DNA of 63,690 bases, filler included, from Dicyema japonicum (lineage: Eukaryota > Animalia > Dicyemida): NCBI GenBank assembly GCA_011109175.1. It is 12 parts of 12 records of this genome, joined end to end, with 100 filler letters (N's around TTAATTAATTAA, not from the genome) between each part and the next. Parts side by side here need not be neighbours in the genome. Positions count along the whole stretch, not along the records: positions 22,296 to 46,618 come from RDEW01000175.1; 11 more parts are not named here. One strand, 5' to 3'. Under the pieces are notes generated by a model that saw nothing but the letters and a program-made list of their open reading frames with translations, had not been told where the DNA came from and did not search any database. Positions 1 to 63,690 of the stretch are shown piece after piece; the stretch's first letter is position 1, and each line of letters opens with the position of its first letter. The translations under genes and the position numbers were made by a program.

Positions 1-1
1 T

Positions 2-709
2 TCTAAAGTCGCAACAGTCCTTCGCGGGGTCCCTCAGGGCTCTGTACTAAGTCCCACACTCTTCAATGTGTTTATGGCCTCTGCGCCTATGCCAGCCAAT
101 GCTCGTACTGAAATGGTGATCTATGCAGACGACATTATCCTCTGGGATCAGTCGATGAAACCGGAGTGTGCGTGTCGTAGGCTACAGGTTGCTGTGGATG
201 GACTTGTAAACTGGTGTGGGAGTAGGGGTCTAAAGATGTGTGCGGACAAGTGCAGTGTCCTTAAAGTCTGTAAAAAGACGAGGGGTTACACTAATTTTAT
301 CCCTAGGTTATCGCTGAGCGGGCCAGCAATCGCTGTAGTTGATCGGATGACTTACTTGGGCGTGCTCTTCAAGCAGTCCGGTAAGTTTGATGATCACATT
401 GCACGTACTAAAATGCGTGCAATGCAGCGATTAGGCGCGTTGCGTGCTTTCCACTTGAGGAGAGGTGCCTGGTTCCGCGTTTTTAACGCCATGGTGTTAC
501 CCGTATTGACCTACGGCGTCCATGCTTGGCACTTCTGCGAGGACAGGGAGAAGTACGTTGACGCGCTTAAGAAAGTCAGAAGACGAGCCATCCGGCTAGC
601 CTATGGCTTAGGATGGCGAGAGGAGCTCTCCAACGCCCAGGAATTGTCCCTCAAAGGCCTCCCTGAGGTCCTAGAGAAGATAATGACTGGGTGGCAGGTA
701 AGACGGTAA
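2..709 (+). mobile_element. Non-LTR retrotransposon reverse transcriptase, C-terminal part (5' end outside window)
   Basis: The frame is open from base 2: GVPQGSVLSPTLFN ... YADDII ... MTYLGV ... FNAMVLPVLTYG. These are RT domains 4-7 plus thumb. Confidence 0.85.
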
Positions 710-868
710 GTCCTAACCTGTGGTTGTGTAGAGAGGCGAGCGTGTGTGCTGGACTGAAAAGGCAGGAATGCCGAAGGTCATATGTTTTCTCCTAACAGCC
801 TCTCTAATTTTAAAATAAAAATTTTTGTTGTCTAGTATTTAGAGTTTGATCTTAATAAAAAAATTTTT

Positions 869-2107
869 AAATATAATACTCTCGATTCGTTTCTGAAAGG
901 GAAAATAATTGCGCCATACGACTTAAATATGTCCTATATTAAAATTTTTAAAGAAACCGGTGTTCCATATTCAAAAGTATAAAATTTTATCAAAGAGTAC
1001 ATTAAAACTGGTTCACATGCCCGCCAACATGGTCTTGTAAGACCATCAATTTTGAATAATGTACAAATTAATCATTTGGTGCGCACATTAGATGAAAATT
1101 CATCTTTAACTGCCTCTGAACACTCTAATGAAATAGAAAGTTTTTTGGTACACGTTTCTCGTCTCGAACCATAACACGAAATTTAAATAGCAATGGAATT
1201 TTCGAAAAAATTGCAAAGAAAAAACCACTTCTACCAAAAAACACATGATTTCCAGATTCGAGATCGTCAAAAAATTTCTTAAAATTTCAGACCATGATTT
1301 TAGATCAATAATTTTTTCTGATAAACGTATTTTTGGACTATTACCGACCCAAAAAAGACAAATTGTGTATAGAAAACAATTTGAAATGAATAAATCCGAA
1401 AATATTACTCCAACTGTCAAATTTGGAAAAGGTAAATTGTGATTTAATAAAAAAATAGCGAAAGTCAGGGTGTGGGGTTGTTTTTCCTATTACAGGGTAA
1501 ACGATTTGGCATTTATAGACAAGAGGCTTAATTTTGCAAAACATCAATATATTTTGACTGATAATTTGCCACATTCTGCACAAAAAATGGGGATTGTTGA
1601 CTATATTTTTCAACATGACAACGCTCCCAGCCATATATCAAAAATGATTATTCAATATTTTTGCGAAAACATATTAAAAAATTAGAATGGCCTTCGCAAT
1701 CTCCGGATTTAAATCCGATAGAGCATTTGTGGGCTTATATGAAGGTACAAATTAGGCAAAGAAAAAATGAGAACATTCAGGCACTAAAAGAAAATCTATT
1801 AGATATTTGGAATTCTATTCCGACAAAAACACTTGAAAAATTAGTTGAGTCAATGAAAAAAAAAGTGTTGGGAGATCTATTCGGCAAAAGGAGGTTATTC
1901 TACACATTAATCTCACGATAACCAAATTTTATGCAATGAAAGTCGTTGTTTTTTCCAAATTTCTTAGACAAAATTTCAAAATTTAAATAATTAAATTAAT
2001 TTTATCAATTTTATCAGATTTTAAAATATCTCGGAAGAAAAAATTAAATCATTCTTTGTATAAATTAAGTAAGTTGATGATTCACCAATATTTATGTCGA
2101 GGGTGTA
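869..2107 (+). mobile_element. Tc1-like transposon, degenerate transposase plus right end
   Basis: Frameshifted pieces include IIFSDKR, FQHDNAPSH and WPSQSPDLNPIEHLW (DD34E-type motifs), plus an HTH-like N-terminal part. The putative right TIR is ccaatatttatgtcgagggtg followed by TA at 2106-2107. No left TIR was found. Confidence 0.85.
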
Positions 2108-2172
2108 TATCCTCCTGCTAATGATAGATTATTAAAAATGGTCTAGGTCCTAGACCATTCTAGACTCTAGGA

Positions 2173-2470
2173 CAGTGTTTCTTAGCGTAGTCCCCAAAAA
2201 ATTTTAGGTGGTCCCCAAAAAATATTTTTAAGTCAATTAATTTTTTATGACTAAAAAAAATTATGAGTCACAGTTATGATAGGGCATCGTTCTGGGTTTT
2301 GTCACATTGGTGAAAGAAGTAGCACCACCATGTAATTACGAAACAACTGCGGGATTCATATAAAATGCACTCGCTACAAAAACTCTGCCATTTGAGCTAA
2401 AAAATGTACTTGATTCAACAGTCATGATTGTTAATTATATTGGAGGTAGGGCTAAAAATCATCGAAAAAT
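2173..2470 (+). mobile_element. hAT Buster/Charlie-type element end with transposase remnant
   Basis: Starts CAGTGTTTCTTAGCG after the 8-mer ctctagga (nnnTAnnn target). The internal frame GFVTLVKEVAP...ALATKTLPFELKNVLDSTVMIVNYIGGRAKNHR resembles ZBED5/FAM200 transposases. Confidence 0.6.
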
Positions 2471-2872
2471 TGTCACTGTGGATATATGATTGACTGGACT
2501 GAGTATCCTTCAATTTTTTGACTTTGACTGATTCCGTACTTGTTATAGTAATGCAAATAAATACATCTCACAGCTTCGTCATGTCTTCTGACATAATCGC
2601 TGTTGACTATTATCCCACAACGGGCTGCCAATTGACCAACGGTTTTTTTGCTTCTCTTTAATTTCTACCGACTCAGATTTTTATTTTTTTTCTATAATTT
2701 ATATATTTTTTACAAATCCATTCCAAATAAAAAAATCAATTCTAAATAAAAAACTAATTTATGTAATGTAATGTAACAAATAAGTGGACACAATTTATAA
2801 GTTTCTAATAAATCTTTATTTAATGCTTGAATAAAATACAATAACCACGTTTTCACAAAAAAGTAATATATG

Positions 2873-2997
2873 TTATTGAGTATTCTCACTTTCTTCAGGA
2901 TCTTCATTTTTATCATTTTCTTCGGATTCTAGACTTTCTTCAAATTCTTCACTCTCTTCAAGTTCTTCACTTTCTTCATTTTCTTCTGGTCCTTCAC
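2873..2997 (-). CDS. Acidic low-complexity C-terminus of an unknown protein (remainder in N gap)
   Basis: EGPEENEESEELEESEEFEESLESEENDKNEDPEESENTQ* built from GAAGAAAGT-like units. Confidence 0.35.
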
Positions 2998-3999
2998 NNN
3001 NNNNNNNNNNNNNNNNNNNNNNNNNNNNNNNNNNNNNNNNNNNNNNNNNNNNNNNNNNNNNNNNNNNNNNNNNNNNNNNNNNNNNNNNNNNNNNNNNNNN
3101 NNNNNNNNNNNNNNNNNNNNNNNNNNNNNNNNNNNNNNNNNNNNNNNNNNNNNNNNNNNNNNNNNNNNNNNNNNNNNNNNNNNNNNNNNNNNNNNNNNNN
3201 NNNNNNNNNNNNNNNNNNNNNNNNNNNNNNNNNNNNNNNNNNNNNNNNNNNNNNNNNNNNNNNNNNNNNNNNNNNNNNNNNNNNNNNNNNNNNNNNNNNN
3301 NNNNNNNNNNNNNNNNNNNNNNNNNNNNNNNNNNNNNNNNNNNNNNNNNNNNNNNNNNNNNNNNNNNNNNNNNNNNNNNNNNNNNNNNNNNNNNNNNNNN
3401 NNNNNNNNNNNNNNNNNNNNNNNNNNNNNNNNNNNNNNNNNNNNNNNNNNNNNNNNNNNNNNNNNNNNNNNNNNNNNNNNNNNNNNNNNNNNNNNNNNNN
3501 NNNNNNNNNNNNNNNNNNNNNNNNNNNNNNNNNNNNNNNNNNNNNNNNNNNNNNNNNNNNNNNNNNNNNNNNNNNNNNNNNNNNNNNNNNNNNNNNNNNN
3601 NNNNNNNNNNNNNNNNNNNNNNNNNNNNNNNNNNNNNNNNNNNNNNNNNNNNNNNNNNNNNNNNNNNNNNNNNNNNNNNNNNNNNNNNNNNNNNNNNNNN
3701 NNNNNNNNNNNNNNNNNNNNNNNNNNNNNNNNNNNNNNNNNNNNNNNNNNNNNNNNNNNNNNNNNNNNNNNNNNNNNNNNNNNNNNNNNNNNNNNNNNNN
3801 NNNNNNNNNNNNNNNNNNNNNNNNNNNNNNNNNNNNNNNNNNNNNNNNNNNNNNNNNNNNNNNNNNNNNNNNNNNNNNNNNNNNNNNNNNNNNNNNNNNN
3901 NNNNNNNNNNNNNNNNNNNNNNNNCTCGACATTGCATATAGATTCGATCTTCGAANNNNNNNNNNNNNNNNNNNNNNNNNNNNNNNNNNNNNNNNNNNN

Positions 4000-4011
4000 T
4001 TAATTAATTAA
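4000..4011. other. Artificial scaffold linker TTAATTAATTAA in N padding. Also at 7727, 15465, 22240, 46663, 50826, 52199, 54385, 55815, 57672 and 61100
   Basis: An identical 12-mer with stops in all six frames, always flanked by about 44 Ns on each side; 11 copies. Confidence 0.99.
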
Positions 4012-4279
4012 NNNNNNNNNNNNNNNNNNNNNNNNNNNNNNNNNNNNNNNNNNNNTAACCATAGTAGAACTGTGCAACGTATTATTTGTTTAATAATAGT
4101 ATCAGAAATGATCAAAGTTAACTAATTTGCTAAAATCGTTGATTTCTAAAAAAATACAAAAGAGAAAACACAGAATCCAAACAAAGAAAATTATGAACTA
4201 AAAAAGTGTTGTAAATGAAGACGACTCTGTGAATGATAGTAACAAAATCACCAATTCATTAGAAATTATGGACATTACT

Positions 4280-4900
4280 CCAACTCGTTGTCCCTTTCAA
4301 GTAACTCCACAGGAATATTTTGGATAAAGAATTTACTACATAATCTTGTCGAATAGATAAACAAATATTTTAAAAACTGAGACGCCATCATGCTGAATTT
4401 ACCAATGAAGCCGAGTCTTCTATTATTACCACATATAAGAATAACCGACAAGCAAGACATATCTGAGAGTTTTTGAAGTTAACAATCTTTTCGTTTGTTT
4501 TTTGCAATAATTTATTATATGACCGATCATGAAGTCTGGGTGGCCCCAGTATATTAAGACCTATATCCATCATATTGATGAGTGACGGAGGTATGATCCG
4601 TTCGACTTAGTAAAAGGCGTAGAGTTTTATCACGTAAAAGCTGATTTTGTCCAACCAATCAATATTCTACTGAGTAGTGTGTCTTTGCGACCAGATATTG
4701 ATGGATTATTCTGTTTTATTCCGAAAGTTTGAGTATCTTAAGTCTTCTATCTATCAATAAGGAGCAACAAAAAATTTGATATTGATATAAATTTTTCAAT
4801 TATGGGAGTGCATCTATTGGTATTATGTTGAATATTAATTAATCATAGTCTCCGTTCGAGGCTCCCAATCCCATCTATCAGTTACATATATTTTTAAATT
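4280..4900 (-). mobile_element. Possible heavily degraded rve-type integrase remnant
   Basis: Broken frames DWLDKISF and NSTP resemble the W..L..I.F.YN.TPH region of DDE integrases. There are many stops. Confidence 0.25.
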
Positions 4901-6484
4901 GATACAGATTTTGCAGAGTGTCATTTTCTCAATTTCGTAGAAACTGAATTTGCGATAATTTTTTACATTCTCATTTCTGATGTTAATCTCCACTGAATAA
5001 GGCAGATAATGAAATGGAAGATTTTGTTAGTTGGAGGTCACAGAAATGTACTTTGGTTATAAATAATAGTATAATCAAACAAAATTAAAACTCCCGAATG
5101 AACGAGTATGCAGCAGTAACGAGTGTCTCCACAATAATCACATCAGGGGTTGTAAAGAAGGCAATGGGTAAATCGAAAAATTAAATAAAACATTGAAATA
5201 TATCCTTAAAGTCCCAACATATCAACTTCAAATGGATTACTATTGTGGAAGAAAACAAATGTGCATTCTATAGAAGATTCAGATACGTTGCATGTATACC
5301 ATTACACGGATGAAAAAATAAGAACTTCATGGAACAAATTAGCATAAACGACTACCATAGAAGAAATTAGAACAAATTCATAGAATAAAGTAGAACAAAC
5401 GGGGACGATTATTTTTGTTTGTTATCAATCCAATGATGTTTCACATTACAGACTGAAAGGGTGAGAGTAAGAAAAATCAATATTTTTATATAATTTCTTC
5501 ATAATTAAAATAAACGTAGAGAATTGATGAATCAAAAAATGACTTATGAAGAAATATTGTTATAAAGTACATAAAAATACAAAAAGAACATTTCACATAT
5601 GAGGGACAATCATTACGTGTATAATAAATTTTATTATTTATGGTTGACCATATTAAAATATAAATTTTTCTAAAAAGAGCAGAAAATGAACTTGATAATT
5701 CAAACAGGTGAAATCATATCTAAAAGGGATATTTATTCTGAACAGGAATAAGTTGAAGGGGTAAAATCACTTAGTTCATTTATTTCTGATATTTATAATA
5801 AAATAATTTAAATAATATTCAGTTCATTGCTCAAAGTCCATTATATAGCTCTCATTCACTAATAGANNNNNNNNNNNNNNNNNNNNNNNNNNNNNNNNNN
5901 NNNNNNNNNNNNNNNNNNNNNNNNNNNNNNNNNNNNNNNNNNNNNNNNNNNNNNNNNNNNNNNNNNNNNNNNNNNNNNNNNNNNNNNNNNNNNNNNNNNN
6001 NNNNNNNNNNNNNNNNNNNNNNNNNNNNNNNNNNNNNNNNNNNNNNNNNNNNNNNNNNNNNNNNNNNNNNNNNNNNNNNNNNNNNNNNNNNNNNNNNNNN
6101 NNNNNNNNNNNNNNNNNNNNNNNNNNNNNNNNNNNNNNNNNNNNNNNNNNNNNNNNNNNNNNNNNNNNNNNNNNNNNNNNNNNNNNNNNNNNNNNNNNNN
6201 NNNNNNNNNNNNNNNNNNNNNNNNNNNNNNNNNNNNNNNNNNNNNNNNNNNNNNNNNNNNNNNNNNNNNNNNNNNNNNNNNNNNNNNNNNNNNNNNNNNN
6301 NNNNNNNNNNNNNNNNNNNNNNNNNNNNNNNNNNNNNNNNNNNNNNNNNNNNNNNNNNNNNNNNNNNNNNNNNNNNNNNNNNNNNNNNNNNNNNNNNNNN
6401 NNNNNNNNNNNNNNNNNNNNNNNNNNNNNNNNNNNNNNNNNNNNNNNNNNNNNNNNNNNNNNNNNNNNNNNNNNNNNNNNNNNN

Positions 6485-6710
6485 CCTCATCCGAGATACG
6501 AGACCTTGTACCTCCTTCCCGCAATTACGGCATCTGGCTCGACTCGCGGTCTTTCCAGGAATAATACGTTTTTATCGATGTGAACCCACAAGGCATCACG
6601 ATTTCGTTCAGACATTAAAAAATTTATATAATTTTTTTGATTTTTTTAATAATTTAAATCATTGATTTTTTTGTTGATTAAAATCAAATGATTTAAATCT
6701 AACAACCCTG
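6485..6710 (-). mobile_element. hAT transposon 5' end: TIR plus start of BED-finger transposase
   Basis: The minus strand begins CAGGGTTGTTAGATTTAAATC with repeated GATTTAAATC. ATG at 6615 gives MSERNRDALWVH..., and after one frameshift KTASRARCRNCGKEVQGLVSRMR (BED zinc finger). The element runs into the N gap. Confidence 0.75.
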
Positions 6711-6805
6711 ACATTAATCCATGCGGATGCATCCACGACTATATGGAAAGATGATATTTGTGAAAAACACTAATAATAATTTTGTGTCACCAATAGTNAT
6801 TATTT

Positions 6806-6888
6806 AAATTTTTTTGATTTTTTTAATGATTTAAATCATTGATTTTTTTTGTTGATTAAAATCAAATGATTTAAATCTAACAACCCTG
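6806..6888 (-). repeat. Second copy of the same hAT end, with a different flank
   Basis: About 83 bp nearly identical to 6628-6710. Confidence 0.75.
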
Positions 6889-8683
6889 TTCATATTTGAT
6901 CTCAATTACTAACATATCACAGGGGTGTCTTCACTAGGTGTGCCCACATAGCATAGTAATTAGTTCTGCTGTGATTCTCACATTGTTATCACTGTCTGGA
7001 TGGTCAATCACCAATGCTGAAAAATTTGGTGAATTGATTGGCCCATGTAGGATCTGACTATTCTGGTGTTTCCTTCAGTGATCTTCTGTTAAAATAAAAA
7101 GTTCTTTATTCCATGTCACGAAAAGTAAAGCTGCTTGACGGTCAAGTTGCGCTTTTTCTTCTAGAGAACTACATCCATATGCTGAAGCTCATATATAGCC
7201 TCTGATGTTACTTTCTTTCAGTCCCAGCGAGATATACTTGAAATGGACTACTTTTCCCAGCGAGTTATGCTTGAGTTTGTAAATTATGTTTTGAATTTCC
7301 GTTCTTCAGAAAATATTTTAAAATTCGACATTATAAAAACATTTTAAAATCTAATTTTCACAATATTGTCCAATCAATTACCTTAGCTGGATTACGTAAT
7401 AAATTATTTAATTTTATTAAAAAAATGTTATGATAACATATTGAAAAGGAAGAACCAAAGAATACTCTCTACTTTTTATTCTTTTTGTTTGGTGTAGGTC
7501 CGGTTCCTCAGTGAAAATTTTCACTGTTACCCTCATGAAACTGTTAACGAAGTTGTTGTAATGAGAGATCGCAACAACCTTGTTCTTAAAACAGATGGTA
7601 GAAGCTTCCAATCCTCCCCAAAAGTTAATTAGGATCATCAGTTGCGTTCCTTTATTACTTAGCTATTTGATCAGGAAAAATCNNNNNNNNNNNNNNNNNN
7701 NNNNNNNNNNNNNNNNNNNNNNNNNNTTAATTAATTAANNNNNNNNNNNNNNNNNNNNNNNNNNNNNNNNNNNNNNNNNNNNCACAGTAAGCAAAGTAGA
7801 CTGTCTCCTTGACAACAGCTAGAGATGCCATTAGGTTTTTCGACGTTCGTTACTTACTTTCGATATCATAGACCCAAATGATTTATAAAAGAGGTCGTTT
7901 TAGGCCCGAAGACTCCGCTCGTTTCGACAAAAGATGTACAAAGAATATGGCGGAGAGGCTGTCGTATTTTCTTATTTTGGAATTCTCTCGAATGTTCGAG
8001 CAGCCTCCCCAGTATTCAACGCTGATTCTGAAAGTCTCGACTGGGGAAAAGTGTCTATGAAAGCCAAATCCCAAATTCAAGCATTTCACCTGAAGAAGGG
8101 GAACTCAGTTATCCCGTTGAGTTACTTTCTATCCCCACGATTCAGGCCCACCAGTTCCAGAGATTTCCTGAATCCAGCTGCCTCAAAAGAGCCTATACCC
8201 CGTTACTGGTGGCATACCTTGGGAAACCGACCACTGCTGCGTCGGCAAGAAAGCGGGTGAAGCCCTTTGCAGTCCACAACCGTACGGATGAGGCTGGCAC
8301 AGCTCGACTCCGAGACGAAGGAAAGGCCAATTCGAAGGGCGTTTTCATTATATTCAAAAAGGGAACCAATTGAATATATGCCTTACAGTCGATCTCCGTC
8401 GAGACGTCTGGTGTGTTTTACCCCTGCACGTCAAAGTTTATCAGGTTAATGAGGGGACTTGCAGGACTGCGGAAGTGAGAGTCTAATAACATGATGGCTC
8501 TTTTTTAACATTGGACTTGCGATCATTAGGCAGTATCTCTATTACGTGCTCACTCCTGAAGGCCATAATGGAACTTTTTCCTAAAAATTGACTTTTATTT
8601 GTTTTTGTTAATTTAAGGCAATAAAGTTTATCATTTCAGAAATGTGAGTCACCCGGGCAATTACTAATACAGTCTATAGCCGC

Positions 8684-11039
8684 TTAACTTCTGTGATCGA
8701 CGGAGTACAGCTGGTCACGGCTAAATATGATCGTGGTAAAAATTCTATAAAAACACTTAAATGAGAGCTGGGTGGCGCAGTGTTTACGGTTGACGGCAAA
8801 AAACCTGATGGCCTCTAGGGCGACCACGGAAACGGGGGCCTCCAACATGAAGTAATCCTCCATGGCTACGTTCGCGGGGCATCTAGGTCCAGTCGCAGAA
8901 TATGGCCGAAAAGCCTCCATCGTGTATCCAGAATCTCATTAGAAATTTCTGAGGTCTTCGTCCTCTTATAAGAAGATTAGATGACATCCTCGTATCACTT
9001 CTTTCGAACATCATATGCCGTAGTTGGTCTCTATGAAACGCATTAAGCCTCTTCAGTTCATTTCTTGAGCAGGCCCAGGTACCAGCGTTATATAGTAGTA
9101 TGGGTTTCACTAGCGAGTTGTATAATCGAGTTTTTGTTATAATGTCAAGGCCCTTTTTGTGAAGCCAGATGTTCTTTAATCTGGAGAGGGCAGTTTGTGC
9201 TAGGGTTTTCCTTCTCGTAATTTCTTCATGGTCTCCTAGGAGGGAGCCAAGCTTTTTGCATTTGCGCCAGTACTCCTCCGTCCTTGTTTCTTCCCTCTTG
9301 AGTTCAGTTACGTCAGTCTTGTCCGGATTTACTGTTAGGAACCATTCGGCTAGTCTTCCAGACACTTCTTCCATCAAGCGGGTGAGCGGTATTTTGTCAT
9401 TTGAAGTAAAGTCTACGTCGTCAGCATACGCAATAATGTTTGTCTTTTCACCCATTATCGGTTTTGACTCCCGTAAAGCAGCTTCAAGGTATATGACAAA
9501 AAGTATAGGTGATAATGGGTCTCCCTGTGGAGTGCCAACAGTCGTCTCAAATCGGCGAGACAAGGCTCCCCGACTCTTACAGTGAGCCAAGTATCAGCTA
9601 GGAGGGTGGTGGCCATTCTGACAGTGGAAGCGTCTAGGAAACTTTCCAAAACCAGTATTAGCCTCCGTCTGTCGACAGAGTCGAAGGCCCTCGAAATGTC
9701 GATTCCGAGGATGGTTGTAGACATTTTGAACTTTTGAACGGCCGCAGATCTCCACTTGTGGGACCACAAAACATCGGAAGTAGATCTTCCTTTTCGGAAT
9801 CCGCTGTGGTATGGCGACAGAAAAGTATCTAGGCGTCCTTCCATCCTTTGTAATGTTATGTTCGCCAGAATTTTCCGAAGTGAATTCATTAATATGACCG
9901 GACGGAGGTTCTCCACCTTAGATCTTGGTTTATTCGCCTTCTGTACAGGTATCAAAATACCCTCTCCCAGGGTCAGCGTTAGACCATAATAGTACATTTC
10001 ATTCAGGATCCTAGCGATGCATTCATACAGCTTTTGGGTTCCATATTTGAAGAATTCACCACGAGTCCGTTGGGGCCAGGAGTCCTGTTGTTTTTCAACC
10101 TGGAACTCGCAAGTTCAACTTCATATGGTGTGATTTCTCGTCCAATTTTCCTCGTTCTAGGATGATAGTGTTGTTCCTTGGGTTAAAAAGTTTTCCAAAG
10201 TGGGCAGCGATAATTTCAGCCACTTCCATTTGGTCCACAATTTGCGTTCCTTTGTCATCTCTTATCATTATCGGTTGATGGGATCTCCTTCCTTTTATCT
10301 GTTTCACAGCCTCGTAGAATCTAGCGTTGTCCTTGAGAGATTCTATCTTCTTAATCTGGTCCAGTGCTTTATTTCTGTTATGCTGGCGTATAGTTTTTCT
10401 TTCTAGCCGCAATTTTGATTTTACGTTCGAATCGTCAGTATTTTGATATAGCATCCATATGGTCTTCTGTTTATTGGCAAGGTCCTTCACCGTGTAAATT
10501 TCATTGTGCGATGGGGTTTTCTCATTTTCTTTCAATAGATGCAGATTGGCTCCTTTATGTATTGACTGCTTTACAAAATACCAGGATTTTCCGGGCGGCA
10601 AATCTGTAGGCATGTGTTCTAGTTCTGCATCCAGATATTCTTTGAATTCTAGGGCCCCTTCTGATTGACTGATTAAGGATTCCAAATTTTAACGTCTATA
10701 GTTGAGCTCTGTGGTTTCAATGTGCTTCCTTTTCGTTCTTTGTAGTACCATAAATCTCTTTAGAGAAAGTCTAGCAATAACCATTTTGTGGTCGCTGTCG
10801 ATAATCGATCCACCATAAGCTCGTGCATCAAGTATAATTCCTCGATCTTTTTGCCTGCATATGATATAGTCGATCTGGTTGTACATATTTATCACTCGCC
10901 CTTCGGGGTTTGTTCTGTGTCCCGACCACGTAGATTTATGTCTGGCTGGATGCATGAAGGCTGTATTGCATAAAAATAGGTTGTTTGTTTGACAGAAGTT
11001 AGCTAGTAGCTCGTTCATTTGTTTGGTCGCTACTTCCAC
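8684..11039 (-). mobile_element. RTE-like non-LTR retrotransposon (APE C-terminal part plus RT), frameshifted
   Basis: APE motifs NQIDYI and SDHKMV. RT motifs NLRPVILMN, HSGFRKGRST, IDISRAFDSVDR, GTPQGDPLSPILF and YADD, then KPILLYNAGTW. Split over 4 ORFs. Confidence 0.9.
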
Positions 11040-13043
11040 TGTCGAGTGTGCGAAACTCTCTCAGCAGGACTCCACAGACTTGTAATATGGCACTGCCATT
11101 CCTGTCCTCACTTGCACGAACATCGATCTATCTCCTGAATATCTTGCCACTGTGGATCCAGAATCTTCTATGTCTAATTCCGAACGCCGTTCCTCTTGGA
11201 CTATTCCAGTGAGAATCCCAGATGCCGCACTCATCTTAGCTGCCGAGGTGCTTTCCAATACAATTGAAGATACCCTCTGTCTAACTCGATACAGGACTGA
11301 GTACAGCTGTTTAGTATTGCACCCTTAAGGCACTTTCTCTTCAAATGGACCGCGCAAACCAACTTTGACGTCTACGACATTCTGTTAGATAAACACCCAC
11401 CACCGCCATACGATCAGCGTCTCTGCATTTACTCTCCCGGAGTGACCCCCTATCGGCGAAGTGGTTATTTTCCCAATATTGAGTTTTTCCCATTAGCAGT
11501 GGCCGTCTTAACGGATTAAGGTCTGGTCATCTACAAGTTTTGACTAGGAACCAGTACGTCGTCTTTCTAATTAGATTACCAACCTCAAAAACCGAATTTT
11601 TGGGAGATCTACCAGGGATGTTCCGCCATGTCCTGTTTTCGTTCGATCGTTTCGCTTTGTTTTCAGGAGGTTAGCTGCGAATACTACACTCACACTGTCA
11701 AAGTCCTAAGTCCCCTTCAGTTGAGTACGTCTCGAAGTGGGCTCAGTGCACTCCGACTGTATCTCCAAAACCGCAGTATTGGGAATATAAGCAAATTGGA
11801 CTTAAAGAATGCTTCTAACAGTTTGAGAAGGACTATATCTGGAAGCCTGTAAGGAAAGATATTCGCCTTCTTCGATATGGTCAACCAATACTATAGAAAC
11901 TAATTACCTCTTCTCTCGACACTTGCTTAATGGGTTCGACCTAATGGTGCAACTGTGTGAACCTCAAGGACCTCTTCTTTTCTTGGTATAAAGAAATAAC
12001 CCAACTTCTTCCCCTCTAAATTTAGTATCTTGACGATGTAGCCCTTGGAGAATCCCCAAGACATTCTTACGTGATCTGGGAAGTGTGATTCCTACCTTGT
12101 TCTCAGGTCTGAACTGCAATACGGATAAGTACGAAATCTAATTGTGGGCTTCCTGATATTGATTTTTCAATAGGCCTTTGTCTCGACTTCTCGATGAATT
12201 TCTACTACAGACTAAGACCTTATATTCCAATCATAGTAATAAGGAAAGTTCTACGTGACAAGCAAAGTAGAATAATGGATCTTTATGTTTATGATTACAT
12301 ACCTCATATCGTGCAAGCAAATACAGAGGCTTTCATATTCATCAGAACTGTTCCTGTTTCACCTAATGTGACTGACTCGCATACATTGGCGGGATTTTTC
12401 TCACCAACGGAGTATATCTTCAATGTCCAATTTGAGAAAGCTTTAGGTTGCACTTCTAATTAGAATGGGCGTTCAGGTAATTCGCTGCTTTAAGGACATT
12501 TGTCTCATCCGAAACCTCTCGTCACTGATGGCCTACGATACCTTTGTCAAGAGGATTCTACACTTTTTCCCAAAATTTATTACTGACCAGGATGTCGGCC
12601 TGGATTCGTACTTCCTGTTTCTTCTTTTTTCCTAGAAATCTCAACAGAGACTTAAGATGCAATGAAGTTATGAAATGTATCCATTCGTGACCAAACAGAA
12701 AATATCAAGAAATTTGAAGAGACATCCAGTTTAGTCTGAAATATCGCCCAAAATGTGTCGATACATCAATATTGACTGAAACAAACATGCGGGAAATCAA
12801 AACAGGTATAGTTGCGTATAATATTTTTTATTGAGTTTAAGTTACTATACTATCCGGGTTGATAAGACCAATTTATAACTTGAAACATTAACAACCACTA
12901 ATTTTTTTCAAGAGAAACAAATAGATAAAAGTTAAATCCCCAAGAAAAATAGAAATGTTAGATTTCCGAGGAAAGAACCGAAATATAAGGTTAAATTTTT
13001 ATTAAAATAAAAATAATATTTAAATATATTTTTTGTGGTGCGT

Positions 13044-13117
13044 AATAGCTGGGTGGCATAGTGATTAGGTGTTGGGCTAAAGTGGCTTAAGCTACGGGTT
13101 CGATTCTCGCTGCTATT
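13044..13117 (+). ncRNA. tRNA-like sequence (pseudo-tRNA or SINE head)
   Basis: A-box-like TGGCATAGTGATTAG, B-box GGTTCGATTCTC, a partial T and anticodon stem, and complementary ends aatagc/gctatt over 74 nt. Loop positions are non-canonical. Confidence 0.35.
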
Positions 13118-13579
13118 CACCTGGTGGAAGGTTCCACGCATCTACGATGCTAAAAGGGATTGACAAGTGACGCCGTCATCAGTGGATACTCACTGCGGAA
13201 CTGGATTGTCTAGAAAGGACACTCAGACAATAAAAAGAAGTGAAGATCATTCCTTTGCTCTACGATTAGTTAAAATTAACTGTTCTTTACTTAATAAGTG
13301 TGTGTCCTGTTTTATGCGGAGATAATATTATGGCTCCGTGAAAAGGCTGTTATCATTCTGGCTATGTCGGTGCTTTTAGGTTCAATAAATTTAATTTAAT
13401 GGTTTTAATTATTTCAATTTAAATAGCGTTGATGTTTTGATCAGCCAAACTTATTCCAATTTCTTTGTCAAACTTAGCGAGTTGTACAAATTTATTAAGT
13501 TTTATGGAAATCTTAACCAACTAAAAAAGCTCTGTCGTCAGAATATTTTTTTCAAAATACTTGGATTTTTAATTTATTT

Positions 13580-14400
13580 TGATGAATTTTACTGGTGTGG
13601 AGATTGATTCACGGAACTAAAGAAAAAAGTGTATATTTGAGGGAGATTCCAATGTAACTAATTGTTTATTTTCAGAGGAATTTTCATTAACGAGGATTCT
13701 ACTTTGAAATGATTTCTTTATAATGACTCGATTGAAGGAGAGGCTGATGATTATTCATTCGAGTAAAAAAATGTTATTATGAGGTTTCTTGATGCTGATT
13801 TATATCCACTTTTGATAGATCGTAAAGTTGAGGACTCCAATAATTCTAAGGGACGGAATCTTTCATTGCCGATTAGAGAATCTGATTTTAACTATCAACA
13901 GAAAAGACTTATTATTTTTACAAGAATTCTAAAATCCTTTCCATTCATTGACTCTCGTTAAACATGAATTGACATTCCCCTATCGTTACGACCATATATA
14001 TGGGCATGTCCTTTAAATATGAATTCTAATTACATAAGCTCTGTTGTGGACTTTAAAAAACTTGATTTTGACGGACAAGTTATGTTCCTTGAATATTTTA
14101 GATTTGAGATATCAAACGATGTAATCAGTACACTATTTTACTTCAATACTCTTTTGGTGGATTTATGCTTAAGAAATGATGGCTCCATGGGTCATTCAAC
14201 ATACCCAAGGCAAAAGAAGGTCAATTGGTTAGGAAGTTCCCCTCCTCAATCGGATTCCTTTGCAGGGGTGAGAGACGGCTATTTCGTACGGTATTGGGAA
14301 CAATGGGAGACATCGATTAGTTATAATAATTGTTCTTTACATAAACGCACCCCTTGGACGCCGCCGGACCCCTCCAGTAGATGGGAATAAATTTGTTTTT
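13580..14400 (+). CDS. TBCK: TBCK-like (Rab-GAP TBC domain) gene fragment, spliced and frameshifted
   Basis: LYPLL...LPIRESDFNYQQKRLIIFTRILKSFPF, DIPLSLRPYIWA and DIKRCNQY match the recalled TBCK pre-TBC/TBC sequence (FYPLL, [44 protein letters not shown]). Introns are 22-23 nt. Confidence 0.6.
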
Positions 14401-15813
14401 TTTCACCGAGTTAATCTTAAAAATCAAGATCCCAACTCTATTACCAAAAACGCTAACTCCAAGAACAAGAGTCCCTCCGTAATACCATTAATCATAAGCC
14501 TAACTTTTACTTAACCAATTTTGGTTAAACTCTACGAATAAACTCTTTATTCTCGAGCAGCTATACGGGATGTATGTACCCTATTCTATCCCTGAAATAA
14601 AGCTAAACGATATTTAAAAAGAAAATCGTAGTTACCTGAAAAATCAGGAGTTATCTAAAGAATCACCTAATGATCTTGAACCATAATGATGTTTATTCAA
14701 AATTAAATATACCGAGTTAGGCGACACTGCTAGAAATTGAAGTTATGTAGGAATCGGACCCTTGGCTAAACAAAACGACCAAAGCACAACGACAAGTAAC
14801 TAAACAAAAACATTTTTTAAACACAAAAAACAATTAATACAATCAGATGCTACATTGTTTCCCCCACTTCAGTATTTTAGAATGTTAACAAATAAGGAAT
14901 CGTTTTAGTCTGTTAGCTGTGATGCCTCAGCCTCACTAACTTGTAAGAGAACAGCGGCTATTATGTCGGAAGGGAAAATAAAAAATATTAATATTTGATA
15001 AATTATTTAAATAAAAAATTAAACGGAATTAATTCAAATGGTCAGCCTAATTTTCATTGTTAATTTTTTTTATTTCATCAAAAAATTATTTCAAAAACGA
15101 ATCATTCGATGATACCTTTAAAGACGACGAATATTATGGAATCAAATGTAAGGATTTTCTAGAAAAATATAGTTGAATTAATTTTTAACTTTTCAGATAA
15201 ATCAAATTCTGGTTTACAACTTAACGTTAGAAAGGCTATTTTTTATTGAAAATTCAAAATTCATAGGCCACCACAATTTACTTTCAAAACAAGACAAATT
15301 TTGTATGAATTGGTGATAAATCAATTCGCTGACATGGTTACCTCACAATATGTATTGTAGACAAATGAAATCAGCAAACCAAACAAATTCAATTTATATG
15401 ATTCTTATGATACGTACGATNNNNNNNNNNNNNNNNNNNNNNNNNNNNNNNNNNNNNNNNNNNNTTAATTAATTAANNNNNNNNNNNNNNNNNNNNNNNN
15501 NNNNNNNNNNNNNNNNNNNNGCTGAAGAAGACTTTAGAGAGCATGCTTGTAGAATATAAACACGGGTTTGAACAAATAACGATGGCGATTAACAATAATT
15601 GGGAAATGATGAAGAATCCTCTTACTGGATGCAATTTGGGAAAGAGGCGACGCGACACTGATAAAGAGTTGGATGATCCAGAAAATAGGAAGGGAAGCGG
15701 AGATACTACCAAGAGAGTCTCGGTGGGTGCTGGGCTGGTCGGAGAGACCAGAAGTTGATACATTAATTAGATGATATGACTATTCTTTGTTTTGTTTTAA
15801 CGGTTCAATGTAA

Positions 15814-15994
15814 TTTTATATGTATGATATGCCATTAACCTTCGATCAGTTATTACTTCATTTAATTTTATTAAAATAGACATCGAAGTACAAATGTGGT
15901 TTTCTATCTTTTATATGTATGATATGCCATTAACCTTCGATCAGTTATTACTTCATTTAATTTTATTAAAATAGACATCGAAGTGCAAATGTGG
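15814..15994. repeat. Two-copy tandem duplication, 95-bp period
   Basis: 15814-15899 is repeated at 15909-15994. Confidence 0.9.
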
Positions 15995-16570
15995 CTGTCT
16001 ATCGGACGAACTGGGTCTCCACCTCCTCTCATGCCGGAGCGGAATTGGCAGATCTTCTCGACATTCGGCAATGAACGGCATCATTAAGAGGGCATTAGAA
16101 TCGGCTGGATTCCGTTGCCGGATCGAACCGACTGGTCTATTTGACAACGGAAGACGCCCTGACGGCATGACCTCCTTTCCTTTTGAGCGAGGGCGAAACC
16201 TTGTATGGGATGTGACCTGTGTCTACTCTTTCGGCCCAAGCAAAAAAAATAATTCACCGGGCAGACATTCTTCTCAAGCAGAGGAAGTAAAAAATGCTAA
16301 ATATTCGGATATCAGCGACAGTTACATTTTCGCACCTGTCGCGATTGAAACTTCGGGGAACTTTGGCTTTAAAACGCTGAAGTTCCTAAACCATTTGGAA
16401 AAACTACTAACTGACAAAACTGGTGATCTTCGTGATACGAGATGGCTCAAGGAGAGGCTCTCGTTGGCTGTTGTCCGTGGGAATAGCTTGTGCATCTCCC
16501 AACAGCTGAATTAAAATTAACTATTCTTTTTCCTTTTTCCTTATAAATAAATGATAAATTTAAAAAAAAA
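15981..16570 (+). mobile_element. 5'-truncated CRE-clade-like non-LTR element: CCHC knuckle plus restriction-like endonuclease
   Basis: Open frame KCKCGCLSDELGLHLLSC...RH...RRPDG...LVWDVT...EEVKNAKY...FAPVAIETSG...RLSLAVVRGNS*, followed by AATAAA and an A-run at about 16562-16570. Confidence 0.8.
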
Positions 16571-16999
16571 TAGACATTATTATAAGATATATAGTTATAA
16601 TTAATATTAAATGATTTTTGACCTTGGTGAAGGTTTACCAGAAGATATATATTTGGCATTCTTTTAGTAACATCTACTATTGCCAGATAATCACAAATTA
16701 TACATCTTCTCCTCGCATGGTTATGTTCGTCTTTATTATGTCACATGGGCCAAGCGTTACCTATGGGCAGCCTGTTACATTAACCTTGAACCAAGATTAA
16801 CTTCAATTAAATTTATAAATGATTTATTAACCACAAAAAATTAAATTTAAGTAACTTTTTTTAGTCTACTCATTGATACAGTCGATACTTTTACTTTCGA
16901 ATTTTTTATCTATCAAATTAAACTATTTAAAACTACCTCCACGCGATTATTCGATACAATATTAATTATTTCTGCAACTGGATAATACTGAGACTCAAA

Positions 17000-18000
17000 C
17001 TTATCCAGTCGCAATGAGGGATTCGTTCCAAAGTCCTTTTTAGCCCGAACCTATTTATTAATGTTTTTGATTCATACTTTATCTCCCATGTTAAAAGTAT
17101 ATTTACTATTATAAACATTCATTTTCCTGTTCATAGCTTTGTAATAATTTGAATTTTCTTCAATCGATTTAATTTCGAAGTTGAATCTCTTCGCATTCGG
17201 ACACAAATTATCTGACTGGGAATTATCTAGATATAAATATTTTAAATCAAACTACGTGAATTTTCAATAGATTCTGGAGTCGAACAATTAACCAAATCGT
17301 CAATTTGTTCTGGAATTGCACACTCATCACTTAAATTATCTAAGTCATAATGTTAAGTATAACCATTAATTATTAAATTTATTCCATTAATTCCTCGATA
17401 TCTTTCGAAAGGACTTTCGTTAGAAAATGAATGAACCGATATGTTGTAACTGTAGACAGCACTTTCTAATTTATCAAGCCACTTTTTTTCACTGTTATCC
17501 AGCATTTTTGACAATTTCCTCGTGATCGTCTGATTAAATCTTTCGACAATTCCTTGTGCTCGTGGATTGTTAGGCCTCTGCTTGAGAAGAAGGACTGCCC
17601 GGTGAAGAGATTCCGTGAAAATATACATAAAACAATAGAAAATTCTAAAAATAGACTCCACCTAACATATTTTGAATATTTGTCGATTATTTCCATTCAC
17701 ATAACGCACATTCAGAAATAATGCATTTGAGTCAATTAAGCCTTCTTTATACCCAATATATGCTAAATTTTCGAGACTGTCTATACAAAAAGTACAATAT
17801 TTTTCATATCTATTTAATAAACTTCAAATTTGAGTGTATATTTGTGTATTCGTTATTTTCATTATTCTTTTATACGAAATATTTTCTTTATTCTTTTTGA
17901 TATCAAAGTTGAGCGTATCTTTGTGTGATTGTTGTTAATATTGTTCTTTCATACAAATATAGTCGACGTGGCTTGATTATGGGTAAAATCCGTGTCTTCC
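17000..18000 (-). mobile_element. rve integrase remnant without adjacent RT (Ginger2/TDD- or KRBA2-like)
   Basis: IIDKYSKY, RPNNPRAQGIVERFNQT, WLDKLESAVYSYNISVH and SPFE, with downstream FNMGDKV...KDFGTN. Frameshifted. Confidence 0.75.
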
Positions 18001-18199
18001 TTCGTCTCTTGAAGACTAAAGAGACATCGAATACTCGAATTTGTAAATAAAAGTGAGGGTGAGATCTGCTAATGGCCTTCCCATAGAAATAGTTAATATC
18101 ATAGTGATTATTGACTTAATAATAAGACAGTAATCATTTACGTGGACAATTGCTATTTCATTGATCGATTGAAGACGCAATGACAACCTCTATGATAGG

Positions 18200-18860
18200 G
18201 ACTTGGCCAGACTCCTCAAATGACAGTATTTATATCCGTGGACATCACAAAAGCGTTCGACACAGTCCCCAGGAAATTCCTTAAAAAGAAGATATTTGAA
18301 ACGAACATCCACCTGAACTTGAAGCTCAAGTACTCTGCAACAACATCAAATCAAGATCTCGCTATTTTCCAAATGGGGTTTCTCAAGGCTCACCACTCAC
18401 ATTTACATAAACGACATGCCACAAACTTGTAATGAGAACTTTCTAATCCTCTCTTACAGCGACGATATCATTCTTGCCTCCAAGAACTAGTGCATTCATT
18501 TAGCGACTCAGTCGACCAACAAATGTTTGAAAAGCTGGAACTGTAGCTCGAGAATCGGAAGATTGATACATCAGGTACAAAGTCCTCTGTAACCCTGTTT
18601 ACCACGTACAAAAGACAGCTCTGTGTCGATCCAAATATCCTTATGAAGAACGAGGCTATTCCTATTAACAAAACAATTCTGAGGGTCACAAATGATCAGG
18701 GACTCTCATTTATCCGACATTTGAGAACAAAGTAAATTCTGCTCTGAAGAAAATGAGAATCCTAAAAGTGATCTCAAAAACAGTCAAAGACTAAACTGGG
18801 AGCCTTGTCAGTTTATGAACAATTTATCCGACCCACGATGACGTATGCAAGTCCTTCATA
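18200..18860 (+). mobile_element. Degenerate Jockey/I-like RT remnant
   Basis: VDITKAFDTVPR, NGVSQGSPL and YSDDI in shifting frames. Confidence 0.75.
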
Positions 18861-21800
18861 GGAAATGTAGATTTCACACTCTTTGTCATTCAACTACCCG
18901 CAGTCCATGAGGCAGCAATAAAGTTAGGCATTCCTGAGTCGAATAAATCACATGAAGCAATTGGCTTAAGTGTGATATCCAACCACTATCAGTACTTTCC
19001 TGATAAATTAGATTATCATATAATTCTGCATATAATAGAGCGAAGATTATAATTCCAATAAAATGGTTGTTTTGTTGTGTTAACAAATTCAGGTAAAACC
19101 TCCAATAAATTATAAAAATAATCAAAATAGGATGATAATAAGACGGCCTCGTTTTTCGATTTGGAGTCTATTTTGATTCCACAGGACTCATACGAAGAGG
19201 CGATATATAATGCTATATCATTCATTAATAGGTTAATCAATATGGGGGAACACCGAGATTATGTTTGACTTTCATTTATTTTAGGGAATCGATCCGAATA
19301 TTCCACATTAATTTGGTTTTCTTATCTGTCAGGTTAGTTTGGTTTTTTATTACAATCGATTTTTATTTTCAATGAAAATTAGTATTATTAATTTCAATCT
19401 AAGCTGCTTGAATGGGTGGGCTATTTCCGCTGACAATGGCTATAGAGACACGCTCTCTAGATCCTTGGACACCTTTTGGATCATTGAGTTGTCTCACGTA
19501 GACCCTTGGTGACCTTTTCGATTATTATCCAGTTTCACGTTACTCCTAGGTGACCTTTGGATCATTTAGTCGATCCGACAACTAGATCTTGTGGGCCAAG
19601 GATTCTTGACGTCTCAAAAACAAATGATCCTCCGAAATGCTTCAGTACTTCCTTCTCTTTTGATCCTTGACTTGGTTAGAAACATAACCTAGATATGACA
19701 CTAAAACAGCCAAATTAATCGAAGAGTACGTCACAGCACACGTAGCGCTCCATATCGGGTTTCGAAAATTAGCGAATGAGAAGATCATCATCCCATCGGG
19801 CGCTTACCATCACTCAGGGGAAGACCAGATTAAAAACTAATTGTATTTGGATATTAATACAGTAAACTCTCTTACTTGCCAATTATTATTACTTCTGAGC
19901 GACTAATTCGGACACTTGGATTACCCACCTAGGCAAAGCTATATTTTGAAGAGAATTTTCAGTATTGGAATTTCCACTGTCATTAAGGTATCCAGAGGAT
20001 TACCGACCCCTCCTATTAGTTAATGAGGCAAAGTAAATTATCATTATTTTCTTAGTGTTTATCTTTTTCTTAACAAATTACCTAATCTCTGACTTGTTTA
20101 AATATCTCCACCTAAATCAATATTGTCGATTTTCTAAAATTCTATGATTTTAAAATTAGAACTTTTGGATACTGCTTTGAAAAATCCTGATAAATTTTTG
20201 AAATTTTTTGGAGGGAACTTTTTTTCGAATATTTTTGTAAGAATTAAATCTAAACTTTGCAAAATGCAAAACATTAATATGAGATTTTCAAAACCTTTCG
20301 CTCTCCTTTAGCGATTTCCCACTTTCTTCACTGAATTTATGTTACTAATACTAAATTCGCAATATCCTCCGCTCTTTTTGATCTCACGTGAAATCTCAAA
20401 TGTCTCAGAAAATTGAAGTCGCACAACGGTTCTCCGATGACATGCCATTTCTTGAATTATTTTTTTTCCTACAAAATATTCAGGACTCTCCCTTGCTCTA
20501 TGGACCCAAATTTCTTGAAAATCATCTACAAGGAGAAGATGCAAAATAAAAGAAAACTTAATGTACCTCTTTATGACAGTAAATGAGCTTTATGATTAAT
20601 TTTTATCAGTTCTTCCTCTAACTCGCTTTTTATCGCGACACGGCAGGTCTCATTAGCCAAATTCTCAACCACCTCACGGATCGCATGCTGAACTCTCTGG
20701 GAGGCTCAACATTTTTAGACACGTGTGAACTTTTGAACGCCATAAAACTTTGAGAAACAAGATCTGTTTTTACAATCAAATTGACCAAACTGAAATTGGA
20801 CCAACACCAACATTGATGTCTTGCCCCAAATCGATAAATAAGGCTCTTTCCGTCGCCTTCTTTGGAGCGCTTCTAAATAATTACTAAACACACATAAGAG
20901 TCCTCTCCTGTCGAATGAGCAGAAAACTTCACATCCATATCTGTCGAATAGAGAAAACTATAAGGAGACTGTCCACAAGACAATTAACGAACTTATCTCG
21001 ATGCTAAAAAGACTAAAACGTTGAAAAAGGAAAAATATAAAATTCTTTTCTTTTAATTTGTCTATACCTTAGTTAAAACATAATCGGGATGTAATTCTCC
21101 GACCTCCATAAATAGCCTTTGTATCAACGACCTTCTGAAGTCTCCGCAGAATTGACAGAAGCAGAAGTTCTCTGTTTCAGAGAGTTCTCATCAACTTGGT
21201 GTATTTTCACAGCGGTCGTTATATATCTTGACAGAACTATATGAAAAATCTGACTATGGAATTCGTCTCAGTCCGTTTCCTTCCACATTTACTGTGTTTA
21301 ATTAGTTTTCAGTTTCCCCGGAACATAATATGTCGCGTCCCGTGGTGATGACGCGTCCCACACTGGTTACATGTCACTGTCAAACCAAATGCCAGATGTC
21401 ATATTAATATGGCTTTGATCATTTTTAAGGTTGAGCAGATTTGAATCTCCATATGAAAATCCAAGTAAAATGACTCAAATTTTGTCAAACAACCGAATAG
21501 AGGTTTATTTAATTTTTTTATCACAGATTAAGGCAAGATCAGAAGAATTGAAAATAGTCAACATGAATCGAGTCAAGAAAATATAGACTTAAAAAATACA
21601 TTCTTTGATTTTTGATTAGAAACCAATTAGTGTTGATTTGATGTAGGTGACATGTCGTAAATTCTTTGATTTTTAGATAAGAAATGACAAGTGCATGTGA
21701 AATGTAACCCGCAGTGGATGAGTAACCCGTGCGGGACATAATATCCAGCTGTCTTACCACTGAAAGCGTCTTTTTTTAATTGTTGCTTTCATGTTACCCA

Positions 21801-21911
21801 CTGGTTTGCTTTATTTGAAGGAAGCGATGGTTAATAATTGTCGTATGTGATAGCGTCCGGGCTGTTGATACTGTCCGGGTTGATAAGACAAATTTATCAC
21901 TTGAAAACATT

Positions 21912-22195
21912 AAAAAATTTTATTTTGAGTCAATAAAGCGATTAAGCAAGAAAAGGGTCGAAAATAGAAGAGGTCGAAGGATCGGTCCCTTGTTCCCTCA
22001 AAAAACAAAAAAATTTATTTTGAGTCAATAAAGCGATTAAGCAAGAAAAGGGTCGAAAATAGAAGAGGTCGAAGGATCGGTCCCTTGTTCACTCAAAAAA
22101 CAAAAAAATTTATTTTGAGTCAATAAAGCGATTAAGCAAGAAAAGGGTCGAAAATAAAAGAGGTCGAAGGATCGGTCCCTTGTTCACTCAAAAAA
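21912..22195. repeat. Tandem repeat, 95-bp unit, 3 copies, truncated by scaffold end
   Basis: gagtcaataaagcg... recurs at 21927, 22022 and 22117; copies differ at only 1-2 positions. Confidence 0.95.
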
Positions 22196-22294
22196 NNNNN
22201 NNNNNNNNNNNNNNNNNNNNNNNNNNNNNNNNNNNNNNNTTAATTAATTAANNNNNNNNNNNNNNNNNNNNNNNNNNNNNNNNNNNNNNNNNNN

Positions 22295-23872
22295 NGGGAA
22301 ATGGTTGGACAGGTCGAGAACTGATATTGTCTGTGCATGGATGATGAGTATAGACAGAGAGGAGTCAAAATATATATTCTGAATGGCATCCCACTCCTTT
22401 ATTTCAGTATAGAATGTAATAATCTGCATTATTGTCACCCCCCACTCACTCGGACTGACTCACATTCAATACGGGGAGTCGTCCCTAACCTCAGAATCCG
22501 CCTCATATTTCCAGCCTCCCAAACCGTACAGTCCCGTCGGCGTGGCTTAGTCAGACACAACAACTACCCAGTGACCAGGACGTCTTGTGTGTACTCAGGA
22601 GGAGGGAGGGAGTAGGAGGCAATGCAGGTTATCGGGGGTTTGTTGATGGACTCGACCAAGGGGAGGGTGGTCACCTCCCAGTCTTCGAAGGTGAGGTCCA
22701 CCACGGCCAATTCATGGGCACTGACACAAATATGTTGTAGGGGATATCTAATGGTATAAATAATAGTTTTAAAACACGAATTCCAGTGGACCCTCAATAT
22801 TATGAAATCGACCACTGGGGACTCAAAACTGAGGACCAGTCGTCTTTCTGACTTGAGGACTGTCACCACATTCCCGAATCCAAAGTTGACAGAGCAGCCC
22901 CCAATAAAGCAGGCCAGTCCACTCACCTCGTCACTCTCCATTTTGGTGATTGGCTGGCATTCTACACTATGAGGACTCCCCAGTACCCTTGTTTGCGTAA
23001 AGGGTGATGTTCCTGACCGGAAGTGGGTGTGGTCGTCCTCAAAGTCCATCTTCTCGTACATTCCGTTCTCATAAGTACAGTTGAAACATATTCCGTCACT
23101 ACACCAGTTGGCAGTCACCAAATTCTATTATTTATATTTGAATATATTTAACTTGTTTTAAAGATATAGTTTTTAATATTTTATTTCTACTGTTCAATAG
23201 TATTATTGTCCCTGTCTTGTGGGCTATCATAAGTACCACAATTCGGGTTCTGAGATATGGCCACTATATCACCCCTGTGTGTCACCAACCAAGAACTAAC
23301 TCGCACTGGTTGAGTACACCACATTCCTCCTGTTATGGGCCCCCTCAATGTCAAAGACACGAATGAACGTGTGCTGTCCTCCACCCCCCTCCGCATAGCC
23401 CAGCCACACCTCCCTCCTGTCAGCCGTTAGGCAACAGGCGGTCAGTTTGGACTCGTCTCTACCAAATATTAATTAATCCAACAGTTCTGAGAGTAGACTA
23501 GTGCATTGTAGACTAAGCTGCAGTTGTTGGTCCACTTGGCCAGTCCATACACTTGATGGCCTCCCTCCCGACCAGGAGTAGTTGGTTCTTCCATAGTTTG
23601 ACCATACTTAACCTCAATCCTGGAGAAGTACAAATATTGGGCCTTTCTATCGACTTGGCAGACGTGGTGAGTGTCCGGGAGGGCATATCTGGCAAGGAAT
23701 GGGTAGAGGCATACAAGTGGAGGTGATCCTCGCTTAGGATCCCCAGCAGTTGGTTTCTCTCTTGAAAGCAACAGCGATGGGATTGGACGGGTATCCAAAA
23801 TTACTTTTCTAATAAAATGATTTATCAATTTAATTAAACCTTGAAGAATTTGAAGTATTCGTCATTAGTCAT
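22295..23872 (-). CDS. Lethal giant larvae / tomosyn (STXBP5) family WD40 protein, 3' part lost in gap
   Basis: Spliced start MTNDEYFKFFK|KSNFGYPSNPIAVAF (cf. HGFP.QPSALA). Also FIGG...VLSFESPVVDF, HELAVVDL...PLVESINKPPITC and VLVTG|HADGTVRF (cf. LLTGHEDGTVRFW). Introns of 31 and 22 nt; at least 2 frameshifts. Confidence 0.75.
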
Positions 23873-24974
23873 GTCATTTTGGTTTGCTCTCATGCACCTG
23901 AACAGGACCTCAAGCCCATAAGCAAGCCGAGTTATTTCAGCTTGGTTGATAAATTCAAAAATGACGAGAAATATCTGATAAGATTATTTCTACGAATATT
24001 ATACCGCCGTGGTCTAATTTATGTGATCAATTCATATTCTCCTGAGTTATGTCAAAAAGGATAAAACGAAGCCCCAGCTTCCATAATTGGCTTGTGATTC
24101 ATCACCAATGCTTTTAGAGTAACCTTCCAGGAATCCTCTTGGTACAACATACAGCAGGAGAATTATTTTGTCACTTCTACAAAAAGTCTTGAAATGAGCG
24201 TTGGTGCTCGTTAAATTACTCGAAGCCACCAACCATGAAGGTCATTTTGTTCCCAGAAGTAATGTGGGAATGTCATCGTATTGGCGAAAGCCGTGCATTT
24301 TCAGTCAAATCAATAAAGAACGACATTTATATTGTTAAGTTGGCTCTCGAATATCGAAGAGTGCCGACGCTTGTTTGATAAAATTGTTTGAAGGACTTGC
24401 CGAGTTCAGGATTGCAGGATATAGTGGGACATATTGAGTCCTACCAGTTCATTCAGGTAACCTGTAGAGTAAACTGGCTCAGAAATGTGTAATGTCTACA
24501 AAAGGATTGGAGATGGTTGTTTATATCTCGTTGATCAAACCAAGTCATCGAAAACTTTCATAATCGGATCAGTGCGGATGTGAATATAGGTCAACTTAAT
24601 TAATGAGGAATATATAACCAGGCATTGCAATATTCACCGATGTATATTTCATTGCTTGCATTATTTGTATGCACTGCATTCTCTTGTGACCAGAACTCGC
24701 TATTTGCTGGCCTTGTAATGCTATCATTTCACTCCTCTTTTAGCAACCACTACAGAAACACCTGCAGAAGGTATTTTAAATAAATAAATGCTTATTTAGA
24801 AAGACGTACATACACTGACCCCAGATGTATTATTCTTTAGCCACACTACTATTATAGAGACGCAATGAATTGATCAATGCGAAATGGTATGAAATACGTT
24901 TATATTTATGTTAGAATATCTTAGTGCAGTGGACTCAACAAAGATATGTAAGCCAGTAGTACAATAATATGCAG

Positions 24975-25769
24975 GACGCTACAATATAAGAGGGAACAAG
25001 TATTAGGGATTGTGATATATTATAGAAATATACGTGCTTATCTCCAAGAGGTTATGTTTGTTTGATAATGAGTAGTACTCCGATGAATATGTGTCCAGAC
25101 GGTATTAGTGCTCATTATTAATTCATAGCTTCCATCTCAGTTTCAGCCATACAGGTGAATTTGCTGTATTACTATTTATAGATTACGTAGGGCTCATTAG
25201 AAACGTCAAACCCATTACTCGGCCCACCACCCCGACTACCACCCCGACAACCACCACCCCGACTACCACCACCCCGACAACCACCACCCCGACAACCACC
25301 ACCCGGACTACCACGATTACACCCAGCACTCCGAGTACGATTCTGAAAGGTTATATTGAATAAAACTATTGTTAGAGAATATAATAAAACAAACCGAAAA
25401 AGTGTTAAAGGAGGAAAAGAACAAGACGAAAGTGATATAGACATGTGTATATTAGATCATAAAATCATGGATGATATTATTAAAACGAACTACGTGGAGG
25501 AACAAGATATATCCACGTACATTATTCGCATAAACAGCAGGTTTCACAAAATTTGTGAGGAACCCATCGAAAATGCCGAGAACTTTGAAATTTCGAATGA
25601 GAAAGTGCGCATAATTGACAAAGTCGTGCGAGCACATCATCATATGAATTGGATGAGCAAGATATCCAATGTGATCTCACATTTGAGACAAAAACAGACA
25701 TACACGGTGCATTTTAGATTTATTCCTCTCAGTGAGAACTGTGTACTGGAACGATACGACAACTTTTAA
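24975..25769 (+). CDS. Unknown multi-exon protein with Thr/Pro-rich mucin-like repeat
   Basis: Four consecutive 25-27-nt GT-AG introns splice in frame into ...DYVGLIRNVKPITRPTTPTTTPTTTTPTTTT...; 15-bp repeat unit. One frameshift is needed to reach the terminal 137-aa ORF. Confidence 0.5.
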
Positions 25770-27399
25770 ATCCAAAGAGCCCCAAATATTGCCTCGAAAG
25801 TCTTCTCAGTGAGTTGCAAGAGGAAACAAATTTAACAGTCAAAATTACATTTCCGGTGAGTCATACATTTGTATTGCTTAGACTAATTGGACTAACTTGA
25901 CTTGCGTATATTTCGACAGAACAGCTCACTGTGGAGTACGACTGGGGGACGACGTTGTTTACTNNNNNNNNNNNNNNNNNNNNNNNNNNNNNNNNNNNNN
26001 NNNNNNNNNNNNNNNNNNNNNNNNNNNNNNNNNNNNNNNNNNNNNNNNNNNNNNNNNNNNNNNNNNNNNNNNNNNNNNNNNNNNNNNNNNNNNNNNNNNN
26101 NNNNNNNNNNNNNNNNNNNNNNNNNNNNNNNNNNNNNNNNNNNNNNNNNNNNNNNNNNNNNNNNNNNNNNNNNNNNNNNNNNNNNNNNNNNNNNNNNNNN
26201 NNNNNNNNNNNNNNNNNNNNNNNNNNNNNNNNNNNNNNNNNNNNNNNNNNNNNNNNNNNNNNNNNNNNNNNNNNNNNNNNNNNNNNNNNNNNNNNNNNNN
26301 NNNNNNNNNNNNNNNNNNNNNNNNNNNNNNNNNNNNNNNNNNNNNNNNNNNNNNNNNNNNNNNNNNNNNNNNNNNNNNNNNNNNNNNNNNNNNNNNNNNN
26401 NNNNNNNNNNNNNNNNNNNNNNNNNNNNNNNNNNNNNNNNNNNNNNNNNNNNNNNNNNNNNNNNNNNNNNNNNNNNNNNNNNNNNNNNNNNNNNNNNNNN
26501 NNNNNNNNNNNNNNNNNNNNNNNNNNNNNNNNNNNNNNNNNNNNNNNNNNNNNNNNNNNNNNNNNNNNNNNNNNNNNNNNNNNNNNNNNNNNNNNNNNNN
26601 NNNNNNNNNNNNNNNNNNNNNNNNNNNNNNNNNNNNNNNNNNNNNNNNNNNNNNNNNNNNNNNNNNNNNNNNNNNNNNNNNNNNNNNNNNNNNNNNNNNN
26701 NNNNNNNNNNNNNNNNNNNNNNNNNNNNNNNNNNNNNNNNNNNNNNNNNNNNNNNNNNNNNNNNNNNNNNNNNNNNNNNNNNNNNNNNNNNNNNNNNNNN
26801 NNNNNNNNNNNNNNNNNNNNNNNNNNNNNNNNNNNNNNNTGGGCGTAATGTCAGTCCCTAGTGGCGTGAGGCCACTAGGGCAGCTCAGCTAATGATATCC
26901 CATTCGGCATATCTGGGAGGGTTCTGTTCTTATCAACCCAGTTGCTCCAAATTGATGCTAACCGCACAAACAAGTTTCTTGTTGTTGTGCACGTTGAGGA
27001 AAGAGGACTCGTTTGTGCACGTTGAGGAAAGATGACTGAGACGTACTACTCCATCACAGTTATGAGGGACACAATCTCATCCCCTTTCTGGAGTCTCCGC
27101 AAGTTGATGATGTCTCGGTAAGGTCTTCTCTCAATTGCCAAATAGTTCTCTTTCGAAAGCGTGGACTTGGCGATGGCCAACTCCCTCGCACAGGCCTCTC
27201 CTCAAAACTTAGTCTTCACACATACCCGCGGTCCCTACCCGTCCCTCTCTCGCTTCAGCTCATTCACGTTCTTTCGGCAGTCCCCGAATTGTCTCCTCGG
27301 ACTCACTGTCTTCCTAAGTGTTTTTATCGCAGTTCCTGTATGGTTTCTTCCAGCTCAGAGTTGAAAGAAAGGTTGATCCGAAAAATTGAAACTTCTCAC

Positions 27400-28033
27400 A
27401 TTCGCTCCAAAGAGGTGGAATCTTGTTACGAGACTAAAACAGGAACAATGGTCAGCAAAATCAAGTCCCTGGAGCAAGAACGGGGTTTGATATCAAGACG
27501 AAACAGCAATAAATCAATTTTCCGATTGTCGTTTTCAAGAGAAAGACACCTGTTGACTGATACATCGGCAAATAAGTTATCCTACTTGTGTTAGTCCGTC
27601 ACCCTGTGGTGGCGTAAACACGGTAGTTATTAACAAACCGTCAGCTAAGGAGTCTACACACAAACAGAGAAACCCAGCAAACGTCATTAAGAAAGCACTC
27701 TGGGAGTTTGTGTTTGAAATGAGGAGTTGGAATATAGTCTGACAGTGCAGAGACAGGAAAAAGACCAGTGAATAAAAAAAGAACAGCGTTGGGGGTCGAG
27801 TTAAAAACAGTCGACAACAAGCCGTCGTGTGAAGACTCAAAGACGTAGATCATCAAATTGGTGTACTTTAAGCCAAAGCTGGAGGAGTGAGTGAGATGTT
27901 TAAAGTGAGTGGCCTCAAATTTGTTGTCAGTACGTTTGATGAAAATGACTGTACTTTCACTGGACTGGACAGTACACGTCGAAGGCATTGGACAAATAAA
28001 AGTAGGACGACCGCCTACACTCCCCGTCATCAA
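27400..28033 (-). CDS. Hydrophobic multi-pass membrane protein fragments, possibly ZIP (SLC39) family
   Basis: AVLFLFTGLFPV and LCLCVDSLADGLLITTVF weakly resemble ZIP TM1 and TM4. No HELPHE motif seen. Confidence 0.2.
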
Positions 28034-28194
28034 TCACATGTTCTGAAACTCCTCGATGGAGTCACACAAGCAGTGAATAAAGTCATATGTGGACATAAAC
28101 TCCACCAATTGGCACTACCAGTCATACCCTGTTCGGTAGTGCTCGCAGCACTCAATTCGTTAAATCAGAATAAAAAATTAATAGAAAAAATCAA

Positions 28195-29635
28195 CTAAAT
28201 GAGCCAATAATAACGAGAAATCAATGAACTAAATAATATATCCAAGTCAAGTTTTTTCTTCGACTTGACCTCTTGGATTCCATCAAGAAAGTCGATATGA
28301 TAGATTGTATCCTGCTCCTTCCTCAGCGCAATCATCCCCTTAAAGAATAACCCACAACGCCAATACTGCCTCAATGCACACAGCACGACACTGTGACCCA
28401 TTAAAGTCCTCCGTCGACCTTGCAGCTCAAAGTAGTTGACATCCTTACTAATTTCTTATAACAACTCAAAAAACCCCATAGTCATCTTCCTCGAATGAAT
28501 TTGAAGAATACGAAGACGAGCCTCCTCATTCGGGTTAGGAAATTCGATTTTCTTGTCAAATCGTCCTGACCGGAGCAAGGCCGTGTCCAGAATATCGACT
28601 CTGTTGGTTGCTGCGATCACTTTAACGTCCGTGTTAGGCAGGAATCCGTCCATTTTGAACAACAACTCAATCATCGTTCTCTACACTTCTCGGTCTCCAG
28701 TTTTCTCGCTGTCAACCTCTTAGTCCCTGAAATCACTCAAACACTAAAACCAATGGCGTCAGTTCGTCTATAAAGATTATGGGAGCCTTTTCTTTGGCCA
28801 AACTTGAAGGTATCCTCACCATTTTTGCCCCATCGACGATAAACATTTGCACAAGCTGAGGACCGGCTAATTTTAGGAATGTCGACTTCGTCTGGGATGC
28901 ACATGCCCGAGCCATCAGCGTCTTCCCTGTACCGGGACACCGTAGAGGAGCTTCCCAATATGAGTACCCACCCTTAGGAGGCTGGATTCCAAGAGACTCG
29001 AATTTATCTTTATGTTCATTGGAGTACTACAGCTTCTATCAGCTCTTCAATTTGTTTTTCGAGCCCCCAATGTCACTATACTCCTCCGTAGGTCTCTCGT
29101 CTACTTCCATTGCCTTTACTCTCGAATCATACCTTATTTTATAAATAATATAATACTCTCTTGAAAGCTTTTTCCAAAATAAGATAACTGTCCTTGTTGA
29201 CCCCTAAAATTAAAACACGTGGACACATACGACAAGATCATCCGGTTTTAGATCCTCAGGCTCGACTAGTCCAATGACTAAAAGAAAGTATGTCTGCCGG
29301 GTTGAGGTCTTTACGATGGCACATTTTCCTTTTCGCTGTGAGTCCAAGTTAATTGTGGCCCCTTCTTCTCAAATTGGTCATTATCCAACTCGAGGATCTA
29401 AGGATGAGGTCAAATAGAACCTCAGCGACGTTGGAAACCAAATTATGGGAGCATTCGGTTAACTTTCAGCTTTTCTTTGCTCCTCCGTATTTTTGTTTTT
29501 CATGAACTGAATGTCGTATTTGAGGGTCTACATCTCAGAGCGCATGCACTGTAGTTTGATTATGGTGGATTATACGAATATTTCATCTTCTATTAGTTTT
29601 GTCCATCCTTTTATCTCTCGGTAGGGATTTGAAAT
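28195..29635 (-). pseudogene. PSMC3: 26S proteasome AAA-ATPase Rpt5 (regulatory subunit 6A), intron-containing and disrupted
   Basis: [93 protein letters not shown]|GMIALR. In-frame TAG at 29528-29530, several indels, and the 5' end abuts a hAT insertion. Identity is secure; pseudogene status is about 0.6. Confidence 0.85.
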
Positions 29636-29651
29636 AGATCCTTATCTAGAG

Positions 29652-29706
29652 CAGCGTTTCTCAACGGGGTCCCAAGAAAAAATAAAGAGGTCCCCAGGAA
29701 ACGCTG
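29652..29706. mobile_element. 55-bp miniature hAT (Buster-type) element with TIRs and 8-bp TSD
   Basis: CAGCGTTTC...GAAACGCTG perfect 9-bp TIR, flanked by atctagag / atctagac. Confidence 0.8.
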
Positions 29707-30676
29707 ATCTAGACGTTACATTCACTCAATGACAATTAATTNAATTAAGGGAATAAATCCAATAATTGATGTATATATTTATTTAATAGATTAAACACTC
29801 AAATGGGGAAAAGTCTATAGTCGGGATGGACAGGATTAAAAAACTTAATTAAATTAATTATTTTTGTAGTTGATAAATCAATAATAAGATTGTTTGAAGT
29901 TTATCGATAAATTGGCAGATAAATCAATAATAAGATTGTTTGAAGTGTAACGCGCATCCCATACGTATCATTTGGCCCATGTCACATAATATAATTCTGA
30001 AAAATCTATTAAAAAACATTATTTATCTATAAATTTATTAAAAAGCAAATTTAAATTGTTAAACTGTGCATAAATCTAAAGAAAATAGCGAACCTTCAAT
30101 TTTGGGGAAACCTCTGTTTTTAGGAAATTTTTTTAAATAGGTGCCCCAAATAGAGGTCATACTGTATTATCTGAAAGATTGCTACTGTAAAATTATTTCA
30201 CAAATATTAAAACAAAGTTCGGCAGTGAAACCACACATGGTACTTATGAAGCATTTTTTACTTGCCTGGAAAGCGATTGATCTCAAAATATCGAACGTGC
30301 ACATAGTACGTACAGACTAGTGCAATAACTTTTCAAGATGAAGACTAAAAAGACAAACTATATACTCTTGACCTTTTTAGGATTAAAGTAATATTTATTC
30401 ATTTTAAAAATCTGTAAAAATAAGAAGTTATTTATCAGCTTAAAGAGGATACTTTGTTGGACGTTAAACCTCTGTCAATTAAATGACATCTCAGATTTCT
30501 AGAAATTACAATTATTGAGAAAAGGCTACGAATTTATAAATCGCGAAGGAGTTTAGAAGTAACAGGTGTTGCAGGTTAAACAAAAGTTAGGATAAACCTT
30601 TTATTGAAATGGGATGGTAGTGACAGTAGTATAAATGTTAAATGGTAAGATTTGAAATGGATCCTTTATCTAGGAT

Positions 30677-30708
30677 CCGGCCCCCGGGCCGTACTTTGGT
30701 GACCTCTG
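30677..30708. mobile_element. Isolated hAT Charlie/Buster-type right end
   Basis: ccggcccccgggccgtactttggtgacctctg followed by atctagag; resembles the GGCCCGCGGGCCGTAGTTTGCCGACCCCTG ends of Charlie-like elements. Confidence 0.6.
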
Positions 30709-31159
30709 ATCTAGAGGTTACATTCACTCAATGACAATTAATTTTAAAAAACTTTAAAGAGTACTAAAAATTAAAAACTTTAACGATAAAGTTGTCAAAA
30801 AAAGAATCGCCCATTAATTTCTTAATAAGTATCTTCTCGAGATTTGAAGAGCATTGAATTGAATGATTAAAACACTTCTAATGTTCTACAATGTATTTCG
30901 ATATGAGTGGGGGTTCAAGTACACTCGTTGTTATTAAAGCATCCGTCTACTTTGTAGGACATGCGAGAAGTCATGTTACGAAGTCTCTTCTCACTTCTAC
31001 TGGAGAGATTGTGTTTTTATCAAATCGGAGCAGTGCAGGTGGTTGGCAATGTAAGGTCTGGCTACTTACGCGCAATAAATCGGACAGTCTATCAATCAAA
31101 GAAAAAAGTTTAAAATTAAAGGATTTTAACAATTATTCAAATTACTATTTCCTCTTACT

Positions 31160-32612
31160 CTAAAACATTGATTTTTGTGGATTAGATGGCACGTGCTTTA
31201 TAAATCTAGTAATATATACCCAAATGTCTACTTTTCGGGAATACTTCAACGAAACAAGAGTTTGGTCTAAATCACTCCACTTCGAAGATATACTGACCAA
31301 AAATACAACCAAACACCCAGGCACCAAAGTCTGTTCCATATGATTTGTCAGCCTGGTCTTGGGACGTGGAATGGCTGTGTTCTTGCGAGCCAGAGCACAA
31401 AGCAGTTCGTTAAAGTCGTCAATTGATAGATCCACTGTGTTCCAGACAAGTCCACTAATGTAAATAATCCATTCCTCTCCGCCTTCTTATTCCATATTGT
31501 GAATTGGAATACGCGATGGACTCCGGACCTCTTCTCCTTAAACTCGGGGACAAAGATATCCTCATCCAGACATAGAGAAAACACCTCCTCTTCTAAAATA
31601 GAGATTTGGCTGCTATTTTTATGCAAGTCTATCATGTCGCCATCTTCAAAATCCAGTGCAGAGAGAAACACGTCACACTCTCCCCCGATTCTCTTCACTT
31701 CACTTGTATGCTTTTTTATTTCTTCAATAGACTGGAGTAGTAATTTTTCCGGCGTTTGTCCATATGCACAAACGCACACATTGTGTCCCCACACGGCTGC
31801 TCTGAGTAGAGCATGGTCAACACAAAAGTCTCCGCACACCACGATGTCAAAGTTGTAATTAGTTTGACGTATATCTTTCCCTACATTCGACTTTTGGTGA
31901 ATGAAAGTGATTATACTTGTTTAAGAGGAAGACTATTTATTGAGATTTGTTTGCAATTGATGACCTTTATCGCCTCGGCACAATTGGGAGCATTCACAAG
32001 ACAAACTACTCTCACACACCCCTGAAACCTCATCATAATAAGACTTCCTTTAAAAATTCCACTTTCATTGATAATTTAACAATTTCCATCATTACTTTCT
32101 TTAACTGATCACTCCTCGTAGCCCAATCGGCCGAGAGGACCTGGGCTTTCTTATTTGACTGACACTGTCCAGCCTAGGGTGAGAGAACTAGAGTACATTT
32201 AACAATTCAGTCTGTGTTGTTATTCTTTCAACATTCTCTGTTTGTCTTAGCGTCTGTTCGATTATTAACTGCTTATCCTTCTCCAGTGATTTTAATTCGT
32301 TTTCTATGGATATTTCTCGGAGTCCAATGTCGTTGAGTTGTTGTTTTAATAGTCTTAACATGAATATTAATTAATACGAGATTTTGCTAGTCAGTTGAGT
32401 GGAGTTCTTTTCATTTTTTAAACAGATCTCCGTCTTCTCCTGATTTATTGACTCGAATTTCAACTCCAAGTCATCAAGGCGACCTCTTATATCCCACGGT
32501 TTCTTTCAACCTGTTTTTTAATTGCTGTCGTCTTTCGAACCATTGGGTTAGTGGATTTTTTAGCCTGAAATACAAATAAAATATATACTTCTTTATCACG
32601 GCTAGTTCTCAT
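31160..32612 (-). CDS. Kinesin-14-like protein: N-terminal coiled coil plus C-terminal degenerate motor-homology domain
   Basis: Neck-like FLRKSYYDEV..GCVRVVCLV, then NYNFDIV, GHNVCVCAYGQT, GLFTLVDLSG, ALARKNTAIPRPKTRLT and DQTLVSLKYSRKV. Introns of 23-26 nt; about 3 frameshifts. Confidence 0.75.
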
Positions 32613-32804
32613 AACACAACAACAAATATTCAAGCGCGTAATTTATTAAAATTATTGAATAAAATTAAAAACGTGCTAATCAGTTGAGATATGCTTTTAA
32701 TAATAATTGAACTTTAATCCTTAATTTAATCAGACACACATTCAACCTATCCAAATCTAAATACTTCAAGAACCTCCCCCGGAAATCGATGAATCAGAAT
32801 TGCT

Positions 32805-33091
32805 ATGCCAAAAAAGAAACGCGTGATTCTCGCTGACTTCGCTGCGGACATCACCCCTGTCTTGGACACGACTACACGGGGAAAAACCAGAAAGAAGGCC
32901 CTGTCACATATGCAACTCCAATCCGATCTCCGTCCACCATTTGTTCTCCTGTCCTGGACCACCGGAAATGTCGTTACCACACGCAGCGCTTCGGATCTCT
33001 GGGAGCGCCCGGCCCTCGCTATGCGCCACTTAATAGCCGCCGGCTTCCTGCATGTCAGGGAGTTGGGGGCTACTAACTAACTAACTAACTA
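32805..33091 (+). mobile_element. 3' end of a Jockey/I-like non-LTR element with (TAAC)n tail
   Basis: HHLFSCPGPP...DLWERPALAMRHLIAAGFL, then actaactaactaactaactaa. Confidence 0.65.
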
Positions 33092-33106
33092 AATCTCAAC
33101 TAAAAT

Positions 33107-34010
33107 ATGGCTGACCAGCTTCCTCTCAGGAAGACTCGGTCGTACAGAATTCATGAAAAAAAATCTCGATTCCGCTACCTGCCAAATGGCGTACCACAGG
33201 ACTCTTCTCTCTTCCCTTTACTCTTCAATCTCCATTTGAGGCGACATGCCTACCGACAAAGCAACACTACTCTTGAGTTACGCAGACGACATTGTGATTG
33301 CCTCAAACATCGGCAAATCACTGAAGCCACAGTCAGGCTCCAAATACACCTGGACTGTCTCACCAATTGGCTAAGACTTAACCACATGATGCCTTCCCCG
33401 TCAAAATCATCTGTGACCTTAGTCACATCCGACCGACGACAGTTTAACGCCAGCCCTGATCTATATATATACAACGGAAAACTACCCGTCCTCAAACACC
33501 CCAGAATTTGGGGTGTTATTTTCGACCAATGCCTTTCCTTTCTCAGCACATTGACTTCACATGCAGTAAAGTCAAACGCAAACTAAACGCGTTAAAGCCA
33601 TATCATTGCCACTTTTGAGACTACTCTCAAAAGTACCTCCCCGAAAAACGGGTTAACTATGTCTAAGCAGATGCACAACCACATTTCCACTCAGGCCATC
33701 AGATTTCTCGAACACAATAAACTACTAGACTCCCCTTATCGATTAATCCTAATCATTGCTAAACAGAAAAATTCGTGTATAACTATCAAAGATCCGCTCA
33801 GGCCACCATCCCCTCCTCTACAGACCGCAATCACTGCGTGAACCCAGATGACCTTTTCTCATGCCCTGGGCCACCCAAATCGTCTCCCCACCACGGGCTC
33901 CGTGAGCTGTGGGAACGGTCGGCCTCCGCCGCTCGCTTTTTACTTGCTGCTGGTTTCCTACAAGATAGCGAAACCGGAGATCAACTAACTAATTATAGTT
34001 AACTAAATTA
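33107..34010 (+). mobile_element. 5'-truncated related non-LTR element (RT remnant plus 3' end)
   Basis: LPNGVPQDSSLFPLLFNL, SYADDI, SPSKSSVTL and PRIWGVIFD, then DDLFSCPGPP...ELWERSASAARFLLAAGFL and a degenerate AACT tail. Confidence 0.75.
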
Positions 34011-34249
34011 TCTAATTAGGAGTCCAGATCGTCGGTGATTTCTTTCTTCGCTTGGAAAAAGAGTTTGCCACAAACTTCTTTTTCTTTTCAATTTTTGTGT
34101 CAAGGTTTTTGTCCAGCTGAGTGTTCTCGCGACATGCCAGCTCCACAAGTTGGTTGGCGGCAGATGCGTACTCTTCATNCTCCTTTTCTACTTTTATTCC
34201 GTGTCTGTATTCAATGAGCATACTTTCGAGCGTTCTAATCCACAAAGAA

Positions 34250-34760
34250 ATAATAATATTTATTTAGTGAATTAAGCGTTTTTGCGTAGCCTGTCTAGGT
34301 CCTCTGCCGCCAGCAATTTTCGTCCAATTTTTGCGTTGTCTACTTTTAAACAAGTTGGGAGGAAGATTCTTGGTCTTCCTCGGAATCCATTACTTTCAGT
34401 GCGAAGATAATCTTTCGTTATAGTCTATGAATATGTCCAAATAGCCGCCATCTCGATAAAGTCACTTCATGCTGATTGGTCTAAAATAGTTTTTCGTTTA
34501 AAATTTTTCTTGGTCAAAAGATTTCATTCAGTTTGAAGAGTTGGCTTTTTTGAAAGGTGTAAAGTTTCTCTAAAGCATTTTTGAAGGCTCCCATGTTCCA
34601 ATATTGGCTTCACAAACTAATCGTATATTCTTATACGAAGTCTCAGTAATATTTGCTTTTTTTCTTATCCAGATGTTGTACATTTTTTTAAGTATATGGT
34701 ATCAAGCATTTCCTTCGACAAATATCCTCAGCATCACCTAATGGTTACCCGAGTTTTTTT
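34250..34760 (-). mobile_element. Degenerate 3' RT portion of an RTE-like element
   Basis: YNIWIRKK...GTWEPSK and FRGRPRIFLPT parallel the C-terminus of the 8684-11039 element. Confidence 0.5.
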
Positions 34761-35611
34761 GTGCCTCCAGCATTCATCAATAATAATATTTGCTGTATTT
34801 AATTATTTTTTGTTGCTAAAATGTATTTCTGTTAAAATCGTATTTAAACGTAGTAATTATTGAATATAATGGCAGTTACAAAAATCAATTTCATTGTCAA
34901 TAAAAGATTTTAAGGGACTTACCAATACATATCATTTTTTCTATAAACCACAATTCAGAATGATAATGTATTCACGTTAAATTAAATCTACTAAAACAAA
35001 TTTGTTTTGAACCAGACTGTAGGTAACCAGACAAAGACAAATTCAGTAATTAATCTGCAATGATTCCATTTTCTTAACTAGAAATTCTGCAGGTAAACAA
35101 CGAGCTAGATCCCCAACTAGATTAAAAAGATTATTCAGGAGATTATACAGTTTGTTAATAATTAAACAAATCGACACTATTAGTTCTTTAGAGATATTTT
35201 GTCAACTGCCTGTACTGGAATGCTTCATACGAGATCAGACCGCAGACATTTATTATCACAAAAATGTCTTTTTGATATGAACTAATAAGAATGAAGTTAT
35301 TCCTGAAAAATGAATGGTACGATGGAGACTATAATTCTGTAATGGTGAATCCAATGTTATATTTGAGGAATATAAAATGTGTCCTTCTATTGATGAATTC
35401 TTCAAATCGTTATCCTCAGATTTTTGGCTATATAAACTAGTTTTTGTTATATTCGTTAAAAATTAATTCTATCTATTTCAAGGTGGTTAACCAATTTATA
35501 TTCATTGTTCCCGAACATTCCTGGCAATTAATTACTCAAGAGAACCCCGTTATTCGTTACTATTCGATATCGGTTACGATTTCCTTAATTAGCGAATTAT
35601 TCTAATTAAAT

Positions 35612-35899
35612 TTAGTTGACACAATTATTATATTTTATATAAAAGAAAGCAAGTCGTCCGTAATAAAAGTAAATAAAATGATTCTTACAATAAGTTACAT
35701 AGCTCCCAAATTCCTGCCCCACCACACATTGCCAAATCGGACTGTGCAGGAGATCAAACTCATTTTTAATAAACACAGCAATGTCCCTTTCTGAATCACT
35801 TTGCTCCAATGCTCTTTTAGCACAGTCGATAGCTTCCTGCTGAAGGGACTCCGACATATCCACAAGTCTTACTACAGGATGTCTATCTTCCAATAGCAT
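35612..35899 (-). CDS. DYNLL: Dynein light chain LC8 family, divergent and intronless
   Basis: DMSESLQQEAIDCAKRALEQ...ERDIAVFIKNEFD...PIWQCVVGQEFGSYVTYCKNHFIYFYYG. Confidence 0.9.
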   Translation of the reverse strand: MLLEDRHPVVRLVDMSESLQQEAIDCAKRALEQSDSERDIAVFIKNEFDLLHSPIWQCVVGQEFGSYVTYCKNHFIYFYYGRLAFFYIKYNNCVN

Positions 35900-37670
35900 T
35901 GTAGGAATTGACCATAATTCGCGATATTAATTAATTTATGCTAGTTCTTAACGCAATTATGTTCATAAAAATTAATATATATATTAATAGAAAATTCTCT
36001 CATATCTCATACATATCGTATCGGTCTGAAATAATTTTGTATTAATAAATAATCTTCTCCATCTGGTCGCTACTTCCTCTATTCACAAAGTGATTCAGGT
36101 AGGCAATCCCGCCTCTTTCCTTTCGAGGTGCTGACAGGCATTGGCGACGTTGAAGTCACACTTATTTGATGATAAATCTCGTTTATTCTATTATATTAAT
36201 ACTATTAAAGAGTTCAAGTATTAACTATAGTCGCCGATCAATCATAATGATATAATCAATAATTGCTAAATTATATTGTTTGAATATAATTTGATAACTC
36301 TGTTCTTTATTAGGAACTACTTTACTCGATAGTTTGAATAGTCATTAATATATATAGTCACCATTATTATATATTTGAAATTTTCGAACTAAATTATAAC
36401 TGTGTCATAAGTTAATGTATTTTACGTGTGTAACTTTAAGTATATTTAATCCATAACTCATAATTATTTGAATATTATTTTTGCTTCAACAAAATATTTT
36501 GAATAAACACAAAAATAATAATTCGAGGAAACCATTACTGATTTCATTCGATTTTTATAAATCGGATAAACAAATAAAATGTGTAATATTGCATTTGATA
36601 TCGACCACACAAACCAACAAAATTCATCACACAAATATTGCATTTTTGACTGTTTTTTGTAAAATTAATATTATTTGACGATTATTTTCTGCTAGATAAT
36701 TTATAAATTAATAATTAAATCTTCAAATAGACTTAACCCATTTAAATAAATTTCTAATAGACACAAAAATAATTTTAACTGACAACGGCAATTTGAATAA
36801 TAGGTTGTTCGCTACCTGGAACTTGTCATAAAAATCAATAAATTAAAAACTCAATTCTAGTCGAGATGGTATTTAAAGAAACATATTTCTGTAAATGTTT
36901 AAGTTGCTAAAAATCGGCTTATTTTTGAATTGAAATATACAAAAATACTTTGTTTTGATAAAATTATCTTTTGATCGATAATTAGATAAATTTTTATTTT
37001 TATATTGATTTTAAAATTGTGGAATAGGTTACTTTGCCACTTTAATTAAATGATTTAATATACAAATGAACCACGAATCAATCAATTACCTTAATTTCAT
37101 GTAATTTAAACTCAATGAAAACATTTGTTTCTAAATTGATGGAATCTATTTATAATTCCTGCATAAATAGTTTCGATCCCAACACAATTTATGACAATTG
37201 TACAATGCACCGAAATTGGTGGTTATTTCAACATGTTGTAGATAATTTAAGCCACAAAATAGTCACATTACCACCAAAAACTAGCAGCTCTACATACCAG
37301 CATCCAAAGCCACAGCGCTCAAGCGCATATAATCGTGAAATATTGATTTAACGGCGAAATACGCTGCTTTCTTGCTGATATATGAATACATTATATTACA
37401 AAAATACATACGCTGTTTGGTAGGTTGTTTATCCTTTTTGTATATACACTACGCGTTATGGGTTTAAGTTAGTTAGTATACGGCGATGCATTGTGTTTAA
37501 GTGAGCTATTATAATGGCTATGTATGACGATATGTTGTATTAATATATTCTGGCTACGTTTTGGTGCTGGTAAAAGAATAGTAATTAGGTCGAGTAAGTC
37601 AGGAATGATATTGTATTAAGAGATTAAGCACTAATTAATGAATATTCTCATTCTTTTTTAGGTTTACAAA

Positions 37671-40337
37671 ATGGAAAATAACAACTCCAAGAGTAGTAAC
37701 GATTCTAAATGTCACTCAGATTGTGATTCAGAAAAACCAAGTCAACTAAAAACCAATCGCTCTAATTCCAATTTTATCAGCCGAGAGAAACCTGATTCTA
37801 TGCACGAATCTCCTGTAGTTAAAAATGAAAATCAAAAAACACCAAAAAATGATAAATTCAGTGTCTCTGATCTTGTCAACGAATCTGACCAAACCTTCAC
37901 AATTTCTCATTGGCAGAGATCATAAAATTATACCTTAAAGACAAAACTGTTCTTCATGATATATCCTCATATGTTACAAAGCTCGATCAAAGCCAAATTG
38001 ATCACGTGCTTATAGAAATGAAGCCTTTGAAGGTGCCGCCGGATACCTTCATCAAAGATTTCGAAAATAAAAAAGAATTTAACTCTCTCGAGTATTCTCC
38101 AAATACATTTCCTCATGTTGCATATGCTGTGGAATTCCCTCTGAGGAACGGGGACCACATTTATGAGTATCAAGTCGAGACCAATGCCGTTTGGTTCATC
38201 AGAGTCCTCGAAATAAAATATCCGCTGATCAAAGCTCAGTTTTTGGGAGACCAAAAAACGTTTTCCATCAAAATTGACTCACCGAAAATCAAACAACTTT
38301 ACCATGGTGGAAAAAACGGGCTACTTTATCGATATCCTCCTTCATGGAAGGAAAAGACATGCAAGGAGAGATTGCACAGACTTTGACGAATTGCTATTCC
38401 TTTAAAGATGAATTCCTTATAAAAGTATTTCCCTCGCATTAATCTTAGAAAAATATATTCACGTGGAGCTCTCAGGGTCTTGTGGAAAAGTACATGGAGG
38501 TAAGGCACAAGAGAAGGCACGTGTCTTTGGTTTGGTTCGCACAGATCATAAAAAACGTTGGAGGATATTTATTCCTGAAATGGATAAGTCCGGAAGTGAA
38601 TTTCCCTGAATTTTGGATTTTTTGTACTTCGCAGAGACTTTGCCCTGTTGGGTATGGTGCTCAGAATAATATTGAATATGGACTCCCCGAAGTTGAAGGT
38701 ATGTTGACGGAATACTTATTTTTGGAGGAGTCAAAGCGTTTGAGATTTCTTTGGGGTTTTTATTTGTGTTTTCTTTATTTTTGAATACAGAAGTGTTTTC
38801 CGTGCCAGCATTTTTGTTTGAGGTAACCGAGACGTCTAACGTGGTTTAGGTGCCCTTTGAAATGACCGTTCATAAACTGAAGGTTGGAATGGCAGTGGAG
38901 GCTTTGGATTTGAAGACTAGACAGATCCTATTTCCAGCAAAAGTAAGCGAAATAATCGACAACACGTTCATTAAAATCGATTCAATCGAATCTGGTGCAA
39001 AAATTGAGTCCCTTTATTCTCTTTCCGATGGAATCTTCCCCGTTGGGTTTTCTCTGAGCCAAACTGGCTCTTACGTTGTCTGATGGTTGTGTTTGGTGGT
39101 CTTATGTTAAAGGGACCAGTAAACTTTTTCGTTGGAGTAAACATAGAGGGATAGGAAAGGGACTTGAACAAGCTCCAAAATCGTTCACAAGAACAGTAAA
39201 TATTAATTAAAAACTATTTTTATCAGTTCAAAAAAAAGCCTGGATTCGAACCCGGGAATGAAGCTTCAAGTGATCAATCCTACGAATAATCAAAGTGTCT
39301 GCCCAGCCACAATCCTCAAAGTTGCTGGACATTTGATCTTTGTCAAAATAAACGAGGAATCGCCTTTGATCTATTCAGTCCTCAAGTCCTCCCCTTTGGC
39401 TGGGCTGAATCAAACGATTATCCACTCAGTCAGCCACAATTGCCCCGACTATGTGAACAAGACAGAAGTATACTATTGAAGGCCCTTCTATCACATATGT
39501 TGGACGACCATGTGGAAATTAGGAGACTTGAGGACCTTTGGAGTCCTGAGATCTTCATCAATGCTCAGTGCTACTCAGGGAAGTACCTGTATGTGTCAGA
39601 AATACTTCGGATTCCTAAAATAATTGGACCTGGGCCAATTTCTCTGGTCCTTAAGTCACTATATGAGTATATTCTTGGATGTACATCAAATTTTAAACGT
39701 GTAAATGAAATGTTAAGTGTTTTCGAAGATTTAACCAGTTCGATAAAGATATCCGTAAAAAAGTATTTATTATTATATTTTTATATTTATAATTGAATTT
39801 ATGTAATTAATAAATAGTAAATTCGACAGTTTTCTCAAGTTTGAGGTCTGTGACTCTGTGGGACAACTAAGCCACTTTCTACTCAAATTATGTCTAAAAT
39901 TAAAAGCTTGTCCGAATTTAATATCCCTCGCCAATTTATCAGGAAACCCTTGTTTAATATGTATATTTAAATATATTAAATTAACAAGGCAACTCCAAAA
40001 TTCCAAAATCTAACAACGTAAAAAAGATTTCTCAATTCCTGAGATCTGCTCCAAATCTAAGAGAAAAATCGAATGTAGTCAAACTCGGTCACTTTCTGAG
40101 GGAAATACCAATTCCCTGCCAAAAGATGCACGGGACTGGTCCTGTGATGATTTGATAACGTACATCGACTCTACGGAATGCCGGAACGTGACCTCCGTGC
40201 TGAGAGCCATGCAATTTGACGGACAGTCGTTCCTCTTATTGGACAAGCGAACGTTGAAGGATTACCTGTTACTCAAGGACACAATTTCTGACGCCCTGCT
40301 GAGGATTATCAACGAACTGAGAAATTCCTACCATTAA
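37671..40337 (+). CDS. SFMBT: SFMBT-type Polycomb protein (MBT repeats, SLED and SAM), spliced and frameshifted
   Basis: MBT motifs WFAQIIKNVGGYL...EFWIF...RLCPVGY, LKVGMAVEALD...FPAKV and FEPGMKLQVINP...CPATI. SLED-like IPKIIGPGPISLVL and KLKACPNL. SAM WSCDDLITYIDSTEC...FDGQSFLLL. Confidence 0.85.
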
Positions 40338-40495
40338 GACAACCTTTTATATTTATTTATATTTTGACCAATTTTCTTTATATACAAAGATGCATTGAAT
40401 TGTTATATAATCATAGTTCTTGTCAAAATCATCAACATACTTTCGATAGCTTACTTTGAGGACTATTGGGAGTTTTATTCAGAAGGAGTAGGTGT

Positions 40496-40984
40496 CTAAC
40501 ACACAGTGGTAGTTTCAGTGTTCAATTCTGGGCAGATATGTCCTTGTGAGCAAGTAAGACAGGACAGAACTATATTTTTCCTCAGATAAAACAACTTTAA
40601 AAAATTTGAACAGTCGGAAAAAAACATTATTTTAAATGTAGGAAATTGAGGCAAAAAGAAATGCTTCGATGAACTAATTTCAGCAGGAAATAGGTTTATG
40701 GACATTTGGGGAGAACTACTAGTCTCATTTTCGACACGTGTTAATCAGACTTACAGGCTTATGTGAATAGAAACGTTGAGATGATTAGTGAGGCATTGAT
40801 AATTTTGTTCACTTAGACACAAGTACGTGGAATGACGATTTCTTCTCGAAACAGCATGACAAAGTTTGATATATTTCTGGTAGATATGATAAAAACACAC
40901 CACACATTCGAACAGGGGGATGTTGCTTATATTTTTACAAGTGACGATTCCAATGACAATAAATGACTCGTCATTGACTACCAA
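40496..40984 (-). pseudogene. Possible SIAH-like RING E3 ligase remnant
   Basis: LFECVVCF, and YLPEIYQ in an adjacent frame (cf. LFECPVCFDYVLPPILQC), plus CSQGHIC. No continuous frame. Confidence 0.25.
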
Positions 40985-41199
40985 TTATTTGTCGAGGCTT
41001 TCTCTCACTTGTTTTCACTTCACTTCTCTCTTCCATCCTACGCTCTGCGAATCCTGTCATTTTTCAAGTTCGCAAGAACGGAATTCACTGCTTTTTTGCA
41101 ACTGTTTCTGTTATCTTAAATGTGTGAAGATACGTAAATAATATTAAATTTGTGAAACTTAATTGATAAATTATGTGTGAGTGAAGTCATTTTAAACGA

Positions 41200-41660
41200 G
41201 TTGAACTTATGGACAAATCCAGACAGTTTTATACATAATCTAATTGCAGTGGTCAGTGAAATTTCTGGACTTAAACGAATACGGTATTAGTTAAAAACCA
41301 GATTTTTTAGAGAGAAATATGATCAAAATGGAATGAGATATGAGATATTCAAAAATAATTTCGATATAATTACTACACACAACAAATTATATGAAACCTG
41401 AAAAGTGTCTTATAAAATGGGAATTAACCGATTTACGACACGTTTGGAGAATTGTCTCACTCAAATGGACTTATGGAGAAGCGATAACGCGTGACACTGA
41501 CTTGAAACTTCCGCCTTGAAAAATAACGATCGACAGTATATCTTAAATGGTCTGATTATAACGTGGATCTTCCTACTGCTATTGATTGGCGTACAAAACA
41601 GGTTTTGATACTTGTGAAAGATCGGGGAAATTGTAAGTTATGCATTCAGTGCGGTTTGAA
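41200..41660 (+). pseudogene. Cathepsin L-like papain-family protease, N-terminal half only
   Basis: ERFNIN-type prodomain RYEIFKNNFDIITTHN and SYKMGINRFT; mature start LPTAIDWRTK..VKDRGNC, then AFSAV in a shifted frame. There are stops and no C-terminal catalytic His/Asn region. Confidence 0.7.
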
Positions 41661-41840
41661 CTCGATTACTTAAAGGCAGAGGTAGCCAACCAGTCGATTA
41701 ATCGCAAGAGAATTACAATGCCAAAAATCCCATTAACTTTTTTAAAATTCCTATCCTTTGTTAAGATTGTGTTTAGAATCGAAAATTATCGTTCCACTGC
41801 GCACGATGTAGCCTGACATTCAATCAACAACGAATAATCC

Positions 41841-42073
41841 TGAACGGCCTATAAAGCCAACTGCCTTCGAAACGCTAGTAAGAAGAGCGGGCTCTGTGTT
41901 TTACGGTAAAACATGCTGGCAACAGCCCAGGCCCTTGGATCCTTGCCCATTCAGAAGATGCGTCGGATCCACGGCCGAACACAGAGAGAGGATGCGTAAT
42001 CTCATCGGCAATGTCGGATCACCTAATTAATCTTGTTTTTGCCTGACGGTGCTCTTGTTTAAATAAATAAATA
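41841..42073 (+). mobile_element. 233-bp retroposed insertion with (TAAA)n tail and 15-bp target-site duplication
   Basis: aacaacgaataatcc is present at 41826-41840 and 42074-42088; the insertion ends tttaaataaataaata. Confidence 0.75.
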
Positions 42074-42209
42074 AACAACGAATAATCCGAAGGTGAAATG
42101 ATCATCGAAATCATTATGTTTGTGAGTTATTATTAATAACTAACTTAACTTAGAAAAAGAGTTAAAAATATGCAGAATTAGATCAAAAAACGAAAGTATT
42201 AAAAAAAAT

Positions 42210-42811
42210 CTACTCGTCATTGGCCATTTCAGCAATGGGGTTTGCATGTATAGTGACAGAGAGAATAGAAATATCATCCAAAGGACGGTGTGTCTTCTCT
42301 TCGACGTCCACCTGCTCCATCTGTTGGAGAGTGTCGAATCCGTCGATCAGTCTCAAAATTGCTTCAAATGCCATACTTCCAAACACGCTGTATTTCATAT
42401 CTAAAGATGTTTGTTTGGAATAGGTTATGAAGAATTGAGATTTGTTGGTATTCGACCACTGTTGGCCATGGACAGCACTCCACGGGAGGCATGCTTCAGA
42501 GTCCTCTTAAATTCGTCCTCGATAGGACTCCCCCAGAATGCTCTGACCGCCTTTCCAGTCCCTTTCTTGTGGGTTCCATTAAGTGAACCTGAAGGGTCGC
42601 CACCTTGAATAATGAAACCCTTTATGTTTCTGTGGAATATGCAGTGGTTGTAATATTCAGAGGCGCAGAGAGCCAGGAAGTTCTACAATTTTAATATTTT
42701 CAACGTGCATAGTTTTTGGGACAATCTTCACAGAAAAGTTCGAATTTCAGGTCTCCGAGTGATGTATGGAGGGTAAACGACTGTTATAATTAATGCACCA
42801 CAGCAAACCAT
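42210..42811 (-). CDS. PPIL3: Cyclophilin PPIL3
   Basis: M|SFTLHTSLGDLKFELFCEDCPK, NFLALCASEYYNHCIFHRNIKGFIIQGGDPS|GTG, RGVLSMANSG, SQFFITYSKQTSLDMKYSVFG and KTHRPLDDI...TIHANPIA. Introns of 28, 22 and 27 nt plus a fourth; homopolymer indels. Confidence 0.9.
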
Positions 42812-43258
42812 TTAAAATAAAAATTTTTATATTAGAAAAAAAATATACATTTAAATAAGACCAATCAGAAATGCAAATTAGCTATTTTAAAGAATTAATA
42901 AATCATATTGTCCTTAGCTTACATACAAGGACATCTCTCCCAGGATCTTCTGACTCAATGTCAGCGAAATCAAAAGACAGGTAACGGTCAGCCTAATACT
43001 TCCGGATATGTGGTTACTATCTCCTGTTGGATAAGGAAAATTCTGCGGTCTTTATATGATATCACAAATTACTTATAGATAACAGTTTTTAAGCAATTTT
43101 CGTATAAACTTAGTCAGACAATTCGTCAAATACAATGTAAATCTTAAAAACACCACATCGTCCTATTCATTTCCCTATTATTATTAAAATTATTTACTTA
43201 TCATTTATTTAGAATATAATCAATTTTGAGTAGTATTCCAAAAAAAATATATAAATAA

Positions 43259-46075
43259 ATGCCACACAGCAATGGAATGGAAGGCCTAATAACAGTTATC
43301 GACAAAATACAAATGCCTTTACATTTTCTTCCCTGCCCTGCAACCTCGACCTCCCTCAAATTGTTGTCGTCGGCTGCCAAAGTGCAGGCAAAAGCAGCGT
43401 ATTAAAATTTTGTTGGAAGGTTTAGTACAAAAAATCACATTTTTAGAGATTTTCTGCCCCGGGGGACTGGAATTGTGACCCGAAGACTCTGGTTCTTCAG
43501 CTGATCAACTCCGATGAAGGTTGTACATGTCATAATGTATAGAATATGGCGAATTTTTGCACAATTCATCCAAATACTACAACTTTAACGAAATCCGAAG
43601 TGAAATTCAAGCAGAAACAACGAGATCTTGTGGAGCCAACAAAGAAGTATCGGACGTTCCAATAAACCTAAAAATATTTTCCCCCAACGGTAAAAACATC
43701 AAAAATAAACATTTTTAGTGATTGATTTGACTTTGGTCGACCTTCCAGGACTCACCAAAATTGCCGTGGCGGACAAAACCACGAAATCATTGAGGTAATA
43801 AGGAAAATGGTCCTCAAATTTATCGAAAACCCGAACAGTCTTATTTTGGCTGTCACTCCTGCCACAACTGATTTGGCCAACTCTGACGCCTTGCAAATCG
43901 CAAAGGAAGTGGACCCTCGGAACCCGCACTATTGGGTCATTACTAAGCTTGACATGATGGACACGGAAACCAATGCGCGGGAAATATTGGAAAATAAACT
44001 CGCGCCTTTGAAAAGAGGTTAGTAACGTGATTTATTTCAGGCTATGTCGGGGTGGTCAATCGTAGTCAGCAAGATATCGAACAAAATATTTCGATTGCTG
44101 TCGCCCACAAAAAAGAACGTCACTTTTTTGACAACCATCCTGCATATAAGTATTAATACTAGATGATACTACTATTAGGCATATGACTGATCGAATGGGA
44201 ACAGAATTTTTACAAAAAACGTTAAATCAGCAACTTTTGCAACACATTTTTACTGTGCTTCCTTCGCTGCGACAAAAAATATCTGAAAACCTCAGTGTTT
44301 TGGAATTGCAAGTAAAGGAAATTGAATCAAGAGGAGGGTCAATGTCCCACAAGTTACTGATTTGGTTAATTTGGTTTATTTTTATATTAATAGCGCAATC
44401 GAGGAGTTTTCTACTGTTTTGTCCGACAACATAATGTCTACAAATACGACTGCATTGCTTAATGCTCAAAGATTATCGATTGGAGCTACAATAAATCGAT
44501 GCTTTTTTAAAACCCTTCCAACAAATTACAAAAAAGTTATTATTTTATTTTAAACAGATATTTGATGAAAATAGTAATCAAATTCTCCAAAATATACGTC
44601 TAGCTATTCAAAACGTGCATGGCGTCAAGTTAGTTATTTAATGTCTACTCAGAACTGGACTTCATACACCAGATTTGGCATTTGAAATGATCGTCAAAAT
44701 GGATTTCGAAAAAAGCGCAATTCCTATCAAATCCTGTCTGGAGGAAGTCTACAACTTCACCAGTCTCGCAATCGAGGAAGCTCAAAAAACGTTTGTAAAA
44801 AAATTATTTCGTTTAGTTTGAGGAATTTCCATATTTGCAGACCGCAGTGCATGGATTGATTTTAAATGCACTTAAAATGTACCACCAAGAGACGCTAAAT
44901 CAAATTGAGCTCAATATAGATTTCCATTTGAATTATATCAACACAAACCATCCTGATTTTATCGGGGTTCCCACGTATTTTTGTATTTTTTTAAATTTCA
45001 GACAAAAAAATAAACGAGAAGAACGTACAGGACCGGTGTGTTTAAATTATAATAAATTAGCTTACTCAAAAAAGGGGATACATCACAATAAGCAATTTAT
45101 TGACGACAAAAAATAAGGGACACGTTTATTATGCTGCATTGGTCACCGAAACCTCGTCTTATACAAGGATGAAGATGTCAATTTTATATTTCATTTTGAT
45201 TAGGAAAAAGACAAAAAACTGTCGATTTCTGCCACCAAACTTCGTTATCAAATTCCTGAAGATTTTAGCACAAGTTTCACAATTTGTCTTGTTGGATATG
45301 AAGTCAAGTTCATAGGTGTTACATTATTTTAGGGGATCTATATTTAAGGACTTAAAAATCCTTCATTTCCAGTGTTCTAGTTTTAGTGAATGCAACGATT
45401 GGTTGGTTGCTCTCATCGAAATCGGACTGAGGCCCCTCGATCCAGCGAATCAAGTCGAATTAAATATTTTGCTATTTCTAGAATTCGTATGATTTGGAAA
45501 GAGGTGTAAATGACGTCAAAGAGTGTGTGGAGTCATATAATATAGTTTATGAAAAAATTATTCTCGACATTATTCCAAAAATTATTTTCTATTGCTTTCT
45601 TAACAAAGTCTAAATATTTGTAATTTCTAGATTGTCAAGTATTGCAAGAAAGGTTTAATTGCTGAATTATATTCCCAATGGCCGATTGTATATCAAATAA
45701 ATATATTATTAATAGGAAGAACTGCTAAAACAATCTCCAGAAAAACTTGCCAATGATCAAGAAATCCTCAAACTCTACCAGGCCACCAAAGAAGCTGGTG
45801 AATATATCAAAAATGTTCACAACGAAGTCGCAAAAAATCAAATTAAATCTCCGACTTTTCAGTCACTGTTAACTTTTGTGAATTTATAGAAATTCGAATA
45901 ATCTAGTTTCTTTTGATCAATCTCAAAATCCGCCTAAAGAGCCATTATTCACTTTAGATCAGCAGGAAAACAATATTCCGTTTTTTAATTTTTTGTTAAT
46001 TTTTTAGAAATCCAATTCCACTGCCTCCGTAAGATTATTTTGTTTTAATTAGTTAGTCGGCCCAACAGAAAATGA
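43259..46075 (+). CDS. DNM: Classical dynamin (GTPase, middle, PH, GED); end approximate
   Basis: [60 protein letters not shown] and [12 protein letters not shown]-like LYKDED|EKDKK...[13 protein letters not shown]-like [15 protein letters not shown]. Many 22-29-nt introns and 1-nt indels. Confidence 0.9.
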
Positions 46076-46739
46076 ATTTTTCATTAATAATAAATTATAC
46101 TAACTCTAACTAATCATTTTTATTTGGTTTTGATATTTTCAGTATTGCTTTTGATTTTTTCCGTTGACTTTTTTTGGCATTTTTTTGGAGAAGACGCAAT
46201 GTCTTTTTACGGAGAGTTCCCTCAATAAAAAATGGCATCCAAACAATGATAGAATAGCTAATGTAAATTTTCCATAATTAGCAAGCTGTGTAACATATCT
46301 AGAAATGGTTTTCCCTTTCCCAAATGACTAGTCTCCAAGAATTATTATTTCTAGCAACTCCCGTAGAGACATTAATAGTTATATCCCCACACGTGCGGGC
46401 ACTTGAGACGATATCTTGACAATCCTTTTCCAGCTGTCACAGTTGGTGGCAAACTTTCAACTATTCACAGCATTGAGCTCGTAGCATTTACACAACACAA
46501 TGATTTGACGAGCGTGGATTAAAAATCCATATATAATTAGATTTTTTCGGAAAAGACATCTACACATGGTTCTACCTGTCCCCACTGAGAAGGTGGGTCA
46601 CTTATTGAGCATCAAGGANNNNNNNNNNNNNNNNNNNNNNNNNNNNNNNNNNNNNNNNNNNNTTAATTAATTAANNNNNNNNNNNNNNNNNNNNNNNNNN
46701 NNNNNNNNNNNNNNNNNNCAAAAAATTCAAAAAATCCCA

Positions 46740-47100
46740 AATAGAGATACGAAAAATTTTGACATAGACGATACATGATCACATCTCTACCAAAGACATT
46801 CGAAGATTACTTTAAAACAATATTCTAAATAGCCTTCCCCTATTAAAAAGATGAATAGCTAATTTTCTTTCCGGAAGAAGAGGACGTGTCTTTGTAGGCC
46901 ATACACGATAGAGGTCCCGTCTTCTACCAAATGGCGGCCATCAAGGATCGCCCATCTCTCCAGTCCTATTCAATTTATTCCTAAACGAACGGTTTAACAT
47001 GTCCTGGAGCAGAGGTCTCAATGAGGGGCGAATTGCCCCTTTTGGACGACTTTTTGTTTTGACAAGGAGGCGATGGTCCTCAAAGAGCTAATTGTCATAT
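46740..47100 (+). mobile_element. Non-LTR RT remnant
   Basis: GGHQGSPISPVLFNLFLN; flanks degraded. Confidence 0.5.
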
Positions 47101-47292
47101 GAAAAATTAAAGACAAATAAATATATGAGTCTTATATTATTTATTTCATTTGATAAAACGAAAGACTAGAGAGTAAATAGTTATTTAGAGGCAGTCCTGA
47201 CTTATTGGCTATATCCTCTCAGAATTGCGATTAAGATTTGGTCAAATAAGCTTAAGATAACATTATATTATAGTTCATTATTATTTTTATTA

Positions 47293-47509
47293 TTATTATT
47301 ATTATTAAACCAGAAAACCACAGCATATCCAAAATATACAAATTCAGGTGATTCCGGCCTCTTTACTACTACCTTTACTTGAATGTTGCTGATCTTGTCC
47401 GAATTCGTTACTGCAAAGTTAAATCACAAGACATTACATGCGTATTCTATTGTAGACTTGGTGAACTGTTTGTATATGGCATGCAGTCCAGGTTTAATAA
47501 TAATAATAA
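47293..47509. repeat. 217-bp segment bounded by a 19-bp perfect inverted repeat (TTA)5AACC ... GGTT(TAA)5
   Basis: 47293-47311 is the reverse complement of 47491-47509. Confidence 0.8.
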
Positions 47510-47797
47510 TTAAAATTCATTTAAAATTATAATCGTGATTTTTAATACTTCGTGATAAGTCTTTTTAATTAAGTTAGAACCTATAAAGAGGAATATCTCT
47601 TTTTTAAATTAATAAAAAAATTTTCAACGTTCTTCATAAACCGCTTTGTTTGAAATGTGGTACAGTATTTTCCAAAGAGGCGATGAAGCCATCGCGCGCA
47701 ATCGAACATTTTAAAATACCAACTCAATTAAAAAAAACAGAATTTTTTAAATTAAAAAAAAATTATGAAAATACGAACACTTTAATTTCAAAATTTG

Positions 47798-48330
47798 TTA
47801 TCTAATTGCGAATAATATTTTCTCAATTCTCCGAGAAATTGTATCGTTGTTTAGAAGTAAGTTTATAACATTTTTTTTAATTTCTGAAGAACAACATTTT
47901 TCAGTAAATATAAGGATAGCTTGCTTAATAAATTTACTATCTGAATACTGTTCATATTTTTTGCAAGTAGATAACAATTTTTTGAAAGAAGCTATTGAGG
48001 CGAATATTGATGACATGGACTGTTTAAACAAAGTGGTTTGTAGTTTGCGATTTGATTTCATAGATAGAAATTTGATTTTTTTGATTCACCTTGAAATGAA
48101 TCATATTCTAAAGAATGTTTTATATAATGCCTCTCGACATAATATAACTTAAGTCATCTTATAACAAAATGACAATCATTAAATGTGCATTGTCATATTC
48201 TTCAAAAACGAAAAATTGTTCTTCCCATTTGTGATTAAATGCACGATTTTCTTGAAGAAGTATTTAACTTCTATTAGAACGTTTTCCAATATCACAAGCA
48301 ATATTTATTAAAATTTTATACAAAAAATAT
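47798..48330 (-). mobile_element. hAT SPIN/Buster-type (GTF2IRD2-like) transposase, degenerate N-terminal half
   Basis: ENRAFNHKWEEQFFVF, SDSKFIKQAI and LNNDTISRRI; stops and frameshifts. Confidence 0.7.
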
Positions 48331-48763
48331 TTAATTTAAAAACAATAGTTAAATTATGTAAAATTTTTTAACCAATAAAAGTTTATTGTACAAAAATAAC
48401 CGAAAGAAAAATCAGAGTTAAAATAGCTGCATTATGTAAATTATGTAATATTTTTTTTGTAATTTTAAGTGGGCCGCAACAAAATCCCTTGAGACTTTCT
48501 GCACATAAAGATGCCAATTAGAAAACAGTTCATTTTANATTTAATACAAAAAATATTTAATTTAAAAACAATAGTTAAATTATGTAAAATTTTTTAACCA
48601 ATAAAAGTTTATTGAACAAAAATAACAGAAAGAAAAATCACAGTTAAAATAGCTGCATTATGTAAATTATGTAATATTTTTTTTGTAATTTTAAGTGGGC
48701 CGCAACAAAATCCGCTGAGAATTTCTGCTCATAAAGATGCCAATTAGAAAACAGTTCATTTTA
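48319..48763. repeat. Two-copy direct repeat (about 220 bp, 226-bp period) with single N at junction
   Basis: 48319-48537 versus 48545-48763, several substitutions, N at 48538. Contains gtgggccgca, a hAT subterminal-like motif. Confidence 0.9.
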
Positions 48764-48855
48764 CAACTAAACACTGCACCAAAATTTTAGAATTCTGGAA
48801 CGATTCTAAATTATTGCTATTCTCAAAATAACTCTTCAGTTTCAAACTGATGTGG

Positions 48856-49351
48856 TTATAATAACGAATACAAATAAAATTTAAACGTCATTCTATCCAT
48901 TACGATAACAACCTCATCTGTGGCAGACCTTATTAAAAATACCTGATAATCAACTGCTTTGGCCCCGAGTGAGTTAAACAACCTTAGCCATTGGGGGACA
49001 TAGACACTCACAACTATGGGATTTGGTGAAATTATGTTTTTGTCGAACTCTAATACCTCATGCTGAGGCCCATACTTCAATGCTCTATTTTCATTCCGAT
49101 GATACTCTTGTCTTTATGTATGCCGAAGACAAAATCGATATTTCACTGTATAGTATCAATCTTGAATCGACAAAGAAATCTCCGAAACATATTGACTTAG
49201 CCAACAAGTATAAGTTTTCAAGGTCTTTCACCCCATGACAGATTCTAGTAATCTCCAGAAGATGGTGACCATCGTAGTTATCAAATAAGCTTTTTACCCG
49301 TGTCTCACCATCTGTCTTGGAATTAAGAGGTCGAAAGCTATCCATAATCAT
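48856..49351 (-). CDS. Hypothetical protein fragments
   Basis: Two adjacent protein-like ORFs (86 and 74 aa) with no motif I recognise; the junction could not be spliced cleanly. Confidence 0.25.
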
Positions 49352-49927
49352 ATCACCGCTCGAGTGATTTTTTTTCTGGATCTAGATTGTTCTCCCCCAT
49401 CAACCAACACGTAAAAAGTATTTTTAGATAAGTAACTACGAGGCTGCTTCTCTCAGACTTTCTCTACGTATATTAAATTGTCAACAAACACGGAGTCTTA
49501 GTGTACGCATCATGTCTTAGCAATCTGACAAAGAAATATATGGTACTCTGTGAAGACATCAAAGTAATAAATAATCCTTATTACCTAAAAAGTAAAATGT
49601 TGTTTGTGTAGAAAAAATATCATACAATGAGCGGAAGTCTGCTCTTTGTATTGTGTTGTTTTTAAGTGTTCGAAAAATAAGGTTGAGCATGGGTTGTTAT
49701 ATTTTCAGTTATACACGGTAGGAAAATGGTATATCAATGCATTTTTAGAGTTACAGACATACATTCTATTTATTAAGAATTTTGTTTTCATCAAAAGTCC
49801 TATATGAAATTTAAAAAATATCTTATTTCCATCGAAAGTCCTTATACACGTTGGACTGAACAAGGGAGTGATGATTTGGAGATTTATTTCCATGAATGGA
49901 ACTCTTTCAATTATTAAAAATTTTATC

Positions 49928-50131
49928 TTCCAAAAGAATTCTTATTTTTCTAAAAAACTATATCTTCTGAAAAAGAATTCTTATTTTTTCAAACATTCCT
50001 CACTTTTTTTAACAAATGTAAAAAATTTGTTCCAAAAGAATTCTTATTTTTCTAAAAAACTATATCTTCTGAAAAAGAATTCTTATTTTTTCAAACATTC
50101 CTCACTTTTTTTAACAAATGTAAAAAATTTG
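49928..50131. repeat. Exact two-copy tandem duplication, 102-bp unit
   Basis: 49928-50029 = 50030-50131. Confidence 0.95.
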
Positions 50132-50912
50132 TTAATAACAAAATATTATTTATTAACTATAAGGGAGAGGGGCTCCTGACATCACGGAGTAAGCGTTTCC
50201 GCTGACAACTTTCCTCATTAAAACATAAATGGCGTTATATTCAAGAACAATTTTATTTTTGAAATATTTAAATTATTTTTAAAATTATTAATATGCTACC
50301 TTTCAACAATTGCAACTAGTATGCATAAGGGTCATCCTACTGAACTCTAACAGTGATATTTCGACTGACTCTGACATAAGATGTTATTTATGAGAAAGTA
50401 TATCGCACACACGTTTTTTAAGAGAAGAAAATAGATTATTAGCGATCTGGAATGAAATCCATTAATTAGATAATTTACTCGTTTTACTTTGATGTTATGA
50501 TTTTATTACGAAATTAGTAAATTAGTATATGATTGCAATCAAAGTAACTATTCAATCAACCGAGTCGAGAATTTTATATTGACTAAAATGTAAAAACATT
50601 GAAATAATCCAGTCCTCTAATAATTACTTCAATATTATTCAACATCAATGATACGTATCATATACTTCACAGTAGCAGTAATAAACTGACAAAATAACTA
50701 ACTATACGTGTTAGGTTTTTAGTGTCGAATTTGCACATCAATAAACATCGAGTGGTTCAATTTTGATAGTTTTTTGAACAANNNNNNNNNNNNNNNNNNN
50801 NNNNNNNNNNNNNNNNNNNNNNNNNTTAATTAATTAANNNNNNNNNNNNNNNNNNNNNNNNNNNNNNNNNNNNNNNNNNNNCGAGTCTGCTATTCCACAA
50901 ATTATAGAAACT

Positions 50913-51221
50913 TTGAACAAATGGACTCCTTCTATGCTTCCGACCACTCACGTTCATTATACGAATTTGAAATATTACCTATCATCGTTTCTCATCACAG
51001 TTGATGATATCCGAGGAGGATTGAGTTCTTTGGAAAGTATATACGATCGAATCAAGTTGAATTTTAATCAAAGTAGAATGTTTTATGGGATAACTTCCAA
51101 TATGTCTATGCTGGCTTATAAAATAATAACTTATAGGGGATATCTTGGGCTTCCGGTTTCAAAAAAGTTATATTCGGAGGTGAGAAAATATTGGAACCAT
51201 TTAGACCGTGAACATGCTTAA
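50913..51221 (+). mobile_element. Possible degenerate non-LTR RT remnant
   Basis: ITVDDI, IKLNFNQS and YRGYLGLP loosely match RT domains 5-7. Confidence 0.3.
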
Positions 51222-52259
51222 GATTACTCATGGAGATAAGAATGAACACCTCGACTTTTTGAGGACATCCGTCTTTAATGTTTTGTGGTTCAAAAAATTA
51301 CTTATTAATTAATAATGGTCTCTTTCCTAAGGAGTTTGATTTCTTTTATAAATAACCCGTTTTAGTTTTCTAGTTGCCATTATAATTGTAGTGTTACATT
51401 ATATCACCGTANATTTTTGTTGATTCTCTCTCCGCCCGAGAGTAATAGGATCGTTTTGGTTGGGTAGTTGCCGCCCTTTATGATAGCAGTGTCATATTTA
51501 GTTTTGATCTTACAAGGTCAATTATTCTGATAACAAAGTTCATCATAAAAACATGAAATGTAAATATTTTGAGTGTTCCAGTTTTAAATCCAGTCAAATT
51601 GGATACTTTTCATTGAATCTTTCCATTACTGCATTTTTTATATTTCCCTATAAACTTAAGTCTTACCAATCTTATGGTCAGTTCCAAGTCATCAACTATG
51701 GATAACACAGAATTCATTGATTATTCTCAATTCTAATGAGATCTTCCCGATAAGCACGTGCAAATTCATATTACATAATTATGCTTTTATTTTTGATATT
51801 ATAATTAAAATACCGCTTCTTTCTGATTTAGCCTTTCAGGAAATATTGCTGTTTCCAACTAAGATTTGTTTGCATTCCGAGTCGTTGGAAGTAAATAGCT
51901 TTTTGAAATAATTTGCAATGTTTGTTGGCAGATCCGTCTAGTCGCCGATTTCACTGCTATAGTCACTTTATATAGTTATGGGTGGTTTATGCTGGAAAGA
52001 GCATAAATTACTAGTAAAACTTTCGGTTGCTGACACTCATTGCTAATTTTTCATTTGGCTTTCATTCATTCTATAACAAAGTCCTGGGTTCGATTCCCGT
52101 TGCTGGATACTTTACTGAAAGTTTCTCTTCCTTTCCTCTGTATTTTTGTTCACTNNNNNNNNNNNNNNNNNNNNNNNNNNNNNNNNNNNNNNNNNNNNTT
52201 AATTAATTAANNNNNNNNNNNNNNNNNNNNNNNNNNNNNNNNNNNNNNNNNNNNCTGAA

Positions 52260-52830
52260 TGCAATAACAATATCATCTGCATAAGCCAGAAAAAGGTCAT
52301 CCTCATGCTCCGGAGTCGGGATATCATTCAAAAAAAGATTGAAGAGTATAGGGACAGAGGAGATCTTTGGGATATTCCATTTTAAGTTAAACGGGAGCTC
52401 GACCGTAGGTTTCCCAAACGGACTAGTTCCCTTCGTCTATTGAGGAAATTCACCTGCCAGAGTTTGCAATTCCCAGGTATATCCGTCTGACAGATCTTCC
52501 TGGTGAGTCTTTTTATTGGGATAAAGTCGAATGCCTTGTGAATCTCTACAGAACATAGAATTGTCATTTTGTGCCTGGGTTTGTTGGTGAACCCCGAGCG
52601 AATAAAATTACTCAGGGATATTAGGTGGGTATCCGTCGAGCGAAAAGATTTAAATCCGTGTTGGAATGGTTTCTTTGGTATTGTTCCTCTGATCTTCTAA
52701 AGAACTAGTTTTTCCAAAATTTTCGACATTGAAAATAGCAACGATACCGGTCTGAATGATGCGGGTCGTTTTTGGTTTTCCCATCTTCAATATCAGGCGG
52801 ATGTAGACGAGTTTTATTTTTTATTAATTT
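52260..52830 (-). mobile_element. Degenerate Jockey/I-like RT remnant
   Basis: SVEIHKAFDFIP...TDIPGN..LW..NFLNRR, then NGISQRSPLSP; homologous to the 18200-18860 and 33107 pieces. Confidence 0.65.
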
Positions 52831-53175
52831 TAATTATTTTTACTTATTTAAACAAATTTTTATTTGATAAATAATTGCAAAAAGTTTCAAACATTGACAA
52901 AAATCGCAAAAGATTGACTATAGAATTTTCCTGGGAATCCGTAAAATCTGGAGCTCTGTAGTTGTTTGAATAATTTTCCAGAACGATTCGAAGACAACAA
53001 ATTAATTTAAAAAAAGAAACCAACATAAGAAAATAAAAACCTAAACCTAAAAAGTCAAGAAATAGGTCCAAGTTCTAGAAAAAAAGAGTACGAAAATTAG
53101 AACAAGCGATAAGATAGTTGTCAAACCACTTGACTTCTCATCAACATTTGAAAATACAGGATGCTAGGAGTCGCA

Positions 53176-53385
53176 CAAAGATACCTTTATATTTAAACAC
53201 TCTTTTAATAACAAAAATGTTTCACTTAAAAATTGTTTCACTGTAGAATTACTATAATATGAGATTTAAAATAAGATGGACAAAGATACCTTTATATTTA
53301 AACACTCTTCTAATAACAAAAATGTTTCACTTAAAAATTGTTTCACTGTAGAATTACTATAATATGAGATTTAAAATAAGATGGA
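53176..53385. repeat. Two-copy tandem duplication, 105-bp unit
   Basis: caaagatacc... starts at 53176 and 53281; 1 mismatch seen. Confidence 0.95.
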
Positions 53386-54440
53386 TCTCAATATTAGATA
53401 ACAGTCAAAAATACAAAATTTATTTTCTTATCTGGATATCATCGTATAGATAATATGATTTTTAATAACTTAATTTAAACGAAAGTTGTTCTAATATTTG
53501 AAAACAAACATGTATAGTAACAATTTCCCAAACAAGTCGACTCTCGTGGTTTCTTTTAGTTAGCGATAAATCATTAACAGAATTAGAAAGTAAATTTCCA
53601 ATGTTGGGATTTAATAAGAATAACACACGGATTCGAGTAATTATTAAATTAAAAAGTTAAAAAAAAAATTAACAATCATAATAACAACACACAAGTTAAT
53701 TTAATTTAATAAGTGAAAAATCAATTAATTTAGTCCATTTTTCAATTACGAAGTTAAATATTAACATTTTAACATTTCTCGAAATTCGTTTTTAATTAGG
53801 TTAAAAAAATACAATTTAATGTTAAAATAAAGTATTCTTCCTTATTTCTCAATAGATTAAATTTGAGAAACATTAGTTTTAATACGTAACTACAAGACAC
53901 TTGCAAATAATCTTTTAATTCAAGAATTTTTTTATCTTCAATATTTCAATACAATCCAATGTTCAACACAATTAAACATATTTGTTTTGGATTTAAAACT
54001 TTTTGTGATAAAATGCTTGCAATAAAATAGAAGAACTTTTAAGTTTTAGAGTAATTGGAATTAAAGCGCATTATGATTGTATTATATTTTCCGACTAAAA
54101 GTTGGCTCCGCAATTGTTGTCCATCTTTCTAGTGGTGTATGGTTTACGACCTCAACTGTCATTACAAGCCTATAATTATTTTTGTTAAAATGAAGATCTT
54201 TCACAAATTAAAGATTCTACAGTATCAAGAACGCTATCTCACATTTAAATAAAATATTTAAAATTGGTTTAAATCGTTTATAAGAAAATAACCAAACTTC
54301 ATTTATGATATATTCAAAGCCTGCTAAATTGAATTAAGAANNNNNNNNNNNNNNNNNNNNNNNNNNNNNNNNNNNNNNNNNNNNTTAATTAATTAANNNN
54401 NNNNNNNNNNNNNNNNNNNNNNNNNNNNNNNNNNNNNNNN

Positions 54441-54757
54441 CATTGGGCCTTCCTTTGCTGCCGATTTGTATTTGAAGTACTGAGATTTTGTCTGTTACTC
54501 TTTGCCATCGTTTGAGTCCACCCCATAGTCTTTTGTGGATCACGAATCCTTGTCCATAATGCTTGCAGTCGGAGGGTAGTAAGATCATTCGGTAATTTCC
54601 ATGTGTTAAGTCCATTCCAGATTTTTGTTTAGTCTCTTGTAGGCATCCGATGTCAGCGCGATAATTATCCATGTCGTTACAGAGAGCGTGCTGTTTCCAA
54701 GGCTGGCAGAGTCCACGAACGTTAAAAGATAGAATAGATAGCTCATCCGGTAGTTTG
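54441..54757 (-). mobile_element. APE endonuclease N-terminus of an RTE-like element (truncated by scaffold end)
   Basis: LSILSFNVRGL...DIGCLQETK...YGQGFVI. Confidence 0.85.
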
Positions 54758-54899
54758 TGTGTGTTCTAGACATAGTTCAAAAGAGGCACGTCACCGTGTT
54801 AATATCATTTTTAAAATTCATTAATAAAGTAAAGAAGGTATAAATTAACTTTAAAATTATTTACAAGACTTTTAATTAATTGTAGAATCATTTCTGTTT

Positions 54900-55484
54900 T
54901 CACAGATAAACTGAATTTTCATCGAAATCCATTTCATATTGAGAATGCCAATTTGTACAAATCTCTGTCAATTGCTTTTTATTAGGAAAGTAGTAGTTTT
55001 CATCAAACACATAAGAATGATAATATGGGTCAAATCCGTCAAAATAATTAGTAGATTCCCACATCATATAAGGATCATATATTGGTGTTTCAAAGTCATA
55101 TTTTGTACCAGTGATTGTTGACTGATGTTTCGAAATAGTAGACGGACAATTTGGAGAAGTTGATAATTGGATCGGTAATTCATATTTGGTATATTTCAGA
55201 TTTGATGGTTGTGTTTCGTTTTGTTCAACAAAAATGTAGGTATTTCTTGAATGAGGTATCTTTTTAAGAATTTTTGGATATTTGTAGTATGTCCTGAGAG
55301 CCCTCGATAGTTTTTGTTCGTTCATGGAAGGGTTTTGTTTGCATTGCCCCCATAAAAATGCCAATAAATCTCCATTCGTAATTTCAAATATTTTCGCAGA
55401 TTTATTTTTCCACTTGATTGCTTTATTTTCAGTTTCTAATAATTCAAGTATGAATTTCGAAAGTTTAATTCGCTCTATTGCCAT
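54900..55484 (-). CDS. ETS-domain transcription factor, divergent, 194 aa, intronless
   Basis: KFILELLE...IKWKN...FEITNGDLLAFLWGQCKQNPSMNEQKLSRALRTYY...ILKKI...TYIF. The ORF is intact; subfamily not assignable. Confidence 0.9.
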   Translation of the reverse strand: MAIERIKLSKFILELLETENKAIKWKNKSAKIFEITNGDLLAFLWGQCKQNPSMNEQKLSRALRTYYKYPKILKKIPHSRNTYIFVEQNETQPSNLKYTKYELPIQLSTSPNCPSTISKHQSTITGTKYDFETPIYDPYMMWESTNYFDGFDPYYHSYVFDENYYFPNKKQLTEICTNWHSQYEMDFDENSVYL

Positions 55485-56312
55485 TTCCCGTTATTAGACT
55501 GCGCTCTTTTATATGAAAACTGATCGCGCTAAAAAGCTTCCGTTTTTATTTTTTAGCTTTATTCTTGTTTTTTCTAACAAATATAAATGCTAATATGTTT
55601 CTAGAATGTTAAATTTATTAAAAAAACTAAATTTTTTAATTAGTTTTTTAAATTTATAACTAAAAATATTCAGGTTTACAAAATATCGATTGCAATATTG
55701 ATTATTTGGGGGGGTATATTGATTATCGATTTAATATTGATTATTAAAATTTATAAACTTAGTTTAAATTNNNNNNNNNNNNNNNNNNNNNNNNNNNNNN
55801 NNNNNNNNNNNNNNTTAATTAATTAANNNNNNNNNNNNNNNNNNNNNNNNNNNNNNNNNNNNNNNNNNNNGTTGATTGTTCCATCACTGAAATTGATATT
55901 ATCGGATGTTGTGGGTCTCAGCGGAAATCATAAAAAATTCCACTCAGCAATGATCCCACCCGTCGAAGAATTGACGAAATGAGCATAAATATTGAGTTGG
56001 GTTTTTAATGAGGTTAGTAGAGATTAAGACTACCTTTAAATATCTTTGACGTTACAAGGAGATCATGTAACAATTATAAATGCTAAAAGAATAATAAAAT
56101 TTTTTATAGATATTTCAAAAAAATGAAATTTGTCACTGAATTCGAAAAAATTGAACCTTTAGCGTTTTCCATAATTTTTTCAACCTAATTTCGACAGTAA
56201 CTTTGACTGGAAATTTCATATCCCAATTTTTTAAAGAAATCAATAAATTTAGTAAAATCATTCGTTTCATTCATTTGTTTCATTCTTTACCAGAAAATGT
56301 AAAATATTATCT

Positions 56313-56592
56313 AATTTTTTGTTTTACCAAACAGAAATAAAATTTTTCATTTTTAGGTCTATTTAATTGACTTTTTAAGTTCATTTTTTGAATTTAAGAG
56401 CAACTTGTCGGTTGCCCTATTTATCAGTAAAAACTAAACTTTTTCGTTTTTCAATTTTTTGTTTTACCAAACAGAAATAAAATTTTTCATTTTTAGGTCT
56501 ATTTAATTGACTTTTTAAGTTCATTTTTTGAATTTAAGAGCAACTTGTCGGTTGCCCTATTTATCAGTAAAAACTAAACTTTTTCGTTTTTC
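56313..56592. repeat. Two-copy tandem duplication, 140-bp unit
   Basis: gttttaccaaacag... starts at 56321 and 56461. Confidence 0.95.
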
Positions 56593-57152
56593 TGATTAAT
56601 TTTGATATTCCTCAGAAAATTATTATTCAAATACAAAATTCTAAACTCCGATTAAGAGAGTTTTTTGAATACCTCAATTTCTCGGATTTACCAGAATTCG
56701 AAGAAATTTCGAAAAATGTTAATTCGATCTCTCAGATAATCTTGTAGTCTCCAACTTTATATCTCGTTGAGAGGGGATACAGCTCACTTGATGGAGTTCG
56801 CTATTCACAGAGTTATTGAAGTTCAATGTACAAATTTTATCGTGTGAATGACTGGATGACAGTCGCGAATGGGCACATGTGGAAACTTAGTATATTTTAC
56901 ATTTTGTTCCTATGATATCGTCAATAATCATGAATTTTTCACTCCCAGTAAATTGATTAATGAATTTAACCAAATTCAAATACAAGTCGCACTAGCACTA
57001 AGCGGGACCTGAGAGCATATAATGGTACGACATCGAAGAGATCTTGCATTAATTTGATAACCCTCAATATAAAGGAAAGACGCAAGAGTAACTAACATCT
57101 GGTTAAGGTATATCCAGTTCTTACGGTTGGAGTGTGATGAATCCTTTCCAAA

Positions 57153-57453
57153 TGTCGCATGTCATTACGGTTACTGATGCCATAACAGTTACGGTGGTAA
57201 TAAGGTCAGTCAGGGACATTGTATTAAATATTTATTTTGCATTAATAATAAAGCTCACTGACACTGTTAAACAGAATCAGATCGCTCACCGCAAAAATGA
57301 TAGTAAAGATAAGAGCTGGCTAATTGAGCGCATTTCCCTGCAAATTGTCAAGGGAAATGCGTTCTCGATTATGTGAACAGCCTGTAATTGCTAACTTAAT
57401 TTTTGCCTTGAATCTGCTGCATAAATAAAAAGTAACCGTGATGACATGTGACA
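57153..57453. mobile_element. 301-bp MITE candidate with 23-bp TIRs and TGT...ACA termini
   Basis: tgtcgcatgtcattacggttact (57153-57175) versus agtaaccgtgatgacatgtgaca (57431-57453), 21/23 complementary. No clean TSD. Confidence 0.5.
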
Positions 57454-57727
57454 CCGAGCATCATGTCCATCCATATCCGCCATTATGGGAACCCCTCGGC
57501 TGGAGTAGGGAGGAGATAGATTATTTTTTGCATGTCGGGCAGGCACTGGGATTATCCCAAGTAAAGTGAATCATTGCATCAGGACCATTGAGTTAAAAGA
57601 GAAGGAATGTCCCATCTAACTAAGTGANNNNNNNNNNNNNNNNNNNNNNNNNNNNNNNNNNNNNNNNNNNNTTAATTAATTAANNNNNNNNNNNNNNNNN
57701 NNNNNNNNNNNNNNNNNNNNNNNNNNN

Positions 57728-59831
57728 TGTCTACCTTAATTTGGACCATGGTGTTCTCTACTACAGATTGCACATTATGAGTCCGCAACTTTCTGGTGTG
57801 GCGAATACCATACTTATTGCATAGTAGGAGATGAAGACTCCTTACTACCTCGTTGTGCCTCCACACATAGTCGTGGCAGAGCATGGATCCACATCGAGTG
57901 GCTAAATGATCAACCGACATGCTCCTTGACTTACAGTGGGGACATGTATTTGTTGATCGACCCCAAAAAATATTGCGGTCTTGCATATACGTGTACAACG
58001 CCTCCGATCGAGGTGAGTTGTCACCGTATTTTAGCCATATTGTCGACGACTTAAGGTCGACATGTGGGTTGTCCAATGCTCTGAAGAGGACCTTATGAAG
58101 GCTTTTTAAGTTGATCTTTTCCATCAAATTATTATATTGTAATTCGATCAACGCCTTCACATTTACTAGCCCACCATCATCAACACCATACTTAGCAGAC
58201 AAAAAAGGTCTGATAGTGCCTAGGTGGGTTGCCCGTGTTTTCTCGGTCGTTATTATGGCGTGCTTCCTAGCAGACACACTTGACCCAGCTATCAGGGTGT
58301 CGTGCATTCGCATTAGGATACGCTCACTTAGTTGGACTACTCCACACAGTCCACGGCCGAATTTATCACGGGGTAAATATAGTCTCTCCTTATTGGCTGC
58401 CAACACATGGACATGGTTCTCTCTGAGTACTCCACGGATCATAACATCCATCTCATCATACTCTTTGGGCTCAAACTCCACAACACCTATGTAGTAGTTT
58501 AGCAGCGAGACAGCATACTCATTTAATGCTAGGAACAAATTCCTTGCATTTAGAGACGTCTTACACAATAACGCTGCTCTTTTACGGATGCCTTCAGTAA
58601 TTTGTCGCTTTGTCTCAGGCATTATAAGGGACTTTGGAGATTCGGTAACACCCAGATACTTATATCCTTCGTGTTCCTCTAGGACTCTTACTAACTCGCT
58701 ACATACTTGCGTGTTAGTCGCAGACTTTGAATAATTCAAATCTAGCCCTATACTCTCAAAGAATTCCCTGGCACAGACCCCCATGGAGTAGAGCTCCTCG
58801 GCTGTTCGAGCATACATCTTCAAGTCATCGATAAAAAGAAGGTGATTTGTACTGAAACAGACCCCTTCACAATGAACTGGTATTTGCTCAAACCGGTCAT
58901 TGAGGCGGCGACTCAATGGCTCCAAACAGAGAACAAAGAGTAGCGGAGACATGCTATCCCCCTGAAGGATCCCCCTCTTGAGTTTTACCTCGCCTATCCG
59001 GTGCCTATTATAGTTCAGATGAATACTCCACCTATTCATCACAGCCACTACAAAGCTGATGAACCACACAGGCATACACAGACTGTGTAGGCACTCGACA
59101 AGGTAAGAATGATCAACTGAATCGTAAGCCTTCTTCACATCCACCCACATAGACAAAAGTGAGTTTCCGTGAGACACAGAAAGGCATTTGTTGATCAAAG
59201 CCTGCTCTTTTGCCCCCTGACAATTTCGCACAGTTCCCAACTGATTCTCGGAGAGAATCCCATTTGCGTCTACAAAGCTCCTGACCTCATTAGCCAATTT
59301 GGTCATCAGCTTATACAGGGTTGGCATGCAGGTTATCGGTCGATAATCTGCAGCAGACTGGGGGTTGTCCAGCTTTGGGATCAAATAAGTTGTCCCTGTG
59401 CATGCCCAATCAGGAATCGTTTCCGGGTTAGTGATGCTTTTCTGTAATACACGACACATAGACTCGTGTAATGAAGTGCATCTTTTGATAAAGAAATTAT
59501 AAACTTTATCGACCCCGGTCGTCTTCCAATCAGGGAGATGTCTCACTACCGCCTCAAATTTCTTGCGAAAATCGAAAATTCCGCAAGATTCCGCCAAGAA
59601 AGGAGCGGCGCTGTACGGGACATTCCACGCATTTCCTCTGCGTGGTTTAGCCTCCCACATACTACCCCATGTGGAAAGCATTTCCGCGTCCTGCTGGGAA
59701 CATACACTATGGCCATTTTCGTGTAGGCGACGGTAAAACAATCTGCGATTAAACTCAAACAGATTATTTTCTCTCCTTCTCTTACACCGACTTTCATGTG
59801 TATAGAGTTTCCTCTTATACACATTATTCAC
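57728..59831 (-). mobile_element. R4/Dong-clade-like non-LTR retrotransposon ORF (RT plus CCHC), cut by gap before the endonuclease
   Basis: Uninterrupted ORF of about 700 aa: PDWKTTGVD, GTTYLIPK, DYRPITCMPTLYK, VDVKKAYDSVDH, GILQGDSMSPLLF, HLLFIDDLK, YKYLGV, LYLPRDKFGRGL and CPHC...DHLATRC...YVWRHNEV. Confidence 0.9.
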
Positions 59832-59976
59832 GGGTCTGACAAATTTTTCTTTGTCATCGTCTTGTCACGTCGTCTGTGACAAAACATATCAAATTTATTA
59901 ATAAATTTAATTAATTAATAATTTGTAGAAGAATAAATAAATAATTTGGCACATTCAATTGACTTTGTGTAGTGGT

Positions 59977-60663
59977 ATGGATGACGAAAACGGAACATAT
60001 CGTCTTTGGAGAATTCACAAGAACATCTTTGAAGTAAATAACCAAACCTTATTAAATTAGATGTTAAACGACAGAAACTACATAGTTAGCTCAGATGAAC
60101 TAAATCTTTCCTTAGAAGACTTCCGTCGAACGATAAAGTCTCGAAAAGACATGAAACATCACCGTCGAGCATCAATTCGACATTCAGCGTATTCTTGTTT
60201 TGTAATTATCTCCAGAAAGGCTGTTGGTCTTTTCCTGACGAAAAGAAGGTCGGGATCAGCCAAATAAAGACGCTGTGCATAGAAATGCAGAAACAGAGGC
60301 TTTCTGCAGCATAATCATAGTTCCAGGCCTCGTTGACTCCCTCGGCCAAGCAAGCACTGGTCAATATGAGACCAAAATACATGATTGAGGAGTTTTCTGA
60401 ATCTGAACTTCTCATAAACATTACAAAACACTATCTGGTCCCCAAACACGAGCTGATGACTGAAGAACAAAAAAAGCAGCTTTTGGCAAAATAGTGACTT
60501 GTATTGTGACTCGTTTAGTAAGATTAAGGAGACTCAGTTGCCCAGAATTCAAGTTTCTGATCCTGTTTGTAGGTATTATGGACTGAGGAGGGGGCAAGTT
60601 GTTAAGATTTCCAGAACGAGTGAGACCGCTGGACGTTATTTGACTTATAGATATGTCATTTAA
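59977..60663 (+). CDS. POLR2E: RNA polymerase I/II/III common subunit RPB5
   Basis: [85 protein letters not shown]. Introns 60034-60060, 60189-60215 and 60494-60518; about 4 homopolymer indels. Confidence 0.95.
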
Positions 60664-61155
60664 TCCTTTATTGTGATTTGTTGATTTTTGTAAAGATTTT
60701 AGTCTTAATTGGCGGGATTGTATTTGCTTTGCAGGGGATGGTAGGTATTATTGTGGAGTTGGTTATGGATATTGAGTTTGCGACGTCACTTTGTTGTATG
60801 AAAAGTATCCTCTTCTTCTGATTGGTGAAAACCGCATATCTCATTTTCTTGTGCATTGGGGGTGTGAGATATTGGAAGAAGGTCACTTTATAAGAGCTTG
60901 TTGATGTGGTCGAGTAGGTGACATGGTAACTTATAAAATGATGTGTCTGAATGTGTACGTATGATGTTCTAATTTATTCATGTTAGATGAGAACTGAGAG
61001 TTCACACTAAATCTAAGTGTCCGTCACGAATTGGGGGGAATTCACTCCAAAATTTNNNNNNNNNNNNNNNNNNNNNNNNNNNNNNNNNNNNNNNNNNNNT
61101 TAATTAATTAANNNNNNNNNNNNNNNNNNNNNNNNNNNNNNNNNNNNNNNNNNNN

Positions 61156-62402
61156 AGACAATCAAAAAACCGCCAAACAAATAAATCATTCCACTTTTAC
61201 AGCACAAAGAAGAGTTAATTCGAGGCAAAGGACACACGACTGGCGATATTTGGGGGACAAACCGACGTTTCCTGCCAGCATCGATCACAGACAGGTCGTT
61301 GAGAATATCTGAGGTCTCCTTTCCTCTGAGAATCAAAAATCAACCTCGTCTTTTTCAGAACAGTCCCTAGATCCTCCAAAAATGACAATTCTCCCACTCC
61401 CGATACAACAGAAGCCGAAACCCGACCGTGGAGGAGACCGACAAGATCCTCCAACATCAACTCTGCTGAAGAGCGCCTTCAGAGATCCGTCTTCTACCAA
61501 AAATTAAAAAATCAAGTGCCTGACTTTGCATTGTGATAGAGAATAAGTCATCGAGGACCACCCCGTTAGAAAATCCACCATAAATGAAAAACTGATCATC
61601 CCCAGCCGAGACAAAGGCCGACCCCGACCTCGGTGAAGGAATAATTCCATGAACTTCTACTTGGAGCCATGAATGGTGGATAATATCGAATGCCAGTATA
61701 TCGTTGAACCACCGAGAAACGCTGTTGGTCATTTGAAAACCTCCAAAGGTCAGAAGGGCGTTCCTCCTCTGCCAGAGGACCATTCTGTGACCGCTTCGTG
61801 GAGTGGGGGACCCCAAATTCTGGATTTCCTTCCAATTTTTTGTACGCAAAGAGAACTCCCAAAGGTCAGAAAAATGGTGGAACTGTGATTCAGTAGGATT
61901 TATAAACTCTCCACCAAAAACCCACAGAGATCCTCCGTTTAAATCTGTACAGACCATCTACCCTCAAATATACTCATACCTGGTGTGAGGATCGAGGCAA
62001 AGGGCCACTCGGAGCAACTATTCTTGACCACGTGTTTTTGCGGATGTCGTAGTTGTAAAAATCATCCAAGAACTCCACCTTGTTTTTAGAATACTTCTCT
62101 CCCCCGAAAAGGTAGAGGACGTCCATACATGGATGAGCAACCAGAGAAGTACAAGATCTGAGATATAAGAGATCTTTACCTCGGACAGGGTGGGGGACAG
62201 TTCTCAATAATGCTTGGCTTTAGTTGAGAATTTATGGTTGAAAATTCGTTGAGTATTTCGTCGATAAATTTCTTTAAATCATCCATCTAAATACCTCCCC
62301 CGATTGAGCAAGTAATTTATTTTCTCGTTTTAAGGCGTTTTTCTCGGTTTTAATCATCGTTTTTATTATTCCCTGACCCTTCTTCTTGTTCTTTTTCCCC
62401 AT
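61156..62402 (-). CDS. KLHDC4: Kelch domain-containing protein 4 (3' part lost in gap)
   Basis: MGKKNKKKGQG...KTEKK, SLVAHP...LYLFGGE, PRSSHQ, GGSLWVFGGEFINPTESQFHHFSDLW, PTPRSGHRMVLW and PSPRSGS. Confidence 0.9.
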
Positions 62403-62848
62403 AACCTCAGCGACGTGCAAATAAAATTAATATTTAAATTTAATAAACAAATTATTATATAAATTTTTGTAAAACATCCCGGTAACTTGAGGACCATAGG
62501 TTGATCCGGTACTGTTGTTTATGGTCCCATCGTTGATTCCTATGCACGTGGATCAAGTCCCCTTATGCAACCATCCGTTACAACTGACGATTCAATATTA
62601 TGTGACTGATAAGAGATAGGTGAAAGTGATATAAGAAGATAGTCTCTGAGGGTATGCCCAGATAGTTATGATCTCCTTTGTTCAAAGTCGTTGTTAGATA
62701 ATCCACCTATCAAACCGACTTAAGGGACTTTTGTAAACCGCACGTGTCCACCAACGTGAATAAGATTATCGCTCATAAGCCACGTGAGCTGCCAAAAATC
62801 TCCATAAAATAATCGCTCTTCACCAAAATAAGCTACTTCCCAAAAAAC

Positions 62849-63265
62849 TAGAAACGGAGACCACGTGGAGGTAACAAAATATTAAATAAATCAAATATCA
62901 TCTTCCAGACAGGCCAATTCATACATATCGAGATCCTCGAACACTTCCATGTCAATATCAAAGTCCTCCTCTTCCACGTGGTCTTCAATCATTATGAAAA
63001 TAACCATCAGAAGCATACAAACGAAGAAAATATTCCTTTCCGGTCACTTTGTCATTNTAGAAACGGAGACCACGTGGGGGTAACAAAATATTAAATAAAT
63101 CAAATATCATCTTCCAGACAGGCCAATTCATACATATCGAGATCCTCGAACACTTCCATGTCAATATCAAAGTCCTCCTCTTCCACGTGGTCTTCAATCA
63201 TTATGAAAATAACCATCAGAAGCATACAAACGAAGAAAATATTCCTTTCCGGTCACTTTGTCATT
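62849..63265. repeat. Two-copy 208-bp duplication around a single N
   Basis: 62849-63056 versus 63058-63265, one mismatch seen; duplicates the 3' end of the RWDD1-like gene. Confidence 0.95.
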
Positions 63266-63690
63266 GACAGGGGTCTTATTAACCCCCAAGTGGGCCATTT
63301 CCTGGTCGAACTTAATCTTCCATAGAGCGAATGATTCGACGGTGACGGGTATCCCATCATTCTCGCGCTGAAGCTAAAAATGGGAGAAAACCTTGTACTC
63401 CTCCTGGATTTCCACAATCGGTTGTTGGATTTCCACAATCTCAACTGGTCTCGAGTTTCTCCTGGTAATGTACTGATCCTCGAATTTGGACAACAAGGTC
63501 AGTAATTCGAAAACCATTGGGGATCCAACAAGTTTGATGGCCTGAGATTTACTTAAAAAAAGACTGTGAGTTGTAGAAAGTCCTCGAGTTGGGTTGAAAA
63601 CTCATCTGAGAGATTGGAAAGGTCCCCAACTTTGAAGGAAGGGATTACTGCTGGATACTCGGGAGGAATGGTAATCCAGATGGAAAAAGA
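63100..63690 (-). CDS. RWDD1: RWD domain protein RWDD1/Gir2-like (5' end outside window)
   Basis: IPPEYPAVIP, LVGSPMVFEL, PVTVESFALWKIKFDQE and KVTGKEYF, plus acidic tail FDIDMEVFEDLD. Confidence 0.75.

Follow-up and report, generated by a model that had tools for sequence, protein, structure and literature searches.

Can a kinesin head that has lost the means to bind ATP be kept as a working protein in an animal? Detailed study of non-catalytic kinesin heads has, to our knowledge, been confined to budding yeast, where they make a processive motor of a kinesin-14 that is otherwise non-processive. There the heads of Vik1 and Cik1 bind microtubules and provide a foothold for the catalytic Kar3 head (PMC4338441; PMC3384419). 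The question is raised by a locus of Dicyema japonicum at positions 31160-32612 of the window (that is, the whole stretch of DNA that was analysed, 63,690 nucleotides with filler included), in a 24-kb piece taken from RDEW01000175.1 of assembly GCA_011109175.1, which a first-pass annotation had described as a candidate non-motor kinesin-14. The answer that we favour, at somewhat better than even confidence, is that the locus is a real, lineage-specific protein-coding gene derived from a kinesin-14, that its product has lost the nucleotide pocket, and that it is predicted to act as a non-motor microtubule protein, either as a partner head or as a cross-linker.

Gene architecture

The gene lies on the minus strand. 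Direct reading places its ATG, the first of the open frame, at 32612-32610 and its TAG stop at 31162-31160, so that the limits originally proposed for it are exact at both ends. Enumeration of short GT..AG pairs gives six exons separated by five GT-AG introns of 23-26 nt (24, 24, 23, 23 and 26 nt, in order from 1 to 5), and a predicted protein of ~443 residues. All five GT-AG pairs are intact, four of the five begin with GTA, and four of the five (introns 2-5) remove stop codons or shift the frame exactly as needed.

Exon 1 (32589-32612) carries the start codon and reads MRTSRDKE; the candidate intron 1 that follows (32565-32588; 24 nt, GTATAT..TTCAG) is in frame and free of stops, and hence optional. 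Exon 2 (32378-32564) encodes the basic N-terminus and the first part of the coiled coil, with a 1-nt frameshift at ~32499/32500 in a short A run, after which intron 2 (32354-32377; 24 nt, GTATTAAT..GTTAAG) takes out an in-frame TAA. The coiled coil continues through exon 3 (32197-32353; LLKQQLNDIGLREISIENELKSLEKDK...) and, past intron 3 (32174-32196; 23 nt, GTACTCTAG..CCCTAG), which shifts the frame as needed, ends in exon 4 (32045-32173), where it gives way to a neck (..EIVKLSMKVEFLKE) that aligns with EVQDLKGKIRVFC of the kinesin-14 protein P0003. Intron 4 (32022-32044; 23 nt, GTCTTATT..TTTCAG) takes out two TGA codons and shifts the frame. Exon 5 (31917-32021) encodes strand beta-1 of the motor-homology domain, intron 5 (31891-31916; 26 nt, GTATAATC..CCAAAAG) takes out a TAA and again shifts the frame, and exon 6 (31160-31890) holds the remainder of the motor-homology domain and the TAG. 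Within exon 6, beyond a second 1-nt frameshift at 31441/31442, lies the alpha-4 to alpha-6 region (VDLSIDDFNELLCAL..IPRPKTRLT..SLKYSRKV).

The predicted protein runs, in order, through a basic N-terminus of ~30 residues, a heptad region of ~135 residues that includes exon 3, a neck, and a kinesin-like core of ~256 residues. The heptad region is free of proline and 33% charged, with a heptad a/d contrast of z 3.4 against shuffles, and the coiled coil passes into the core as ..KVEFLKE followed directly by GCVRVVCLVNAP. The C-terminus extends 22 residues (positions 422-443) past the alpha-6 motif SLKYSRKV. All the parts named in the first-pass annotation, namely tiny introns, an N-terminal coiled coil, a kinesin-14-like neck and C-terminal motor homology, are thus seen in the gene model. 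To that description is added that the reading frame in the window is broken by the two 1-nt deletions. The open stretches run to 150 and 92 codons in a 24-kb piece where runs without a stop average 16 codons, and that of the core is among the longest there. Comparison of the 24-kb piece with itself reveals no second copy of the gene within it.

Introns this short are rare in animals. Myxobolid myxozoans and Dicyema japonicum are the only animals for which introns below 30 bp have been described, their 5' signal being reduced to 'GTa' (PMC13644364), and a neighbouring dynamin gene has GT..AG introns of 27, 23 and 29 nt between highly conserved exon ends. Given the dynamin introns and the published ones, introns of 23-26 nt are credible for this genome. 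The published assembly, a merge of Platanus and Falcon products, has 36.7% GC, 4.1% gaps and 49% repeats (PMC6736024); the GC content of the sequence studied here is near 37%. Its N gap and LINE fragments fit that assembly too, as do the sequencing runs, dated 2019, of which one is large and the others are small and bear Nextera adapters.

Derivation from a kinesin-14

The core falls into two collinear pieces that match the Pfam Kinesin model (PF00225), at 18.3 bits (profile 64-84) and 19.4 bits (profile 263-324), scored separately. By the HMMER comparison proposed for the locus at the outset, kinesin homology is weak, both scores lying under the gathering score of 29.3. The second of them, alpha-4/L12/alpha-5/beta-8/alpha-6, is the best-kept stretch of the protein; within it, IPRPKTRLT stands where canonical kinesins have H(I/V)PYRxSKLT, and the basic L12 residues are kept.

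An exhaustive search of 1.84 billion protein representatives with the 150-aa core turned up no close relative and one genuine match, P0003 (E 1e-5), itself a KCBP/KIFC3-like kinesin-14 by comparison with the PDB. The other two of its three matches are low-complexity tandem-repeat proteins unrelated to kinesin, and were dismissed from their sequences. Against P0003, the stretch from the neck to GQT scores 112 (z 17.6 over 300 shuffles) and the portion that runs from GQT to the C-terminal end has z 8.4 against shuffles; with such controls, chance likeness to kinesin is rejected. The last 92 residues reach a BLASTP E of 2e-5. Ranked by their match to the core piece, the top nine kinesin chains of the PDB are without exception kinesin-14s (KCBP, Ncd), with weak scores. 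A word-index protein search with the 172-aa open stretch, which covers proteins of 95-300 aa, returned no match, nor did phmmer against the PDB with the 35-aa beta-1 exon. Language-model features fall in kinesin clusters at 0.87-0.89, and serve as a lead only.

The layout is likewise that of kinesin-14, with the motor-homology domain at the C-terminus directly after the coiled-coil neck (..VEFLKE next to GCVRVV). Because the P0003, PDB and BLASTP matches agree with the C-terminal position of the domain and with a coiled coil that runs straight into beta-1, kinesin-14 ancestry appears well supported, and the original description of a kinesin-14-type gene in an animal genome, with coiled coil, neck and C-terminal motor homology, holds good in that the closest relatives found are kinesin-14s. 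The sequence is so divergent that it would form a very long branch, on which the placement in any kinesin tree would be fragile.

How much of the fold survives is a separate matter. The motor fold had been taken to be kept, and the sequence hallmarks of beta-1, beta-3 and beta-7 and of alpha-4 to alpha-6 are indeed present; ~13 residues have gone after switch II and the core is ~70 residues shorter than the 327 positions of the Pfam model. AlphaFold2, run on the 150-aa core alone and without an alignment, predicts an order of strands and helices compatible with the kinesin fold, at a pLDDT of 41, which makes the model too poor for use.

The nucleotide pocket

All four nucleotide motifs of the kinesin head are altered. 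In exon 5, LVNAP (VRVVCLVNAP; 32000-31986) occupies the place of the canonical RxRP (N4). The remaining three lie in exon 6: where the P-loop (N1) should read GxxxxGK[ST], AYGQT passes straight into an alpha-2-like PEKLLLQSIEEI (PEKLL), with GQT and PEKLL at 31762-31742; switch I (N2; SSRSH within NxxSSRSH) is RSGVH at 31530-31516; and switch II (N3; DLAGSE, or DxxGxE) is LVDLSG, with DLSG at 31452-31441, the copies varying as DLS(G/A/V)NT. GK[ST], SSRSH and DxxG[ST]E are absent from all six frames of the gene.

The loss of all four motifs, reported from the start, is therefore borne out by direct reading and by the six-frame search, as is the statement that no frame gives GxxxxGKT. The manner of loss needs amending. 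LVNAP, RSGVH and DLSG are changed as described, whereas the P-loop was lost not by substitution but by an in-frame deletion after GQT that removed ~18 residues including GxGKT. A further ~13 residues are gone between switch II and the alpha-4-like VDLSIDDFNELLCAL, and by profile coordinates and kinesin-1 numbering the distance between GQT and what remains of switch I is estimated to be ~40 residues less than canonical kinesins have.

Might the assembly have erased the motifs of a normal, catalytically active kinesin-14? The many 1-nt indels in the coding sequence of the assembly lend the idea its starting point. Contigs from four DNA runs of one sample, aligned to 31000-32800, speak against it: several short-read contigs, with 94-98% identity to the window, run gap-free through the sites of the P-loop and of switch I, and their differences near these sites are synonymous. 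Such independent contigs include both near-identical ones and ones 94% alike. Restoring the P-loop would take an insertion of ~54 nt, which is not a homopolymer correction, and GK[ST] occurs in no frame. Because short-read contigs span both sites gap-free, the motif loss is not an assembly artefact, and a normal enzyme hidden by assembly error is an explanation to which we give hardly any weight. Polished sequence had been named as what could bring the motifs back; the independent contigs restore neither the P-loop nor switch I.

Frame breaks and the quality of the assembly

The two 1-nt deletions, at ~32499/32500 and 31441/31442, amount to two breaks in 1.3 kb of coding sequence, and no intron explains either of them. 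At the DLSG frameshift the available GT..AG candidates are 13 nt, which is too short, or 21 nt, in the wrong phase, and an intron there was rejected. Three different contigs have one base more at 31441/31442 (C, G or A, plus strand), with which they read DLS-G/A/V-NT in frame; at 32499, one short-read contig has an extra T, with which the frame is restored.

The same kind of damage is found in conserved neighbours, genes that are surely essential. The dynamin gene (43277-45120, plus strand), with Dynamin_N and Dynamin_M pieces, is broken in frame at least four times, each time by one base at a short homopolymer, and Dynamin_N pieces that overlap in the DNA are nevertheless contiguous in the Pfam profile (98-122 and 119-164). 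These one-base breaks point to indel errors in the dynamin part of the assembly. A proteasome-type AAA ATPase gene (28459-29026, minus strand) has its frame broken just before its P-loop, which is suggestive of the same type of error. Because contigs carry extra bases at both sites in the kinesin-like gene, and because dynamin and the AAA ATPase are similarly broken, we read the two frameshifts, on balance, as consensus errors of the long-read-derived part of the assembly.

Other members of the gene family are plainly damaged. One contig has another frame-breaking form at 31442 (FVDL, then TGA), and other copies show a 7-nt deletion at 31291, a +1 insertion at 32413 and a stop five codons early at 31177. 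Damaged members therefore exist, and the copy in the window could be one of them. In three runs there are contigs that connect 32502 with 32255 by way of 40 unrelated letters (the interval 32255-32502), and a further contig leaves out 31952-32108 as well as 32145-32550. Such contigs represent rearranged or shortened copies of the region that encodes the coiled coil in this gene family.

Variation among copies

Several versions of the gene, 90-99% alike, are found among the contigs, and may be paralogues, alleles or the genes of co-infecting sister species. Of their 135 differences, 40 are listed, pooled over several contigs, and 35 of the 40 fall in modelled coding sequence. These 35 are distributed over the three codon positions as 9/5/21 (binomial P=0.001 for the excess at the third), and the listed differences comprise 15 synonymous and 15 non-synonymous codon changes, for a rough dN/dS of ~0.3. 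In other copies, +1 and -1 indels occur as a pair at 32317-32328, which leaves the frame intact. The neutral substitution pattern expected of a pseudogene is not what the 9/5/21 and 15:15 counts display, though some other copies are damaged. A dN/dS near 1 had been named in the first-pass annotation as the mark of a pseudogene; in the rough form available here, the ratio shows coding constraint instead. The pattern, as drawn from listed and pooled differences, looks like that of moderate purifying selection rather than of a drifting pseudogene. At the glycine of switch II the copies vary between G, A and V, as expected if phosphate sensing no longer matters to the protein.

Proposed mechanism and its alternatives

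How might such a protein work? The proline-free heptad region of ~135 residues would form a dimeric coiled coil, which a kinesin-14-style neck would join directly to the C-terminal motor-homology domain of ~256 residues. That domain appears to retain the sequence hallmarks of beta-1, beta-3 and beta-7 and of the face formed by alpha-4/L12/alpha-5/alpha-6, and to have lost GxGKT from the P-loop, the two switch motifs, the RxRP that contacts adenine and much of loop 11; because all of these are absent, binding and hydrolysis of ATP in the kinesin way should be impossible. Microtubule binding would then be independent of nucleotide, by way of the retained basic L12/alpha-5 surface (IPRPKTRLT). 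It is not assured, because the deletions reach into main microtubule contacts, namely loop 11, of which part is gone, and alpha-4, which has lost its start. The head might serve as a non-catalytic foothold in a heterodimer with a catalytic kinesin-14, as Vik1 and Cik1 do with Kar3, or the protein might be a homodimeric static cross-linker.

These steps do not carry equal conviction. That the locus is a real, selected gene without an ATP site seems probable to us from its sequence and variation; granted this, a microtubule-binding non-motor would be the likelier role, with less assurance than the gene itself. A partner role of the Vik1/Cik1 kind is plausible by analogy, though that the protein should be an obligate partner of a catalytic kinesin-14 seems, taken overall, unlikely. 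Slightly less likely still would be the fuller proposal of an independent animal origin of the Vik1/Cik1-type arrangement, in which a P-loop-deleted kinesin-14 paralogue would supply a heterodimeric minus-end motor with its second, non-catalytic head, or a small family of such heads would tune one catalytic partner.

The most serious challenge to a functional gene comes from decay. A duplicated kinesin-14 may have lost its ATP site and now be drifting in the repeat-rich genome of a reduced parasite, either in the copy in the window or across the whole family. The two 1-nt frameshifts in the window, the 7-nt deletion, +1 insertion, frame-breaking variant at 31442 and premature stop in other copies, the LINE fragments directly upstream of the gene, a search of sequencing runs for the stretch that listed DNA runs and no RNA run, and the want of homologues in the protein searches (the word-index search and that of 1.84 billion representatives) would all be in keeping with such a history. 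Against it stand the third-position excess and the 1:1 ratio of synonymous to non-synonymous changes, which are unlike neutral drift, together with open stretches that reach 150 and 92 codons in a piece whose stop-free runs average 16, and five GT-AG pairs that have all remained intact. The frameshifts themselves lose force as evidence of decay in that some short-read contigs have the extra base at each of the two sites, and in that conserved neighbours are similarly broken, clearly for dynamin and suggestively for the AAA ATPase. We accordingly regard a pseudogene as unlikely, though by no means negligible.

Even a functional product need not be a microtubule protein, and could have kept the kinesin scaffold for an unrelated role, for example as an adaptor or a structural coiled-coil protein. 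Such a role would fit the loss by deletion of key microtubule contacts (loop 11 and the first part of alpha-4), a core ~70 residues short of the Pfam model, and a switch II glycine that varies (G/A/V) between copies. Yet it is the alpha-4/L12/alpha-5/beta-8/alpha-6 stretch that is best kept, with basic residues retained in the L12 motif, and Vik1 and Cik1, which are without an ATP site, still bind microtubules (PMC4338441). A role away from microtubules thus seems to us rather doubtful, and a non-motor microtubule protein of kinesin-14 descent remains the preferred reading.

Relation to other kinesins

Set beside Vik1 and Cik1, the predicted Dicyema protein has the same arrangement of an N-terminal coiled coil and a C-terminal motor-homology domain without a nucleotide site. 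The likeness is one of architecture only, with no sequence similarity detected: Vik1 and Cik1 chains are absent from its PDB sequence matches at E up to 10. Because neither chain is among those matches, any likeness would be convergent, and the convergence proposed in the first-pass annotation agrees with their absence. Unlike the yeast heads, the Dicyema protein keeps recognisable kinesin-14 sequence (NVCVCAYGQT, LVDLSG, IPxxxxxLT); because this remains, its loss of the nucleotide site would be a younger and independent event in the animal lineage.

With the canonical kinesin-14s (Ncd, KIFC1/HSET, KIFC3, KCBP, Kar3) it shares the order of coiled coil, neck and C-terminal motor, the junction of neck and beta-1 (FLKEGCVRVVC here, LKGKIRVFC in the canonical form) and the beta-3 signature NVC(I/V)xAYGQT. 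It differs from them in being without the four nucleotide motifs and ~70 residues of the core, in having a much shorter coiled coil, and in possessing no N-terminal tail domain beyond its ~30 basic residues.

Parallels among animals are KIF26A and KIF26B, of the kinesin-11 family. These animal proteins have a kinesin motor-like domain and, as described, no ATPase activity, yet they remain associated with microtubules (PMC3387196). Their motor domain is N-terminal and of full size, they belong to another kinesin family, and they are conserved across animals, whereas the Dicyema gene is of the C-terminal-motor type, has its P-loop deleted and has no relative detected outside its own genome. The original statement that no animal equivalent had been described accordingly survives within kinesin-14, for which no description of non-catalytic or degenerate heads in animals was found in the open-access literature, and fails for kinesins at large, ATPase-dead animal members of another family having been described (PMC3387196).

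If the preferred reading is correct, a non-catalytic kinesin head would have arisen independently and more recently in an animal, and the design of 'one active leg, one foothold' would not be a fungal oddity. The gene would also offer a natural deletion map of a foothold head, in which the beta-core and alpha-4 to alpha-6 are kept and the P-loop, switch loops and L11 are lost, and it would bear on how the cytoskeleton is remodelled in extremely reduced parasites. Its practical value is limited, in that the probable host does not lend itself to experiment and expression is only predicted.

Flanking sequence

Four of the neighbours, namely dynamin, the MBT and SLED gene, the LLGL fragment and the dynein light chain, mark the sequence as that of an animal. 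Directly upstream of the gene lies a fragment of a non-LTR retrotransposon (reverse-transcriptase-like; 32747-33586, both strands). The depth of short-read contigs rises at 32759 from ~50-150 to >1000-7000, the fragment being a high-copy repeat. On the other side of the gene, a 184-codon open stretch on the plus strand (27040-27591) has a weak, sub-threshold match to the KIF21A coiled-coil domain (E 0.003-0.01), which probably reflects coiled-coil composition only. Farther out are a 15-nt tandem repeat, ACCACCCCGACAACC (25224-25314; ~5-6 copies), which encodes a run rich in Gly, Arg and Cys on the minus strand and one of Thr/Pro on the plus strand and is followed by an N gap at about 25960-26820, and, at the edge of the piece, a lethal-giant-larvae (LLGL) domain fragment (22567-23124, minus strand). 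Beyond the retrotransposon fragment, a dynein light chain gene of the LC8 type (35612-35899, minus strand) is intact in a single exon (Pfam Dynein_light, E 2e-28), and a gene with an MBT repeat and a SLED domain (Scm/SFMBT-like; 37910-39796, plus strand), a metazoan marker, has introns that appear longer than those of the kinesin-like gene.
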